DNA of 64,000 nucleotides from Geosiphon pyriformis uo1. Its lineage: Eukaryota > Fungi > Glomeromycota. Of the stretch, positions 1 through 64,000 are shown piece after piece (the first letter of the stretch is position 1; each line of letters begins with the position of its first letter). The notes below the pieces were generated by a model. The model was not told where the DNA came from. It made no database searches and saw nothing but the letters and a program-made list of their open reading frames with translations. The translations under genes were made by a program, and so were the position numbers. The DNA lies in contig JAAOMT010000439.1 in assembly GCA_016748015.1 (NCBI GenBank), forward strand, positions 331,527-395,526. Direction: 5' to 3'.

Positions 1-1940
1 CTACTACTATGTTCAATTTTATACTGTCTATTAAGATATTATACTACTTTTTTGCAGTAGAAAGCAAACTTGTCTTTAGTAATGTTTACTATTTTATTAA
101 GAGTCTGTTTGAAACCATTAGTTTTGTTGATTGAGAATTCAAATATGCAGATAATATTATGAATAAGTTTTTTTGTAACCTTTTTAATATGTATTAGATA
201 TTTAATATATGGCACCCTAATGGTTGAGTTTGGTCTAATTTTATAAGTTCTGTTTTTGTGACACTGTATTTTTATTTTATAAAGGTCTTATATTATTAAT
301 TGTTTATAGCCAAAAAAAAAATTTATACAATTCAAGTTATCTTAATGTGCTGTGTATTTGGTGTAGACTAATAAAAAACTCAGATCATATATTTTTATGC
401 ATACATAATAATAATACCAAAAAAGATTTGATTTCAGATATCATTAAAGATTGAACTAATTTGCTAAATATTTATGCTGTTAACTGTATAATAATCTTTT
501 TTTTTATGAAACTAGGTCTTCTAATTATTTATACATATTGTTAACTAAAAGTTTTATGATGAAAAATTAGGTAATTGATATAACAGAGTTGTTAAAAAAT
601 GAATTAGGTAATAAATTATTAGTTATTAATTTGGTTTGGCATTTTGCTGAAGATTATAAATCTGCTATATAATTATTAATAGCCAAATTGAAAGCACATT
701 ATAAGAAACATAACTTATTATTATGTAATAAATCTGTGATTTCTATTATGGTTGGGTTAGTTTTCATGTAATTCTATAAAATAATTTATGATTTTGGCAT
801 TAAACTAGGTATCTATATTTGTTTTAATCTACATTTTTGGTTAATTAGTATATAGTTTAGTTTCTTATATAATTTTCTTATAATAAATAATTTAGGTATA
901 TAGTATTGTTTTGATTGGTCTAAATAATTAGTTATATATAAAAAAAGCATGAGTTATACTTAATATATAATCTTGTATAATTATATGTTTTTAAGTAATA
1001 GTTGGACTGTACTTATTATATTTAATAAATAAAAAAAGAAATACAATATTATTTAAATAAAAAAACTAATTAATTATAAAAAAATTAAAATTAATATAAT
1101 ATAAAATAATACAAAATAAAATAAAATAAAATAAAATAATTAATAATAAAATAAAATAAAATAAAATAACAAATAATAATATTAATATAAAATAATAAAT
1201 TATAATTAATAATAACAAAATAATATAAAATATTAAGCTTTTAAAAGCTATTTTATAAAACAAAAAATATGTATATTTATAAGTAGTTTAAACTTAAAAA
1301 AACTATTCAATTTTAAAATTAAATTTTAAAACTTAAATTAATTAAATTTGATTATATTTTTATTTTTTATTTTTAATAAATATATTTATTAAAAAATTTA
1401 TGAATTAAATTTTATTTTTTTATTATAAAAATTTACTTATTTTTATTTTTTTAAAGCCAAATATAATAGTATAACACTTTTAATAACTTAAATTAATTTT
1501 ATTATTTATTTTTTCTTTTAAAAATTCAAATTAGTTTGAAAAAAGCCAAAAGTAGCATATATAATAATTTAATAATTTAATAAAAAAAAATATATTTTAA
1601 ATTTAATCTTATTAAAAATTATTAGCTTATTAGAAAAATATAAAAATAATATTAAATTAAAATTATTTTAAGTGTTTTTAATAAAACTTTAAAAAAGAAA
1701 AAATTTTTAATCAAAAATAAAAAAAGTATTTTAAATTAGCAAAAAATTTGTTAATTATTATTTTATTTAAAAAAAATGATTTTACAAAATATTATCAAAC
1801 AATTTTTATAACTATAAGTATTTTATTAATAAAAATACTATCAATTTTTTTTATTTTTTGCTCTAATTATAATTATAAAAATAAAATAAAAAAAGAATAT
1901 ATATTTGGTTTAATATTTTTTTTTAAAATATATATAAAAA
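1..1940. other. Extremely AT-rich, probably degenerate repeat-derived DNA
   Basis: Almost devoid of G/C. No credible ORF. Composition matches the most decayed TE relics elsewhere in the window. Confidence 0.5.
1085..1240. repeat. Low-complexity (AAAAT/AAT)n tract
   Basis: Imperfect aaaat/aataat tandem units, similar to the (AAAAT)n tracts inside the LTRs (e.g. ~29030-29070, ~59590-59630). Confidence 0.7.
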
Positions 1941-2064
1941 CTTTAAAAAAAATCTTCTCTCTTACTCCCAAAAACCCCAATGAGTTATTTTTTTGAAGAA
2001 GAAGTTTTTGTTTTTCTCTTATTAGTATTATATCAATATTTCTTTAACTAATAACCCCTTTGTC

Positions 2065-3942
2065 GTGGATTCAAAGACTGCTTTTAGTGGCAGCATGTCT
2101 AGTAAGAAGGCTTCTAAGAGCATGTTTCATGGTCCTGTCGGTGGTTCTTTTTCACAAAAAAAGAAGGCTTCTCATGGTAATGTTAAACACTCTGATGATG
2201 AAAAGAATATTTCTTTGAAGTCTGGTTCTAGTGCTAGTGTATATTCTAATGTAGAAAGCCTTTCTGGTAATGATAAGGATGTCAGTATGTCTGGTGGTTT
2301 TGATGGTTCTCTTTTGGACTTGGCTGTTAACACTCCTAAGACTAAACATATGAATACTAATGCGAATTTTGGTTCTCCTATTGGTTCTCCTGACTTTGAG
2401 ATGGATGAAGAGGTGAAGCCCCTTCCGCCCCCTCTTATGAAAAAGATTCTTTTGGATAAGATCTGAATCAATCCCAAAATCATCAAAACTCCTATAGAGG
2501 TGGCAGTTAAGAAATCTTTTGCCTTGAATATCAATCTTTCAGCTGTTGAAGGCAAATCGGCGATGGCAAAAACTCATTTAATCAGGAAGGTTTTTTTAAA
2601 GATTAATGGTTTTGGGGGGGCCACTACCCCCTCAAAATTTGAAGGAATCATCCGATCGACATTTACATCTGAGGAGAGCATGAGAAAAGCTGTGTCATTG
2701 GCCGAAGAAGAGGGAATTGTTGTAAACAATGATGTGAAGAAACAAGGGCTTCGTTCAGATCGGGCTGTGGTGATCAAAAAAATTCCCATGAATACGCCAA
2801 AAGAAATAATTGTCGCCGCAGTTTTTGAGTTTGGGCAAATTAAGTCAATTAAAATCCAGTTGGTTGGTATGTGGCAGAAGACTGTAGTGAAATTTGCCGA
2901 ATCAGGACAGGCAGAGCAATTGGCTTCAAAATGGTCCTTCTTAATTGGGAAAGACTTTGTGCATGTGACAAAGGCCATGGGAGATCGCAATATCTGGGCC
3001 TCTAGGGATCGCTTTAAGGTGCTTCTGTTTATGTTACTGGTGGGAACAACAGTACATGACCTTAGTAATCTTCTGGATAAAACTGGTGGTAGAACTTACA
3101 TCATTAATCGTTCATTGGACACTGCAATAGAGTTTGCTGTGCTGTAGTTGGCTTCAAATTTGAGAATGATTTGAATTCCACTTTTCTCACTGAGCCTGTT
3201 TTTGGTGGTGTTCGTTTTTTTTAGGCTAGGCTGAATTTGGTTCGGTGTGGAAAATGTGGGTGTCTTGGACATTCGGCTTTAGAGTACGATGCATTAGATA
3301 CATCGTCTTCTGATCTCTTGAATAATTTTAATAAAAAGCATGCTCCTGGTGTGAATTGTCTCCAGTTGGCCAAGTTATATGCAAAGAAAAATGTTCCTAT
3401 ATCCCGCCCTGCTGTTTTTGGTGGCAAATCATGGGCCCAGGTAGTTTCTTTTGCTTCCTTTTCTGGTGGCTCTTCTTCTGGTTTTGGTCTTGGTGCTGGT
3501 TTCTCTTACCATATGACCCCAGATTTGGGTGGTGGTCCTTCTTCTTCTACACTTGCCGACTCTTTTTTGAATGCTCACTTGGCATTTTTGGAACGCTCTC
3601 TCGAGTTGTTGGCTGACCAAGTGTCTAATATTTTAAGGAAATTGAGTTTTGTTGAATTGGTGCCCATGGTTCCATCTTCTGGTGGTTGGATCTGTGCCTT
3701 TGGCCCCTGGTTTGAATTTTGATATGGCTCTAGATGGTGAATTGGCATCATCTGATCACCATTCTCTAAGTATTGATATGGGTAGTGGCTTCAATTCGAG
3801 TAGTTCAAAGGTTCTAACTACCAAGGTGGGTGGTTTGAAGTCTAAAATGTTGGCTCTAGAGGCTTCAGTCGGTTCTGTTTTAGTGAGATTGGATCTCTTG
3901 TGTACTGGTTCGGGTTCCTCTTTACTGCCTTTACCCCAATGA
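2065..3942 (+). pseudogene. LINE ORF1 (RRM-like domains plus CCHC zinc knuckle), disrupted
   Basis: Fragments 2065-2466, 2500-3147, 3237-3722 and 3649-3942. RRM-like AVVIKKIPMNTPKEII...FGQIKSIKI...VVKF. Knuckle CGKCGCLGHSALEY (copy 2 has CGKCGHLSHSALEC). Colinear with copy 2 ORF1. Confidence 0.85.
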
Positions 3943-6900
3943 GCGGTCTGGTCTGGAAATTTGCTATGTGCAATATTTGGGGCATGAATGTTCCTGCAAA
4001 GCAGGATGATATAGTTCATTGGCATGTAAACTCGGAAAACATGATTTCTTTTATCACTGAAACAAAGTTGAAGTCCTTTTCTGGACCATGGATAAAGGAT
4101 AAATTTAATGGAGTGCAAATTTTTTCTTCAGGATTGGATAAAGGTTTTATGGGTGCTGGAGTTGCAATTATTATGAACATTTCTTTGGCTCGTCATGTAT
4201 CTAAGGTGGAGGAGATTCTTGGTTGGGTTGTTTCTGTTCGGCTCTTGTTTAAGGACAAGCTCTCGGTTACTGTTTTGGAGTTGTATGCTAGTGCCTCTTC
4301 TGGGATTAGGTTTGGTCAGGCTTCTAAAGTTAACTTTCTCATTGCAAAGGCTGTCAACTCCAGCAATTTTGTTATCTTGGGTGGGGACTTTAATGAGAAT
4401 GGATCTGGTAAAAGTGCTAGTTTCAAGTTTTGTTTGAGTTTGAGTTTGGTCAATTTATTTGTTGGTCATTATTTGGCTAATTCTCATACGTGGAGCAATT
4501 CAAAAGAGGTTGGGAAAACGATTGATTACATTTTTGTTGGTGGTAATTTGTCTTCTGCTGTTGCTGGTTATCAAGTTGTCTCTGTTTCAGATTTTTTTGA
4601 CACCGATCACAGGGCAGTTGTGGTTTCGGTTGGTTTGGGTGAGCTTTTGGATGTACAGTTGAATAGTTTGCGCAAGCAGACAAATAAAAATCGTTGGAAG
4701 TTTAAAATCAAGGATGCTGACTGTGCTGGATGGGCTAAGTTTAAGGATCTCTCTTCAGCAAAACTCTTGTCTTTGGGTAAGGTGTTCTCTAGTGCTAAAA
4801 TACGTGGTGATGTGAATACTATGTGGGCAGTTTTGGTGGGGGCTGTGGTAGATTCTGCTGATGTAACATTTTCGAGACATTGGTTTAGTGAATTCAAGTG
4901 TTCAAGAAACAAACATTCTTTTAGGTTTTTTGGTCTGGAATTGTTGGTGGCCAAGATTGTCAAGAAATTTTGCTTGGGTGACTTGCTGGGTACTAATCGT
5001 CTTGTGAATAAATGGTCAACTCTGGATGATGCAAAGGCTTGTGCTTTCAAGAACTTGGTTGGCTCAGGTGTTAAATCTGATGTTGTTGTTAGGCATTTGT
5101 CATTGGTTTGCAAAAATTACAGGAGGTCGAAGATGTTTGAGTCGAGATTGGCTGAAGAAGCTTCAGTTAGGAAGGCAATTGAGAAGCACATAGATAATTT
5201 CTGTTCAGATAAGAGTAGTATGATCAGGAGTGTGTTGGAAAAGCCTTTTCATAAGGTGGTGTTGGATCACTTGATAGTTGATGATGATTTGGTTTTGTTG
5301 CCTGAAGAGGTGAAGTTGAGCATGGATAAGATAATGGAGAGGTGGATGAGGAAACGCTCTGTGCAGTCAAAGCTTCCTGATCTTTGGGCTCGTCAGTACG
5401 CACCTTTGGACCATGTTCGGAATGATGCCTTTTCAGGTATTATGAGTGCAATCAGTATGGATGAGTTACTTTCTGTTGTTAGTGGTCTGCCTGATGGCAA
5501 GGCTGCTGGTTTGTCTGGTGTTCCTAATGAGTTGTGGAAACATGGTGGTGAGGTGGTTTTGGGGTGCTTGTTGGCACTGTTTAATAAGTGTTTGTCTGTT
5601 GAAGTGGTGCCTGTTTTGTGGAAGAGGGCTTGGGTGTCAATGATTCCTAAGCCTTATGACTGGAATGGAGTTCTTACGAACACTCAGCCCATTGCTTTGA
5701 TTGAAACTGCCAGGAAGATTCTTTCTAAGGTTCTGTCTGATCATATTTCAATAGCTTGTAGCAAGTTCAACGTTCTTCGAGGTGACAATTTTTTGGTGCT
5801 GAAGAGTACGTTCACACAATTTCCAGTGTTTGCTGTCAGTTCAGTGATTGAGAATACCATTGAGAAGAATAGGGAGTTATGGTTGGTCTTGTAAGATATG
5901 TGGAAAACTTATGATTTAGTTGGGTGGCATCATTTAAGGGCCAGTTTGCGGCATGTCAAGATGTGTGAGAGGTTCATAAGGTTTTTTGTTGGTATTTATG
6001 AGGATAGAGTTAATAGGGTAATGACTGACTTTGGTTTGTCTGGTGGTTATAAGGTACATGATAGGCTGGATCAAGATGAGGTCTTTTTGCCGCTTCTATG
6101 GAGAATTTTTTACAATCCACTTTTGTGTGAGGTTAAGAGGCACGAACAATTGTGTGGATACCAAATTGATACTAAGTTTGTTGCAAAGTCTGGCAGAATT
6201 GAGAGTAGTGGTGGTTTGACATCATATTTTTTGGCTGGTGCATTTGTTGATGATATGATCTGGGTTGGAAATTGTCAGGCTTCTACTCAATATGCTTTGA
6301 ACATTGCCAGTAAATTTTTTGTGATCAATGATATTTTTATCAACAGTGAGAAGACGATAGCTATTCCCATCAATTAGGATGTTAAAGTTGCTTTACTGAG
6401 CATTTGCAGTCAGCCAATTTCTATTGCCAAAAAAGGGGAAGCACATTAGTATCTAGGTATTTTTCTGTCAACCGAGAGGCTCTCCAAGCCAAGTGTTGTC
6501 AAGGCTCATGCGAATGTGCATTTCTTCATCAATGTTGTGCTTAGGAAAGCTATTACAGACAAACAGTTCTTCTATCTGGTGTCAGCTGTTTTGCAGCCTA
6601 TTGTTAACTATTGTATTCAGTTCAGTTTTGTCCCTTTTAATGTTTGTTGCAAATGAGATGTCTTGGTTAAAAAGGGTCTTAGGTCTAAGGCTTGTCTTCT
6701 CCGTGATTTTCCTGATGCTGCTTTGCATCATCCCTTATTGTATGGCCTGAAGTTTTTTGAGCAGGTGCAGTCAAAGGAGAAGGTTGCTGCTCTGATAATG
6801 TTCTCTAATGTCTTTGATATTCTTGGGCGTTTGTTTAAACATAGGTTTTTGGATCTGCAGATTCTTGGTTGGGCTTCTTTAGATCCTTTGCAGTTTCCGG

Positions 6901-8616
6901 TCAGGTTGCGTGTTAGTCCAGTGAACAATTTTTTGGCTGGGATGGTAGATTTTTTTGGAGCTTTCTTTGGTAAACAACCTCCCCACTGCATTTCGTAGTC
7001 TTGGTTATTTTCCGTTGTCCTCTATTCTTGGAAAAACTCTATATTTTGACTCGGTCAAATCTCTTAGATGCTTTGGTGTTACTTTTGGTGATTGGCTTTT
7101 TGATAAGAAAGGTGTTTTGTTGGATTGGAAAACTTTTTGTCATTGGAAGAGATTGGATCCACATGGCCTTGTGCCTAATTGGTTTTTGGTTTCTTCTGAG
7201 TTTTTGAAGAGTCAGGGTTGTTCATTTTCTGGTTCTATTAACTCTACGGAAAAGATTGGTTTGGACATTTTGGAGTCTGGAGAATTTTCTGCAGTAATAG
7301 ATGGATTGCATAACATTTGGTCAGGCTTTTTTGAAGTTTTTACAGATGAGTCTTTGAGGAATACAGGCTCTGCTGAGGTCACCTGTGGTGCTGCTGTATA
7401 CTTTCTGGTCTTGGATAAGAGCATTGGTATCGTTGTTAATGACTTTTTGTCATCTACTATGGCCGAATTGTAGGCTGTCGCTTTGGCTTTGAAATGTGTT
7501 CCTTTTTCAAGTACTGTGGTGTTACGTCTTGACAGCCAGGCTGCTATTGACACATGTGTGTCTGAGATGTCTTTGGTCATTCCTGATTTCTGTAATCAAT
7601 GCTGGCTGGAGAGACGTCATATTTTCAATTTGGTCAGAGATAAAAATCTTAGTGTAAGTTGGGTTAAGGTAAAAGGCCACTCTGAGATTCCTGGTAATGT
7701 GGAAGCTGACTTGGCTGCTGGGGCTGCCTCTGGATTTCCCTTTTCCCTTTGTACCAATGTGTGTGAACATTTTTTGGTTGTTGAGGGTGTTGTTGTTTCT
7801 AGTAATGCCCATCATTTTGTCAGGAATATTTTTCGGTCTATTTGTTCTGCTCGTTGGGAAGCTGGGCCTGGTTGTGACATGGTTTTGGATGTGATGATTG
7901 GTTGCATAGACTGAGTTATTACGGCAAAGGTGTGGCATCCTGATTCTCATATGCTCACTGGGTTTACTAGCCGGGTATCCTCAACACTTCGCACTTATAT
8001 TATGAAGGCTGTGCACAGAAGATTGCCAGTGGTGGTAAGGAAAAAGTTGTATGATAAGCGCTACCCTAGTGTATTATGTTTGTTTTGTGGTGGGGTGGAG
8101 TTCTTTGACCATGCTTTTACTTATGTTTATGAGTTTGGCATTTGTGGCGAGATTTTGTCTGAGGCTTCTGCCCATTGGTCAGCTTTGGCTGGCGGTTCCC
8201 CTGCTTCTGCCATGTTGCAAGTTTTGTCTCAATGTTTTATTAATGTTGGGTTGTACACTCTGGTTTGCAAAGGGTTTATGCTGGGGGAGTGGTATAAGAA
8301 AGCTTGCAGTATTTTTGAGGATAGGAAGGTGGCAGCTACTCAGATTGTTGATTATGTTAGGTTCATGGTTGAGTTACATCGTGCTAAAATGTGGTTGGCT
8401 AGGGCCAGCCACTGGGTGGTAATGGAGAAGACTGGTCTGGTTTGTGATGGTGGTGTTGTTTCTGGGCTCTCTTGTGGTGTGTCTTCAGTTTTGTCTAATG
8501 GTGTTGTAAGATTGCTTGGTGTGGCCAATTTTTTTACTATTAGCTTTGGTCATCAAAAGCCTTATTGTTTCTTTTCTGGTCTAGGTGGCAGTGTGCGGGT
8601 TATTATTGGTGTGTAG
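3939..8616 (+). pseudogene. LINE ORF2 (AP endonuclease - RT - RNase H - Zn finger), disrupted by stops and one frameshift
   Basis: APE motifs CNIWG, ITETK, LGGDFN, TIDYIF and TDH. RT motifs KAAGLSGV, IPKP, DQDEVFLPLLW and FVDD. RNase H motifs VFTDES, SSTMAEL, DSQAAI and WVKVKGHS..GNVEAD. C-terminal CLFC..E..DH. Confidence 0.93.
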
Positions 8617-9394
8617 TGTTGCTTTGTCTGGTCTGAGTGGCTAGTCACATGTAGAAAGTGCATGAGTCATGTTTAGTTTGAGTCTCTTAGTTTGGCTCTA
8701 TGTACTAAATAGCAATTGGGCTACACTCGTTAAATGTGTTAATAAAAAAAATAAATAAAAACTTTTAAATATTAGTATTATTATAAATATTAAAACTTAA
8801 ATTATTTAATAGCTAATTATAAACTTATTTTTTTGTTATGTTTAAGTTTTTATTTAAATTTTTTTATTATATTTTAACAAAATATAATCTAATTACCAAC
8901 TATTATATAAAATTTAAAGATTATATAATTAATTATAACTTATGTATTTTTTATATATAATTAGTTACTCTTTTAATTTTTGATATATCAAAATTTTAAT
9001 ATATTATTTATTAATTTTAGTGTTTTATGCTAAAAATTATTGTTTTTTTAAAATTACACAATTTTAATTTTTTAATGTTTTTAATGTTTTTGTTAATAAA
9101 GTATATAAGTTTAAATTAAATTTATTAAAATTAAAATTGCAAAATTTGTCTTATTTAATAGAATTTATAATTAAAAAAATTGGATTTTGGTAATTTAAAA
9201 ATAAATGTTGCTATAAATATTAAAACATATTTTACTTTAAATCAATTAGATTTTTAAGATAATAGTTAAAAATAGATGTAAAGTTTATTAAATATTTGTG
9301 GTTTTAAAAGTGACTAAGAGACGAAAAAAGCTTGATTTTGATTTATTTAATACATATATGTATATATTTAATTTTGTTTTTAATTAATTATTTA

Positions 9395-9657
9395 GGGAAT
9401 TGCTAAATCGACCCACCCGCAACACGTGATATTAATTTTAATATTTATTTATTAGTAATTCTAATAAATATTAGTTTAATTAAAATAAAAAATAACTTTT
9501 TCTTATATAAAATTGAATATAGATTTTATATTTAATTTTTTATTATAGTGTTTTATAATTAAAAAACACTTCGTTAATATGTTCCTATATATAGTTGAAT
9601 ACAAAACTATGACGTAATAATATCACGTGTTGCGGGTGGGTCGATTTAGCAATTCCC
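9395..9657. mobile_element. MITE / non-autonomous TIR DNA transposon (263 bp)
   Basis: Perfect 40-bp TIRs, GGGAATTGCTAAATCGACCCACCCGCAACACGTGATATTA, at 9395-9434 and as reverse complement at 9618-9657. 8-bp TSD ATTATTTA at 9387-9394 and 9658-9665. AT-rich non-coding interior. Confidence 0.93.
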
Positions 9658-10060
9658 ATTATTTATTTATAATTTATAATTATAAAATAAGATATCATTA
9701 GTTTTAGCTGATTATCAACACATTCGCATAAATATAGCTATAGACCTTAAACAACCTCGCTTTTCTTTGAAATACGGTAAGAACTTCGTTCTTAGTTTGA
9801 ATCTTTTGACTCTCAAATATAGTTCAACCTGTTGTTTTGACCCCTGTTTGTTTTTAATTTTTTTTTTTTAATAAAACACAATTAAAGTGGCAAATTTTTT
9901 TTTTAATGATTATGTCAAGTATTAAAGTTTATTTTGCAATAAAATAAAATAAAATAATACAAAATCTTATCAGGCTAATATCTCCATTTGTCAAGTTTTT
10001 GGATTGCCTTGAATCTTTCGTCAATTGATTTAAGAGATCTGAATTTACACACACCCAAAG

Positions 10061-13000
10061 ATGGATAATATTTCTAACGACACTATAGAAGAATTGAGCT
10101 GGCATGATTATCTTCACTTGCACCCAATTTTCTCTTATGATCCTGCTATTGAACAAAACTCCGAAGAGCGTAAGTACTGCTGAATTAGATTTTACCAGTT
10201 CAATTTGACAAACTAACTGCCACATTATTTATTTTTGGGATGGATTAAAAATCAGGGACGGCCTCAAAAGCGTCTCAAAAGCTGGGAGGAAAGCGTTCTT
10301 GTCTTGTGACCACTTCCAGAATGCTCTTTGTTGCGGTTGGAAAAGAAATTCGAGCTTTAAGTCTTTCAGATTTTTATTTTGCTTGGCAGCAAGCATATAA
10401 AGATGGAGAGTCAGACCAAGACTCTAGTCAAATAGAAAATCACGCTCGACCTGGATGGATGGAAAATGCAAAGCACATAGTACGTTTTAGTGAAAAATTT
10501 TCAATTCTGACCTCCCCATTCTAAATTTTCATCCTCTTAGACCTTGGATACCCCTGCGATTAACTTTGAGATCAATTCACTGGCTGTAAATTTTACAGAG
10601 CAAGGGAGTCTCATGGCAGTGGTTGGGGTCTATGAAATCGCCGTGGTGATATTGCCGTTAGAAATTCAGAGTATCACCAGAATGAAGATGGCAAGCAAGT
10701 AAGCATATTTTTAAAAATTTCTATGAACAACTCTACATAGATTATTCATCTTTGTCTGATCCTCTTTCCAGATCATATCTTGTTGGGCCCTTTTATCATG
10801 TTATAGGAGCGAGTTCCATATGCAAAGTTTTATGGCATCCATTAAGTTGCGATGGATCTCACCTTATGGTTTTAACAGTTGATGGGGTTCTAAGGTTTGC
10901 AAGCAATCACACCATTTACGCTGAGCTCCCTATGCGCGCAAGAATATACACCAGGAAATATTCAAACCTATACCCTTCTTACCAGAATGTACCAATTATT
11001 CGAAGATCCCAATGAACCAGAACAAGTATTCAATGTGATTAAAACTTCGAAATCACTTAATGGGTACCGATGTTCTTTAGATGATGCTCCTGAGGCTGCA
11101 TCTTTCTGTTTTGGACAAAGTTCGAATGTTTGGGGCCAATTTGCCATTTATGTTCTCATGAAAAATTCAGATATCTATTGCTTTTGCCCTGTTATACCTG
11201 ACCGAAGGTAAACTTTAAAATAGCTTGCTAATGATTTCAAATATTCACATGTAAAATTTCTGAAGTTCATTCAATACGAATCTTTAGTTCGTGTCAATTT
11301 TCTCATATTGAGAGGCTCTTTTGCTTAATTTCAAAGAAGTATGCTGGAATTTTTGGAAAAGGAAAAGGAAACTGGGCTGCTCTGGAAGCCCATTATAAGC
11401 GGCAACTTGAATGGATTTCGGAGATCATGAGATATGTTCCTGAAAATCCAAATCCTGACGCAAAAATCTTGATCACCCTAATGCCATCCACCCATGAATA
11501 CCCACAACGGCAAGGGCCATATTTATTGCAACCTTCTCCAATCGAATTATCAGCAACTGATTGCCCCGATGCTAGTGATATTTTATGCCTAGGCACGAAA
11601 AATGTGAACGTTTTCGCAATTGTTTTTGACAATGGCCGAGTAGACATATGCCTCGAAGATGATATGATGGAGGGATGTTGGAAACAACAAAATGATAGGG
11701 TAGGGTGTCATTGCATTACCTTCCTTGAACAGTCGTAATGGCTCAGTTGAATTCTTAATCATTTTATTATTTATATCTTTATTGACAGCAGTATCAACAA
11801 CTCCCATCTTTAATAGTGTATGAATGCATTGATATTGGTTTACAAAAAACTTATCGTGATATAAAAGTCAGCGATCGAAATTCATTCAGTATATACCCCA
11901 GTCTAATTGCGGACCCACATTACTCTGATACCTTTTATGTGTATCACGTAGCAGGTGCTCATGCAGTTGTCATCAGCAATTGGTTAGAAGAAATTAATGA
12001 ATTATTGGATGCCGGTCTTGCCGATGAATTGGAGGAATACAGTGAAAAATATGTCAAATCGGAAGTTTATTGTCTTATAACTAATGATCCAAGGTAAGAT
12101 TAACTTTTGCTGGATTATATTAAAAGTTTCGAGAACCACTAAATTTGAAATATTTACTTCTAACTTCCTCCCTCTCAAGTTTTGACATCGATCCTCTAAT
12201 TGGACTTTGTCTCATGAGCAATATTCAATTGGGATATTCGGTGTTCATGTTAACCTTCAGTAATCAATTTTGGAGTCACAAGCTAAATTTCAGGAAGTCT
12301 ATTACCCATTTCCAATCTCGTCCTTCTAGCAACAATTTAAATTTAGTTGGAAGATCACCAAGGTTCAACGAGATGCCTGCAATCATTAAGAAATACTTAA
12401 ACTACCAAGGATTTCCCGCACAACCTTTCATCCTCTCTTCAGAGTCAAATTTGGGGAAAGGTCATAATCCTCGTGATTTGGAATTTCATAACCAGATTAC
12501 GACTAATATTGCGCAGGAAATTCAGAATTTGATGGATGGTGTGATATATCTTGAACAAAGGTTTTTAATCATCAAAAACTGATTTTTGCATCCTGTATAT
12601 TCTAAAACTTTTTGGAATAAATCAAATTTCAACAGATGTGAAGGACATAATATGGAAATTCAAAGTCAGCTTACTGAGCTTCTAGATGTTGAGAAAAAGA
12701 TTGTTTTAATAAACGATCGCGCAAATGACACAGTACACCACCTTGAAAAAATACAAAATAAACAAAATGATCTCGAAACTAGGGCGAATATTTTAGTTCA
12801 GAAATTATGGTACTATCATACACCATCTCCCGGTGATAACGCCCAACAGGATTTTCTTGCATTAGACGAAGTAAACAAAGAGATTGAAAATACTAAATTA
12901 TTTATTCAAAAGGTAATGAGGTTATTTCCAAAGTTTTTACATTGAAAACAAATTCTACTTTTTCGAACACATTCTTTATCATATCAATTTACTTTTTAGC

Positions 13001-13296
13001 TTGAGTCACAAAACAAAACCCTTCTGAAGGATTACAAGTTACTTTCATTCAAACACGAAAGGAATGCCACCTTCATTCAGAGTCAATACAAAAAATTACA
13101 GGAGGCTGTTAGTAAAGAGTGAGTATAAATTAGTTGGAGAATGCTGTCATTAAGTTCTAAACCTGATTTATTCTAATCTGCTAATCGAAAATTTAGGACT
13201 GAACTTGTGGCGAGTGCGAAAAATAGAATACAGGAAATGGAGAAGCAGTTTTCTCAATTAATATTTAGTGGATCTAGTGGCTTGGGGCTTAAATAA
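10061..13296 (+). CDS. NUP82: Nucleoporin Nup82/Nup88 family, ~11 exons
   Basis: Exon 1 10061-10169 (WHDYLHLHPIF), exon 2 10256-10479 (LFVAVGKEIR), exon 3 from 10541 (PAINFEINSLAVN..G.LMAVVG...VVILP). Later motifs VLWHPLS...HLMVLTVDGVLR, SFCFG...WGQFAIYVLMKNSDIY and QGPYLLQPSP, then a C-terminal coiled coil. GT-AG introns. TAA at 13294-13296. Confidence 0.88.
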
Positions 13297-13715
13297 TAAT
13301 TTTCTGTAATTGTTCAAGGTAAGGTGCAGTAGTTTAAAAAGTTTTACGGAAATTAACAGTTGATGCGAGTTGGTTTATTTTTTAAAAATTGAATATTAAG
13401 GCTACCTGTCTCTTGCAAAAGTTAAGTCCCTGAATTAACTAAAATATTATGGATACTGACCCAGATTCTTACCACTGTGAATATAATATATATATAAGCT
13501 GGTATATGTCTTGAGTATGAATCATCATCAAATTAATCGATGTTCCCCCGCCCGAACCCATTTACTGAAATACTTAAAACGCGAAGTTGCAACATCGATA
13601 GCAATCAACCAAAGAGTCATTTAATGCGTCTAGAAGAATAAAATTCCAATTACACTTTATGATAAAGATTCATAAATTTCCAGAAAGAATATGATATACC
13701 TTGAAACGAAATAAT

Positions 13716-14352
13716 CTATTTTTGTACAGTTTCAGCATTGTCATCACCTTTCTTTTCGAGGGCTTTCTGTAGCTCCATTAAAACCAAAAGAGAATTAGAT
13801 ATTTTATTCAAATTAATCTTATTAAATTGAGTTGAATTACCTGTTGTTTTTGTCTCATGATCTCAGCATCACTAAGAAAAAAATGAGGGAAAAAACGATC
13901 AGTTACATCACTGGCTATTTTAGGAACTGTATATACATATAATGATATTTGTATATGTACTTAGATAATGTTTGAACAATATTGAATATACACATTCACA
14001 GCGAAGAAGGCTACTAATAAAAATATTTGTGGAGCCTCGTATTTTATTAAAAATTCTCACAAACATCTTTTCTTGGGATACAAGAGCAAAATGAGAATAG
14101 GGTAAATCGAAACAACTTAGATTACTTGCATTATACAATCAGTACACACCTTTCTGCACGCTTCTTGAAATTATTAGGGTCTTCTTTCTTCTTTGACTGT
14201 TTCTGAGCGAGAGTCTGAGTCTTTTTCAAGTTCTTTTCACGGGCTTTTTCTCTTTGGTTGCCACCTTTGTTGTGGATTCAAAGGAGTTGGAAAATTAAAT
14301 ACTGCATGGGGCATTTCTAGAGTAATTTTTAAAACAGCTACTTACGAGCCAT
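13716..14352 (-). CDS. SERF: Small EDRK-rich factor (SERF/4F5 family), 67 aa, 4 exons
   Basis: Exons 14352-14346, 14264-14150, 13871-13841 and 13766-13716 (204 nt, all GT-AG). They translate to MARGNQREKAREKNLKKTQTLAQKQSKKKEDPNNFKKRAESDAEIMRQKQQKALEKKGDDNAETVQK. MARGNQRE..R.KN.KK and DAEIMRQKQ are SERF hallmarks. Confidence 0.92.
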
Positions 14353-14644
14353 TTTGAGAATAAAGTTTTCGCAAAAGAAAGCTAGTATGTCTATTATAAT
14401 AAACTTTCCAAAGCTTCTGAATTTTTGGCTAAATATGTATTGTCGAACTCGACACTCCACCAAAGAATGTGATGCAAATGCACGTGGTTATGAAACTCGA
14501 AACTTCTTGCTTCGGTAATCTAATTATCAGTTATGTATGATAATTTGATCAGAGATCACCAATCCATAAAAAAGGGCAAAAATGAAACACGCAGCTTTTA
14601 TGTGAAATAACAAGAATTAAATTTTGACCCGTTTTGACCAAAAT
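14353..14644. promoter_or_regulatory. Short divergent intergenic/promoter region between SERF and the G-patch gene
   Basis: Head-to-head ATGs 292 bp apart. Contains CACGTG at 14481-14486 and a CCAAT near 14560. Confidence 0.55.
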
Positions 14645-16483
14645 ATGTATAATCATGCTATTTCAACAGGAATTTCAGAGGTAAAATTATCAGAAATTCA
14701 GGTTAGCGACTTTCAATCATACTCAACCGGTGGCGATAGTAGAATTTTTCTAAAACTAAAAGTTATTTTGGCATGGGGTACAGAACGCTATTCATTGCGA
14801 AGAGTGATAATCACATTACCATCAAGCCTCTTTTTTCCTTTCATTTTTTTCTATCATTTTGTATCTTTGCATTCTTGGTCTCTTGATTATATGCCAGAAT
14901 GGTCTTGATAATACTGAGGAAACGGACGAGTTCGATTTATTTGAAGACCATGAAAGCGTTTTCAGTCTCCCTCGAGGCCATTTCCCACAAGCATATCTTG
15001 ATACTTCAAACACGGAAATAACAAGTATGGACCAGCACCTTCCCCCTAGCAACATGGGTTACAAATTGTTGATGAAAATGGGTTGGCAAGCTGGCCAAGG
15101 ATTGGGCAGGTTACAGCAAGGCAAGGCAAAAAATGATCGCTTGGTTTCTCTATCAACGTCTTTGAATAACATATATCATGAAAATTCATTTTTAGGAAGG
15201 AGAGATCCGATTCGTATTGAAACGAAATCAGATAGCTTGGGGGTTGGGAAGCAAGAGGAAGAAAATTATTATCACCTGACCAGTACTTCAAAGCGGAAAG
15301 CTTTAGATAGTGAAAAAATTGCGGAGGAAACCGAGACAGAACGGAGAAACCGTCAGGTTGTCTACTTGCTTCTCTGTTAAGACGGTATCTACCATAATAT
15401 CAATTTGCTAACCATTTTTAGGTATCGTTGTGATCAATCAGACCAAGGTTCAGAAGCAAGAAACCATTAAAAAAGAATTAGAAATAATAAATGCAGCATT
15501 CTATTGCTCCTTGTGTGACAAACAATATTCTAAAATATCGGAATATGAGACCCATCTGAGTTCCTACGATCACAATCATCGAAAAGTAAGTTATAAATAT
15601 TTATCGAATATTCCTCTAGGGATTTTTACCTGATTTGAGCTTTACTATTTATAGCGCTTTAAAGACATGAAAGAAATCAGTCGCTCAACAAAAGTTGATA
15701 AAAAGCGTGAGAAAGAGCGAAAGAGAGAAGAAAAAGAATTGGCTCGTATACAACAAGCTGCGCTTCAGAAGGCAGAAAAAAATAACATAAACATTGTTGG
15801 AAGAAATCAAGTTGATGTATCACATAAGCAGGTCGATAATAAATCGTCAGAAGATGCAATGAATAGGCAGAAATCAGCATCAGGAAGCAAAACTTGGTCA
15901 ACTATGTCATCGGAACCTCCATCAAAAATATCGAACAATGCATCTCAGGGGGGTTGGAACTCGTATCTCCCTAATAGCATACCTAGCCAGAGCCTCAATA
16001 AACAGATATCTGTTAATAAAAACTGGGGAGGTTGGAATTCAAATGAGGCTTCTGTACCTCATGCAGTAAATGGTGAATTGGGGCTGAAAGGTCCTTTCAA
16101 TGTGGCTCTAGGAAATGTTGGCTCTCCTACTTCCCATATAACTTCAAAAGGTAAGACTGATAACTGGAGTACCATTAAATCGGTTTCAACTTCCCTTTCG
16201 GAAGTCCACCACAATAAGGATAGTTCGGATGCGTGGCGATCTGCCGGATTAAACACTCCTATTCAAGCACAGTCTCAAATTATCATACCGACAGGATCTG
16301 TATTACCGAGGAAAAAAACAGATTCTGCTTCTCGATCTGGAAATGCCAGAGTTGAAAAATCCGCGGTATGTTCTTCACTGCGTAAAATATGAATATATTG
16401 GTTAATTTTGCATATTAAATCAATTTTATTGTGATCAGAATCCCGGGCAGTCTGCGCTTAAATTCGGATTTAATCGAAAATGA
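14645..16483 (+). CDS. GPATCH8: G-patch plus C2H2 zinc-finger protein, GPATCH8-like, spliced
   Basis: G-patch SNMGYKLLMKMGWQAGQGLGRLQQG/RRDPI. Zinc finger FYCSLCDKQY....YETHLSSYDHNHRK/RFKDMKE matches the GPATCH8/ZNF804 type. Lys/Glu coiled coil. Last exon NPGQSALKFGFNRK with TGA at 16481-16483. The first exon (ATG 14645) is less certain. Confidence 0.82.
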
Positions 16484-17125
16484 ATATCGTTATTTTTCGA
16501 AAATTTAGAATACACCTACTTTAATTACCTTGCGATTTTAAATTTGCGTAGAAGATTATGGTTCTCTTGTAACAGATATAATTATTGTTTTATAGTATTA
16601 TTATTGTTCTTTATTGATATGGTTTGTTATAATTAAAATATATCATCCTTAATAGACCACAGAAAATAAATTCTTGATAAATCTGTTCGCAACTAAACGA
16701 AGGACCAAAACATGTACTGCTTCGTCCTTATACTAATTCCTTGGAGAATTCTTATAAGGCACTATCCATCCAGATGCCTAATCGAATTCAATTTCTTTTA
16801 CACCTGAATTTTGTTATTATAAAAATAATTATTTAGTTTAGTATATATGTTTCAAGTAAAGTTATTTAATATATAATTCTAAAGTGATAAAAATCAAATC
16901 ACTCATTAAAATTTCATTAGTTTATATAATAATTTTCATACTTAAGCCTAAAAACTATTTTTATTCACGACTAATCATGAGAAAATTGATATCATATAAT
17001 GAATATAAACAAACTAGAAACGCGTTATGCAAACAGAAAAAAGAAATCTTAACCTGAGCTGAGAAATAATTTTATGAAACAAAGCTCAATTTTGTTCTAA
17101 GTTTGTGTTTTTATCTGGATAGCCA

Positions 17126-20100
17126 TCAAGTTTGTCCAGGTATCTGACGTTGCTTTTGAACTAGTGATGAAGCGATGAATTTTTGGGATCTTTTCTGCTG
17201 TTTCTGATATTGCGGTTTCAAATCAGATGCCAATTTTTTCTTGGGGTCTTGAACCTTATTGCAATCACCATTTTTTTTATTCCCGTTATTTTCTAGCTTT
17301 TCTAAAGAAACATGAGGTCTGAAAACAGAACCAGAGAAGAATTTATCATCTTTTTTTGCCATTGAACTTTGACGATATAGTGTTGATTGTTTAGGAAGGC
17401 TGGGAATGAGTCCCCTCGAGTTCTGATGTTGAATGACAGAGACAGAGGAAACGCCGATCTCTTTTTTGGTTTGATTTGAATCCTGGCGTTTTGAAACGGA
17501 AATGGATTCCTGTTTCCTTTCGTTGTGGATATTATTTTGAGACTTTTGTCGTTCAAGAACTGGTTGAGAGACTACATATTTCATGAGGAAATATAAATAT
17601 ATTATTAATAAACCTTAATAACCAAATTGTATTATATTTAACCAAAAATTTTAATACCACTTTTAGCTGCTTGCTTTCGCTTTTCAAAGTGAGCCTTTTC
17701 CGTGACTTTCTGTTCATCTACGCTTTGAGTAACTGTCTTGACAATACCTCGATATGGCACATAGCTTAGTGGCTTTTTAAGACTTTCTTCAAGATTAAAT
17801 GTTGAGAGACGGGCAGTAATTCCGGATTTGGTGACCGAAGTTACATTAGATTTTTTTTCAATCGGTACTTTCCTCTCAATTTTTTCTGTGCGTTTAGATT
17901 GTTTCCGTGGATGATTTTTTTTTCTCTCCTTCGAGGAGCCAGTTTGTTTCCCTTTATTTTGAACTTCATTCTTAAAAATTGCCTGAGAAATTTTGGAATA
18001 TTGGTGACTATGAATCAAATGCGCGATTTTTTTTCTTTTTATTGGAGATTCCTCTCTTTCACGATCAAAATCGTCCCCTTTTCGCCTTTGTGCCCCATAA
18101 TGAGTCAGAATAGAGGGCATCTTTTCAAACTGTTTGCGATGAATTTTGGCAAACCGATTGGGACTGCAACCTTGATTTGATGTACGAGTAATACATAATT
18201 TTGATGAAGTTGATATGTTTTCACCCGAACATTTTTTGATTTCTGGGATAAACAATTCTTTGACGTCAATCACTCTTTTTTCCATATCAGCAATTATAGT
18301 AGCGGCGGCAGCTTGAAAGGTCGCATTGTCTACTTTCATCGGTGAGGCGAATACAAATGGTTGACTAACTGTTAAATTATTTGATTTAACAGAATTTATG
18401 TTTAGAGATGTTCCCAATTCACCCTTGATATTTTGGAGAGTGTCACTACTTTCTTGCTGAGGTCTTGAGGCTGATTTCAAGTCGTTGGGAGACTTATTCT
18501 GGATACAAGAATTTTCTTTTGGTATATTTTTAGCGCGTGTCAAATGCGAGTCTTGGTCCAGTTGGGGTTTTTGCTCAAATTGATTGGGACTAAAAACTTC
18601 TTTTGATTCGTGATCACACGAAACAGAAATGGTTTCAGACATATCCTTTTTGATATCCGGACTTGGAGAATTTTGAACTTCAGCTCTTTTTTCCGTATTC
18701 GCAACGACGGCAGGTGTAAAGGTTACATCTATTACTTTCGTAATAGCCTGGCTAACTATTGAAGAATCATTTGTTTCGATAGAAGGTATATTTGGAGATG
18801 ATCCCATATCTCCCTTGATATTTTGAGAGGTATCATTAATTTCTTGCTGGGAAGATCTTGAGATTGATTCTATATCTTTAAGTGGATTAGTTCCAGAAGG
18901 TATTGTTGAGTCTTTTACTTTCATGGGGGAGACAAACAAAGGTGGACTAGATATAGAGGGATCAAAGGATTGAATAGAATTTGTAGACTGTGCGAGTTCC
19001 AAAACATCCTTTACTTTGTCTCCATTGTCAAAATTTTGAGACTCTGAAGGTAGTGAAGTCGATTTTTTGTCTTGAGGTGAATTAGCTTCAGAAAACTCTG
19101 TCGAGTCATTCACTTTCACAGGGGAGCCAAACAAGAAAGCCCGGAAGGATTGAATAGAATTTTTAGACTGGGGAGGTTCCAGAACACCTTTTAATTTATC
19201 CGCATTATCAAGATTTTGAGGTTGTAAAGTAGATTTTATGACATCAGGTGAATTATTCTCAGATGATTCGGTTTTTTTGGAAATTATGGGTGTGGTGCAT
19301 ATAAAAGGTGAATCTTCATCAGGCTGAAGTTGTTCAACAGTGAGGGCACTGTAATCCGAAACTTGACTTTCCTCAATTGACAGACGCCTCATAGGAACGG
19401 CTAGAATACGCTTTAAGAAGCTTGATTCTTCAGAGATATTTGAAGACTTGATAAGTTGTGATGTTTCTAAATAATTTTCAATTTGATTATTTATTTTTTC
19501 AATGTGCAATTGATTTGCTCTCACCCAATTCAAATAATTGTGATTAATGAGATCACCAACATCTAAAAATAAAGGATTTCATTCTCACCCTTTTCCTTCC
19601 CCATGTCAAATTTAGGCACGTCCGGAAGAAATTCTTCGCCAAGGAAAGTTTGAGATGATTTAATTGTAGAAACGGACCTTGCACTCCCTTCGCTCGGCTG
19701 ATGTTCTAGAGGTTCACCATCTATAAGACTAAAAGCTTTGAGGGTACCCGAAGATTCCAATGATGATGATTCGGGAGAAATGTCTATTTTGCTTTCTGAG
19801 AATAGAGTGTTTAGTTCTCACACCAATCAAGTAAATTGGTTTATTATCTTAACTGTATTGAGCATGATATATCAATATATGCTTTTACCTTCTTTTTTCT
19901 CCTTAACACATGAATTATCTTTCAATAAGGGTTCTTCTAAAAAATTGTAAGGAGATCCTTTTCTCACCAACGTCGAAATAACGCTTGACTCGCATTTTGG
20001 AGCCGATATATTTGCAATAGCTGTCGCAAAAACCTCTATTTCTGAACCCTTCGTATCTGAAACTAAAAAAGAGTAACTACCCAAGAAAACCTTATTGTAA

Positions 20101-20906
20101 TTGTGAAGAATTTATTTATTACCTTTAGTGACATGACGTGCACAATCTGAAGTATCTGCATTAGGTGGTAGTGGATCGATGAGAATAGGAGGAACTTGAT
20201 TGAAATATGTCGTAGATTCCACCAGGTAATTACTGTTTGAGGCTTTATGGGCCTCTATGGAGTCAGGAATTGTAGCTGAACCCTCAATCAGTGAATATTC
20301 TGTTTGGGAAATCTCTGGCCAAACATTAGTTTGTTTATTTGGATTTTAGATATAGAGGTAGCGGAAAATGGAGATTGGAGAATCCCAAAAATGCATTTTT
20401 CGTAATAAACCCTCACCATTATTAAGTCTAGATTTGAAATCTGCTATTGTTTCATTTTTCTGATCTACTGAATTATCATCTAATAAACATACCGCTTCGG
20501 ATGACTCTGAGCAATCCTGTGATTGGTTGTCCTGATTTTGAATATTTAAGGCGTACTCTTGCAATTTGTTTATTAACTCAATGTTCTGTAAAACATTGTA
20601 AACGGGGTATAAGTTATTCTGGAGGAAATGGTCCAACGCAATAGCATGGTATCAAAAGGATGTCAGTTTTAAACAGCATACTTTAAGGTTGGCTTTTATC
20701 CCATATCGTTTGCAATAACGTTGAAGCTGGACACGTTTTACTGCTGAGAGTTTTTCAGGCGTCAAAAATAAGTTTAAAGTGACCTCGTCGAGCTCTCCAG
20801 GAGTTTTTTCAGATCTTCCAGGGGTTTTTTCAGACCTTCCAGGGGTTTTTCTTTGTGGTGTTCTCGAAGATAAGGATAAGGTGCTATCATACTCTTTATT
20901 TTCCAT
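17126..20906 (-). CDS. NUSAP1: NuSAP1-like nucleolar/spindle-associated microtubule-binding protein, multi-exon
   Basis: N-terminal SAP-like motif LSAVKRVQLQRYCKRYGIKANLK/NIELINKL, joined by the intron 20681-20586. C-terminal RFAKIHRKQFEKMPSI and FNLEESLKKPLSYVPYRG resemble the conserved NuSAP motifs (FKKLHE..F..MESI; FDLKASL.RPL.Y.PH.G). Long S/T-P-rich disordered middle. Some internal splice sites were not resolved. Confidence 0.72.
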
Positions 20907-21120
20907 ATTTTTTAATTTCGACTAAGGCCGTTATTTTTAAAAAATCTCAACAAATAAAACATTAAAAGTTCTCCGAATCGTGTTAGAAATTTAGCAGTTA
21001 AAAGGAAGTTTTACTTCAAAATAATATTCATCATGAACACGTAAACAGTGTGCAAATCCTAATTTGTTTCATTGACGCGTTTTAACCCAATCAGCTGACA
21101 CAATGACTCATCTAACTTGG
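20907..21120 (-). promoter_or_regulatory. Putative cell-cycle promoter of the NuSAP-like gene
   Basis: MYB-type TAACGG (20928-20933) and TAACTG (20995-21000). CHR-type TTTGAA (21015-21020). Forkhead GTAAACA (21041-21047). MCB ACGCGT (21075-21080). CCAAT (21087-21091). Confidence 0.4.
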
Positions 21121-21667
21121 TACATTTTGCGAAAATGCTTTTTAGTTTACATTAATCCTATTCATTTCGGAGAGTCCACTAAGCAAGATAGTGGATTGAG
21201 TAATTAAATTCGATTCGAATTGAGTTATATGCTTTCAAATCATAATAACAATAACAATTAATAATAATAAAAAATTAAATTTAATTACAATTAGATTTCT
21301 ATAAAAGAATACAATTAGAACATACAAATTATGTTCTATTTTAGAAATATTCTATTATAGAGTTTTATAATTATTATCAAATAAACTATATTTATTTATT
21401 AAATTAATTAATTATTATTATTATATTATTAAAATATTGATTAATTTTTATCTGTTTTTTAAAATATTTATTTATTTTTTTATATTCATATAATTTTTTT
21501 TTAAGTAAATTTTGGTTTTCTATACTAAAATTTTTTTTTTTATTATGCAATTAACAAGTGAAGCCCAACTGCTATCTAGTATATAGAACCAAACTAAGAG
21601 GCTCAAACTAAACACAGCTTATGCACTTTCTACATATGACTAACCATTAGGGCCAGACAAGACAACA

Positions 21668-24600
21668 CTACACACCTAAAACAACACACGGACTACTATC
21701 TAAACCAGAAAAAAAAAGACAAGACCTACAATGACCAAAACTAACAGCAAAAGAGTTAATAACTCCAAGCATCTTTACTACCTTGCCGGACAACAAAGAG
21801 CTTGCACAATGAGACAAACCAGAAACCAATACATTATTACCAACCAAATCTGCCACTTCCATTTTCACTCTGTATGCAGACTTTATCAACCAGGCCTTAG
21901 AGTGATACAACTCAACAAAACACCCAACAAAACCAATAACAGTGCTAACAGCCCTCTTTTTACTATCAAAAATCTCCATAGTCTCCACACACTAATTTTT
22001 TAGCACAAACCTTTTACATAGGACAGAATACAAGCCAATGTCCAAAAGGCACCAATCAAGAAATCGCAAAACAGTGGAAGATAACAAGCCACAAGATTCA
22101 GCTAAAAACATCCAGTCAGCAGAAGCCACAGCCAAAATCTCCTCCCAAATCTTTGCATCATGAGAACACATGAAAACATGATCCAACAACTCCATCTCAT
22201 AACACAGCAAACACAGCACACCAGGGTAATGTTTATCATATAGCCATTTTCTTACCACCACAGAAAGCTGACAGTGCACAGCCTTTATCAAGTAGGTGCA
22301 AAGACAGAAAGACTTCCGACTGGTAAAACCAGCAAGCATATACAAATTAAGATGCCACACTTTAATATTAGCACCCCAATCAATAATCTCAACCAACCAG
22401 ACAGAAATTATGTTTTGACCAGAACCTGTCTCCCACTGAGCACTACAAATGGATCTATACAAATCCCAAACAAAATGACGAGTGTTGCTAGACACAAGTG
22501 TGTTCTCAGCAACCAGAAAATGCTCATGAACACCAACAGGCAAAGAAAATTGAGAGAAAGCAGTGTCTCCAGCAGCTGCATCCACTCTAACATTGTCATG
22601 AATTCCAAAATGTTCCTTAACCTTAACCTATTGAACAGAAAGATCCTTGTCACAAACCAAATTAAAAATCCGGTGTCTCTTTAACCAGCACGAGGAGCAA
22701 AAATCAGACACAAATAATGACATCTCAGAAACACATGCATCAATGGCTAACTGACTATCAGAATACAATACTACAGTGCAAAAAGAAGGGACACACTCCA
22801 ATGCCAAAACAATGGCCTGTAGTTCAGCCATAGTAGAGGACAACAGCCCAAGAACTCTAATGCCAACACTTAAATCAAGAGCAGAAAAATAAGTAGCCAC
22901 CCTACTGGCAATATCAGCACGACCATAATTCCTAACAGAACCATCCATAAAAGCTTCAAAAGAACCAGACCAAATCCCATGCAACCCATCTTTAACAATA
23001 GAAAACTCCTCAACATCCAAGATGCTCAAACCAGAAAAATAAGTAGACTCCACAGAAGTGGCCAAGAAAGCGCCTCCATCACAAACAAACTCAGACACCA
23101 CCTTAAACCAGCAAGGAGCTGGACCTCTTGGATCTAGTTTTTTCCAACACCTAAAAGTCTCCCAACTCATAATGCACTCTTTTTTGTTGAACAGTTTATC
23201 ACCAAAGACCACACCAAACCACTTCAACAAACAAACAGAATTGAAGAACAGAGAACTCCCCAGAATAGAAGACACAAGAAAATGACCAGAACTACAGAAC
23301 ACATTGGGCAAATTATTGGCCAGAGACAGCTCATTACACAGAAAGATTTTAACCACACCAGCCAGAAAATTGTTTACAGAACTAACACACAACCTAACAG
23401 AAAACTGTAAAGAGTTCAGAAGAGACCACTCCAGAACATGCAAATCAAGAAATCTATGCTCAAACAAATGTCCAAGAATACCAAAAGAATTGGAAAATGA
23501 TATCAAGACAGCCAACTTTCTTTTGAACTGCACCTGCTCAAAAGATTTTAGGCCATACAAAAAAGGATGACACAAAGTCTCGGTAGGGAAATCATGAGAC
23601 AAACCAGCTTTGGACTTAAAACTCTTTCTCAACATCACATCCCATTTGCAACATACAGATGACAAAACAAAGCTGAACTGAGTGTGATAACTGACAATAG
23701 GCTGCAAGACAGCTGACACCAAATATGAGAACTGTTTATCAGTAATAGCTTTTCTAAGAACCACATTAGCAAAAAAACGAACATCAGAATGTGCCTTGGC
23801 CAAACTTGGCTTTGAAAACTCATCAGTAGACAAAAAAATCCCCAGATAACAATAAGCCTCACCCTTCTTAGTAATTGAGATGGGAAGACCACTAATACTC
23901 AAAGAAGCAACCTTAACACCCTGGTTGATTAGAATGACCAGTCTTTTTGTTGTTGATAGAGATGTCATTAAGAGCAAAAAACCCACTTGTAATGTCCAAA
24001 ATATTCTGAGTAGCAGTTTGACAATTCCCAATTCAGATTGTATCATCTACAAAAGCACTAGCTGCAAAATAAGAAGAGAATTTACCATTGCCTTCAATAC
24101 GGCCAGATTTCGAAATGAACTTGGAATTCAGCCAGTATCCAAAACATTGTTTGTGCATTTTAATCTCACACAGAAGTGGGTTGTAAAAAATCTTCCACAA
24201 GAGAGGCGAGAAGACTTCACCCTGATCCAGCCCATCACACACAACATAACCATTTGAGAGCCCAAAGTCAGTCATTACCCTGTTAACTCTATTCTTATAG
24301 ATATTACCAAAAAATGACACAAATCTCTCACACATCTTAATACACCACAGGCTCACCCTCAAGTGGTGTCAACCAACTAAGTCATATGCTTTATGCATAT
24401 CCTGCAAGACCAATCAAACCTCTCTGTTCTTCTCAATAGCATCCTTGACCACAGACCCAATTGCAAACACCAAAGATTGCATAGAAGTACCCTTTAGCAC
24501 CAAAAAATTATCACCTCGAAGAACTCTGAACTTGTTGTATGCCAAAGAAATATGATCTAACAAAATCTTAGAGAGAATTTTCCTAGCCATCTTGATCAAA

Positions 24601-26357
24601 GCAATGGATTAGGTGTTTATAAGAATCTCATCCCAATCGTATGGTTTAGGGATTATAGAAACTCAAGCTCTTTTCCACAAAACAGACACATTCTCTACTG
24701 TCAAACAAAAATTCAGTAAACCCAAAAGACACTTCAACACCATATCATCACAGTGCTTCCACAACTCATTAGAAATACCAGACAGACCAGCAGCCTTGCC
24801 ATCAGATAAATTGTTAACCACCAAAAGCAACTCATTCATATTGATCGAGCATATTATATCAGAAAAAGTATTATCTCTTACATAGTCCAATGGAGCATAC
24901 TAACAAGTCTAGACATCAGACACAACCGAAGACACAGTTTTTTTCCTAGTCCAGTCCTCCATGATTTCATTAACACCAAGTTTTACCATATCTGGCTCCA
25001 ACACCAAATCATTACCAATAACCAAATGATCAAGAACCACCTTATGGAAAGGCTGATCCAAAACACTTCTAATCATCACACCCTTATTAAAACAAAATTT
25101 TTCTATGTGGCACTCAATGGCCTTCCGAACAAAAGCTTCCTCAGCCAACTTTAACTCATATATTTTGGATTTTCTGTACTCCTTCCGAATTAATGACAAT
25201 TGCCTTAAGACATCCAAAGACTTGCTACCAACCCGGATCATATTGGCAATCATGGCAGTCTTATTACTATCCAGTTTGGCCCAGACATTGATAAGCTGAT
25301 TGATTCTTTGTAAATCACCCAATCCCAGTCCTTTAACAACTTTAGCAACTAACAGTTCCAACCTGAAAAACCTAGAAGAAAATTTGTTCCTGGAACACTG
25401 AAACTCACTGAACCAATGTTTTGAAAATATCCTATCTGCTGAGTCTACCAACACCTTTTCCAAAAGTACCCATATGTCATTCACATCAGCACAAGACAGA
25501 GCATCTGAAAACTCACCAGACACAGCCAAAAGCTTGGCAGAAGAGCAATCCTTAAACCAAGACTATTTAATCCCATCAGCAGTCTTAATGAGAAACTTCT
25601 AGTGATCTTTGTTAGCCTGCTTGCACAAGCTATTCAAATGGCCATCTAAAAGGCCACCCAAACCAATAGAGACAGAAACCGCACAGTGATCAGTGTCAAA
25701 AAAGTTGGAAACAGAGCCAACCTTATGATCAGTGACAGCAGATGCCAAACTCTCACTAACAAAAATGAAATCAATAGTCTTTTTCACCCCTCTAGAATTA
25801 CTCTATGTAGAATTACTGACTAAAGAGTGGCCAGCAAATGAGTTGACCAAACCCAACCCCAGACAGAATTTGAAACTCACACTTCTTTTAGATCCATTTT
25901 CATTGAAATCCCCACCCAAAACAATGAAACAGCTGGAGTTAACAGCCTTAGCAATGACAGAGTTTACTTTAAAAGCCTGACCAAAACAAATTCCAGAAGA
26001 TACACCTGCATATAAACCAATAATAGATACTGAAAGCTTATCTTTGAATAAGAGATGTACCACTATGACTCGATCAGGAACTTCCTCAATCTTAGTGACA
26101 TGACAGGCCAAAAAGTCGGCCATAATAATAACCACCCCAGCACCATGAAAACTCTTATCCAAACCCGAAGAAAAAATCCGCACACTGTTAAATTTATTCA
26201 CAATCCACAGCCTAGTTGAAGACCTTAACTTTGTTTTCATGATGATAGAAATCAAATTTCCAGAATCAAAATGCCAATACACAACATCCTCTTGTTTAGC
26301 AGGAATGTTGATGCCACGAACATTACATATAGCCATCTTCCAAACCAAGTCATTCAT
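21668..26357 (-). pseudogene. LINE ORF2 (APE-RT-RNaseH-Zn finger), disrupted
   Basis: Motifs CNVRG, LGGDFN, TIDFIF, TDH, DGLDQGEVFSPLLW, FVDDTI, FMDGS, SSTMAELQA, DSQLAID and CLLC..E..DHVFMC. Confidence 0.92.
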
Positions 26358-28218
26358 TGGGGTGAATAGGTCAAAGACAAACTCGTACCAGAACACAGGA
26401 GATCTAACTTCACCAGAATTGAACCAAACAAAGCCTCTAGAACAGACAACTTAGATTCCAAATCACCTACCTTGAAGGTAAAAACTTTTGAACCACTTGA
26501 ACTGAGAATGGCAGCAGACTCACTACCACCAGAAAAGGGAGGATCAACTGGAGCCAACACATCATCCAGAGCCATATCTGAATCCACAACTGGAGCCAAA
26601 GACATGGAGGCAGCCAAAAGAAAAGCACAAGAAGAAGATACCAATGGCACCAGTTCAATGAAACTCAATTTTTTAAGAATAACAGCAACTTGATCTGAAA
26701 GAATCTCCAAAGAGTGCTTTAACACCACTAAACAATCATTTAAACTGACAACTTGAGGACTAAAAGGGCCCAAAAAGAAAGGTGTGCCACCAGAAAGAAA
26801 ACCAGAACTGGAAGGGAAGCTACCAGAAGATGAGGCAATAGACACTACTTAAGCCCATGATTTGCCACCAAAGACAGCAGAACAAGAGATGGGAACATTT
26901 TTCTTGGCATACAATCTTGTCAGCTGAAGATGATTCGCACCAAAAGAAGGTTTTTTAAACAACCCAGAAGATATAGGAGGTAGAACAACAAAGGCATCAC
27001 ACTCAAGGGCTGAATGACTCAAATGGCCACATTTCCCACACCAAACCAAATCTAATCTAGCCCAAGAAAGACAAATGTCACCGAAAATAGACTCAGTAAG
27101 AAAAGCAGATTCCAACTCCTTGACAGATCCAAAGCCAACCACAGCACAACAAAATCTATTGCCAGTTTCCAATGAACAGTTGATAACACAAGTTTTTCTG
27201 CCAGCTTTTTCCAAAAGAGTACCAAGATCATGCGCAATTGTCTCCACTGGCAAAGTAAACAACAGCACTCTAAACCAATCCCTAGACACCCAGATATCAT
27301 GATCCCCCACTGCTTTAGCAACATGTACTGAATTTTTTTTGATCAGGAATGACTATTTTAAGGCCAACAGATTGGCTTGACTCGATTCGGCAAACTTCAC
27401 CACAGCCTTCTGCCACATGCTGATCAACTGAATCTTGATAGATTTAATTTCCCCAAAAGTGGATACTGCAGTGACAATTATCTCTTTTGGTGTATCTATG
27501 GGAATTTTTTTAATGACAATAGCCCGATCTGAGCGCATTCCTTGTTTTTGAAGATTGGTGTTTACAATGATCCCATTTTCTCTGGCCAATGATATGACCT
27601 TTTCCATGCTCTCTTCAGAAGTAAGGGTAGATCGAATAATCCCTTCAAACTTTGAGGGGGTAGTGGTCCCCCCAAAACCATTGACTGAAGAAAAAAATTT
27701 TCTAATTAGCCGGGTCTTCACCATTGCTGAATTACCTTTCACAGCTGAGAGATTAATATCCAATGCAAATGATTTCTTAATTGATACTTCCACAGAAGTC
27801 TTAATAATTTTTGGATTGATCCACTTTTTCTCCAGAGAGATAGGCAAGCGAGGAGGAAGCACAATTTCATCATTATCTATAGTAAAATTAGGAGAGCCAA
27901 GTGGAGAGCCAAACATTGCACCAGTATTAACACGTTTCACCTTGGGAGTAGTGGCAGCTGAGCCCAGCAGAGACCTCTCATTTATATCAGTCATGTCAAC
28001 ATTCTCATCATTATCTGACATACTATCCACATTAGAATATACACTATCACTAGGCTCAGATTTACTCAAAGCAATATCTTTTTTGTTACCAGAATGTTTA
28101 ATATTCCCAAGAACCACTTTTTTTTCTAAGCAAAAGAACCACTAGCAGGACCATGGAAAGCACTTTTGGATGTCTTTTTTTTGGACATATTACTGCTTGA
28201 AGCAGTTTTCAAATCCAT
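26354..28218 (-). pseudogene. LINE ORF1 (RRM-like plus CCHC), disrupted
   Basis: Fragments 27353-28117, 26849-27310 (CGKCGHLSHSALEC) and 26354-26845. Homologous to copy 1 ORF1. Confidence 0.85.
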
Positions 28219-28685
28219 AATGAAAGGATTATTTAAAAAAATGTTGAAAGATTTGACAAGAAAAAACAGAAAACTTCTTTTTCAGAAATGCACCTTTTTT
28301 GAGAATTTTGGAGGTAAGAGAGAAAGAAGTTTTTTTATTTTTATAATAAAATTTTTTTTGCTAATTGCTTTTTAAATTTAATTGTTTTTTTTTAATTCTT
28401 TATATGTTTTTGTAATTATAATTAAAACAAGTAAAAATTTTTCTAATTTTTTTTTTAAGTTATTAATTGTATTGGTTTTAATTTAAAATTATATTTATAA
28501 TTTTATTATTATTAAAAAATATTTCAGTTGTTAATAATTTATTAATTATTATAATATAATTTTTAAAATTTTTGATAAATTGTTAAATATATTTATAGTA
28601 ATTAATGGTTTAATTTCTTAAATTTTTAATTTTTAATTATAGAAAAAAATATATGTTTTTTGTTAATAGTTTTGAATTATAACAA

Positions 28686-29530
28686 TATTACAGATGATTA
28701 TTTAGGATCTCAAAGCAAATAACAAATCTGTAACTTGGTGCTTGATTGGTATTCTGGTGTTAATATCTAAAAATTTGATTGATCTAAAAGTTTTTGTATA
28801 GAGTTCTTTGTATAATAGACAGAGATTCAATAGTTGTTTCAATAGCCTCCCAGAATTGCAATTCCATCAAATTTTTTCTCAGCATGGTGGCTGGTAATCC
28901 TCCTGATAAGCTATCCTCAAATCTATGAGTGTTCTACCTTTGTTTTACAGGTTTTTTACCAGTCCCTATGACATCTATAACTTAGCACTTTAATTCTTGA
29001 TCAATTAGTCAACCAAAAAAAATACAAAAGAAATAAAAAAAAATAAAAAAAATAAAAAAATAAATAAAAGCAATTGCAAGTTAATATCCCATCAATAGTC
29101 ATGATTAAGAGCTATTGTTCCAGTATATTTAAGTATCAATTACTATTAACATGAAGTGTTAATAGTGGAGAGTAAATTAAGATAGTGAATAATTATTTAT
29201 TGATATTTGTGAATGGAAGATTGTTTAGATCAGATCTAAACTGGGAGATCCTTTTTTCTACTTTTAATACTACTGCTATATATATATAATTGAGATTTCC
29301 CCATTCCTCAATTCTTTATATCAAAAATCTTGGAATTCTTAGAATTCTGCAATTTCTTTGAAAGGAATCCTGGAATTTTGGAATCTTGTGATTCCTTGTA
29401 CAAGAATTTTGAAATTTCTTGAATTTTGCAATTTTTCTGAAAGGAATCTTAGAATTCTATATTTACTATGACTACTTCTAATTGACTAATTTATATGCTA
29501 ATATATACTTCTTATATTCTATGAGTAATA
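28686..29530 (-). repeat. 3' LTR of element A
   Basis: Homologous to 47051-47829. Termini TATTACA...GTAATA are mutated TGTTACA...GTAACA. The PPT complement ttattctctcttttt follows. Confidence 0.9.
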
Positions 29531-29543
29531 TTATTCTCTCTTT

Positions 29544-30173
29544 TTAATATTGAGTTCTATCAAGATTTTCTAATTTTAATTCTCTGTCTTTGAGTATTTC
29601 TTGAATTTTTTTTTCAAGAATTATTTGTGCTATCTTGTTCTGTAATTTTTCAAATTGTGCATTTGTTATTTTTTCTATCTGGTTAATAGTAATAAAGTTC
29701 ATTACTGGATTAAGTAAGATTTCTGGTCGATCTTGAAATCTAGTATGTAGTCAATAGATGGCTCTTGCTTGTGTTATTAGATTGTTTTTTCTCACAAATT
29801 GTTCTAGTTGTTACAGTATAACTGTGTCAAATAATCATTTTGTTTTATCCATGTATAAATTCTGAATGTTCAAGTGTCATCCTAGGTGAAAGTAACAAAA
29901 GTTTTTTGGAAATTATTGTATCCACCAATTCCAAGTTTCTATAGTCAACTCTTAGTATTGGATGACTTTCAGTTATGTTTCTATCACCACTTTCACTTTT
30001 GTAATTATTTTGTTCATGGTGTTCTCTATTTTCCTTTATATTTTGTCTTGTGGTCTTTTTCTGGTGTTTATGTATCAGATAATTTGTTGGTTGATTGTAA
30101 TTTCTATTTTTTGTTGTTGTATTAGTTAAAAAAGTTGTTGTGCTAGTAAGTAAATGCTGTCAGTAATCTCCAT
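29544..30173 (-). pseudogene. Element A ORF3 (unknown protein, 210 codons, env position)
   Basis: ATG 30173 to TAA 29544 is 630 nt. Reads MEITDSIYLLAQQLF...QLEQFVRKNNLITQARAIY*LHTRFQDRPEILLNPVMNFITINQIEKITNAQFEKLQNKI. Homologous to ORF3 of B and C. Contains internal stops. Confidence 0.7.
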
Positions 30174-30229
30174 TTCTACTGTCTTTTGTCATGTATACTG
30201 TGTCTTTATATATTCTTTTGGTTGTTTAA

Positions 30230-31608
30230 TTTTACATGTTTGGTTCAATAATTATGATTGATTCTAAATCTTGTAAAATCTTATCTGGTTTGACTAGTAT
30301 TTCTTGTACTCCTAATTGTAGAATATTACTAGTGGATGATATTGTTGTATTGTGGTATGGCTTCAGTTGATCTTTATGTGCTGCTTTGGTTAAGAATTTG
30401 TTGTTCAATCTTAATTTATAAGCTCCATTTCCAAGAATTTTTTTTATGTGAAATAGTTCATCCCATTTGGGGTCAAATTTTCCACTCCATTGTTTTTCTG
30501 CTTTGGTATAATATAAAAGTACTTTGTCTTCAATCTTAAATTCAACTAGTTTCTCTAATAGTTGGTTATTGTGTCTTTTTTTTTGTTTTTTCTGTAACTT
30601 TTATATATTATCAGCTACTCTTTGCCTTTTGTTTTCTAGTGTTTCCTTTAAGGCATATGTTTTTCTTAACAATGTTCTTTGGAAATTTTCTTCTGTTATT
30701 GGTTCTGTTGGATATGTTTGTACTTTTATCTCCACTGGTAGTGTTGCTGTTTTACCATATACTAATTCAAATGGTATTGTTTGTGTAGTATCTTGCTTCA
30801 TTGTCCAATAAACAAATAAAACTGATAGTATGAACAGATTCTATTTATCTTGATTTTCTTGACTGATTTTGGCAATTGCTTTACATAATGTTCTATTGAA
30901 TCTTTCAACTAATCCATTGGTTTATAGATGATATGGTGATAACAATGATCTTTTAATTCCAAATCTTTGACTTAATTCTTCTAATGTTCTATTTACAAAG
31001 TGAGTTCCTTGATCCAATAGCAATTTTTTTAAACATTTGTGTTAACAAATCAAGTCTTAATAAACGAATTCAACAATGGATTCTGCATTTGCTCTTTGAA
31101 TGGCTTTTGCTTTTGGCCATTTTGTGAGATAATTCATGATTACTGCAATATATTTGTTGCCTTTGTTGGTGATTGTTAATGGTCTGACTAAGTCAATTCC
31201 AATGTGATTGAATGGTTGTTTCACTTTGATTGGTCTCAGTAGTTCACTGAGTTTTGTTCCTCCTTTTTTCTGACAAGCATCACAATTTTGAACATATTAA
31301 ATAATGTTTGGATATATTAATAGCCAATAATATCTTTTTCTGGTTCTTTCTATTGTTGCTTCTTTATGAAAATGTCCTGCTGTTGGATCTGAGTGCATAT
31401 TAAATAATATTGTCTCTTTTTTTGGTTCTGTAATTACTCTGGTTGATTGGTCTGAATTCTTTTTGTTCTTCTGATAAAGTATATTTTGGTGATTGATAAA
31501 ATATTTTGATTGTTGTTTTATGTTATTTTGTTTTTTTTGAAATAATTTTTCCTTGAAAAATTGAGTATTTATATAATATTGGAGTTGTTGGTATTTTTGT
31601 ATATTCAT
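30230..31608 (-). pseudogene. Element A integrase (separate ORF), disrupted
   Basis: MNIQKYQQLQYYI..., HHCC domain (MHSDPTAGHF...YYW...C..C), then rve core and PFELVYG. The 3' end is approximate. Confidence 0.85.
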
Positions 31609-31673
31609 CTTTTGTTATATTTTTGGGTTGAAATTTTTTTAAATTTGTCTCATTTATGACAAACTGTTGGCAT

Positions 31674-32276
31674 TGTTACAGTTTAAAAATTTAGCAAAAA
31701 GAATCATAAAAATAATACAAACTATTCAATCATAATATAGCACAGTAATAATCTTAGAAAGGTAATGATTAACATAGTAGCAAACACCATCTCGCGATAG
31801 TGGCAAGCACCAGTTCACAATAGCAGCCAACACCAACTGGTGATAGCAGCAAACACCAGGTTGAAATATCAAAAANNNNNNNNNNNNNNNNNNNNNNNNN
31901 NNNNNNNNNNNNNNNNNNNNNNNNNNNNNNNNNNNNNNNAATTGATAAAAGCTTTATTGTGAGAATTAGAAAAGCACTAAAGACTATTAACATTCTGTGT
32001 TTCTAGATTAGAGAAACACATCAGGCAATTGCAAGAATAGCCTTAGAGAAGACCCCAAACAGTGGGTAGATTTCAATTCAGCCTCTGAGAAGAAGTACAT
32101 AAATACACACAACAATCAAGAATTAAAGAATAACTTACATCACAACAGTAAAAAGAAAGCCTTCAGTGTAACAGTGACATTATCACACAAATAGAATTGA
32201 GGAATTCATGAAAGACTGATTGCAATTAAAGTGGGATATCTGCAATTAAATATAACAAGAAAACTATTCTGTAACA
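31674..32276 (+). repeat. 5' LTR of element B (contains an undersized N gap)
   Basis: Near-identical to 39930-40796. The 64 Ns stand in for about 330 bp present in the 3' LTR. Confidence 0.93.
31876..31939. other. Assembly gap (N run)
   Basis: 64 Ns. Confidence 1.
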
Positions 32277-32296
32277 TTTGGTGAACCCTATGAAGA
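32277..32296 (+). promoter_or_regulatory. Primer-binding site of element B
   Basis: ttTGGTGAACCCTATGAAGA directly after the LTR end. TGG is complementary to tRNA CCA. The cognate tRNA was not identified. Confidence 0.75.
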
Positions 32297-35200
32297 AAGA
32301 AAATCAAAAAGGAAATAATAATTAGCAATAATTCATTGCTAAAAAGGAAAAGACAAAAGTGGCGACAAAAACCCCTAATCTTACTGTTCTTGAATTCTGC
32401 CATGCTATTTACACACAAAATCAAAGTGATCTTGAATTACCAGAAGGGTGTTGTCCAGCAGAATCTGCCCTCACTTATTATATTAACGCCAGAATAAATT
32501 ATTATATAGAAAAGGAAGAAGAACCACATGATGCAAAACTTGGATTGTATAGAGAATTATCACAATACACTACAAAAGAAGTAGCAGTAATAGCCGCAAC
32601 TATTGTCAAAATCCATCGAGAAATTGAGCAATACGCCAACGAAAATTTTCCAATATTCACAGGAAACACTAAGGAACGCACCAACAAAACCAAAAAAAAT
32701 TTAGAAACTAATCAGGAAAGTAACCAGCAAAAACTAGGAACACCAGCTCAAACGCCAAAGAAAACTGTCACTCAATCAATAAAGAAACAACGTATTTATT
32801 CACCAGAAGATAAATCATACCATTTTTCACCAGAAAATAAGATACAAATTCCATTAGGAGCTGTATTATCATCAACATCAACTCCACAAATGCCAAGAAC
32901 TCCTAGTTATATTGATAAAATTAAACAACGTAACTGGGGAGACATACCAATTACAGGAAGATATTCATCACTATTCCAAAACCCTCTTTTTCAGCCAAAA
33001 TTTAGAACGGGGTTTGAAAACCGTGAAGAGGAGTTTGAATCAGAATCCAAAAAAGAGACCAGTGAAAAAACAATCACAAGACCAGTCACTGGAACAAGCA
33101 GCCAGTCCAGAAACCAAAAAACTCGTGATCAAGAGGAAGAACCAGATATAAGGGAAGCCACCTTTAGGAATGCTCAAGAAAATATCATCCCATCTCCTCT
33201 TAGACCAATAAACTCACCAGCAGAAAATGGCAACAAAATGACCACACCATACATTGCAAGACTAACAGATTTCTCAGAAGAGGAAGAAGAAACGGACGTG
33301 CACACATGGCTCAGAGAAGCACAAAAAGCCATCCAGGCAAATAACTGGAATGACCAAAGAGCAATTTAAACATTACTTTTCTTCCTGAAAGGCACAGCCG
33401 ACTCGTGGTATCAAAGCCTGAAAACAAAACCCACGAGCTTCGCCAAATTTAAAAATGCACTTCTGGAGTATTTTAGCGACTCAAACACCATAATCCAACT
33501 ACAGAACGAATTCAATACTATCAAGCAAAATACCGGTGAAACTGTCACCCAATATCTTGCTCGATTCAATCAAATTCGCCATCAGATTGAAGCGATTGAA
33601 CAAGGATACTACACTGATTCTCAGGTTTTAAATCAGTTTATTAGAGGATTAAAAAGCAGCATTTTAGGAAGAGTACGCCCTGCCCATTTTAATTCCTTAC
33701 CAAAAGCCATTACACTTGTCAGAGTCCTTAAATCGGCTGAAAAAGAAGCTAACCATAGTCAAATGGTTAACATAGTAATGGAGGAAAATAAGACAGAAAC
33801 ATTAGAGAAAAGAGTAACGTAATTAGGGGAGGAACTCTCTAAGAAAATAGAAAGTTACCTCATCCTGGATCTGAGAAAAAATACATACCAACCACTTCAA
33901 AAATGCAGCCAGGAAGTCAGCGACAGTCGAAATAATTGCTCATTGTGCCAGGAATTCAGAACAGAAACACGCGCCTGCCATTTTTGCAAATGTGTAGGAC
34001 ATTTGATTAGTCAATATCAAACGTGAATGATGCAAGAAGCACGTGAAAATAATTACTACGCGCCACCCCAAATACCCAGAAACCAGTACACGCCAATACC
34101 ACACCAATATCCCACCACATATCAAAATCATGGAGCTTACCAGCAACAGCCCATGATAGCCAATCCGAATTGGCGTCCTGAGGCCCGAAATCAGCCCATG
34201 TGAAACCAGAACGCGTTGGTCCAGAGGAATCCAAACTGCGCCAGAACCAATCAGCAAACCAATCCAAACTACCAAAATTATCAACAAACTTACCTTAATA
34301 TACCAGAAAACCTAATCATCAGAAACAATGATGATAGAAACATAAACAGAACCAAGAATTCCTCCAAATTGAGCCAGACAATACCACCAGCAGTTGCCAC
34401 CAAAGATAGCAGCCTCGCAGCTATTTTTCCTTTTGAATTAGAGGAAAACGAGGCTATGTTCAGTGGAGCAGTATTGGACAAAAAACGCCCAATCACTACT
34501 ATGTATACGGAAATCACTGTAAACAATACCCCAATCAAACTTATCTTAGACAGCAGATCCGCTGGAAGCATCGTAACGCTTCAACTAGTAAACCAACTGG
34601 GTTTCAAAGTTGATCGTGCCACGACATCCCAAATCATAACAGCCGATAGAAGTACAAAGCTGCCTCATGGCGAAATTGACTCATTCCCTTTCGAAATTAA
34701 TGGCATAGTAATACCTACAAAAGTATTAGTAATGGATGCTACACAATATTAAGCATTAGTAGGAAATGACTGGCTAACAAAAGCCAATGCCACTTTAGAC
34801 TGGACCACCCAAGAGCTTCTGATCAATTATAATGACCACCAAGCCAAAATTCCAGCCACCTGTGGCCACTTCCAAAAACCCAGTGCCAACCAAAGACCTA
34901 CCTTCAAATTTGAGGAAAATCCAGCATTACCAGCCATCAAAACCTATCAGCTCTCTTGGGCTGATGACTAAAGAACAGGACTACCAGCCGTACCAACGTG
35001 GACCAGCGAAGAAAGATCTGAATAGAACCAAGTAAGTTTACAAAGAAACCACCAGCGATGCAGACCAAAGCTAGAATGCTCAGTTTGCAAGAAGAAACTC
35101 TTGTCTATGACTGCATGCAGCGCACCGGACGAAGACCCAAGAAATCCCACCCACTACTATTGTAACCATTGTAACAAAGAAAAATACGGTTACCCAGAAA

Positions 35201-38067
35201 GACACAGAAAATGGGACAAGGAACCATGCCTTGCTTGTGGAGAACCATTACCAAGAGGGTGCGACTGGAACGACTTACCAGGCAGAGGAGGAACATGTGA
35301 CGCAATTTGCCAATACACAATCCTCATCTGTGACTGGGTAAGAGGAGGAACGCCGTTCGAAGCAGTGTTCAACAGAGCGTTAAAAAAACTACAGCACTAC
35401 CCACATGACGAGAACAAGTTGTACAACACCACACAAGCCAAAGTAAGAGAAGGAACCACCAAAGAAATATGACATTGGAAAGAGTCAGCCAAAGTAGCCG
35501 ACGAAGTCGCCAACTACAACATGTTTGACCCAGTGGACAAATTTCAGGACTACTACCAACAACTATGCCTCACTCGACAAGAGCAAGAACAATACCTCAC
35601 CCAAATCAACACTTACCTCTGTGAAAACTGTCTCATCCCGTGCCAAAATCAGTGTTGTGAAGAGTATCAAGATGAAAGAGACTTAAAAAGAAAAATGGAA
35701 ATTGAGAATCAGCAGTCTCAAAATCAATCAATAAATCAACAAGACTCACCTGATGGTCCTGAGTCAGAAAAATTTGTAGCCTATACTGACCTAGAACAGG
35801 TGACCAACATCCGATACTTTGACAATGGGCACTTAGGAATAATACCCGAAAGAGCCCATCTAACTAATGCCGGATTCGATCTACGTTATCCAGAAGACCA
35901 ATCCACAACATTACCACTCAGGAGCATCACCAAAATTGACCTAAAAATAGCAGTTGAAATTTTACCAGGAATAATGGTTCAAATGGTGTCATGATCAAGC
36001 TTTGCGAAAAAAGGAATAAGCGTTCAAGGAGGAGTAATTGACTCTGGATACACTGGAAATTTGATGGTTTTGCTATAAAACAATTCAGAAAAACCTTATA
36101 CCATTGAATCTAAGGAAAAGATTGCACAAGCAATTTTCCTACCATTGGTAAAAATTGGGAAATTTGTGCCAGTGGAAAATCGTGAGGAATTGTCACAAAC
36201 AACGAGAAGAACTTTTGGTTTCAGATTGACAGGAAAAGGAATTGAAGCGAATTTCGCTGAAACAATAGAGGAAAAAGGTGAAGTAATTAAAAATGAGTGG
36301 TCCATCACGCTCCTACTATATGGAAAATCAGAAATAAGAATAAAAAGGACAATTAAAGAAAAAGACCTAATATTTGAGCCCTATCCAGAAACTTGCCAAC
36401 AGTTTCTCATAGGACTTACTAACCTTTTTATTCCAGCTAATAAAGCTCAGTGGATAAAAATTCCTATCGCAAACACCACAGAAGAACCCATCTACATTCT
36501 GGAAGATACCATCATTGGATACCTCAGAACGGAGCTAGAAAATGCGTCAACACTACAAGAAATTCTAAATTTCCCAGAAATCGCCCTCTACTGTGAACTC
36601 ACTTCAATAAATTGGCAACAACCGTTAGAATGCTATCAATTTACACCAGAAGAATTGGCCAAATTAAACATTGGAACAATGGATCCTGACCAACAGCGAC
36701 AATTAAAAGCATTAATTTTAAAATACTCTGATATATTTTCAAAAAATGGCGAATTTGGAAGAACCAACTTGGTTCAACACCAAATCCCCACTGGAAACGC
36801 CAGACCTGAAAAACAATGCACTTACCGTGTCCCACCAATGGAACATAATTTTATCAGAGAAGAAGTCCAAAGCATGTTGAAAAAAGGAATAATACAACCA
36901 TCAATGAGTCCATGGTTCTCACCAGTTGTTTTAGTAAGGAAAAAGAACGGAAAAATTAGATTTTGCGTCGACTATCGCAAACTAAACAGCAAAACAACCA
37001 AAGATTCATACCCAATACTGTTAATTGACGAAATCTTCGACGTTTTTGGAGGAGCAAAATGGTTTTCTATACTGGACTTGACCAGTGGGTACTGGCAAGT
37101 GGAAATGGACCCAAAGGACAGACATAAAACAGCATTCACAACACAAAATAGCAATTATGAGTTCAATGTAATGCCATTTGGATTAACAAACGCTCCTGTG
37201 ACATTCCAAAAACTAATGGACATAATTTACTCCAGAATCCTGTGGCAATCTGTTGTTGTCTACTTGGATGATACAAATGTTTTCTTGTCAAAATTCATGA
37301 ATCATCTCCAACATTTACAACAAGTTTTTGAGAGATTGAGACATGCTGGACTTAAACTAAATCTAGAAAAATGTTTCTTTGGGAAAAATGAGCTAGTATT
37401 TTTAAGACACGTAGTTGGAAAAGATAGAATAAAACCAGATCCATCAAAAATAGACAAAGTGAAAAATTTTCCAGTACCTTGAAACGTTTTAGAAGTTAGA
37501 AGCTTTTTAGGACTCGCATCTTACTACCGCTGCTTTGTAGAAAACTTTTCAAACATTGCCAAACTCCTTAATTACCTACTATCTAAAAATGTGAAGTTTG
37601 AATGGACTGAAGCACAACAAAAAGCTTTTGAGTACCTTAGACAAAAGCTCATTGAATCACCAATAATGATCTATCTGAATTTCAACAAGAAATTCATTTT
37701 GGCCACAGATGCCTCTGGAACTGGACTTGGAGCCATTCTGTCACAAAAAGATGATAATGGAAGAGAACGTGTAATTGCTTATGCCAGCAAAAGTCTCAGT
37801 ATGGCAGAACAAAACTACGCAGCATATGAACTTGAATGCTTAGCAGTAGTCTGGAGTTGTGTTCACTTTGACACATATTTACGGTACCAACCCTTTGAGA
37901 TTACGACAGATCATAGAGGTCTGGTCTGGTTAAATAACAAGAAAGCGCTAAAAGGAAAATATGCCAGATGGTCACAAATGTTAGCACCATACAATTATAT
38001 TATCAAATACAAAGAAGGTACCAAAAATGTTAATGCTGACTGTTTGTTAAGAATGAGACACACATAA
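32290..38067 (+). pseudogene. Element B single-frame polyprotein: N-terminal domain - Gag(CA, CCHC) - protease - Cys-rich domain - dUTPase - RT - RNase H
   Basis: ORF fragments starting at 32359, 34216, 35101, 35521, 36145 and 37591 are all in one frame and are separated only by point stops. CA: W..E......NNW.D...FLKGTADSWY. PR: LILDSRSAGS. RT: RFCVDYRKLN, LDLTSGYWQV, MPFGLTNAP, YLDD. RH: TDASGTGLGA, ELECLAVVW, TDH, NADCL. Confidence 0.93.
35836..36236 (+). other. dUTPase domain within the element B polyprotein
   Basis: All five trimeric dUTPase motifs are recognisable: AGFDL, (R>*)SSFA, GVIDSGYTG, KIAQ and RRTFGFRLTG (from RGxxGFGSTG). Confidence 0.92.
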
Positions 38068-38096
38068 AAATCACCAACCCACCCGCCACAACAACA

Positions 38097-39369
38097 ATGA
38101 ACAACCACCTTTACAAAAACCTCAGCCAATACTTGGAAACACTACAAATAGATGAAGAAATGCCAGTAAAAGAGCTAATTAAGCTCCAAAAATTAGCAAA
38201 ATACTATTTCATCTAAAATCACATACTTTATTACCAGAATCGACAAAATCCAGATAATCCATTAAGAGTTATAACCATGGATGAAAAAGAAACTATTTTA
38301 TTTAACATGCACTCAGATATTCATTCAGGCCACTTTGGAAAAACAGCAACCATTCAACGTGCAACTAGCCATTACTATTGGCCAAAAATGAGTTCAGACA
38401 TAATCCAATACATAAGAAATTGTGACCCATGCCAATAAAGAGGAAGAGCAAAAACAACGGAATTATTAAGACCAATAAAAGTTGAACAGCCATTTGACAG
38501 AATCGGAATTGATTTAGTTGGACCTTTACCAATAACAACAAGAAACAACCGTTATATTGCAGTAGCCATGGACTATCTCACCAAATGGCCAGAAGCTAGA
38601 GCTATTAAAACAGCTGATGCTATTTCCGTAGCTCAATTCGTACATGAAGACTTAATTTGCTGACATGGATGTCCACAAGAATTGTTATCAGATCAAGGCA
38701 CACACTTCGTAAACAGCACCTTAAAAGAACTTAGCCAAAAATTTGGAATCAAGCGACCACTGTTATCACTATACCACCCTCAAACAAATGGATTAGTTGA
38801 AAGATTTAATCGCACATTATGCAAATCACTGGTGAAAATTAGTAACGAACATGAAAAAGAATGGGATTTGTTCATACCAGCAGTACTACTAGTATATAGA
38901 ACAGTAAAACAAGATATTACACAATTCACACCATTTGAACTAGTTTATGGAAGAAAAGCCACATTATCCGTTGAACTTACTATCTCAACTTATCCAAGTG
39001 ACACTATTACGGAAGCAACATTCCAGGAAACACTACTTAGAAGAACATACAAATTAATAGGAACTTTAGAAAACAAAAGAAAAAAAGCAGCACAAAATAT
39101 TGAACAATCACAAGAACAACAAAAAGTGAGACATGATAACCAGTTACCAGATAATATAATTAGCTACAAAATTGGAGATAAAGTATTGTTGCATCGTACA
39201 AAAATGGAAAAACAGTGGAGTAAAAAATTTGATCACAAGTGGAATGGACCATTTTATATTCACAAAATACTTGGAAATGGAGCATACAAGCTAAGACTAG
39301 ATGATAAAATATTAAGAAAAGCAGCACATAGTAACTGGCTGAAATTCTATTACAGTAAACCAGTAATAA
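38097..39369 (+). pseudogene. Element B integrase (own ATG, different frame from RT-RH); runs into an N gap
   Basis: MNNHLYKNLSQYLE..., MHSDIHSGHFG...YYW...CDPCQ, IGIDLVGPLP, DYLTKWPEA, LSDQGTHF, YHPQTNGLVERFNRTL and GPY/F motif WNGPFYI. Confidence 0.92.
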
Positions 39370-39643
39370 NNNNNNNNNNNNNNNNNNNNNNNNNNNNNNN
39401 NNNNNNNNNNNNNNNNNNNNNNNNNNNNNNNNNNNNNNNNNNNNNNNNNNNNNNNNNNNNNNNNNNNNNNNNNNNNNNNNNNNNNNNNNNNNNNNNNNNN
39501 NNNNNNNNNNNNNNNNNNNNNNNNNNNNNNNNNNNNNNNNNNNNNNNNNNNNNNNNNNNNNNNNNNNNNNNNNNNNNNNNNNNNNNNNNNNNNNNNNNNN
39601 NNNNNNNNNNNNNNNNNNNNNNNNNNNNNNNNNNNNNNNNNNN
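39370..39643. other. Assembly gap (N run)
   Basis: 274 Ns hide the integrase end and ORF3 start of element B. Confidence 1.
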
Positions 39644-39916
39644 ACAACTATCCAACTATTAGAACCTTTCATTGGAAAAACCAACACTATATTCCATTCA
39701 AAAACAGTTTACAGAATTTTCAAAGCATTTGAAAACTGTTACAAATTATTGTTGGACCCAACCATAAACATAATAACAACCAACAGTATTACACGTCTTA
39801 CCAACTCGCAATTTCAAGAATTACAACAACAAATTAATAACATAGTATTGAACCACTATAGTAACTTAAAATTTAATGAAGAAATTAACTTCGATTTCGA
39901 CGGAGCTCAATCTTGA
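39644..39916 (+). CDS. Element B ORF3, C-terminal 90 codons (5' part lost in the gap)
   Basis: Open frame TTIQLLEPFIGKTNTIFHSKTVYRIFKAFENCYKLLLDPTINIITTNSITRLTNSQFQELQQQINNIVLNHYSNLKFNEEINFDFDGAQS*. The stop abuts the PPT. Confidence 0.72.
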   Translation, partial: TTIQLLEPFIGKTNTIFHSKTVYRIFKAFENCYKLLLDPTINIITTNSITRLTNSQFQELQQQINNIVLNHYSNLKFNEEINFDFDGAQS

Positions 39917-39929
39917 AAGGAAGGGATAA
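39915..39929 (+). promoter_or_regulatory. Polypurine tract of element B
   Basis: GAAAGGAAGGGATAA immediately before the 3' LTR TGTTACA. Confidence 0.85.
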
Positions 39930-40796
39930 TGTTACAGTTTAAGAATTTAGCAAAAAGAATCATAAAAATAATACAAACTATTCAATCATAATATAGCACA
40001 GTAATAATCTTAGAAAGGTAATGATTAACATAGTAGCAAACACCATCTCGCGATAGTGACAAGTACCAGTTCACAATAGCAGCCAACACCAACTGGTGAT
40101 AGCAGCAAACACCAGGTTGAAATATCAAAAAAAAAGTATTTTCTCGTAGAACTACAAACATGTATATATACAGTAGTTTTAATATTGGGAAATAATCAAT
40201 CAAGTAATAAAAATCATAACTTATCAAGCAACAGATCCAATTTTATCCAACAAACTTCACTTTAAATCATACTTTCAAATTAAATATCCCAAGAAACCTT
40301 TAAAAATCAAAAAGAAATGAAAAAGAATATTTAAAACGGAACTATCACAATCCAAAGTATTAAGAAACTTACTTGTATTATTTATTGAATGAAACTATCA
40401 TTCATCAACTGAATCCCTTGGAAGAATAATCCTTGATCAAGATTATTCACGTTGTTACTAATTAATAAAAGCTTTATTGTGAGAATTAGAAAAACGCTAA
40501 AGACCATTAACATTCTGTGTTTCTAGATTAGAGAAACACATCAGGCAATTGCAAAAATAGCCTTAGAGAAGACCCCAGACAGTGGGTAGATTTCAGTTCA
40601 GCCTCTGAAAAGGAGTACATAAACACACACAACAATCAAGAATTAAAGAATAACTTACATCACAACAGTAAAAAAAAAGCCTTCAGTGTAACAGTGACAT
40701 TATCACACAAATAGAATTGAGGAACTCATGAAAGACTGATTGCAATTAAAGTGGGATATCTGCAATTAAATATAACAAAAAAACCATCCTGTAACA
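39930..40796 (+). repeat. 3' LTR of element B (867 bp)
   Basis: TGTTACA...TGTAACA termini. Direct repeat of 31674-32276. Confidence 0.95.
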
Positions 40797-43700
40797 GCAT
40801 TTTTGTTTTGTTCTCTTTTTTTGTAATGCACTATATAATTAAATAGTGACAGTTCTATTTTCCATTTAACATGACAATTATCTGCAAATTTTTGTTTTTG
40901 AATTGAAATCAATTCTTTATGATCTATGTACACATCAAATTTTTGACTCAAGTATTCTTTTCATTTCATAACTGCTCAATAGATTACTAAGTGTTCTAAT
41001 GCTAGTGTTCCATAGTTCTTTTCTGCTGGACTTAAGCTTCTACTGGCATAAGCTATTGAATGTTTTCTTCTATTTGGTCTTTTCTGTAATAGTACTGCTC
41101 CCAATGCTTGGTCTGATGCATTAGCAGTAATAATAAATAGTTTGCTGTGATTTGGATACATTAATACTAGAGCTTGAATAAACTTTCTTCTCAGTATGTC
41201 GAATGCTTCTTGTTGAGCTTCTGTCTATTTATACTTTATATTCTTAGTTTGTAAATGATGGAATGGCTGAGCCAGTTTAGAAAAATCCTTGATAAAATGA
41301 CAATAATAGTCTGCAAATCCCAAAAATGCTCTTAGTTCTGTCAAATTGGTTGGCACTAGAAAGTTTTTGACTATTGCAATCTTATCCAAATCTGTTTTGA
41401 TACTGTTTTTGCTTACAATATGTCCCAAAAACTTGAGCTCCATTTTGCCAAAGAAGCATTTGTTGGCATTTAGTTTCAATCCTACTTGTCTGAGTCTTTC
41501 AAATACTTGTTGGAAATGATACAGATAATCATCAAATGTTTTTGAGAACATATTGGTGTCATCCAAGTATATGACTACTGATTTCTATAGTAGTCCAATA
41601 TAGACAATTTTCATAAGTCTCTGGAAGATAGTTGGAACATTCATCAAGCCAAATGACATAACTTCAAATTCAAAGTTTTCTTCTCAAGTTGTAAAAGCCG
41701 TTTTCTTTTTGTCTTCTGGTTTTATGGCTACTTACCAGTAACCACTGTCTAAATCTAACATTGAAAACCATTTCTTTCCTTTAAAAACATTGAAAAGTTC
41801 TTGGATCTTTGGAGTTGGGTAGCTGTCTCCTTTTGTTACTTCATTTAGTTTCCAGTAATCTACACAAAAGTGGATTTTTCTATTCTTCTTATGGATTAGT
41901 ACCACTGATGATAACCATGAGCTCATTGATGGCTAAATTAGCCTATTGTCAAGCATCCAGTTGATTTTTTGACAAATGATCTCATGGCTAGCTAGTGGTA
42001 CTCTGTATGCTCTTTGCTTAATTGGCATTACATCTCCAGTTTTTATCTGATATTAAATAATGTCTGTTCTGCCAAATTTGTTTTCACTGAGAAAAATGTC
42101 ATTGAAATTGTTGAGTAACATCTTGAGTTGCATCTGTTGAAGTGAATTTAAGTTTCCTATGTTTATTTATTCTAATTGTTCTAGTTGGAGCAAATAATAT
42201 TTACTTCGTCCATAAATTGTTTGTGATGTGATTTCAACATATCCACAAAGCTATGGAAAGTCTGGAATAGAGTTTGGTGGTTGGTCTTCTACTTCTGTGC
42301 TTAGATATTTGATGATGGTTCCTTCTGGTATTTCTACAATATTTCTTGTGTTGTTATAGATAGGAATTTTGATGTAATTATGGTTCTTGGCAGGTATGTA
42401 GAGATTAATGAGTTCAATCTTTTCTGATTTACAAATAATTAATTTGGCTTCAAAAATCTGTGCTTGATCTTTCACTTTTTTATCTATAGTGTACATATAC
42501 TGATCATATGATAGAATAGAAATTAGTTGATGGATTGAAATAATTTCTTCTTTGTCAACAATTTTTTTTTCTGCCATATTAACTGGTACATCTATTCTAT
42601 TTGTTGATCCAAATTTCTGTATCTTTCTTGCTGTTATCTCTAGTTCTTTCCTATTTTCTACTAACACTAACTGAGTTATTTTCACCAAAGGTAAAAATAT
42701 AGTCTGTGCTATCTTTTCATTTGGCTCTATGATATAGGCCTTTTCCAAATTATTTTGTAGCATTGCAATAATATTTTCTATATATTCTGTGTCAATTATT
42801 CCTCTTCTGATGTTGATTCTTTTTTTTACTAAACTACTCTTAGATACTAGTTAAATCATGATTGTTGCTAAGATTTTTAGTGTGATTTTGAGATCAATAC
42901 AAGTGCATAAATGGGGTTCCAGTTTGATGGTGTCTTTTCTTAGATATCTCAGATCAAACCTTGCATTGGTATTGTGTGCATGTTTTGGCATGATACTTTC
43001 ATTATTATCACTAAACCATTTAAGTTCTTGCTTCTTAAAAAGATCAAGAAGCACAATATATGTTTTGGGGTTTGAATCGAAGTCCAAATTGTTATTAATT
43101 TTGTTATCATATTGAGTAGAACTGAAACCATTGTTTTTGTTATTGTTATTGTCTAAGTTTGAATTGGAATCAAAATCTGATTTTGATTCTGATATGCAGC
43201 TGCTAATTGGTTCTTCCTTTTTTGGAATTATGTAAATCATATGTGTTGGTAGATTGTAAATGAGGTTACACTCATTACAATATTGAAAGTTATATGGAAT
43301 TAAACAATGGTCACATAATCAAGTGTTGATTTTTTCAAAGCATTACTTTTGCTCTTCTCTTGTAGATGTTAGCTTTTAGTAGTGTTTATAGAATTGTTCT
43401 GGATTTAAGAGGTTTATGACTGGTTCTGGGTCCTAGTCGAGTTCTATGGTTTCTGGTAAATTATTTTTGATTGTCCTTATTTCTTTTGGTGACACTTCTT
43501 CGATTTTGGTGAAAGCCATTTGCCAAATTTCATTGTCATTATGTGGACAACCATCCAAGCATTTGACTGCTCATCTTTAGGCAGCATCTATAGACATTCT
43601 TTTTTTTTTCCAGTTACTTATGAGAATCATGTACTAACATAATTTATTGCATGTTCCTCCTCTTCCAAGAATGTTATTCCACATTTCTTCATTGAGAAGA

Positions 43701-46700
43701 GTTTCTCCACAAGTTAAGTATGGCTCATTATCTTATTTTTCTACTTGTTTTGGTCTGCCAAAGTGCTCAACAAGACATGAGCAGCAATAGAACTTAGTTG
43801 CTATCTGGTATTCCTCATTGTTATCACAGCATGCACCCATTGATGATAATTTCTTGTCACAATCAATACACTCTAGTTTTGATCAACAATAATTAAACAA
43901 TTGTGGTTGAGTGTAAATATATAGATGGTAAGTGGTAGTTGGTATTAGATTTTCTTCTTTTTTTTTTTTTTCCTTATAATTGTTTTCTTTCTACTTCCAA
44001 GTTGTTGTCAGTTCATCCTGATTATTGTTGGTTTTCCAGGCTTGGTCAGCATTCCAGGTAAGTTTTTCCCTTTGTTTTTCTTTTCTATTGTCATCCCAAG
44101 AAAGTATTGGTAGTAGCTCATTGTGGTTTTTGTTAGCCCAGAATACTTGATAGGCTTTCCAGGTAGGTTTTTTTTTTTTTTTCTCAAATTTAATAAGTGG
44201 AGCTAATGGTGTAATAATGGATTTGAAGTGTCTACATGTGGCAGGTACCCACATGTATCGACTGTTTTGGCTAAGCTGTAGTTCCTGCATGTTCCAGTCA
44301 AGCATGGCATTTGTTTTAATTAGCCAGTCATTACCAACTAGTGCTTGATACTGTGTAGCCTCCATTACCAAAACTTTGATTGGAGTAATAATACCATTTA
44401 TTTCAATGAAAAAATTATCAATCTTACTAATAGAAGTCTTGGTTGCTCTATCAGCCATTATTATTCTGGCATTAGTAGCATGATCAACTTGGTGACCTAA
44501 TTGGTCCATAAGTTGTTGTGTGATAATGCTGCCTGCTAACCCACTATTAAAAATAAATTTGATAGTATGGCCATCCACTTTGGCATTAGTGTACATGGTG
44601 GTGATTGATTTTTCCTTGAGTGTGGTTCTACTGAATAAAGGAGTTGTTAATGGTTTTTCACTTTCAAAGAAAAATATAACTGCGAGTAACTTGTCTTCCA
44701 TGATGGTAGTTAATGATATGTTGCTGGTAAGTGATTTCTAATTTGTTTTTAAGTTGTTGGATAAGATGTCTTCTGGGATAACTAGGAGACTTAAATAGTT
44801 CTAAGAATTTGGGTTTTGAGTATACCCAGTTCCTAAACTCTACTGTTGTGATCCTGATGACTGGTTGGGTAAACTGGAAATCAGTTGGTAAACAACTATT
44901 GCCAATCTCCAGTTTTGGGTAATTTTTAATCTGGGATTTCTGGATGTCATCTGAGCTGGGTTTAATGGCAGTATTGGAATTGGTGGTTATTGATATATTA
45001 CTTGTGGCTGTGGTTAATAAATAACTGATGCTGCCAGTTAATAAAATGGAGCTTGATATACCAGTGGTTAATAAATTGATGGCTGCATCACTAGTAGATA
45101 ATTCAATTAATATATTTCTGGATTGGGTTGATATCTCAGAGTTTGAAACTAGTGATTGGGTTTTGATATTGATTTCCTGATCATTGGTTTTTTATTCTTA
45201 ATCTGCAATCAATTCTCAAATGTTTTTGTTTATCACAGTAGTGGCAAACACGCATCTTTTGTAGCCACTGTTGATTGGTGAATAATGATGGATGCGATTG
45301 ATTTTGGGAATGATTCACATTTTCTTGATTATTGCGTTGTTGTGGAGATTAATAAACTGCTTAATTGTTAGCTAAATATCCCTCTAATTTTTGGTTGATG
45401 AAATTATTGAATTGTTTCAACTTAGGATCCAATTCAGATGATCTGTTCATTACTAGATAAATAACTTAAGCGTAGTTAGCTTCAAGTTTAACTGCTTCAA
45501 AATCTCTGGCATTTGTAATGGTGGCTTGAAGATCTGCAGAATGCATTGGGCATACATGCTGGAGGATACTACTGTATAGACCTCTAATGAATTGATTTAG
45601 AATTTGTGGTGCTGTAAAATAATCAGTCTGAATTGCCTGAATTTGGTGCAGATTCCTATGGAAGCATCCTAGGTAAGTGGTAACTGCTTCATTTTCTCCT
45701 TGCTTGATAGTGGTAAAGGTGTTTGCTAAACAATTAATACTATTATTGTTACTGAAGTATTGTAAAAATGCAAGCTTGAATGCATTGAAATCCTGAGGTT
45801 TTTTGGCTAGGCTTTGATATCATGAGTCAGCAGTATCTTGGAGAAAATAGGAGATGGCTTGCATGGCTCTGACATCATCCCATCTGTTGGTTGTGATGGC
45901 TTTTTCCATATCATTTAGTCACACTTGGGCATCGTCCTCTTTGCCAGTGAATTTTTCAAGTTTTACAATTGGTGTGTATGCCATTTGTGATTGTTGTGAT
46001 AGTGGTAGTTGAAGTTGTTATTGCAGCTGTTGAGACAGTTGTTGTAGTTGCTGCAGTGGTACTGGCAGCAGTTGGATTTACTGATTCAGTTGTTGTAATG
46101 ACTGACCAATTAGTTCAACTGGTTAATTAATTATGATTTTTGAAAGTATGTGCTATTGATTAATTAAATCGGAATTTTGATTGTTCTGATTTGACAGTGT
46201 TTGAATATTCAGAGTTCCAATTTCTGGATGTTCTAAATTTGGATTTTTCAGAGTTTGAACATTCGGGGTTTCAACTTCCGGGTTTTCTGGGATCAAGTTT
46301 TGGTAAGTAAATTCCTGATCCTCTTCTTCTTCTTCTGATTTTGTTACTTTCACAGATCAAAAATTCCAAAATTGGGTTGAGATGACAGTGATTGATATCT
46401 TGATGGCATTGGTAATTGCAATTTAAATTCTTTAAAATATTTGCTATATGGTCCTAACAATTCTGCTCTTCTTTGTTTGCTTTGGAATGAGAATCATCTA
46501 AAGATTGATGTCATATTTGATGTGAATATGTCTGCTGATGAAATATTGATGGCACTTCCTGGTGTATAATGGTATAATGAATTGGTTGGTGATTCAATTC
46601 TGGTTTTCTTTCAAGTGGGTGGTTGTATTTGTTTTGGTGTTACTGTTGGTGTTTGCAATCTTTCTTTGCCTTTGTCTGCATAAGTGATAGGGAATTGTTG

Positions 46701-47030
46701 TTGTGTGTACTTTTCAATGGTTTGATTGATTTCTCTGATAATTGGTGTGAAACTGTAGTTTCTTGGTAAGCTGGTATGTTGAAATAATTCTGTATAGAAA
46801 TTTTCTTTTGTGGATTCAATGTTAACTGTTCCTTCTAAGCAGTTTGTGATTTTATCATTGACATAAAAGTTGAAGACTGATTCTACTGGAAAATGATTAT
46901 TGTTTAATCCTAATTGTTGACTGTACTGTTGAAACAAGGATTTGGCAAATTCTAAGTGGTTTGCTCCTATGATTTCTGATTCTGTCACTTTTGGATGATT
47001 GTTGTTAGTGCTGGTTCTCTGTAAGATTAT
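40797..47030 (-). pseudogene. Element A polyprotein (N-terminal domain, Gag, PR, Cys-rich, dUTPase, RT, RNase H), heavily disrupted
   Basis: CA from ATG 45984 (MAYTPIVKLEKFTG). PR FIFNSGLAGS (~44550). Cys-rich KLECIDC...GRGGTC (43250-43880). dUTPase ARFDL/KIAQ/FGST (42590-43000). RT FCVDYWKLN, LDLDSGYW, YLDD. RH ANASDQALGA. Confidence 0.9.
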
Positions 47031-47032
47031 AT

Positions 47033-47050
47033 CTTACAAGGAGCACTAAA
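47033..47050 (-). promoter_or_regulatory. PBS of element A (consensus with C: TGGTGCTCCTTGT)
   Basis: Minus strand ttTAGTGCTCCTTGTAAG after the LTR. C has ttTGGTGCTTTTTGTAAG at 59191-59174. Compatible with a tRNA ending GGAGCACCA, such as tRNA-Ile(UAU) (inference). Confidence 0.65.
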
Positions 47051-47829
47051 TGTTACAGATGATTATTTGGGGTCTCAAAGCAAATAACAAATCCATAACT
47101 TGGTGTTTGATTGGTATTCTGGTGTTGATATCTGAATATTTGATTGATCTGAAGGTTTTTGTGTAGAGTTCTTTGTATAATGAACAGAGATTCAATAGTT
47201 GTTTTAGTAGTCTCTTGGAATCACAATTCTGTCAAATTTTTTTCTCAGTGTGGTGGCTAGTAATTCTCCTGGTAAGCTATCCTCAAATCTATGAGTGTTT
47301 TACTCTTGTTTTACAGGTCTTTTACCAGTCCCTATGACGTTTGTAACTCAGTGCTTTAATCTTTGATTAATTAGTCAACCAAAAGAAATACAAAAGAAAT
47401 AAAAGAAAATAAAGAAATAAACAAAAGCAATTGCAAGTTAGTATCCTATCAACAGCCGTAATCAAGAGCTATTGTTCTAGTGTAGTTAAGTATCAATTAC
47501 TATCAACATGAAGTGTTGATAGTGGAGAGTAGATTGAGATAGTAAATAATTATTTATTGATATTTGTGAATGAAAGATTGCTTAGATCAGATCTAAACTG
47601 GAAGATCCCTTTTTCTACTTCTACATAATTGAAATTCCCCCATTCCTCAATTCCTTACATCAGGAATCCTGGAATTTCTGGAATCCTGCAATTTCTTTGA
47701 GAGGAATCCTGGAATTCTGGAATCCTGCAATTCCTTGTACAAGAATTCTAGAATTCCACATTTACTATGGCTACTTCTAATTGGCTAATTTATATGCTAA
47801 TATATACTTCCTATATTCTATGAGTAACA
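47051..47829 (-). repeat. 5' LTR of element A
   Basis: TGTTACA...GTAACA termini. GGAAT(C/T)CTG tandem array at 47660-47760. Confidence 0.92.
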
Positions 47830-47904
47830 ACAAATATTACTTAAAATTATAATTAAATAACATAATTAATTGCTTGTTTTATGTTTAATTTATTTCTAAA
47901 AAAA

Positions 47905-48158
47905 AAAAATTTTTTTTTCTCTTATTAATCCTTTAGCCATAACAAAAGTAAAATACATACCAAAGTTATAGGTTTTTTTTTTCTTTGTTTTTTTTCTAGT
48001 TATTTCTTTAAACACATCTTTATTTGTTATAATGAAACCAATAGACTTGTTTGCTAGTGGTTTTAGCTCTGGCTTGGCTGGTTTAAAGACCTGCTTTAAT
48101 ACTAAAAAGAAGCATATAAAAAGTGTCTATTTTTATGATACATTATTTAAAAAGCTAA
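47905..48158 (+). mobile_element. Possible 5' end (UTR plus ORF1 start) of another LINE, cut by the LTR at 48159
   Basis: A T-rich leader resembles the LINE 5'UTRs. It is followed by ATG 48032 and a G/T-rich, Ser/Gly/Lys-rich N-terminus (MKPIDLFASGFSSGLAGLK...KKK) that stops being credible at the LTR edge. Confidence 0.4.
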
Positions 48159-49123
48159 TATTACAGATAATTATTTGGGACATTGATACAAATAACAAAC
48201 TCATAACTTGGTGTTTAATAAGTAATATGATTGGTAATCTTTAAAGATTTTTGTGTCTGAAGATTTTTGTATCTAAAAGTTTTGGTTGAATTTTTTGTAT
48301 AATAAACAGAAATTTAATATTAATATCCTTTGGTGATATTTTTAGTTTTCTTTTCAACCCACAAATTAATATGTGTTGTTATCTGTAGTTTTTCAGAATA
48401 TTTATTTTATTAATTTTTTTTTAATTTGATGGCCAGTTTCCTAATAAGCTATTTTTTAATTCCAAGTGTCTATCCTTATTCTTGGGTTTTTTACCAGTTT
48501 TTTCCCTAACATTAGTATTTTGCTTTAATTTTTTTAATCAGTTAGTAAACAACAAACAAAAATAAATAAAAATAAAAATAAAAAATAAAAATAAATTAGT
48601 ATCTTGTCAATAGCTGTAATTAAGAATTATTGTTCCAGTATAATTAAGTATTGGATGCTATCAACATTAAGTGTTGATAGAATAGAAATAATCAATATTT
48701 TCTAATTAAGTAATGATAACATAGATTCAAGTGGTAATAAATAATTTATTAATATATAATGTGAATTTGAAACTTCTTCTAACTGTTTTTTTAACTAAAG
48801 ATTCTAACATTCTGTTTTTTCTGCTTTTAATACTTTTGCTATATATACATAATTAATGTTTTATAAAATCTCACACATTTGTGAACAATGTGCTATAATT
48901 TCTTAAACAATGCTTATATTGCTAAGCAATATGTTTTAATCTACTGATATTGCTCACATTATTAAGCAATGTGTCATAATTCATTGAAATTGCTTATATT
49001 GTTAAGCAATGTACTATAATTTACCAGTAATGTGCTCACATGCTCAATATTATTCTCTTATTGGTCTATTTTTTCTATTTGTTTTTTCTACTATTTTTCT
49101 TGTGCTCTTTTCTATAAGTAATA
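48159..49123 (-). repeat. 3' LTR of element C
   Basis: TATTACA...GTAATA (mutated termini). Homologous to 59192-60137. Confidence 0.85.
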
Positions 49124-52100
49124 TGATCTCTTTTTTTTTAATATTAAGTTTTATCAAAATCTTTATTTTGGATTAATTCTGCTACTTTTTTTTTAATACT
49201 ATTTGTTTAACTCTGGTTTTTATATTTTCTACTTGTGAGTTGTTCATTCTTTCTTACTGGTTAATAGTTATTGTTTTTATTTTTGGATGTAGTAATATTT
49301 CTAAATAATTTGAAATATGGTATATAGTTGATAAATTGTTCTAATGTGAAACAATGAGTTTGTTTTCTTTCTGATAAAGTCTTTAATTTGTTGTATTATT
49401 TCTTGATTGAATATTTTTTTGAATTTGTCTGTATATAGTTTTTAAATATTCAGCTTTTGTTCTAACTAATAGTAATAGTATGATATTGGAAATTGTTCTG
49501 TCTATTGTTTCCAACTTTTTTTTGTTAGTTTCTTTGTTAGAATAATTATAAGTATTGTCCCAAAAGTATTCTTCACTTTTTTTATTATTTTATTTGACCA
49601 ATGTTTTGTTGAATTCAGTAGTTATTGATATGGTGTATTTTCTGCTTTTTTTTTTGGTGTTTTGATAGCAGATTGTTTGGTGGTTAATAACAATTTCTAT
49701 ATCTAATTGTTGTTAATTTACAGCTTAAAATAATTGTTGACCTATTGAATAGATGTGATCTGGGATTTCCATTTTTCTGTTGTTGCTTTTATTACATATA
49801 CTGTGTTTTTTTATATTATTTTGGTTAATTACTTTAATTTGGTTGCATTAATAATTATAATTAGTTCCAGATTTCATAGAATTTTATTTGGTTTGACTAA
49901 TATTTTTTGTATTTTTAGTTATGAAATATTATTGGTAAATGATAATACTATATTGTGATATGATTTCAGTTAATCTCCATATACTGTTTTAGCTAAGATT
50001 TTATTGTTCTATCTTAGTTTATAAGCTTTATTTTCTAGAATTTCTTCAATGTAAAATAGTCTGTTCTATTTGAAGTTAAATTTTTTACTCTATTGTTTTT
50101 CTATTTTGGTACAATATAAAAGTACTTTGTCTTCAATTTTGAATTCAACTGGTTTATCTGGTAATTAGTTATTATGTTATTCTTTTTGTTTTTTTTGTGA
50201 TTTTTGAATATTATTAGCTGTTTTTTGTCTTTTGTTTTTTAGAGTTTTTATTAGTTCATATATTCTTCTTAGCAATGTTTTTTGTAAATTGGCTTCTGTT
50301 ATTGGTTCTATTAAATATGTGTTAATGTTTATCTTAATTGGTAATATTGCTGTTCTACTATAAACAAGTTCAAATAGTATTGCTTATATAATATCTTGCT
50401 TCATTGTTTGATAAGCAAATAGTACTGATGGTATAAACAAATTTTATTCATTCTGGTTTTTTTGGCTAATCTTGACTATTGTTTTATACAATGTTCTGTT
50501 AAATCTTTTGACTAAACTATTTGTTTGTGAATAATATGGCAATGATAATAGTCTCTTAATTTCAAATTTTTGACTCAATTCTATTTGTGTTCTGTTTACA
50601 AAGTGAGTTTTTTGATCTGATAATAATTCTTTTGGACATTCATGTTAACAAATCAAATCTTGATAAACAAATTTGGCTACAGATTCTGCATCTGCTCTTT
50701 GAATTGCTTTTGCTTCTGGTTATTTAATAAAATAATTCATGACTACTGCTATATAACAATTGCCTCTGCTGGTTATTGTAAATAATCTAACTAAGTCAAT
50801 TCTAATTTGATCAAATAGTTGTTTCATTCTAATTGGTCTTAGTGGTTCACTGGGTTTTGTTTTTTTTTTCTCTAACAAGCATCACAATTTTAAATGTATT
50901 AGATAATGTTTGGATACATTAATAGTCAATAATATTTTTTTTTAGTTCTTTCTATGGTTGCTTCTTTATGAAAATGTCCTGCTGTTGGATCTAAGTACAT
51001 GTTGTATAGTATTGTTTTTTTCTTTGGTTCTGTAATTACTCTGAATGATTGATCTGAATCTTTTTTGTTTTTCTGATATAGTATATTTTGGTAAATAATA
51101 AAATATTTTAATTGTTGTTTTATGTTGTTTTATTTCTTTTAAGATAATTTTTTCTTAAACTGTTAAGTATTAATATAATGTTGTAGTTGTAGATATTTTT
51201 GTATGTTCATCTTTTGTTATATTTTTGGAATTGAAATGTTCTTAGATTTGTTTTATTTGTGACAAACCATTGGCATTTCTGTTTTCTTTTCTCTTTTTAT
51301 AATGTACTGTATAATTAAATAGTGAAAGTTCTATTTTTTATCTTGTGTGGTGATTATTTCTAAATTTTTGTTTCTGAATTAATGTCAATTCTTTGTGATC
51401 AGTGTATATGTTATACTTTTAATTTAAGTATTTTTTCCATTTAATAACAGCTTAATAGATAGCCAAATGTTTTAATACTAGAGTTTTATAGTTTTTTTCA
51501 GCTGGACTTAAGTTTTGGCTAATATATATTACTAGATGTTTTCTTCTTTCTGGTCTTTTTTGAAACAGTACAGCTCTCAATGCTTGATTTGATGCATTAG
51601 TGGTAATAATAAATGGCTTGCTATGATCCAGATAAATTAGTACTGAAGCTTGAATGAGCTTTTTTCTTAAAATATCAAAAGCTTTTTGTTGAATTTTTAT
51701 CTATTTGTATTTTATATTCTTGGCTTAAAGCTGGTAAAGTAGTTAAGCCAGTTTGAAGAAGTTTTGGATAAATTAGTGGTAGTATCTAGTGAATCCCAAA
51801 AATGTTTTTAATTCTGTGAGATTTGTTGGTATTGAAAAGTTCTTGACAATCTCAATCTTGTTTGAATTGGTTTTGATGCTGTTTTTACTTACATGTTTTA
51901 AAAATTTCAGTTTTTTTTTGTCAAAAAAACACTTGTTTGTATTAGTTTCAATTTGGCTCTTTTTAGTTTCTCAAACACTTGTTAAAGATGGTAAAAATAA
52001 TCATTAAATGTTTTTAAAAACATATTAGTGTTATTCAAGTATACTATTACTAATTTCTATAGTAGTCTAGTATAAACAATTTTCATAAGCTGTTAAAAAG

Positions 52101-52996
52101 TGGCTGGCATATTCATTAAGCTAAATGGCATAACATTGAATTCAAAATTCTCTTCTTATGTAGTGAATACTGTTTTCTCTTTGTCAGCCAAATTTATGAC
52201 TACTTGCCAGTAGTTAGAGTCAGATAGCTATCTCTATAATTAATGCTGTTAAGTTTTCTGTAATCCATACAAAAGTGGATTTTTCTATTCTTTTTCCAGA
52301 TTAGTACTATTGGTAATAACTATGGATTTATTAATAATTGAATTAATCTATTGTCCAACATTCTATTAATTTCTTGTTAAATAATTTTATGGCTGGCTGG
52401 TGGTACTTGGTATGTTTACTGTTTAATTGAAATAGTATCTCTTATCTTAATTTGATGCTGAATAATGCCAGTTCTGCCAAATTTATTTTTACTGGCAAAA
52501 ATATTAGTGAAATTATTGAAAAGCATCTTTAGTTGTATATATTAAAGTGAATCTAAGTTTCCTAAGTTTATTTGGTCTAATTGTTCTGGTTGGAGCAAAT
52601 AATATTCTTCTTATTCATATATGATTTGTGATGTAATATCCACATATCTACATAGTTGTGGAAAATCTGGAATAGTATTTAGTGGTTGATTTTTAATTTT
52701 AGTGCTTAAGTATCTGATTTTAGTACTATTTAGTATTTTAATTATGTTACCAGTTGTATTATAGATGGAAATTTTGATGTACTTATAGTTCTTAACTAGT
52801 ATGTAGAAATTGGTAATTCCAATTTTTTCTGTTTCACAAATAGTCAGTTCTACTTTAAAAATCTAAGATTGGTTCCTTATTTTCTTCTCTATTATTAACA
52901 TATACTGGTTATATGGCAGAATAGAAACTGAATGACTGGTAAAGATAATTTCTCTCTTGTCAATTGATTTTTCTTTTGCCATATTAATTGGTATGT

Positions 52997-54881
52997 TGTT
53001 ATCCGAGTAGAAAAACCAATCCAAAGTTATAAAGAAACATAACCAAAATGTGACATAACACAGAATAGTGTGCAATAATATTGGATAATGCATTATAACT
53101 TAAAATAATACAGAATAATGCATTATAATGTGGAATAACACAAAATAACATGTAATAACACCAAATAACATATTATAACATAATATAATTAGCAATAGCA
53201 TAAAAAAACAAAACAATCAAAAGCAATCCTATAGAACAAAAAAAATATATAAAAACAAGTAGCTGTAAAAGTTAGAAAAACATCCAAAAAAAAATTAATC
53301 TTTCAGAATTAATTAAACTTTTAGAGTCAATTAGACTCATAGATCATAATTATTAAATACTCCTCCTTTTAAGGATGGTTGCTATCAACTGAAATGGAAT
53401 TATATCAATAAAATATCTCTTTAATTTTTCAAATCCATGTTATTATCTATTACTTAATCTGCTGGCACAATAGCTTTTGATCACAGCTATTGACAAAACA
53501 CTTATTTCTTATTTTATTTTCTTTATTTCTTTATTTTTCTTTTATTTTTTTTTATTTTATTTTATTTTATTTTATTTTATTTTTTTTATTTTTTCTTGTG
53601 GAGTAACAACATAATAAAATTGACTGTCTGAGAATAGACTTTATAATAGTCTGGTAAAAGAGAAAAACTCTCTCTAAGTTTTAGATATTAACATTATCTT
53701 AGTAGCTTACCAGAAGAGTAAAAAAATAACACCAGATCTTAATAACTGTGCTCATTAGCTCAGAGAAAATAGTTTACATTTATAAGAAGTTGCAATCAGC
53801 AAAAGCCAAACTTCCATGTCTTATAACCAAAAAACTCTATGGTGTTACAGGTAATTATTTCTGTTGTGGAATTGAATAACAAACCCATAACTTGGTGCTC
53901 AAAAGCTACTTTCGTGGATGATGTGCGGAAGGTATGGTATCTGAAGGTTTTGGTTGATCTGAAGGTTTTGTTGTGGAGTTCTTTGTATAATAGACAGAGA
54001 TTCAATAAGGTTGATAGTGGTTGTATTCTCAAGTGGTTTTCCCAATTTCTTTCTCAGCATAGTAGCCAGATTTAGTCTGGCAGTCATGCCCTTCTGGTAA
54101 GCTATTCAATAATATATATAAAATCCTACCCTTATTTCTGGATCTTTTACCAGACTATCCTTGACATCAATAACTCAGCGCTTAATCTTTTAATCAATTA
54201 GTATATGACAACAAAATCAAAGAAAGAAAGGAAATAAAATAAAAAAAATAAAAATAAAAAAAATAAAGAAAATAAGCCAAGGCAATTTGGTTCGTTAGTA
54301 TCTCGTCAATAGCCATGATCAAGAGCTATTGTTCCAGCATGGTTAAGTAGCAATTACTATCAACATGAAGTGTTAATAGTGAATAGTGGATTGAAATATA
54401 GAATAATTATTTATTTGATGATTGGTTTCTTGGCTAAGGATTCTGTAATATCCATTTTGTTTTTTCTGTTTCTAACACTACTACTATATATACATAATTG
54501 GGATTCCTCAATTCCTCGATTCTTCACAACAAGAATCCTGGAATCCTGCGATTCCTTTGAAAAGAATCCTGGAATTCTGAAATTCTGCAATTCTTCATTG
54601 AAAATCCTGAAATTCCTGGAATTCTGTAATTTCTGAAAGGAATCCTGGAATTCCACATTTACTATGCTTACTTCTGATTGGCTAATAATTATGCTAATAT
54701 ATTTCCTATATTTCTATGAATAACAATGGGTAAATTCATAACAATTTAAAAGACTTTCAAAAACTGATAATACTGATACAACAAACAAGTCTACTGAAAA
54801 AAAATCATTAAAAGCTTTCTAAAAACCCAAATCTTAAGCACCAAATGTTATTATCATATACCACCAAGTTTATCCATAACA
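52997..54881. mobile_element. Solo LTR D (~1.0 kb, a different family) inserted in element C and itself interrupted by solo LTR E
   Basis: TGTTAT...ATAACA termini. TSD ATGT at 52993-52996 and 54882-54885. The flanks rejoin into the post-dUTPase sequence seen intact in A at ~42570-42610. Confidence 0.85.
53843..54725 (-). mobile_element. Solo LTR E (883 bp, related to the A LTR)
   Basis: TGTTACA...ATAACA termini. TSD ATGG at 53839-53842 and 54726-54729. Carries the same GGAATCCTG array as the A LTRs. Confidence 0.9.
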
Positions 54882-56269
54882 ATGTTTATTCTACTTATTA
54901 ATTCAAATCTATTTTTTCTTTTGGCTGTGATCTCTAATTTTTTTTTGTTCTTATTGTTATTAATTAAGCTATTTTCACCAAAAGTAAAAATATTGTCTGT
55001 GCTATTTTTTTATTTGGTTCAATTATATATGGTTTTTTTAAATTATTTTGTAGTATTGCAATAATATTTTCTATATATTTTGCATTAATTATTCTTTTTT
55101 TGATGTTAATTTCTTTCTTTGCTAAATTAAATCTAGATGCTAATTGAACTATTGTTGTTGCTAGAATTTTCAGTGCTATTTTCAGATTAATACTAATGTG
55201 TGAATGTGGTTTTAATTTGATGGCAGTTTTTTCAGGATATCTAAGATCAAATTCTGTATTAGTATTATGTAGTTATTCTGATATAATATTTTTGTTATTA
55301 TTGCTAAACCATTTAAGTTCTTGTTCTATTAACAGATTTGAGGGCACAATATATTGTTTGGAATTATAATCAGAGTTTGAATTGTCATTGTCATTGCCAT
55401 AGTAAATGGAATTGAAACTATTGTTGTTGTCATCATTAGAGTCTAAATCAGAATTGAATTTTGATTTCAATTCTAATATGCACTTACTGATTGGTTTTTT
55501 TTTAAAGATCAAATATATTATGTATGATAATGAATTGTGAATGATATTATAATTATTACAATACTGAAAATCACATAAAATTAAACAATGATCACATAAG
55601 TGAATATTGGGCTATTTTAAACATTGCTCTTGCTTTTTTTAGTAAGTGTTAATTTCTAGTAGTGTTTATAAAATTGTTTTGGGTTCATAATATTAAAGAT
55701 AATATTAGAATTTGAGATTCAAATAATCTTTTTGGGTTCTGGTGGATTGTTTTTAATTGTTTTTATTTCTTCTGGAAATGTATCTTCAATTTTGGCAATT
55801 GCTATTCACCAGATTTCATTATTATTATATAAACAGCCATCCAAATATTTTACAGCTTTTCTCTAAACAGCACCTATTGGTGTTTCTTTTTTTATTCAAT
55901 TACTAATTAAAATTGTGTATTAACATGATTTGTTACATATTTTTTTATAACCAAGAATGTTGTTCTATATTCTTTCATCTAAAAAAGTTTTCTTACAAGT
56001 AAAACATAGTTTGTTGTCTCATTTTCTTTGTCTTTTGGATCATTCAAAGCATTCAAAAACACATGGACAACAATAATAATAATTTGTGGCCATCAGCCAT
56101 TCCTTATTGTTACTACAGCATATATCTATTGTTAACAATTTTTTGTCACAATTGACACATATTAGCTTAGGTTAATAGTAGTTGGTTTGGTGTGTAATGG
56201 TATATAAGATGTAAGTAAAGATAGTAGCTGAAGTAGATTCTTCTTTTCTTTTTTTTTTTTTTTTTTTTT

Positions 56270-56331
56270 NNNNNNNNNNNNNNNNNNNNNNNNNNNNNNN
56301 NNNNNNNNNNNNNNNNNNNNNNNNNNNNNNN
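56270..56331. other. Assembly gap (N run) within a poly-T tract
   Basis: 62 Ns flanked by T homopolymer. Confidence 1.
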
Positions 56332-56364
<33 letters not shown>

Positions 56365-59191
56365 CTAAGTATGAATAATAATTTATTGTGTTTTTTTTGG
56401 TCCATGAAACTTGGTAGGCTTTTTAGATAGGTTTGTTTTCTTCTTTCTTAAATTTGATTAGTAATGCTTTGTTGTTTGGTTTAAAGTGATTATATGTAAC
56501 TGGTATCTGAGTATATTAACTATTTTGGCTGAACTGTAGTTTTTGTATGGTCTAATTGAGCATAGCACTGGTTTTGAACAGTCAGTTATTACCAACTAGC
56601 ATTTAATATTATGTGGCTTTTATTACTAATACTTTGATTAATACAATAATACAATTGACTTTAAATAAGAAGTTGTTAATTTTGCTAATTGAAGTCTTTG
56701 TTGTTTCATTTGTGATAATGATTTTAGCACTGGCAATGCAATTAACTTGGTGACCTAATTCATAAATTGTCATGTGATGATGCTGCTGGCTGACTTACTA
56801 TTAAAAATTAGTTTGATAGGATGGCTATTGACTTTTATGTCAGTGTATATTGTGGTAATTAGTTTTGCTTTAAGGGTGGCTTTACTGAATAAAGATGTTT
56901 TAACTGTTTCTTCAAGTTCAAAAAAAAAGATGGCAGTAAGTGATTCATCTCCAGTAATTATTACTGGTAGAATATTGTTAATGAGTAGTTAAATTTAATT
57001 GGGTTTTGATGAATTGAGTGTTGTGATTTTTAGAAATACTAAGAGACTTAAATAGTATTGGGCATAGCTAATTTCTGAATTTTGTTGTTAAGATCCAGAT
57101 TGCTAGGCTGCTAAACTGGAGATCAGTTGGTGTATTACTATTGTCAATTGCTAATTTTGACAGATCTAAGTAGTTTTTGGTCTTTAATTTTTATTTGAAA
57201 TAAGTTTTGGAGTTAATTCTGATTTGGTTGGGGCTGATAAATAATTTGGGACTGGAGTAGTTGATAAATTACCAATGCTAATGGTTAATAAAGTGGCTAT
57301 GTTACTTGAGCATAATATGGTTGATATTAGTATTGTTCTGATAATTGATTACTGGCATAGTTCAGAATTTAAAATCTGCAATTGGGATTTTAATATTGAT
57401 TTCCTGATCATAAGTTATTTTCTTTAAAGTAGCAATCTATTTTTAAATGGCCTTGTCTATTACAGTAATAGCAATTACATTTTTTCATTTGTCATAGTTA
57501 ATTTGATAACAATAATAGACATATTTGTTGCTAAACATGATTGAAATTTCCTGGATTTTTGTGATAATATGAAGATTGATATATTGCCTAATTATTAGCT
57601 AAGTATTCCTTAAGTTTCTGATTAATTGAATTACTAAATTGTTTAATTTGGAATTTAAGTCAGATGATCTATTTATTACTAGATTAACAGCTTAAAAGTG
57701 ATTATCTTTCAGCTCAGCTAATTTGAAATCTCTAGTATGTATAACTGCATCTTAAAATGTTTGTAAGTGTATTAAACATATACACTGAAAAATGCTACTG
57801 CATAATCCATGAATGAACTGGTTTAAAATCTGTAGTACTGTAAAATAATTTGTGTTAATTGCTTGTATTTGGTGCAGATTTTTATGGAAGCATCTTAAGT
57901 AAGTGGTAACTGCTTCAGTATTTTTTTGTTTGATAATTGTAAAAATATTTGCTAGGCAATTAATACTATTATTGTCACTAAAATATCTTAGAAATTCCAG
58001 TTTGAATACATTAAAGTTTTGGGGTTTCTGGATTAAGTTTTGATATTATGAATTGGCAATATCTTGAAAAAATATGTGATTGCTTGTAATGCTCTAACAT
58101 TATCTCATCTATTAACTACAATGGTTTTTTCCATATTATTAAGCCAAACTTGCACATCATTTTTTTTACCAGTAAATTTTTCAAATTTTGCAATTGATGT
58201 ATAGACTATTAATGCAAGTAATAGTTGTAGTTATTATTGTTGTTGTTAAAGTTGTTGTTGTTAGAATAGTAGTTGTGGCTGTTATTGCAATTCAACAATT
58301 AGTATAACTGATAGTAGATTAATTATAATTACTAGAAGTAAGTTTTAAGGAACAATAAAAGCAAGGTTTGGATTGTTCTGATTTTGCTGAGTTGGAACAA
58401 TTAGGATTTGAATTCTTGGGTTTTTTAAGATCAGATTTTAATAAGCAAATTTCTGATCTTTGTTTTTCTTTTCTTCTAAGTCAGTTATTTTTCAAGAACT
58501 AGTGGCTCTGAAATCAGATTGAGGTGACAATAATCGAAATTTTGATGGTATTGGTAATTACAATTTAAATTCTTTAAAGTAATTATCATAAGTTCTCAAT
58601 AAATCAGCTTTTTTTTGTTGGTTTTAAAATGTTATTCTTACTGATAATGTTTTTGCTAATAATAATTTACCTCCTAATGGTATATTGATAGTACTTTTAG
58701 ATGTGTAGTAATATGATAGATAAATAGGTAAAACTACTCTTGGTTTCTTCTATATAAATAGTTGTATGTTTCTTGGTGTTTCTGCTGGTGTTTGTAATTT
58801 TCTTTTGTTGTTGTTTGCAAAGATAATAAAAAATTTTTGTTTAATGTGTTTCTCAATTTTTCTATTGATTTTTGTGATTATTGAAACAAACAAATAATTT
58901 TGTAAAAACATGATATTCTGGAGTAATTTACTATAAAAATTAGTAAATGCTGTTTCTTGATCTTTTTAATCTCCTAAGTGGAATTTGATTCTTTTGTTAA
59001 CATAAAAATTGAAAATTAATTCTGCTGGCCAATGGTTACTTGTTAATTTTAGGTGAAATTGATAGTATTGGAATAAAGCTTTTGTAAATTTCAAGTGGTT
59101 TGTTTCTGTTATTTCTGATTCTGTTACTGTTTCAGATAATTGCTATTGGTGCTAATTCTTTGCTAAATTATATCTTACAAAAAGCACCAAA

Positions 59192-60137
59192 TGTTACAAA
59201 TGGTTACTTGGAATGTTAATATAAATAACAAACTCATAACTTGGTGCTTAATAATATGTATGGTTGGTAATATCTGAAGATTTTTATGTCTGAAGGTTTT
59301 TATATCTGAAAATTTTGGTTGAGTTCTTTGTATAATGAACAGAGATTTAATGTTAATATTCTTTGGTGATATTTCTAATTTTTTTTTCAACTTATGAGTT
59401 GGTATGTGTTGTTGTTTATAGCTTCTCAGAATATTTATTCTGTTAATTTTTTTTAGCTTAATGGTCAATTTTCTGGTAAGCTATCCCTCAATTCTGAGTG
59501 TTTATCTTTATTCCTGGGTCTTTTACCAGTCCTTTTTTTAATGTTAATACTTTGTTTTAATCTTTTTAATCAGTTAATAAACAACAAACAAAAATAAATA
59601 AAAAATAAAAAATAAAATAAAATAAAAGAAATTAGTATTCTGTTAATAGCTATAATCAAGAGTTATTGTTTCAGTGTAGTTAGGTGTTAAATGCTATCAA
59701 TATTGAGTGTTAATAGAGTAAAAATGATTAATATTTTCTAATCAAGTGATAATAACATAGATTCAAATAATAATAAATAATTTATTGATATGTAATGTGA
59801 ATTTGGAACTTTTTCTAACTGTTTTCTTAATTGAGGATTCTAACTGTGTGTTCTAGCTGTAAATTCTGTCTTTTTTGCTTCTAATACTTTTGTTATATAT
59901 ACATAATTGATGTTCTATAAAATCTCATACATTTGTGAGCAATGTGTTATAATTTCTCAAACAATGCTCATATTGTTAAATAATATGCTCTAATCTATTA
60001 ATATTGCTTATATTGCTGAGCAATGTATCATAATTTACTAGCAATGTGTTCATATGCTTAATACTATTCTCTTATTGGTCTATTTTTCCTATTTGTTTTT
60101 TTTATTATTTCTTTTGTGCTTTTTTCTATAAGTAATA
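59192..60137 (-). repeat. 5' LTR of element C
   Basis: TGTTACA...GTAATA termini. Adjacent PBS. Confidence 0.87.
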
Positions 60138-63100
60138 ATGGTTAGAATAGCATTTGGATAATTTTTGATTCAATATTTATGGAAAATATAGAAAGCATTT
60201 TAAATGTTTTGATCTAGAAAATAATTGTTCATGTTAATTAAAGATATCTTTGTTTTAGGAATGATATATTTATTTATATTTGATTTTTGCTAATTATTTG
60301 AATCAATATTATTATAACAAGTAACTAATCAAATTATTTGTAATATTTTTTGAGTTGTATATCATAAACAGAACAATTATTGAAGATTGTTCTATATTGA
60401 TTTTATAAGATATAAAAATTATTGTTTAAAACTTTGTTAATTATAAAAAGTTTTTTCTACCAGCTAGAGAAATTATTACTATAGACATTGTTTTTGTTTA
60501 AATAATATTCTTAAACTAAGTTATTAATATTTAAGAAAGTGTTTTATAAGTTTTTTTTTCTTAAGCTTCTCTTAAAATTGTTTTATTTTTTTAAAAGCAA
60601 TTATCTGTGTTTTTACCAAAAAGTTAAGAATAGTACCAAGTATTTTTTGTAAAATGTTTTTGTAATTTTCTATTATGATTTCTTTAAAAAGTATTGTTTC
60701 AATATTAATTTTTATTAATAATATTGCTATTTGTCTATAGAACAAATAAAAAAGTTTATAATTTATTATGTTATAATTCACAGTCTTATTAACAAACAGA
60801 GCTAAAAGCAGTACTTTGTTTCATAAGTTTGTTTTTTTATTGGTTTTGGCTAAAATTTTACATAATGTTTTATTAAAATATTCTACTAGGCCATTTGTTT
60901 GAGAGTGGTAAAAAAAAGAAAGTTTATAACATATTTCCATTTTTTTGTAAAGTTTTTCAACCAATGTACTGAGAAAAACTCTTTCTTTGTCAAATAAAAG
61001 TTCTTTGGAGCAGTTATAACAACAAATAATATTTTATAAATAAATTTGACAATAGAAACTGCTATTTAATTTGAGGTGATTTTTGTTTCTATTTACTTTG
61101 TAAAATAATTAGTAGTTGTAATAATATATCTATTGTTATCAGAAATTATTGTTAAAAGTCCAACAATATTTATACCAATTCTGTTAAATGATTAACCAAC
61201 AGAAATTGAATGAATGTTTTCTTTGTAATTGGGTTTTTTTTTTCTTTGGCAAGTATCATAAATTTTAATGTATTCAGCAATGTTTTTCTTTAAGGTAAGC
61301 CAATAATAGTAAACAAAAGTTTTCTGAATTGTTTTTGTTTTTTCAAAGTGTCCAGCTAATAGATTAGTGTACATATTATAAATCATAATTTTTTTTTTAA
61401 ATTTAATAACTCTTTGGGAGCAGTTAAGATTTTTTTTATTTCTTTTGTAAAGTTAATTCTGGTGAATCAAATAGAAATTTAATTATTTGCACAAATATTT
61501 TTTTTATTGTTAAATATAGTTTAGTGAGTATTGTTTTTTACCCAAAAATTCTATAAGGCAGAGTAATTGTCTAAATTCATTATTATGTTTGTTTAAGAAA
61601 AAATTACTAATAATTAGATTGGTTTAATTTAAGAAGGTTGTATTATTACTGAATGATAAGTTTAAAGAATATATTAGTGTTTTGATAATTAGCTCTTTTG
61701 TGATATTGTATATTATAGTTAAATTTATTTAGATAAAATATTCAGTAAGTTATCTATTTATGTTCCAGCTTTTTTTTTGTTATATAACCAAATCAAAGCT
61801 TAATAATCTGTTATCATTAAAGACTTTATACCAAAAAAATATTTATTTTAATAACTAATAAATTATACTATTGCTAAGTATTTCTGTTTAATTACTAAGT
61901 AATTCTGTTCTATTGAAAAAAGAAATCTGTTAAAATAAGCTATAGTATGTTTTTTATTATTTTTATCTTTCTAAAATAGAACAATACCAAGTTTAACGTC
62001 AGATGTATCAATATGGAGAATAAAAAATTGATTCAAATTAGATTGCTAAGAATTAGCTTAGTAATTAGTTTTTTCTTTAGAGTTTCAAAAGCTTTTTGTT
62101 AATATATATTCCAATAATAATTAACAATTTTTTAAATAGCTAATTGAATAAAAAAGTGATTTTAGAAAATTTTTTGACAAATTTGTGATAATAAAATACT
62201 AAACCAAGAAAAAACCATAGTTTATAATTATTTATTGATTGTTTAATATTTTAAATCTTTTTAATTTTGGCTGAATTAGAAAAAATTTTATCTTTTGTAA
62301 TAAGATGTCCAAAAAACTAAATAGATTAATATTCAAAGAAAAATTTGATTAAGTTAATCTTAAAACCAGTATTTCTAAGGAAATCAAAATTTTTTTATAA
62401 ATATTTAAGATATTTATCTTAAGTTTTTAAGTATACCATTATGTCATTTAAATAAATTAAAACAAAGTTTTTTTTACTAATTTAAATACTTTGTCTATTA
62501 GACATTAAAAAGTAGGAGAAGCATTAATAAGACCAAAAGACATAACTGTAAATTTGTAGATGTCATATTTAATAATGAAAACAGTTTTTTTCCTGTTTTT
62601 TGAATTCATTTCTACTTGTTAAAATTTAGTAATTAAATTAATAGTTAAAAAAAAAACAACATTATTGAATTAATTTAGTATTGTATTAATTTTGAGAAGT
62701 AGATATATGTTTTTTTAGTAATAACATTTAATTGACAGTAGTTGACACAAAAGCATAAGGTTTTATTTTTCTTAAATATTACTACAACTGAAAATGCTCA
62801 TTTGTTCTTGGTTTTTTATATGAATTCAAAGTTTTTCATCTGATTTATTTCTTTTTTAATAAACTTATTATTATAATAATTGAATTAATAAAACTTTAAA
62901 TAAATATAACAAGTTTTTTTGGTGGTAATAATGTGTTATATTACATAAATACATCTAGAAGTATCACTTTTTTGATATAATTGAGTTATTTTTAGCCAAT
63001 AAGTTTTCAATATTAATTTTTTTTTCTTTTAGAGAAGATTTTTTTTGTTCTACTATTAATAACTATATTTTTGGTAATTTACTTTCAAAAGACTTTTGTA

Positions 63101-63498
63101 CTTTTTTATTTTTTCTTAAGGTATTAAGTTGAATGATTTCCAATTTTTATAATAGATTAAACAGAACATATATTTATCACTAAAAAAATACAATAGTTTA
63201 TTGCACTAGCACTAGGCACAAAGATCATACTATTAATAACTGTATTTGGCTTTCTTGTTAGACTTTTTATTAAAAAATATTATAGTAAAGCCAGAAGATT
63301 AGCTTGTCATTTACAATGATTTTTTTTTTGTCAGCTTTAATATTGTTTAGTGACTTGTCATTATTGGTAAAGATAATATAAGCAAGTTCAGCAGTTTTTT
63401 TTTGTTTTTCTTTTTTATTGCTTTTTTTATCATTTAATTTATCTGATTATTTTTTTTTTTGGTTTTGCTTAAGTACTAAAGAAGTTGTTTAATAATAA
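60138..63498 (-). mobile_element. Highly degenerate Ty3/Gypsy pol fragment F (RT-RH, integrase)
   Basis: Integrase relics GHFEKTKTIQK...YYW...DTCQ (61192-61386) and YH.QTNGLVE (~60880-60910). RH TD..LG relic at ~62000. RT relics LCFCVNY (~62750) and MSFGL.NA (~62530). Confidence 0.75.
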
Positions 63499-64000
63499 TA
63501 TTACAAATAATTATTTGATGTATTAGAACAAATAACAAACTTATAACTTAGTACTTAATAACTGTTGATAATAGTAATTTTTGAAGGTTTTGAAATCTGA
63601 AAATTTTGGTTGAGTTTTTTGTATAATAAACAGAAATTTAATTGATGATTTTTCTCAATTTTTGTTTTTAGCATAGTAATTAGTTTATTTTAACAGTTAT
63701 GTTCTTTTAATAAGTTATCTTTAAGTTTTTTTATTCTTGTTTTATGGGTTTTTTATCAAATTATTCTTGACATTAATTATTTAATGCTTAATATCTTAAT
63801 TAATTAATAAACAACAAAAAAAATAAAAAAATGAAAAAAAAATTAATATTTTGTTAATAATTATAATTAAGAGCTATTGATTTAGTAAGATTAAGTATCA
63901 GATTCTATTAACATAAAGTGTTAATAGTATGGAATTGATTAATATTTGTTAATTAAATATTGATAACATAATTAAGTGATAATGGATGTTTTTATTGATA
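63499..64000 (-). repeat. Degenerate LTR of the A/C/E group, truncated by the window edge
   Basis: Begins TATTACAAATAATTATTTG...AAATAACAAAC, like the LTRs at 48159, 59192 and 53843. Confidence 0.8.

Follow-up and report, generated by a model that had tools for sequence, protein, structure and literature searches.

A conserved third gene in the env position of Ty3/Gypsy retrotransposons of Geosiphon pyriformis, a possible DNA-binding regulator

An open reading frame in the env position of a retrotransposon raises two questions, namely whether it is a gene and what its product might do for the element. We address both for a frame of ~210 codons, hereafter ORF3, which an initial annotation had reported in three divergent Gypsy elements (A, B and C) of Geosiphon pyriformis, and for which it had suggested an accessory role such as anti-silencing, movement within a coenocyte or integration targeting. 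The window analysed here is the whole 64-kb stretch of DNA in which the three elements lie. Sense ORFs between pol and the 3' LTR, termed aORF-3S, are a known kind (PMC7264820; rotifer ORF3s, PMC5408684). ORF3 belongs with them, being a frame in sense orientation that stands apart from pol, precedes the 3' LTR and is shared across copies and families; the described cases have the same position and orientation, occur across element families and are likewise distinct from pol (PMC7264820, PMC5408684). ORFs of this kind are mostly unexplained, and those described in these two sources are either membrane proteins, be they Env-like or transmembrane, or enzymes, namely esterases and exonucleases, whereas ORF3 of Geosiphon is a soluble protein with a predicted helical core that matches no family.

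The three host elements are Ty3/Gypsy retrotransposons with LTRs, PBS, PPT and the pol order PR-RT-RH-IN. They encode gag, protease, dUTPase, RT, RNase H and an integrase with an SH3-like tail, and the solved structure nearest to the RT is that of Ty3 (E 2.5e-50). Element B, which is nested in A, carries gag, protease, a dUTPase-like region, RT, RNase H, integrase with the SH3-like tail, and ORF3. The parts of the elements are as follows.

28686..29530, minus strand: 3' LTR of A, with a TTGT target-site duplication
29531..29545, minus strand: PPT of A, overlapping the ORF3 stop
30232..31014, minus strand: 3' part of the integrase of A, with a Tf2-type SH3-like tail and no chromodomain
31674..40796, plus strand: element B, nested in pol of A, with a GCAT target-site duplication
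31674-32276 and 39930-40796, plus strand: LTRs of B, 97.1% identical
47051..47829, minus strand: 5' LTR of A (88.8% identity with the 3' LTR), followed by a PBS-like site
48159..49123, minus strand: 3' LTR of C
53843..54726, minus strand: solo A-family LTR, inserted in C, with a CCAT target-site duplication
59192..60137, minus strand: 5' LTR of C (83.8% identity with the 3' LTR)

All three clean insertions have target-site duplications of 4 bp (GCAT at 31670-31673/40797-40800, TTGT at 47830-47833/28682-28685 and CCAT at the flanks of 53843-54726), and the flanks of C show no matching duplication. Among Gypsy elements 5 bp is more usual. The LTRs are 780-970 bp long, with a TATA box ~240 nt in (A and C), and the 3' halves of the A and C LTRs hold sense open stretches of 97 and 87 codons after correction for transitions; these have no clear shared frame and no similarity to ORF3 (best E 0.05 among 13 stretches). 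The dUTPase lies between protease and RT (A, 42254-42850, minus strand; B, ~35900-36150, plus strand; C, 54967-55272, minus strand). It is assigned by Pfam in A (E 3.5e-9), has homologous DNA in B and C, and is preceded by a long Cys-rich insert at ~35026-35900. The rotifer elements with an ORF3 also have a dUTPase in pol (PMC5408684).

Within the LTR pairs of A, B and C, 241 of the 252 differences are transitions, and the copies are therefore decaying by C-to-T change. The fraction of cytosine sites affected is 0.78 at CG, 0.35 at CT, 0.33 at CC and 0.27 at CA. Decay in all contexts looks like the outcome of a RIP-like process or of broad methylation. In G. margarita, one paper found no RIP signatures, and the transposable elements of R. 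irregularis are described as CG-methylated and as yielding small RNAs at their loci (10.1101/2021.03.30.436303).

Against this background of decay, the ORF3 copies of the window read as follows.

29544..30173, minus strand: ORF3-A, from ATG at 30173 to TAA at 29544, 209 codons plus stop in a single frame
39644..39916, plus strand: visible 3' part of ORF3-B, 90 open codons (39644-39913) and then TGA
49138..49772, minus strand: ORF3-C, from ATG at 49772 to a stop at 49138, with at least 8 internal stops and 3 frameshifts

Re-reading of the letters returned the coordinates, the N-termini and the motif shared by A and B as they had originally been described. ORF3-A is interrupted by ten internal stops (6 TAA, 4 TGA), the frameshifts of ORF3-C lie near 49636, 49307 and 49185, and the 5' part of ORF3-B is inside an N gap. 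Frameshift-aware identity is 46% over 203 codons between A and C, 39% over 64 codons between A and B, and 41% over 66 codons between C and B. A profile built from 39 proteins from outside the window, run over all six frames of the 64 kb, picked exactly three loci, those of A (E=9.7e-48), B (E=1.8e-28) and C (E=2.2e-21), the next-best stretch having E=0.22. ORF3 is thus present in all three window elements of its Gypsy lineage, as homologous frames just as the initial annotation had proposed, and in each of them its stop overlaps the PPT, again as noted there. A single-frame search with the ORF3-C translation gave no match, which is uninformative because C shifts frame three times. Two of the original claims hold in part. 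The D(G/R/K)(A/T)Q-type tail is found in A, B and C but is not a mark of the whole family, since D-x-x-Q-Y occurs in subfamilies A, B, C and E and not in F and G. Similarity at the protein level despite divergence of the DNA is borne out for B and for the database subfamilies, but A and C are also ~67% identical in DNA.

The family extends well beyond the window. A single 90-aa query, searched with HMMER against 1.84 billion representative sequences, gave 21 matches, 19 of the 20 looked up being hypothetical proteins of G. pyriformis. A profile search raised this to at least 203 database members, all 120 of the 203 that were listed coming from G. pyriformis, and a search among longer proteins (663-2000 aa) gave 12 matches, every one a G. 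pyriformis model. Among the matches listed, ORF3 therefore appears to be confined to this species; distant relatives in other Glomeromycotina are possible, given that 83 of the 203 matches are unlisted and that the HMMER query was a single sequence of 90 aa. There were no relatives in the metagenome contigs, viral contigs or phage records searched. One bacterial match (E 0.008, among 401 genomes of a cyanobacteria-centred phylum sample) was a glycosyltransferase-like ORF and was set aside as chance, and none of three further bacterial genomes had a match. We also dropped a repetitive match, P0019, which fits no subfamily.

The remaining members form six subfamilies (A, B, C, E, F and G), 14-46% identical to one another except for F and G (66%). 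Full-length open gene models exist for F (13 models of 239-245 aa, colinear), G (2, of 235 aa) and E (1, of 244 aa), and in subfamily B a database gene model contains an open ORF3 stretch of ~218 aa, to which ORF3-B of the window is 92% identical. The chance of such a stop-free run is ~1e-9 at the local base composition, the models being taken with their exon structure as annotated. In 16 gene models from subfamilies A, E, F and G the integrase tail is joined to ORF3, and the position of ORF3 is therefore fixed in these four. The integrase tail is 40-67% identical across the subfamilies (74-78% between F and G), and ORF3 diverges faster than integrase. No description of ORF3 was found in the literature searched, and by these database and literature searches the family is undescribed.

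The initial annotation had also argued for past selection on ORF3, and had named dN/dS as a means of checking it. The pairwise NG86 pN/pS is 0.46-0.52 for ORF3, 0.34-0.48 for integrase, 0.47-0.56 for antisense controls and 0.43 for an LTR control; as the ratio is the same in ORF3 and in non-coding LTR, we rejected it as a test of selection. Differences between A and B in a DNA-guided alignment number 44, 23 and 49 at the first, second and third positions, and transversions are enriched at the third (p=9e-4), compared with p=0.1-1 in three LTR controls, although one non-coding LTR control has a third-position excess when all differences are counted (p=0.013). The bias between A and C is weaker (position 3 against position 2, p=0.011). 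Among 5,748 contigs of one DNA run that aligned to the A region, five of the ten stops of A are found in the 40 rows listed, each as the minority state, with a sense codon in 75-100% of the depth. Together with the full-length open gene models of four subfamilies, which uphold the argument for past selection, these results mark ORF3 as a true and conserved gene that follows integrase and precedes the 3' LTR. The three window copies are decayed remains of one gene family.

What kind of protein does this gene encode? The conclusion that ORF3 is an accessory ORF and not an Env stands. Neither a signal peptide nor a transmembrane segment was found in any of eight ORF3 sequences, the highest 19-residue Kyte-Doolittle mean being 0.27-1.18, and the sole Env row in the search of PDB sequences has E=0.31 and gives no match on ORF3. 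Pfam assigns SH3_Tf2-1 alone at the integrase end and no chromo family on ORF3. Searches of Pfam, PHROG, NCBIfam and PDB sequences returned nothing for ORF3 at a curated cut-off or with a convincing score, the best PHROG hit (E 1.4e-4) being to a family of unknown function. The Foldseek comparison advised at the outset likewise gave no significant match, as no hit of the ORF3 models in the PDB or viral libraries reached E<=0.001. The full-length model has a mean pLDDT of 64.9, with low confidence for the N-terminal helix-hairpin and the linker, and the 130-residue core is modelled as all-helical with a pLDDT of 87.1 and a pTM of 0.79. ORF3 is thus predicted to have a small N-terminal helix-hairpin and a basic linker in front of the all-helical core. 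Its pI is 7.1-9.7 in five of six subfamily representatives and 4.9 in the partial A model. Two parts of the predicted structure can be placed on the DNA.

29604..29950, minus strand: predicted helical core of ORF3-A, approximate limits
~29846-29738, minus strand: predicted candidate helix-turn-helix in ORF3-A (helix, G/R-K-x-N turn, basic helix)

The turn Asn of the candidate helix-turn-helix is invariant across the ORF3 subfamilies. In a wide structural search the best score of the core was Z 5.1, to a 59-residue helical piece of PNPase, with no clear winner, and Z under ~13 is common for helical bundles. ParB-family DNA-binding domains make up four of the best 50 rows for the core and span nearly all of it (Spo0J, Z 4.4, rmsd 4.9, 96 residues aligned; KorB, Z 3.9, rmsd 4.7, 95; SopB, Z 3.9, rmsd 4.1, 90, and Z 3.8, rmsd 4.2, 89), and five of the best 50 for the full model; a second-look structural alignment reached at best Z 3.9 and gave no clear fold. 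The predicted helix order may resemble that of ParB, Spo0J, KorB and SopB over 89-96 residues, at scores that are all below significance. The ESM Atlas neighbours of ORF3 include DUF1016_N and HTH_ParB clusters at 0.87-0.89, scores below 0.9 being leads only. Pfam DUF1016_N (PF17761) is hit by two of seven ORF3 proteins at E 0.03-0.12 (12.9-15 bits, the cut-off being 32.8), with a similar pattern of Y-x-I-G, turn and basic helix in ORF3, ParB-type domains and DUF1016_N. When ORF3 was compared by hhalign with the N-termini of 76 DUF1016 proteins, the expected motifs fell into register, but the match lacked significance (probability 1.4%, P=0.037). Cross-searches with HMMs of ORF3 and DUF1016_N gave E>=0.18. 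An implausible FtsQ match in NCBIfam (E 3.5e-4) scores better than the DUF1016_N lead, so weak matches of this size are at noise level. ORF3 also differs from both families in having its own N-terminal helix-hairpin and in lacking the nucleotide-binding domain of ParB and a nuclease domain. We regard the helix-turn-helix as a convergent lead, in which each fold score is below significance.

The DNA around ORF3 offers clues to how it might be expressed, in particular two boxes upstream of the start codon.

30205..30212, minus strand: TATATAAA box, a candidate internal promoter, in the spacer of 58 nt that separates the integrase stop (30232) from the start codon of ORF3
49809..49815, minus strand: TATAAAA box upstream of ORF3-C, homologous to the box in A

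The TATATAAA TATA box lies ~40 nt before the ATG of ORF3-A; since the boxes of A and C are homologous, they are not independent observations. Such a box occurs in 4-7% of 60-nt internal windows, and the spacer is closer to the LTR core promoter than 95-99% of windows. No variant at >=20% was seen in the spacer TATA box among 701 contigs, but A/T sites rarely change here, and the dominant C-to-T decay spares A/T bases. An alternative to the internal promoter would be splicing to an AG that lies a few bases 5' of the ORF3 ATG. Each LTR family has U3 repeats of its own: GAATTC/GATTCC-type units form an array 5' of the LTR TATA in the 3' LTR of A, the 3' LTR of C has four imperfect palindromic units (ATTGCTYA...TRAGCAAT type) at ~40-nt spacing, and the LTR of B has CACCA units. 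Inverted repeats in U3 number 7, 9 and 15 in the A 3' LTR, the solo LTR and the C 3' LTR, against shuffle means of 1.1-1.5 (overlapping matches being counted repeatedly), and this excess over shuffles is absent in B and in the 5' LTR of C. Repeated U3 motifs are common in LTRs generally.

The mechanism that we consider most likely, though tentatively and at somewhat short of an even chance, is that ORF3 is a family-specific DNA-binding regulator or anti-silencer of its own LTR. The protein would be expressed from a short RNA started at the spacer TATA box, or by splicing to the AG before the ATG, and would enter nuclei, where a ParB/KorB-like helix-turn-helix in the core may bind family-specific U3 repeats. 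Bound ORF3 could then activate the LTR or shield it from cytosine methylation. Protein and binding site would drift together, which would explain the fast divergence of ORF3. Of the functions suggested initially, the evidence favours a DNA-binding regulator, anti-silencing included, over movement, which is disfavoured because ORF3 lacks membrane features, and over integration targeting, which is disfavoured because ORF3 is a separate ORF and not a domain of integrase.

There are precedents for such a way of working. Tas/Bel1 of foamy viruses is encoded by a small gene that lies close to the 3' LTR and is served by an internal promoter, and the protein binds and activates both that promoter and the LTR (PMC4929722); the likeness would be in the proposed working mode only. 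No sequence or fold link of ORF3 to Tas/Bel1 was found, the host of ORF3 is a fungal Gypsy element without env, and binding and activation are hypothetical. A second comparison is with VANC, the anti-silencing proteins of VANDALs, which are Mutator-like DNA transposons of Arabidopsis. The targets of VANC are family-specific repeats, and the proposed logic for ORF3 would be similar: a fast-diverging element protein, short family-specific repeats and a methylating host (PMC5735166). In contrast to VANC, demethylation by ORF3 is hypothetical, and no homology between the two was detected. A more specific version, in which a fungal Gypsy lineage acquired a helix-turn-helix gene of the bacterial ParB/KorB type and put it to use as a self-encoded, family-specific activator or anti-silencer of the LTR, driven by an internal promoter, is in our view rather doubtful. 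If true, a system of the Tas/VANC kind would have arisen by convergence in a retrotransposon, and it could help to explain how LTRs fill ~40% of the Geosiphon genome despite heavy cytosine decay. Should ORF3 bind and protect its own LTR, whatever its origin, a fungal LTR retrotransposon would encode its own transcriptional regulator, and ORF3 would offer a way into the conflict between transposon and host in Glomeromycotina. Apart from any mechanism, over a hundred G. pyriformis models annotated as hypothetical proteins are a transposon gene and not host genes, and ORF3 is a soluble, conserved family that evolves fast; many of its copies are open, its core is modelled with confidence and it has candidate sites to bind.

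A regulator of the LTR is not the only protein that would look like this. ORF3 could be an RNA- or protein-binding suppressor of host RNA silencing, or a cofactor of RNA export or packaging, with no recognition of LTR DNA. The basic linker and mostly basic pI, the fast divergence, the PNPase helical domain as top structural row and the small RNAs reported at transposable element loci in R. irregularis (10.1101/2021.03.30.436303) are consistent with such a role. Nevertheless, the PNPase match spans only 59 of 130 residues, no RNA-binding family was matched in the domain searches and the whole-domain matches that recur are DNA-binding domains, and we consider this role unlikely.

Somewhat less likely still is a role as cofactor of integration, in which ORF3 would stand in for a chromodomain and tether the pre-integration complex to chromatin or other elements. 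The integrase does end in an SH3-like tail without chromodomain, elements are nested in the window (B in A, a solo LTR in C), and a DNA-binding fold would fit here too. However, ORF3 is separate, in another frame and with its own start context, and nesting is expected in a genome of which LTRs make up 41.2% (PMC11952901).

The env position of ORF3 would also suit a structural or movement protein without membrane association, by which particles travel between the nuclei of a coenocytic hypha, and in Drosophila cell-to-cell spread in the absence of Env is attributed to small accessory ORFs (10.1101/2025.03.14.642691). The Drosophila sORF2 is described there as a transmembrane protein, whereas ORF3 has low hydropathy in eight of eight sequences and no signal-like N-terminus, and no capsid, movement or Env fold was matched, which makes movement improbable. 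Finally, the region might be read as non-coding 3' sequence common to the elements, or as a captured fragment that died long ago and has no role for them. The broken or incomplete state of all three window copies could point this way, as could a pN/pS of 0.46-0.52, taken as equal to the 0.43 of the non-coding control. This reading is largely refuted and very improbable in view of the models that are open from start to stop in four subfamilies (21-30% identity, F and G set aside), the codon-position bias between A and B and the confident core fold.

The window also contains a much older and distant Gypsy remnant (~60600-63400, minus strand, with an LTR at 63485-64000), the integrase of which is 22-40% identical to the others. 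It had no ORF3 match in the profile scan, and may lack the gene or have been truncated by C. Two decayed LINE-like elements (1933-8754, plus strand, and 21531-28345, minus strand), 69% alike, encode endonuclease and RNase H domains, and their long 5' ORF has no Pfam family. Between them lies an island of likely host genes (10686-19578), among which Pfam recognises a G-patch protein (E 1.2e-8) and a NUSAP-like ORF (E 0.002).

Follow-up and report, generated by a model that had tools for sequence, protein, structure and literature searches.

A Ty3/Gypsy lineage in Geosiphon pyriformis and other fungi with a separate integrase frame and a third open reading frame

Element B is a 9.1-kb Ty3/Gypsy LTR element of Geosiphon pyriformis in which integrase (IN) and a third protein (ORF3) lie behind gag-pol, each in a frame of its own. 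It is a decayed copy, inactivated by stops, and is nested inside a relative, element A, within the 64,000-nucleotide stretch of DNA analysed here (the window). From comparison with related sequences, we think it probable that IN and ORF3 were translated by ribosomes that restarted after each stop. The three-frame layout is kept throughout a diverse lineage, with sequences from both Geosiphon and Rhizophagus among its members. The RNase H (RH) frame stops ahead of IN in 55/55 related loci with both domains, and where 800 nt of room is available, a member of the ORF3 family comes after IN in 30 of 36 loci and is absent from the other six. An earlier note on this DNA had proposed a three-cistron Gypsy lineage with a stand-alone integrase and a third ORF; that proposal holds, and reaches far beyond the window. 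The layout, common to many intact relatives, suggests ribosome restart, with three proteins made from one RNA.

Anatomy of element B and its neighbours

The two LTRs of B are direct, have TG...CA ends, and are 96.7% alike, with 18 differences among 539 comparable bases, exclusively transitions. The 5′ LTR (31674-32276, + strand, as are all coding features of B) is broken by a 64-N gap (31876-31939) that stands in for 328 nt. The 3′ LTR (39930-40796, +) spans 867 bp. A 4-bp target site duplication (TSD), GCAT, flanks the pair (31670-31673 and 40797-40800). Two nucleotides past the 5′ LTR is a primer-binding-site (PBS)-like sequence that starts with TGG (32279-32292, +) and overlaps the first in-frame gag-pol ATG (32290), and a polypurine tract (PPT; 39915-39926, +) precedes the 3′ LTR. 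With these features and the domains below located, the order LTR, PBS, gag-pol frame, stop and ATG-initiated IN proposed for B is borne out. Paralogs of its products are Geosiphon pyriformis proteins, and LTR sequence makes up 41.2% of that genome (PMC11952901).

Cistron 1 (32290-38067) is a single gag-pol frame without integrase, interrupted by point stops. Domain searches of 32332-38067, which holds 11 internal stops, recovered Retrotrans_gag/Ty3_capsid, aspartic protease, dUTPase, RVT_1 and RNase H. Gag-pol and IN together have 14 internal stops, and at 13 of these the relatives most often carry Q, W or R; the earlier note had traced such stops to CAA, CGA and TGG codons. The frame begins with an N-terminal domain (32332-32700), kept in A and C at 28% identity, for which sequence searches gave no match, matrix included. 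The capsid (33253-33720) is followed by a degenerate CCHC zinc knuckle (33976-34017) that has lost its final Cys in B and is intact in A. Between the aspartic protease (34510-34779) and the dUTPase (35839-36225; E 1.4e-18) lies a Cys-rich insert (35041-35670) that belongs to no Pfam family. Its model is of low confidence (pLDDT 55), with only weak LIM/RING-type matches; the insert likely binds zinc. Cys-rich inserts in two related loci, L030 and L033, have no homology to it.

Reverse transcriptase (RT), with a YLDD motif, and RNase H occupy 36802-38067, ending in a TAA at 38065-38067. The frame closes 24 residues beyond its one RH domain, leaving no tether and no second RNase H. The best solved match (PDB) of RT-RH is Ty3 (1e-92), whereas the highest-scoring retrovirus reaches 6e-29. 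The earlier label 'retrovirus-like' is not supported, given this proximity to Ty3, the single RNase H and an ORF3 with no membrane span.

Two relatives in the window share the domain order of B: the older element A (28684-47827, − strand), at whose RH end B is inserted, and the more decayed element C (48157-60137, − strand). Both mirror the N-domain, Cys-rich domain, dUTPase, separate IN and ORF3 of B. Because A and C are frameshifted, they show this domain order and not the single frame that had also been attributed to them.

The integrase cistron and how it might be expressed

Cistron 2 (38097-39369, +) encodes an integrase with HHCC, DDE and GPF/SH3 regions from its own ATG at 38097. Its final codons enter a 274-N assembly gap (39370-39643) that conceals where IN ends and ORF3 begins. 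The IN frame differs from the RH frame, and the two are separated by a C/A-rich, AUG-free spacer of 29 nt (38068-38096, +), compared with 30 nt in A and 31 nt in C. The best solved match (PDB) of the B integrase is again Ty3 (1e-36). It has no chromodomain up to the gap, and PF00385 is found in 0 of the best 120 stand-alone INs.

Start-codon features recur in relatives. In 71/76 loci an ATG falls no more than 4 codons from where the IN model begins, and 118 of the best 120 IN homologs (233-742 aa) begin with Met. A purine occupies position -3 at 43/51 IN starts versus 207/319 internal AUGs (p 0.006). AUG is present in 6/32 spacers against 18.2 expected from shuffles, and 0/500 shuffles were as low. 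Such AUG-poor spacers are compatible with any scanning from upstream.

Under reinitiation, gag-pol would be translated and terminate after RNase H, and ribosomes would restart on the same RNA at the RH/IN and IN/ORF3 junctions to yield three proteins. In one subgroup, a structured RNA right before the IN start would assist this step. A covarying 40-nt RNA motif, with double changes in 7/9 pairs, occurs in 22/80 relatives, always directly upstream of IN and at a distance of 9-41 nt from its AUG. It is absent from the 64-kb window, B included, and Rfam holds no family for it and none within B.

The same motif would also fit a different reading that we regard as possible, though unlikely: that the layout is real, and that IN and ORF3 come from internal ribosome entry or from subgenomic RNAs made by 5′ LTR splicing, an internal promoter or processing at structured RNA. 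The RH-IN spacers range from -20 to more than 300 nt; 7/51 exceed 100 nt and four of those seven contain AUGs, a situation that suits internal entry or subgenomic RNA better than reinitiation. Further, the ORF3s of LTR elements typically come from spliced messages (PMC5408684). However, stop and start overlap at 19/51 junctions, which would be purposeless under splicing, and many spacers, that of B among them, show by eye no AG acceptor before the ATG.

It is improbable that RH and IN are joined as protein, by recoding (frameshift or read-through) or by a small intron, to restore an ordinary Pol. Rhizophagus and Cetraspora gene models do fuse RH to IN (P0263, P0264, P0170 and P0179), as does the JGI protein P0265, yet the first four drop the conserved RH C-terminal motif and differ in their join points. 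This reading must also accommodate the use of all three IN frames relative to RH across the 55 loci (12/23/20), the wide range of spacer lengths, and in-frame stops a few codons ahead of the IN Met in most loci, and it leaves the invariant Met and its start-codon context unexplained. Least credible of all is that the split reflects decay of dead copies, despite the abundant stops and frameshifts of B, A and C, or a Ginger-like DNA transposon within the element, despite the free Gypsy-like integrases that Ginger elements are described as encoding (PMC2836005), since stop-free relatives split at the same place, the 55 of 55 split junctions contradict decay, and IN is invariably found behind RH in the same orientation, in B within one LTR pair with a TSD.

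ORF3 and integrase delivery

Cistron 3 is visible in B only as its final 90 codons (39644-39916, +), because the gap hides the end of IN and the ORF3 ATG. The ATG start claimed for ORF3 is thus concealed in B, but can be seen in A (30173, with the frame running to 29545) and in C. Differences between the ORF3s of B and A number 35/15/41 at codon positions 1/2/3, and matches to the family include loci outside the profile training set. ORF3, whose predicted fold has pLDDT 96, is a conserved soluble helical protein. Hydropathy over 19 residues peaks at 1.32 across 28 relatives and at 1.18 in P0121, a paralog that is nearly identical, with no membrane span. A Pfam search found no family common to more than 1/34 members, and comparison with PDB sequences gave no match. 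Foldseek against PDB and BFVD returned nothing at E 0.001, and the best VIA score was Z 4.5; these results do not prove a new fold. A resemblance to DUF1016/DUF3102 was considered and found no support. The Geosiphon ORF3s connect weakly to the wider family (hhalign 56%, E 1e-4), and a bridging sequence, L008, reaches only E 0.012 against the rest.

In Ty3/Gypsy elements, Gag-PR-RT-RH (PR, protease) makes the particle and reverse-transcribes using the PBS and PPT; integration of the cDNA by IN creates a 4-bp duplication, and dUTPase limits cDNA uracil. An IN made free of Pol would have to join the particle or cDNA non-covalently, probably through binding to element RNA or RT. We offer only as a rather doubtful proposal that ORF3, synthesised beside IN, may be a soluble accessory factor for bringing free IN to the particle or cDNA, or for nuclear delivery.

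Extent, relatives and significance of the lineage

Sequence comparisons indicate that this lineage is defined by the RH/IN split and ORF3. Of the five features by which it was initially characterised, these two are general, whereas dUTPase occurs in 0/18 related loci spanning PR to RT, and homolog searches found the N-domain and Cys-rich insert only in Geosiphon paralogs and one metagenome protein. On this distribution, dUTPase, Cys-rich insert and N-domain are cargo of a Geosiphon-like subfamily, not lineage-defining. Trees of RT and IN were built from search hits only. In these, a single branch (SH 99) separates the stand-alone INs from 205 fused INs, which supports integrase monophyly. RT-RH does not resolve the lineage: two trees set it apart on a single branch, with SH values of 87 and 48, but a careful run gave two changes and showed the grouping in only 26% of bootstrap trees. 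Nested within the lineage is P0265, with RT-RH-IN-ORF3 in one frame, possibly a fused relative. A fused pol in intact relatives had been named as evidence that would count against the lineage; all 55 junctions are split, with P0265 as a possible exception beyond them. No relative was found in the viral contigs searched.

B resembles Ty3/Gypsy elements (Metaviridae, e.g. yeast Ty3) in its LTRs, PBS, PPT, TSD, Ty3-type capsid, PR-RT-RH-IN order and GPF-type IN. In the canonical layout IN is the C-terminal part of Pol, whereas the B lineage encodes it in a separate ORF that opens with a conserved Met, adds a third ORF and has no chromodomain; B differs from chromoviruses in lacking this domain at the IN C-terminus up to the gap. 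Foamy viruses express Pol apart from Gag, yet their IN stays in Pol. Like the B lineage, retroviruses, lokiretroviruses and errantiviruses carry a third ORF at the env position. B differs from retroviruses, lokiretroviruses and Odin in having neither tether nor second RNase H, and its lineage's ORF3 is soluble, without the env-like membrane span of retroviruses and errantiviruses. Betaretroviruses share dUTPase with B (PMC2774666). The idea of a separate IN in lokiretroviruses proved wrong, as their pol includes IN (PMC7947760); for Odin no support was found in literature text.

Among dUTPase-bearing fungal Gypsy elements (PosPlaTy3-5 of Postia placenta, Tuber Tmt1 and Phanerochaete elements), dUTPase lies between PR and RT, as in B. 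In the passages describing them, dUTPase sits inside Pol or at its ends and a separate IN goes unmentioned (PMC2864245), and B differs in the Cys-rich insert ahead of dUTPase. Juno, Vesta and TelKA of bdelloid rotifers share PR-dUTPase-RT-RH and an extra ORF3, and are described with IN in pol and ORF3s of env, GDSL, DEDDy, CC or TM types (PMC5408684), while the ORF3 of the B lineage matches no Pfam family. Ginger DNA transposons have a free-standing Gypsy-like integrase of ~400 aa, as the B lineage does, but are described with TIRs and no RT, whereas IN of B sits inside an LTR element, behind RT-RH and before ORF3 (PMC2836005). Full-text searches of the literature, which did not take in Repbase, GyDB or Dfam, turned up no account of a Gypsy integrase encoded in an ORF of its own, whereas dUTPase between PR and RT, and dUTPase together with an ORF3, had already been described (PMC2864245, PMC5408684).

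In the LTR elements and retroviruses described in the papers compared here, Pol carries integrase into the particle. Where IN is made apart from Pol, some other route is needed for its translation and loading. We speculate, with rather less than even confidence, that this is a widespread, unrecognised fungal LTR lineage with a tricistronic RNA, which relies on coupled stop and start codons or on structured RNA of a new class before IN, and a new-fold protein that packages or escorts free IN. The RH/IN split explains why orphan 'integrase genes', and gene models that splice RH to IN, are numerous in arbuscular mycorrhizal genomes. The lineage would offer a eukaryotic polycistronic RNA, along with a new RNA motif that covaries and a small protein that matches no known fold in the searches above. 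If the tricistronic reading is true, the rule that integrase comes as part of Pol is broken in this lineage, which would let it serve as a natural experiment on the reasons for the polyprotein form of Pol.

Element B and its surroundings

Self-comparison of the window resolves three related LTR elements. Element B (31674-40796, forward strand), a Ty3/Gypsy element, is inserted in element A (28684-47827, reverse strand), and element C occupies 48157-60137 on the reverse strand. A GCAT duplication flanks B, and its LTRs, which have TG...CA ends, differ by 18 transitions and nothing else over 539 comparable bases. A single gag-pol frame (32332-38067) encodes capsid, protease (PR), dUTPase, reverse transcriptase (RT) and RNase H (RH), and is interrupted by 11 internal stops. 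At 13 of the 14 internal stops in gag-pol and integrase (IN), relatives most often have Q, W or R, which is what C-to-T decay would produce. B, a dead copy, belongs to a subfamily that carries dUTPase.

The RH frame of B closes with TAA, and the IN ATG lies 29 nt downstream in a different frame. The equivalent spacers are 30 nt in A and 31 nt in C, so the three copies present three frame relations. A 274-N gap covers the IN stop and the start of the third ORF (ORF3), followed by 90 open ORF3 codons, a purine tract and the 3′ LTR. All ten ORF3 matches looked up are Geosiphon pyriformis proteins (best 91% identical), and the named IN homologues are from Rhizophagus, which makes Geosiphon or a near relative the likely host.

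Other repeats in the window include an LTR-like insert inside C (53843-54726), an additional RT-RH remnant (61770-62900), a further LTR-like fragment where the window ends (63485-64000), and a degenerate LINE-like element bearing an endonuclease and RNase H, present as two inverted copies of 69% identity (1933-8754, forward; 21531-28345, reverse). Strongly CpG-depleted repeats surround a CpG-rich island of probable host genes (10686-16392, forward; 17638-19578, reverse), which encodes a G-patch protein (14811-15377) along with an ORF of 646 codons that has no Pfam match.

A separate integrase ORF

A search restricted to proteins of 233-742 aa, which leaves out fused forms, gave 1641 IN matches at E 1e-30. 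Met is the first residue in 118 of the best 120, usually some 70 positions ahead of the first zinc-finger His. Because of that size restriction, we examined DNA from the best 80 of 546 confirmed metagenome loci. Of these loci, 55 include IN together with the end of RH, and in every one a stop closes the RH frame ahead of IN, as the earlier note had read in B; IN is in relative frames 0, 1 and 2 in 12, 23 and 20 loci, respectively. Of the 76 loci reaching the start of the IN model, 71 have an ATG no more than four codons away from it.

Fused forms were sought separately among longer proteins. Four eukaryotic gene models were found, each with the RH C-terminal motif deleted, and one further model in which parts of RT are absent. 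The protein P0265, nested in the lineage, carries RT, RH, IN and ORF3 in one frame (at protein level only), and may be either a re-fusion or an alternative-code gene call. Identity to the reference IN is 39% or less for the remaining fused INs and 42-78% for members of the group.

Trees were built from search matches alone. In the FastTree IN tree, whose stand-alone rows were picked by similarity to B, 41 stand-alone INs share one side of a branch with six rows that are gene models or P0265, opposite 205 fused INs (SH 99). The 251-row RT-RH tree places the lineage on one side of a branch more weakly (SH 87); a quick 57-row version gives support of 48, and the careful tree gives two changes, with the lineage in 26% of bootstrap trees. 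The closest solved structure is Ty3 for both RT-RH (1e-92; foamy 6e-29) and IN (1e-36).

Particle assembly, reverse transcription and integration would follow standard Ty3/Gypsy biology, with ribosomes restarting after the RH stop to translate IN. Of the 55 junctions, 51 enter the statistics; three that lack an ATG were excluded, as was one whose stop comes early, and one stop and two ATGs were repositioned manually. Stop and start overlap in 19, and are separated by 0-30 nt in 5, by 31-100 nt in 20 and by longer distances in 7. Only 6 of 32 spacers contain an AUG; shuffling gives 18.2, and none of 500 shuffles reached so low a count. At -3, a purine is present in 43 of 51 IN starts, compared with 207 of the 319 AUGs that are internal (p 0.006). 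The overlaps, AUG-poor spacers and start context suggest that restart is the probable source of IN. Any route by which free IN would reach the cDNA, and any function for ORF3, is inferred.

The main rival, a subgenomic RNA or internal entry, seems rather unlikely overall, and may apply to a subgroup bearing a two-stem RNA motif. This covarying 40-nt motif lies 9-41 nt upstream of the IN AUG in 22 of 80 loci (L031:589-639 and 21 others alike), with one weak match besides. In it, 97% of cells pair, against only 29-56% in slid controls, and double changes occur in 7 of 9 pairs, a figure that related sequences can inflate. It has no Rfam match and is not present in the 64-kb window. The motif indicates that some members of the lineage control the IN start separately at the RNA level, and it could be a translation element, a nuclease-resistant RNA or a ribozyme. 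Recoding that joins RH and IN fits these junctions poorly and is improbable; decay as the origin of the split, also a poor fit, is most improbable. Restart stays our preferred reading.

The third ORF

ORFs after IN in the metagenome loci are mostly 120-240 aa with an alignable common core. A profile built from 29 of them also matches 12 loci outside the training set, two being near-copies of training rows. With training rows counted in, the family stands behind IN in 30 of the 36 loci that leave 800 nt or more beyond IN, upholding the third ORF claimed for B. The Geosiphon ORF3s match the wider family with a profile-profile probability of 56% (E 1e-4; score 32 versus 14, the highest value among 100 column shuffles), and the ORF3 of locus L008 lies near them (E 3e-15) and at only E 0.012 from the rest. 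Judged by these comparisons, the Geosiphon ORF3s are divergent family members. Between B and A, 64 codons show 35, 15 and 41 differences at positions 1, 2 and 3, a pattern indicating that ORF3 was a constrained protein. The predicted fold of the L021 ORF3 has eight helices (pLDDT 96) and no Pfam, PDB or viral fold match. ORF3 has no membrane span; it is not an envelope, which lends no support to the earlier note's retrovirus-like label.

At L039:1945-2889, a NUDIX hydrolase (E 1.4e-10), another nucleotide-sanitising cargo, replaces the ORF3 family. An HTH protein ORF follows IN at L011:6546-6944, and a coiled-coil ORF (L019:7458-8258) and a short ORF (L029:2855-3208) lie between IN and ORF3, so some members may carry four cistrons.

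Cargo domains and the extent of the lineage

The earlier note had combined five features into one lineage. Stand-alone IN and ORF3 prove widespread; dUTPase does not stand as a lineage feature, having no match among the 80 loci, of which 18 extend from PR to RT. The PR-Cys-dUTPase-RT string is stop-free in one ENA protein, P0154 (46% identity), and in P0166, which has no IN, dUTPase follows RH at the C-terminal end of Pol, a second dUTPase position in the group. Published work already records dUTPase in Gypsy elements (PMC2864245), and dUTPase together with an ORF3 (PMC5408684). Conservation of the N-domain is limited to A, B, C and Geosiphon paralogues, and a sequence search with it gave no match.

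In other subfamilies, unrelated inserts rich in Cys and His precede RT or follow RH. An acidic Cys/His-rich Pol extension of 215-345 aa follows RNase H in L024 (4348-5166), L044 (3084-4115), L050, L054, L059, L060, L073 and L079, with no Pfam family in the two scanned. Between PR and RT, L030 (7001-7915) and L033 (1680-2594) carry a Cys-rich insert with CCHC-like repeats and no homology to that of B.

The literature searched, which does not extend to Repbase or GyDB, yielded no account of a Gypsy lineage whose IN has an ORF to itself. As its sequences read, the B-type lineage is a real variant of Ty3/Gypsy, defined by stand-alone IN and ORF3, and apparently an undescribed one.

Follow-up and report, generated by a model that had tools for sequence, protein, structure and literature searches.

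The Pol region of Ty3/gypsy LTR retrotransposons in Geosiphon pyriformis contains, between protease and dUTPase, a Cys-rich domain of about 205 amino acids that appears to be new: no known retroelement domain or family matched it in the searches made. We identify it, with a probability of roughly 0.85, as a domain of Pol that was under selection and is likely to bind zinc. The window, a 64,000 bp stretch of contig JAAOMT010000439.1, holds a copy in each of elements A, B and C (Table 1), confirming the initial annotation, which had placed a multi-CxxC domain between protease and dUTPase in B and had seen the same pattern in A and C.

Element B has all the parts of a Ty3/gypsy LTR element, though in a decayed state; it is inserted in element A and bounded on both sides by a 4 bp target duplication. 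Its Cys-rich domain follows the protease and precedes the dUTPase in frame, and a single reading frame is common to the domain, protease, dUTPase and reverse transcriptase (RT). The element order, gag-PR-RT-RH-INT, is that of Ty3/gypsy, and the RT of homolog P0111 finds Ty3-G as its best PDB match (E 2e-38). The Gag CCHC knuckle, read by eye in B, is intact in homolog P0006; the dUTPase motifs are intact in homolog P0110 and largely intact in P0111. An N gap lies downstream of the B integrase, and no chromodomain was found after the integrase SH3, either in three frames of A or in B up to this gap, both copies being decayed. An A-type solo LTR sits inside element C. The G. pyriformis genome is given as 41.2% LTR elements (PMC11952901).

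Table 1. Positions of the elements, their parts and the Cys-rich domain in the window
Feature	Position	Strand	Remarks
Element A	28684..47827	-	LTRs 28684-29528 and 47049-47827 (82% alike); B inserted inside
5' LTR, element B	31674..32276	+	TG..CA ends; includes N gap
Span of run X2 contigs, skipping GT-AG introns	32188..36613	-	from a related copy of type B, which may or may not be element B here
gag, element B	32332..34460	+	unnamed N-terminal part, capsid (PF03732, PF19259), decayed CCHC knuckle, Gln/Asn-rich tail
Aspartic protease, element B	34465..34872	+	
Cys-rich domain, copy B	35065..35682	+	about 205 aa; one in-frame stop (TGA at 35470)
Predicted zinc site 1	35077..35172	+	C5, C8, C33, C36 (CxxC-24-CxxC), then conserved KKL; net basic; zinc inferred
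Predicted zinc site 2	35227..35310	+	C55, C58, C78, C82 (CxxC-19-CxxxC); zinc inferred
Predicted helical core	35311..35619	+	second half acidic; lowest conservation within the domain (A vs B 28-30%)
Predicted zinc site 3	35620..35667	+	C186, C189, C193, C198, C201; last is Tyr in copy B
dUTPase, element B	35773..36237	+	2 stops
Second unnamed conserved segment	36238..36600	+	about 120 aa, in dUTPase-RT gap; 37% A vs B
RT and RNase H, element B	36862..38010	+	
Integrase, element B	38100..39368	+	Tf2-1-like SH3
3' LTR, element B	39930..40796	+	purine-rich tract before it
Cys-rich domain, copy A	43262..43879	-	8 stops
Element C	48157..60137	-	LTRs 48157-49123 and 59190-60137 (79% alike)
Cys-rich domain, copy C	55543..56171	-	stops, one frameshift

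All 96 homologs obtained by word search are G. pyriformis gene models. A HMMER search gave 398 matches, the best 150 of which are listed; of 20 matches looked up, 19 are again G. pyriformis gene models and the remaining one is an unbroken polyprotein on a metagenome contig. Among 225 stored homologs, 163 have a protease immediately before the domain, a dUTPase immediately after it, or both: 34 have the two together, 78 the protease alone and 51 the dUTPase alone. Of the other 62, 58 have flanks of at most 150 residues, and four have long flanks with neither neighbour. In homolog P0111, protease, Cys-rich domain, dUTPase and RT share one unbroken frame of 1064 aa.

Copies A and B are 38% identical over 204 residues (E 3e-43). 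Cys accounts for 17 of the 206 residues of copy B, versus 13 of 1158 in two other stretches of the same frame. The four CxxC pairs of copy B are only modestly above compositional expectation (589 of 20,000 shuffles reach it); the stronger evidence for a domain is the conservation of the Cys columns. Six subfamilies (from a quick tree; 28–53% identical) keep 13 conserved Cys in the layout CxxC-24-CxxC, CxxC-19-CxxxC, helical core, then CxxCxxxCxxxxCxxC, and these 13 core positions are Cys in 541 of the 606 filled cells of 90 near-ungapped homolog stretches. Hence, of the two outcomes set beforehand as speaking against the initial annotation—a match to a known retroelement domain, and a lack of Cys conservation in the wider family—neither was found. 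The KKL following site 1 is nearly invariant; GRGGTC, earlier called invariant, is not, being exact in 9 of 71 rows and missing from copy C. The linkers on both sides of the domain are indeed variable, but the earlier likening to a separately cleaved protein goes beyond what they show.

Identity between A and B at codon positions 1/2/3 is 0.54/0.69/0.41 for the Cys-rich domain, 0.59/0.70/0.41 for the capsid and 0.57/0.70/0.43 for the dUTPase (the integrase is left out, its row lying in the wrong frame with 21 stops). The Cys-rich domain is about as conserved as the other two; together with the coding pattern, this indicates that it was under selection in the plus-strand frame.

On account of the spacing and conservation of its 13 Cys, the domain probably holds three zinc ions: two tandem four-Cys fingers, a helical core and a C-terminal finger. 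The domain is acidic overall (pI 4.6–5.5 in four subfamily representatives), and a net basic charge is confined to the first finger (median +4 in 27 stretches) and one helix. The earlier suggestion of a nucleic-acid binder is therefore weakened for the domain as a whole.

Pfam returned nothing significant over the domain in copy B, 17 aligned members or four further homologs (the best stray match was RNA_pol_N, E 0.0015, in two of the 17). PDB sequences gave nothing significant either (best E 0.14), and in a further PDB sequence search RT and dUTPase alone occupy the best 60 of 96 rows. These searches agree with the earlier statement that this is not a standard retroelement domain. The viral contigs and metagenome contigs searched contained no match to the domain, and the ESM Atlas nothing significant (best 0.83 and 0.84, all below 0.9). 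The AlphaFold model is poor (pLDDT 47.6, pTM 0.30); with it as the query, Foldseek gave no match at E 0.001 against PDB and BFVD, and the best VIA-align Z was 5.6, on a generic three-helix stretch. Because the model is poor, these empty fold searches are not proof of a new fold. Below significance, Foldseek pairs the same poor model with LIM, RING and TRASH fingers at E 0.49 at best, and the weak Foldseek and Atlas rows together name LIM, TRASH and zinc ribbons. Profiles of LIM, TRASH, PHD-ADD and RING, short fingers that are easily missed, likewise gave no significant match. A literature search found no paper describing the domain; Geosiphon genome papers or supplements outside its results could mention it.

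Candidate motifs were also compared directly and rejected. A retroviral CCHC knuckle does not fit, given the lack of CX2CX4HX4C spacing, the absence of His among the 13 shared ligands, and the acidic charge. Zinc-dependent cytidine deaminases carry HxE ... PCxxC; here HxE is not conserved, since position 116 varies between subfamilies (E, D, A, K or C) and H114 is missing in P0111. The CX2CX11CX2CX4CX2C spacing of the second badnavirus Cys motif is not found.

As a separate observation, contigs of the public run X2 look like spliced antisense RNA over gag, protease and the Cys-rich domain, with two minus-strand introns inside the domain (35157-35278 and 35397-35616). A 3.2 kb first intron was rejected, its junction having no GT-AG pair in this copy. 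X2 cover is absent over RT-integrase, which carries no weight as evidence.

What might the domain do? Our best guess, held at less than even odds, is a putative zinc docking module that would keep the adjacent dUTPase at the site of reverse transcription. The protease would cut upstream, leaving the Cys-rich domain attached to the dUTPase trimer or in association with it; the basic first finger would touch nucleic acid, the acidic core would bind a basic partner (the Gag knuckle region, RT or integrase), and dUTP would be destroyed where cDNA is made. Support comes from the adjacency to protease and dUTPase, the dUTPase motifs kept in P0110 and for the most part in P0111, the selection, the basic first finger and two precedents: betaretroviral dUTPases remain fused to zinc-finger nucleocapsid (NC), a link proposed to hold them where DNA is synthesised (PMC4531489), and Juno elements have an additional Zn knuckle after dUTPase (PMC5408684). 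Against docking, the domain is acidic, unlike basic NC; the stretch between last finger and dUTPase motif 1, which is acidic and variable (63–105 residues in six homologs), could be a cleavage site; the four long-flanked homologs have neither neighbour; the poor AlphaFold model leaves the fold uncertain; and the adjacency may mean no more than that the protease-RT gap tolerates cargo.

The same acidic zinc-finger and helix build would also suit protein binding, and the linkers on either side are variable, as in a protease-released adaptor that would bind and blunt a host factor of silencing by RNAi or DNA methylation. Analogues are the accessory proteins of complex retroviruses and the anti-silencing proteins of transposons. 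Host pressure is suggested by the CpG position of 19 of 37 listed B versus X2 transitions (versus 86 of 794 available C sites) and by the spliced-looking antisense contigs; the LTR content of the genome (PMC11952901) also speaks for this reading. We nevertheless hold this adaptor to be doubtful: neither a partner nor a cleavage site nor a ligase-recruiting motif turned up, and the domain diverges no faster than capsid, showing no trace of an arms race at this resolution. Its boldest form, in which a three-zinc new fold suppresses fungal silencing and helped the lineage to fill much of the Geosiphon genome, the antisense RNA being the other side of the conflict, is a long shot. Scarcely better placed is a reader of chromatin or DNA that would guide integration in place of the chromodomain not found after the integrase. 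Tandem fingers ending in CxxxC resemble TRASH/MYM-type and ADD fingers, the weak Foldseek rows include LIM, RING and TRASH, and B is nested in A as the solo LTR is in C. Yet nesting is expected in an LTR-rich genome; the domain lies about 2.4 kb upstream of the integrase in Pol rather than on it; PHD/ADD spacing is not seen by eye, Pfam and PDB contain no such match, and the N gap follows the B integrase.

The domain could also belong to a known zinc-finger family, as a diverged member that was taken up from the host or some other mobile element and that insufficiently sensitive searches missed; this is unlikely, but less so than an integration reader. The AlphaFold model is of too low quality to give a fold search a fair chance, and HMMER homologs are known from the best 150 of 398; however, Pfam, PDB sequences, the Atlas and three fold libraries all lack a significant match, and among the matches listed no homolog has a non-element setting. 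Largely refuted, and very improbable, is an inert spacer or a sequence retained for antisense RNA instead of protein. Antisense exons do overlap the domain and are the only transcript evidence there, but the codon-position pattern is in the plus frame, the 13 Cys, including those within the antisense introns, are kept in six subfamilies, and the antisense chain has no frame above 96 aa in this copy.

It is described as rare for an extra domain to become fixed in LTR retrotransposons, and such cases as informative on host-element conflict (PMC9289625). The Cys-rich domain is large, and old enough to span six subfamilies; its elements yield hundreds of "hypothetical protein" gene models, and at minimum, annotation should assign it to the element as one of its domains, not to host genes. 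The unbroken natural copy, P0111, offers a defined, testable protein. Suppression of silencing, if true, would make it a new type of counter-defence in fungi.

Comparison with known systems places the domain among several partial likenesses. The Cys spacing of sites 1-2 and site 3 resembles treble-clef fingers (LIM, TRASH/MYM) and the RecR-type C4 finger, but without a significant sequence or fold match to them. The fungal Ty3/gypsy element PosPlaTy3-5 (Postia placenta) has the same order, PR-dUTPase-RT-RH-INT, within its LTRs, and Phanerochaete and Tuber Tmt1 elements likewise carry dUTPase; the sections of that report on these elements mention no Cys-rich domain before dUTPase (PMC2864245). 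The elements described there were collected in a survey of chromoviruses, whereas elements A and B gave no chromodomain match. The second Cys motif of the badnavirus polyprotein is likewise a lineage-specific extra of a reverse-transcribing element, but lies in the coat protein, upstream of protease, and differs from the C-terminal Geosiphon spacing, CX2CX3CX4CX2C (PMC4926197). Juno LTR retrotransposons of bdelloid rotifers also place dUTPase in the PR-RT gap and have an additional zinc module next to it, in their case a single Zn knuckle after dUTPase rather than a 13-Cys domain before it (PMC5408684). In betaretroviral NC-dUTPase (MMTV p30, Mason-Pfizer monkey virus), a zinc-finger module likewise lies directly N-terminal to dUTPase; there it is the basic 81–95 aa Gag nucleocapsid, joined by frameshift (PMC4531489), whereas the Geosiphon module is a separate, acidic, 205 aa all-Cys domain downstream of protease, in elements whose Gag has its own knuckle. 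If the domain does dock dUTPase, the NC-dUTPase arrangement would have been reached a second time, by an independent route.

The Cys domain, a Cys-rich stretch of ~205 residues between protease and dUTPase (residues numbered by copy B), lies in a complete Ty3/gypsy element, element B, with LTRs ending TG..CA and a 4-base target duplication. The gene order is gag, protease, Cys domain, dUTPase, an unnamed 120-aa segment, RT, RNase H, integrase and SH3. A six-frame reading recovers the motif string given for copy B in the initial annotation; the domain shares one frame with the preceding protease and the following dUTPase, with a single stop inside it, at 35470. The copies in related elements A and C, described there as showing the same pattern, are genuine homologs (A versus B: 38% identity, 204 residues aligned). 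Element B sits within element A, C adjoins both, and stops decay all three. No chromodomain was detected downstream of integrase, where element B has an N gap.

Features of the window
Feature	Position	Strand	Remarks
LINE-like element	1933-8754, 21531-28345		Two inverted copies, 69% alike; endonuclease and RNase H matches
ORF with G-patch domain	14811-15380		E 1e-8
Element A	28684-47827		B inserted between RNase H and integrase
Post-integrase stretch	29530-30350	minus	A and C 75% alike
Element B	31674-40796		Complete
Gag extension	32332-32700		Conserved, N-terminal to capsid
Skipped stretches of B	32188-36613, 40295-40371	minus	Run X2 contigs
Cys domain, copy B	35065-35682	plus	Six-frame reading
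Unnamed segment	36238-36600		~120 aa, dUTPase-RT interval
Cys domain, copy A	43879-43262		Homolog of B
A-type solo LTR	53843-54726		Lodged in C
Cys domain, copy C	56171-55543		Homolog of A and B
Distant fourth gypsy remnant	60695-63656	minus	RT, RNase H, integrase

Several further observations concern these elements. Differences within the LTR pairs of A, B and C are nearly all transitions (85:2, 18:0 and 140:10, counts that are raw as to LTR composition) and mostly outside CpG; the listed internal differences between B and contigs of run X2, a public sequencing run, are rich in CpG. The unnamed segment before RT is a second conserved one (37%, A versus B) without a Pfam match, and may be a degenerate dUTPase-like fold. 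The Gag extension has a weak PAZ_2 match (E 0.0014, below cut-off), and the post-integrase stretch, its frames partly open, is possibly a decayed additional ORF. The gypsy remnant gave no Cys-domain match; upstream, the remnant is truncated by an LTR-like piece and by the end of the window.

Of the 206 residues of copy B, 17 are Cys; two other stretches of its frame together have 13 among 1158 residues. The number of CxxC pairs is by itself poor evidence, being equalled in 589 of 20000 shuffles. Cysteine conservation in the aligned sequences is strong, and the main, support for a domain. Across six subfamilies, 13 positions are kept, forming three groups (C5, C8, C33, C36; C55, C58, C78, C82; C186, C189, C193, C198, C201), with Cys in 541 of 606 filled cells and the most frequent residue in almost every subfamily with data. 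The exceptions are C33, which is Tyr in the sole subfamily-E row spanning it, and C193, which is Cys in 3/7 rows of subfamily A. The GRGGTC motif, initially called invariant, did not hold up: 9 of 71 rows carry it exactly, and G76 and C78 are its only shared positions. The domain would likely bind three zinc ions. It is acidic (pI 4.6-5.5); the first finger is basic (median net charge +4), and the helix at 85-112 mildly so.

A profile search, of the kind proposed in the initial annotation and covering 1.84 billion representatives, gave 398 matches at E 0.001. Among the best 150 of these, 20 entries were looked up, and 19 proved to be gene models of Geosiphon. The other, P0111, is 1064 aa long and is encoded on a 19-kb contig from a metagenome. 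It joins protease, a Cys domain 48% identical to that of B, dUTPase and RT in a single unbroken frame; C18 and H114, frequent in homologs, are missing from it. Three word-index searches yielded 31, 30 and 35 proteins, 96/96 named Geosiphon pyriformis hypothetical proteins. The known range is narrow, and restriction to Geosiphon and one relative is provisional, since other taxa may occur among the further 248 of 398 matches. Protease directly upstream and/or dUTPase directly downstream was found in 163 of 225 homologs; of the remaining 62, 58 have short flanks and four, with long flanks, show neither neighbour. Ninety near-ungapped stretches, drawn from 227 stored proteins, fall into the six subfamilies, with seeds 28-53% identical (quick tree).

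No significant match to the domain was found in Pfam, PDB sequences, viral contigs, metagenome contigs or the ESM Atlas, bearing out the view that it is not a standard retroelement domain. In the proposed structural check, an AlphaFold model from 17 sequences is of low confidence (pLDDT 47.6, first finger best; helices predicted over 80-187), and three fold libraries gave nothing significant for this query, a weak test. A CCHC knuckle is ruled out, as is a deaminase (conserved HxE absent), and the badnavirus second Cys motif, as excerpted from PMC4926197, does not fit.

When A is compared with B, the N-terminal fingers are 47% identical and the helical core 28% (capsid 46%, dUTPase 45%, RNase H 41%, protease 57%, RT 60%), and the linkers flanking domains are scarcely alignable. 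For the three codon positions, identity in the Cys domain comes to 0.54/0.69/0.41, a pattern shared with capsid and dUTPase. Together, these comparisons indicate that the Cys domain was functional within the polyprotein during the divergence of the subfamilies.

Contigs of run X2 from a B-type copy, aligned to the window, skip 14 stretches, of which 10 are GT-AG on the minus strand (CT..AC on plus), none of the 14 is GT..AG on plus, and one more becomes GT-AG after a 1-base shift. Flanks of the first eight introns (donor, acceptor) are mostly canonical, and two introns fall within the Cys domain. The contigs look like an antisense RNA with many introns and no long frame (at most 96 aa in the window's B copy), from one run of uncertain kind: X2 is labelled 'RNA? 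(probably DNA)', and a processed DNA copy may instead be the source of the skips. DNA run X1, whose contigs are short, has none of eight such joints among those listed for both runs. Antisense RNA leaves the Cys-domain conservation unexplained. A loose contig end behind 36613 matches 18 bases at 39836-39853, just upstream of the 3' LTR; this junction shows 5 bases of microhomology, lacks a GT-AG pair in the window's copy, and would reflect either a deleted copy without RT-integrase or a template switch.

A literature search, covering passages of PMC3248453 and PMC9289625 among others, found no description of the domain. A survey of elements in AM fungi gives an LTR content of 41.2% for G. pyriformis and, in the passages covered, makes no mention of one (PMC11952901). 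This is apparently an undescribed, selected and likely three-zinc (predicted) domain, carried by an element of a type already known.

Our favoured reading, at a probability of about 0.35, is that the Cys domain would act as a docking module, keeping the adjoining dUTPase where reverse transcription occurs; it is favoured because zinc modules recur beside such dUTPases. Against it stand the domain's acidic charge, the variable stretch of 63-105 residues ahead of dUTPase, and the chance that the protease-RT gap merely gathers cargo. A counter-silencing adaptor, released by the protease encoded upstream, is rather unlikely. Also unlikely is a known family overlooked by the searches; an integration reader is doubtful. 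An inert spacer, set beside the conserved cysteines and codon-position pattern, is very improbable.

The docking reading has counterparts in other systems, as far as the source excerpts go. A dUTPase between PR and RT is known from fungal and rotifer elements (PMC2864245, PMC6431247, PMC5408684). The betaretroviral NC adjoins dUTPase and is proposed to tether the enzyme where RT works (PMC4531489), and Juno elements have an additional knuckle beside dUTPase (PMC5408684). The Cys domain, the betaretroviral NC and the Juno knuckle are each a zinc module, predicted in the present case, beside a dUTPase.

Follow-up and report, generated by a model that had tools for sequence, protein, structure and literature searches.

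The integrase of Ty3 is cleaved from Gag3-Pol3, Ty3 cDNA synthesis was rescued by CA-RT-IN but not by CA-IN, and Ty1 integrase supplied alone did not function in trans, as recounted in the relevant sections of PMC5371799. Other described systems place a downstream ORF under separate control. Consecutive ORFs of caulimoviruses overlap slightly, share a fused stop-start codon or are separated by short gaps, and TAV reinitiation is independent of distance; according to the relevant sections of PMC5902531, no TAV-like protein is known outside the Caulimoviridae. Restart at a TURBS declines with distance, the overlaps being of 1-14 nt, and the downstream retroelement enzymes of SART1 (UAAUG stop-start) and LINE-1 (63-nt spacer) are made by reinitiation (both from the parts of PMC5972666 on these elements). 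A stand-alone integrase is carried by Ginger1, which has been proposed to be Gypsy-derived (PMC6839031, in its passage on origins).

The present analysis concerned elements A, B and C and a relic, F, in the window, meaning the whole stretch of 64,000 nucleotides of Geosiphon pyriformis DNA that was analysed. They are Ty3/Gypsy-type elements, likely of Glomeromycota, to which the named relatives belong; the type was assigned by features, and the trees contain no named reference elements. TG...CA LTR ends, a target-site duplication and a purine tract were all found in the window, together with a Ty3-type capsid, the order PR-RT-RH-IN, and an integrase with HHCC, DDE and a GPY/F module. Pfam matches in B were Ty3_capsid, RVT_1 and RT_RNaseH, the protease was matched in A, and the domain order came from tblastn; for the integrase, the SH3_Tf2-1 and rve matches fell below curated cut-offs, and PF00665 and PF17921 were matched on homologues. 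The difference from Ty3/Gypsy (Metaviridae) is that the integrase lies outside the Pol polyprotein, often with a further gene, ORF4, behind it, and the elements were filed as non-canonical Ty3/Gypsy because of this position of the integrase. Judged by sequence, they would represent a Gypsy-derived variant that probably works like Ty3/Gypsy, not a canonical member.

The junction in the window copies

Element B, on the forward strand, is flanked by a GCAT target-site duplication (31670-31673 and 40797-40800) and extends from a 5' LTR (TGTTACAG...CTGTAACA, 31674..32276, with an N gap at 31876-31939 inside) to a 3' LTR (39930..40796) directly preceded by a purine tract (39915-39929). The LTR pair differed at 18 of 539 compared bases, by transitions only. 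The gag-pol frame (32332..38067) specifies capsid, protease, a Cys-rich region, dUTPase, RT and RNase H, the protease and dUTPase being named via Pfam matches of the homologous segments in A, and it contains 11 internal stops and zero frameshifts across 1,911 codons. It ends, after ...LRMRHT, with a TAA (38065..38067) that is fixed in the family. A 29-nt spacer follows (38068..38096), A/C-rich (13 A, 14 C, 1 G, 1 T), AUG-free and predicted to be unstructured, and then the integrase cistron (38097..39369) with its own ATG (MNNHLY), HHCC, D-D-E core and GPF motif, which has three internal stops and zero frameshifts and enters an N gap at 39370. The reading frame of B changes solely at the RNase H-integrase junction. 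Further downstream lies the likely 3' part of ORF4, a helical protein family (39644..39916), its start masked by the N gap and its TGA end just upstream of the purine tract; the remnant was recognised by tblastn with the post-integrase ORF of locus L002 (E 1e-4), a weak profile match (E 0.05) and alignment.

The other copies are on the reverse strand. B sits inserted in the RNase H end of A, just upstream of the A junction (31608..31641; TAA 31641-31639, 30-nt spacer, ATG 31608), and A from gag to RNase H (40801..45975) lies upstream of the insertion. The A spacer is in frame and contains a second TAA; the integrase cistron behind it (30340..31608) has six internal stops, no frameshift, and 57% identity to that of B. 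In C, the junction occupies 51210..51244 (TAA 51244-51242, 31-nt spacer, ATG 51210), and RT and integrase are frameshifted. A and C form one subfamily. Relic F is heavily decayed, and its junction (61580..61648; stop 61648-61646, 65-nt spacer, ATG 61580, MNLDNY) was drawn from the first stop past the decayed RNase H end, the true stop being uncertain. The first-pass annotation had described the TAA after RNase H in A, B and C, spacers of 29, 30 and 31 nt in B, A and C with the ATGs that follow, and the MNLDNY start of F, and all of these were recovered at its positions. Its statement that all three frames are used is weak within the window, where the A and C spacers are one base apart and C is decayed, but became strong among the relatives described below.

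The same annotation had posed as the contrary outcome a CAA in place of TAA, with a spacer of 3n, in the least-mutated copies; instead, other B-family copies retain the stop and the 29-nt spacer. In sequencing run X1, 321 contigs covering 37990-38230 gave no substitution at 38065-38067 and no indel at a level of at least 4%, while at the private stop of B at 37480 a C was present in 98% of the depth. X1 possibly derives from the window's own sample, and these figures are evidence on other copies of the family, not on an independent genome. Many C-to-T stops occur in the window copies, as would be expected if CAA had become TAA and indels had accumulated in dead copies. Such mutational decay is refuted, however, by the fixation of stop and spacer in the family and by two relatives, L008 and L041, that are intact yet split. 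Neither chance nor decay explains the junction, because gag-pol and integrase of B are without frameshift, the frame shifts only there, and the TAA is fixed while the private stop reverts.

Distribution of the split integrase among relatives

Soil contigs in which both RNase H and integrase are visible provided 36 related loci, and in 30 of these, which include three near-duplicate pairs, Pol stops and the integrase has its own ATG. Five were fused, were 35-37% identical to the query and fell outside the window lineage, and the last was set aside as a frameshifted member of a fused lineage. L008 and L041 are complete, with open ORFs and matching LTRs, and gag, RT and LTRs were all found in B, L008, L014 and L041. 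Among the viral contigs searched, a single fused element turned up, as an outgroup, alongside eight weak matches. A single origin of the split without fused members was rejected only marginally (p 0.035, under LG+G4 with no mixture model and with groups named after the tree was seen). In the literature searched, from which Repbase Reports and the majority of subscription journals are missing, no Gypsy lineage was described whose integrase has its own ORF.

The spacers between Pol and integrase ranged from -11 to +727 nt among the 30 split loci, mostly 24-163 nt, and were distributed over frames 0, 1 and 2 as 9, 8 and 13. The initiator Met was conserved in 98 of the best 120 integrase homologues, and the start codons had A at -3 in 36/53 and a purine at +4 in 53/53, compared with 104/296 and 192/296 for internal Met codons. 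The annotation's proposal of a separate integrase cistron is thus borne out by the related loci, the initiator Met and the start context, as is its corollary that a packaging route other than Gag-Pol would be needed. In sequence terms the integrase is shown to be a gene of its own, which as such could not be packaged via Gag-Pol, and the elements look polycistronic.

A fused Pol-integrase could still be produced if ribosomes underwent programmed frameshifting or read through the stop at the junction, and the spacer is in frame in A and in 9/30 loci. Readthrough contexts are UGA-CUA and UAG-CAR-YYA; contexts of this type occur at other stops of the same elements, but at 0/30 Pol stops. All three frames are present, the sister loci L004 and L052 differ (63 against 64 nt), and start Met and context are conserved, so that this explanation is very improbable.

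Proposed restart on the genomic RNA and its alternatives

Reinitiation, splicing and a subgenomic RNA had been left open in the first-pass annotation, and the comparison favours reinitiation but leaves the choice unsettled. With somewhat better than even probability, the integrase is made by distance-tolerant reinitiation on the full-length genomic RNA. Translation of Pol would terminate after RNase H on this RNA and ribosomes would restart at the next AUG, moving back by up to 11 nt, forward across as much as about 160 nt of AUG-free spacer, or along a relay of small ORFs, in a manner closer to caulimovirus or LINE-1 reinitiation than to a fixed TURBS.

Pol and integrase overlap in 7/30 loci (TAATG twice, ATGA once, -8 twice and -11 twice), and one further junction has a 2-nt gap. 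The overlaps resemble the TURBS of caliciviruses and influenza B BM2 and the UAAUG of the fungal hypovirus CHV1, but most spacers have the longer lengths given above, no shared upstream motif was seen of the kind that pairs with 18S rRNA helix 26 in a TURBS, and stop and restart are within about 14 nt at just 8/30 junctions. As reverse-transcribing elements with consecutive ORFs separated by short gaps or overlaps, they also recall the Caulimoviridae (CaMV TAV/P6), yet they are fungal, have LTRs and encode an integrase, and no TAV-like protein was identified in them, the Pfam and fold searches with ORF4 giving no match. In one subclade the RNA close to the presumed restart is structured, as it is in SART1 (PMC5972666, in its description of that element); here the structure lies between stop and restart, and the split falls inside the Pol of a capsid-forming element, whereas SART1 and LINE-1 are divided between ORF1 and ORF2.

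Chains of ORFs extend the pattern. Loci L026, L033 and L063 carry 3-4 abutting ORFs, and some long spacers are filled by small ORFs as stop-start chains. Of 14 upstream regions that are long or lack Pol, 4 contain an ORF of at least 40 codons that ends on the integrase start, where 0.15 would be expected (P about 5e-6, with thresholds picked post hoc on data already seen); 7/9 long Pol-integrase spacers fail this test.

A capped subgenomic RNA, transcribed from an internal promoter in the 3' end of RNase H or in the spacer, with the 42-nt structure of that subclade as a regulator in its 5' leader, is a rather unlikely source of the integrase, but several observations fit it. Inside one well-supported four-member clade (L024, L051, L018 and L017) the spacers are anywhere between -8 and +365 nt long; long spacers contain AUGs (7 in L017, 12 in L041 and 3 in L072) for which simple scanning does not account, yet the final 60-240 nt 5' of the start are AUG-free in 8/9; and the CaMV 19S promoter sits in a 106-bp spacer (PMC5902531, in its outline of that genome). 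It does not predict the stop-start overlaps and abutting-ORF chains, no conserved sequence was seen in RNase H, another ATG lies 7-69 nt upstream in the overlap elements, and a separate promoter would be required for ORF4 and for each small ORF. Reinitiation is preferred because of the ORF chains and the spacing of ORF4, despite the long spacers.

AUG codons were fewer than expected in 11 short spacers (3 against 7.7, P 0.04) and in the 60 nt 5' of the RNA motif at 12 loci (0 against 8.8), an avoidance that is partly background, because ATG is also somewhat depleted downstream of the integrase stop (47 against 64 expected). AUG-free leaders and a good start context suit a subgenomic RNA equally well, a point against reinitiation.

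That a spliced RNA encodes the integrase is improbable. The foamy viruses offer the precedent, since their Pol is made apart from Gag, from a spliced subgenomic RNA, and needs RNA-dependent packaging through the genomic RNA (PMC7828637, in its treatment of Pol), although the foamy Pol precursor retains its integrase. Gene models of Rhizophagus clarus and Cetraspora link Pol to integrase over the junction, but the conserved tail of RNase H is lost from them, and they are probably artefacts of gene prediction. No conserved AG or acceptor was found, and in 6/30 loci no YAG or AAG follows the last upstream ATG before that of the integrase is reached. No synonymous constraint indicative of a shared splice, promoter or TURBS-like sequence was detected in RNase H across 26 loci.

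Reinitiation behind a long ORF normally depends on either a transactivator or an element in cis, neither of which was identified here. Integrase made from the genomic RNA may bind that RNA or RT and so be captured in cis instead of via Gag-Pol, which is the less certain part of the proposal.

The 42-nt RNA structure, ORF4 and the supply of integrase

In one subclade a covarying 42-nt RNA structure ends 3-32 nt before the integrase AUG, and exactly 3 nt before it in 9/15 loci; across 12 sequences it has 17 invariant positions and its stems covary. It is absent from the window copies. The motif as it occurs in 17 loci matched no Rfam family, even with E values as high as 5 admitted. A peptide-coding constraint was ruled out as its cause, the frame being broken by insertions or stops in L019, L028, L035, L042 and L058. 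Matches to the motif pattern elsewhere (4 viral and at least 120 prokaryotic) were attributed to chance: the variable stem was present in 9/124 checked, and the 5' GUGA/GUGC part in 0/9. The hairpin 3 nt before the AUG has a predicted energy of -7 kcal/mol and could impede scanning. Pol of this subclade has an extension with a Cys/His domain, which had no Pfam or usable Atlas match and was not similar to the Cys-rich region of B. The RNA structure is likely previously undescribed, and it likely controls restart or docks integrase.

The invariant positions, covarying stems and 3-nt placement would also suit ribosome entry at the integrase AUG independently of Pol, the structure being a minimal entry site, or an element of cleavage or blocked decay that yields an integrase message. 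Its confinement to one subclade and absence from the window copies mean that this cannot be the general mechanism, and the motif has no Rfam family; such entry is accordingly doubtful.

ORF4 encodes a conserved protein of about 145 aa, often close behind the integrase; at 10 loci it starts at the first ATG, placed between -8 and +129 nt relative to the stop of the integrase, while in L008 and L029 it lies 1.4-1.8 kb downstream, and it was not found at roughly half of those loci whose 3' sequence is long enough. In polyprotein P0125, ORF4 appears joined to the integrase C-terminus. The family comprises 506 unannotated clusters, with no match in Pfam at curated cut-offs, in the ESM Atlas, or by Foldseek in PDB and viral libraries at E 0.001; the best VIA-align Z was 4.9, and blank fold searches are no proof of a new fold. 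ORF4 is likely a partner of the integrase.

The separate integrase invites comparison with Ginger1, whose Gypsy-type integrase likewise stands alone and which also has TG...CA ends and duplicates 4 bp, but gag, RT and LTRs are kept here, whereas Ginger1 is defined by terminal inverted repeats and the lack of gag and RT. Ginger-like proteins, so labelled from an integrase, no RT and, in three, a Ulp1-type protease, were placed outside the split lineage by FastTree and inside it by IQ-TREE, and an AU test favoured neither placement (p 0.52). A speculative extension of reinitiation, of rather low probability, is a caulimovirus-like relay on one RNA through Gag, Pol, integrase, ORF4 and inserted cargo ORFs. 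Restart would be licensed by ORF4, as the first TAV-like transactivator outside the Caulimoviridae, or by the 42-nt element, which would also dock free integrase on the genome for packaging, and the freed integrase cistron could be a stepping stone to Ginger-type DNA transposons.

In the model elements, integrase enters the particle and supports reverse transcription via a covalent link to RT (PMC5371799, in the sections cited at the outset). The lineage described here is large and has amplified with clean target-site duplications without that link, and must have another route of delivery and another control of enzyme ratio. This raises the questions of how eukaryotic ribosomes restart past a very long ORF and how integrase is supplied apart from Pol, for which the 42-nt structured RNA without Rfam match and the unannotated 506-cluster protein family provide concrete handles. 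Annotation pipelines may mistake split integrases for DNA transposons or attach them to Pol through false introns, and the split accounts for the stand-alone 'DDE integrase/transposase' annotations in the genomes of mycorrhizal fungi.

The Pol-integrase junction in the window and in family B

Three Ty3/Gypsy-type copies in the window end Pol at a TAA after RNase H and open the integrase at its own ATG downstream: element B on the forward strand (TAA 38065-38067, 29-nt spacer, ATG 38097) and elements A (TAA 31641-31639, 30-nt spacer, ATG 31608) and C (TAA 51244-51242, 31-nt spacer, ATG 51210) on the reverse strand, all matching the coordinates of the first-pass annotation. The ATG claimed for F, a distant decayed relic on the reverse strand, was present at 61580, while its Pol stop (61648) is uncertain. 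The claim that all three frames are used is weak from the window alone, because the A spacer is in frame, the spacers of A and C are a single base apart, and C is frameshifted elsewhere. In the Pol of B, protease and RT are separated by a Cys-rich region and a dUTPase (35000-36300, forward strand), an arrangement shared by A and C.

Element B (31674-40796, forward strand) has LTR ends TGTTACAG...CTGTAACA and a 4-bp target-site duplication, and sits within the 3' part of A's RNase H. It interrupts the conserved tail motif there, some 30 nt before the Pol stop of A, with the duplication at 31670-31673 and 40797-40800. The LTR pair of B differs at 18 of 539 bases, and all 18 differences are transitions; the window copies have decayed through transitions, so that a TAA could be a decayed CAA. 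Decay in B is nearly all C-to-T/G-to-A; for Gigaspora margarita, a preprint reports that RIP signatures were not detected.

A break arising by mutational decay of dead copies can be set aside almost entirely. The gag-pol of B keeps a single frame through 1,911 codons with 11 internal stops, and its integrase a single frame with three, the junction being the only frame change along both. The B family is large, as 6,533 contigs of sequencing run X1, possibly the window's own sample, aligned to 36400-39360, the alignment taking in only contigs at least 80% alike. The stop at 37480 is private to B, C making up 26,804 of the 27,410 depth units there, whereas across the 321 contigs covering the junction 38065-38067 was unchanged and no indel reached 4%. 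Other copies of the family thus keep stop and spacer, and do not carry the CAA and 3n spacer of a continuous frame. At least eight contigs diverge from the window inside the spacer, as expected of related families whose spacers differ.

Contigs of a second run, X2 (labelled "DNA?"), skip 37545-37635, 37738-37891 and 37926-38082, the last spanning the B Pol stop. The CT..AC ends of these segments equal GT-AG introns on the antisense strand and suggest a spliced antisense transcript, at low depth and with one contig each. Elsewhere in the window, two decayed copies that are 69% identical (1933-8754, forward; 21531-28345, reverse) probably represent a non-LTR retrotransposon that encodes an APE-type endonuclease and a C-terminal RNase H, and a 646-codon open frame (17638-19578, reverse) had no Pfam match.

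Split and fused relatives

The B integrase, its three stops replaced by X, matched 2,023 proteins of 233-742 aa in a length-limited search; the named sources are Rhizophagus irregularis, R. clarus, Cetraspora pellucida and Entrophospora, which makes a Glomeromycota host likely. None of the best 120 (392-453 aa) carried an RNase H tail, and 98 start with Met 67-73 residues ahead of the first zinc-binding His, the other 22 having a later Met (17), an earlier Met (2), a Leu start (2) or an unmatched motif (1). Every one of the 99 full-length starts has D, N or E as its second residue. In a separate search of longer proteins, five of the best 120 scored near the stand-alone range, four of them gene models from eukaryotes in which the junction residues are missing. 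The metagenomic P0125 is a continuous RT-RH-IN-ORF4 polyprotein, ORF4 being the frame after integrase; P0127 (a gene model), P0128 and P0129 are also fused, at 36-39% identity.

Scanning 10 of 64 parts of metagenome DNA gave at least 569 confirmed loci, of which 80 were kept and joined by one locus from a viral collection. RNase H was visible upstream of integrase in 36 of these 81: 30 were split and five fused, with 35-37% identity to the query; L076, a copy from a fused lineage that carries a frameshift, was left out. The split set contains three near-duplicate pairs, and two positions were set by hand: the Pol end of L011, with the sister locus L014 as the guide, and the integrase ATG in L033. 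Spacers, negative where the frames overlap, measure -11, -11, -8, -8, -4, -1, -1, 2, 24, 27, 30, 39, 62, 62, 63, 64, 74, 75, 76, 89, 93, 156, 158, 159, 163, 239, 278, 365, 521 and 727 nt, falling into the three frames 9/8/13. L008 and L041 are complete elements with open frames and matching terminal repeats, and both are split.

The integrase ATG has initiator context: position -3 is A in 36 of 53 starts and position +4 a purine in all 53, the counts among 296 internal Met codons being 104 and 192. Together with the use of all frames and the lack of a readthrough-type context at any of the 30 Pol stops, this makes it very improbable that frameshifting or readthrough still yields a Pol-integrase fusion. 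The integrase is a separate gene, as the first-pass annotation held.

In-frame stops also occur inside gag-PR-RT (L017:870, L031:374 and 929, L041:3358, L051:481 and 1585), some between protease and RT. Five of six inspected read TGA-CTA or TAG-CAATTA, which we take to be readthrough-type contexts; from their sequence they are likely tandem readthrough sites, which would be unusual, L031 and L051 having two apiece.

In the integrase tree, B and A group with L002 (100/99) among split elements, and the fused P0125 and P0128 cluster with split L008, L009 and L029 (98/90). A single clade of all split rows was marginally rejected (p 0.035), the free tree having four state changes. The RT tree, from which A was left out, unites B, most split loci and the fused P0125, P0128, P0129 and P0136 (94), with L064 and L072 falling elsewhere. 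Since split and fused elements are mixed, the state has changed more than once, in trees unrooted as to direction.

Translation of the integrase

We infer, at somewhat better than even probability, that integrase is made by reinitiation: ribosomes would end Pol and restart at the integrase AUG on genomic RNA. Stop and ATG lie within 14 nt at eight of 30 junctions, TAATG and ATGA overlaps among them. The 11 short spacers hold three AUGs against 7.7 expected (P 0.04), over a milder background depletion downstream of the integrase stop (47 versus 64). In L033, Pol is followed by ORFs of 83 and 85 codons and then integrase, every frame starting close to the stop before it or overlapping with it; chains of this kind also occur in L026 and L063, and L018 has a 44-codon relay. 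Coupled ORFs were scored in four of 14 long or Pol-less upstream regions against 0.15 expected, with post hoc thresholds and a 400-nt limit that missed L026.

Translation of integrase from a subgenomic RNA is unlikely: the long spacers point to it, but several are packed with small ORFs. Seven of the nine long Pol-integrase spacers fail the coupled-ORF test, and the small ORFs do not account for those of L017, L041 and L072. A spliced RNA is doubtful at best, six of 30 loci lacking an acceptor-like AG between the last upstream ATG and that of integrase; internal ribosome entry at the integrase AUG is held equally doubtful. Synonymous constraint was not seen in RNase H across 26 loci.

Reinitiation here would be distance-tolerant. 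Caulimovirus reinitiation driven by the transactivator TAV is independent of distance (PMC5902531) and LINE-1 reinitiates over a 63-nt spacer (PMC5972666); the split elements resemble the layout of caulimovirus genomes, and LINE-1, more than the fixed upstream motif TURBS.

The ORF at L026:521-1237 codes for 238 aa with a restriction-endonuclease-like domain (Pfam Mrr_cat_2, E 5e-9), shares an ATGA with the integrase start and is read as cargo inserted in the ORF chain. Basic small ORFs at L031:2411-2566 (frameshifted) and L033:1142-1399 (intact), in sister loci, look homologous.

One subclade carries a 42-nt RNA motif (RGUGAAAGC-NNAA-GYG-stem-CANNGYGA-stem-RGCY) ending 3-32 nt ahead of the integrase AUG, and exactly 3 nt in nine of 15. 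In the 12 sequences from which the structure was itself derived, 96.5% of cells pair and both sides vary in seven of 12 pairs, two nearly invariant pseudoknot pairs lying outside the covariation test; none of 500 shuffles was as good, and slid controls paired at 30-49%. Over 328,678 bases the covariance model gave 15 strong matches, all ahead of an integrase AUG (the 12 training sequences and three near-identical to that of L014), a weak variant in L013 and no real match in the window. The 60 nt upstream were ATG-free in all 12 loci with enough sequence (8.8 expected). The motif likely regulates restart or docks integrase, a putative role. Where visible (L011, L014, L019), Pol of this subclade is extended at the C-terminus by about 300 aa. 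The extension follows RNase H (L014:3494-4438, L019:2417-3271) and co-occurs with the motif; a segment rich in Cys and His is common to L014 and L019 (42% across 92 aa), and neither extension matched a known family.

ORF4, packaging and standing

In 10 loci the first ATG, lying -8 to +129 nt from the stop of integrase, opens the conserved ORF4 (about 145 aa, predicted all-helical, pLDDT 90). Its profile matched 23 loci, counting 13 that had served to train it, where 41 had at least 450 nt past integrase, and 506 clusters at 50% identity. B likely holds its 3' part (39644-39916). In P0125, ORF4 is joined to the C-terminus of integrase, which suggests that it may be an integrase partner.

Free integrase cannot enter the particle via Gag-Pol, so the different packaging route that had been proposed is needed. 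Ty3 cDNA synthesis was rescued by CA-RT-IN, not CA-IN, and Ty1 integrase alone failed in trans (PMC5371799), and foamy virus shows that an RNA-tethered route can work (PMC7828637). Integrase would be captured in cis on the genomic RNA from which it is translated. The clean duplication around B shows that a split element was inserted in the integrase manner, possibly with a helper. No description of a Gypsy-type layout with separate integrase was found in the literature searched; supplementary repeat libraries or Repbase could record one. The separate integrase is a real feature, a variant of Ty3/Gypsy, whose mechanism we infer.
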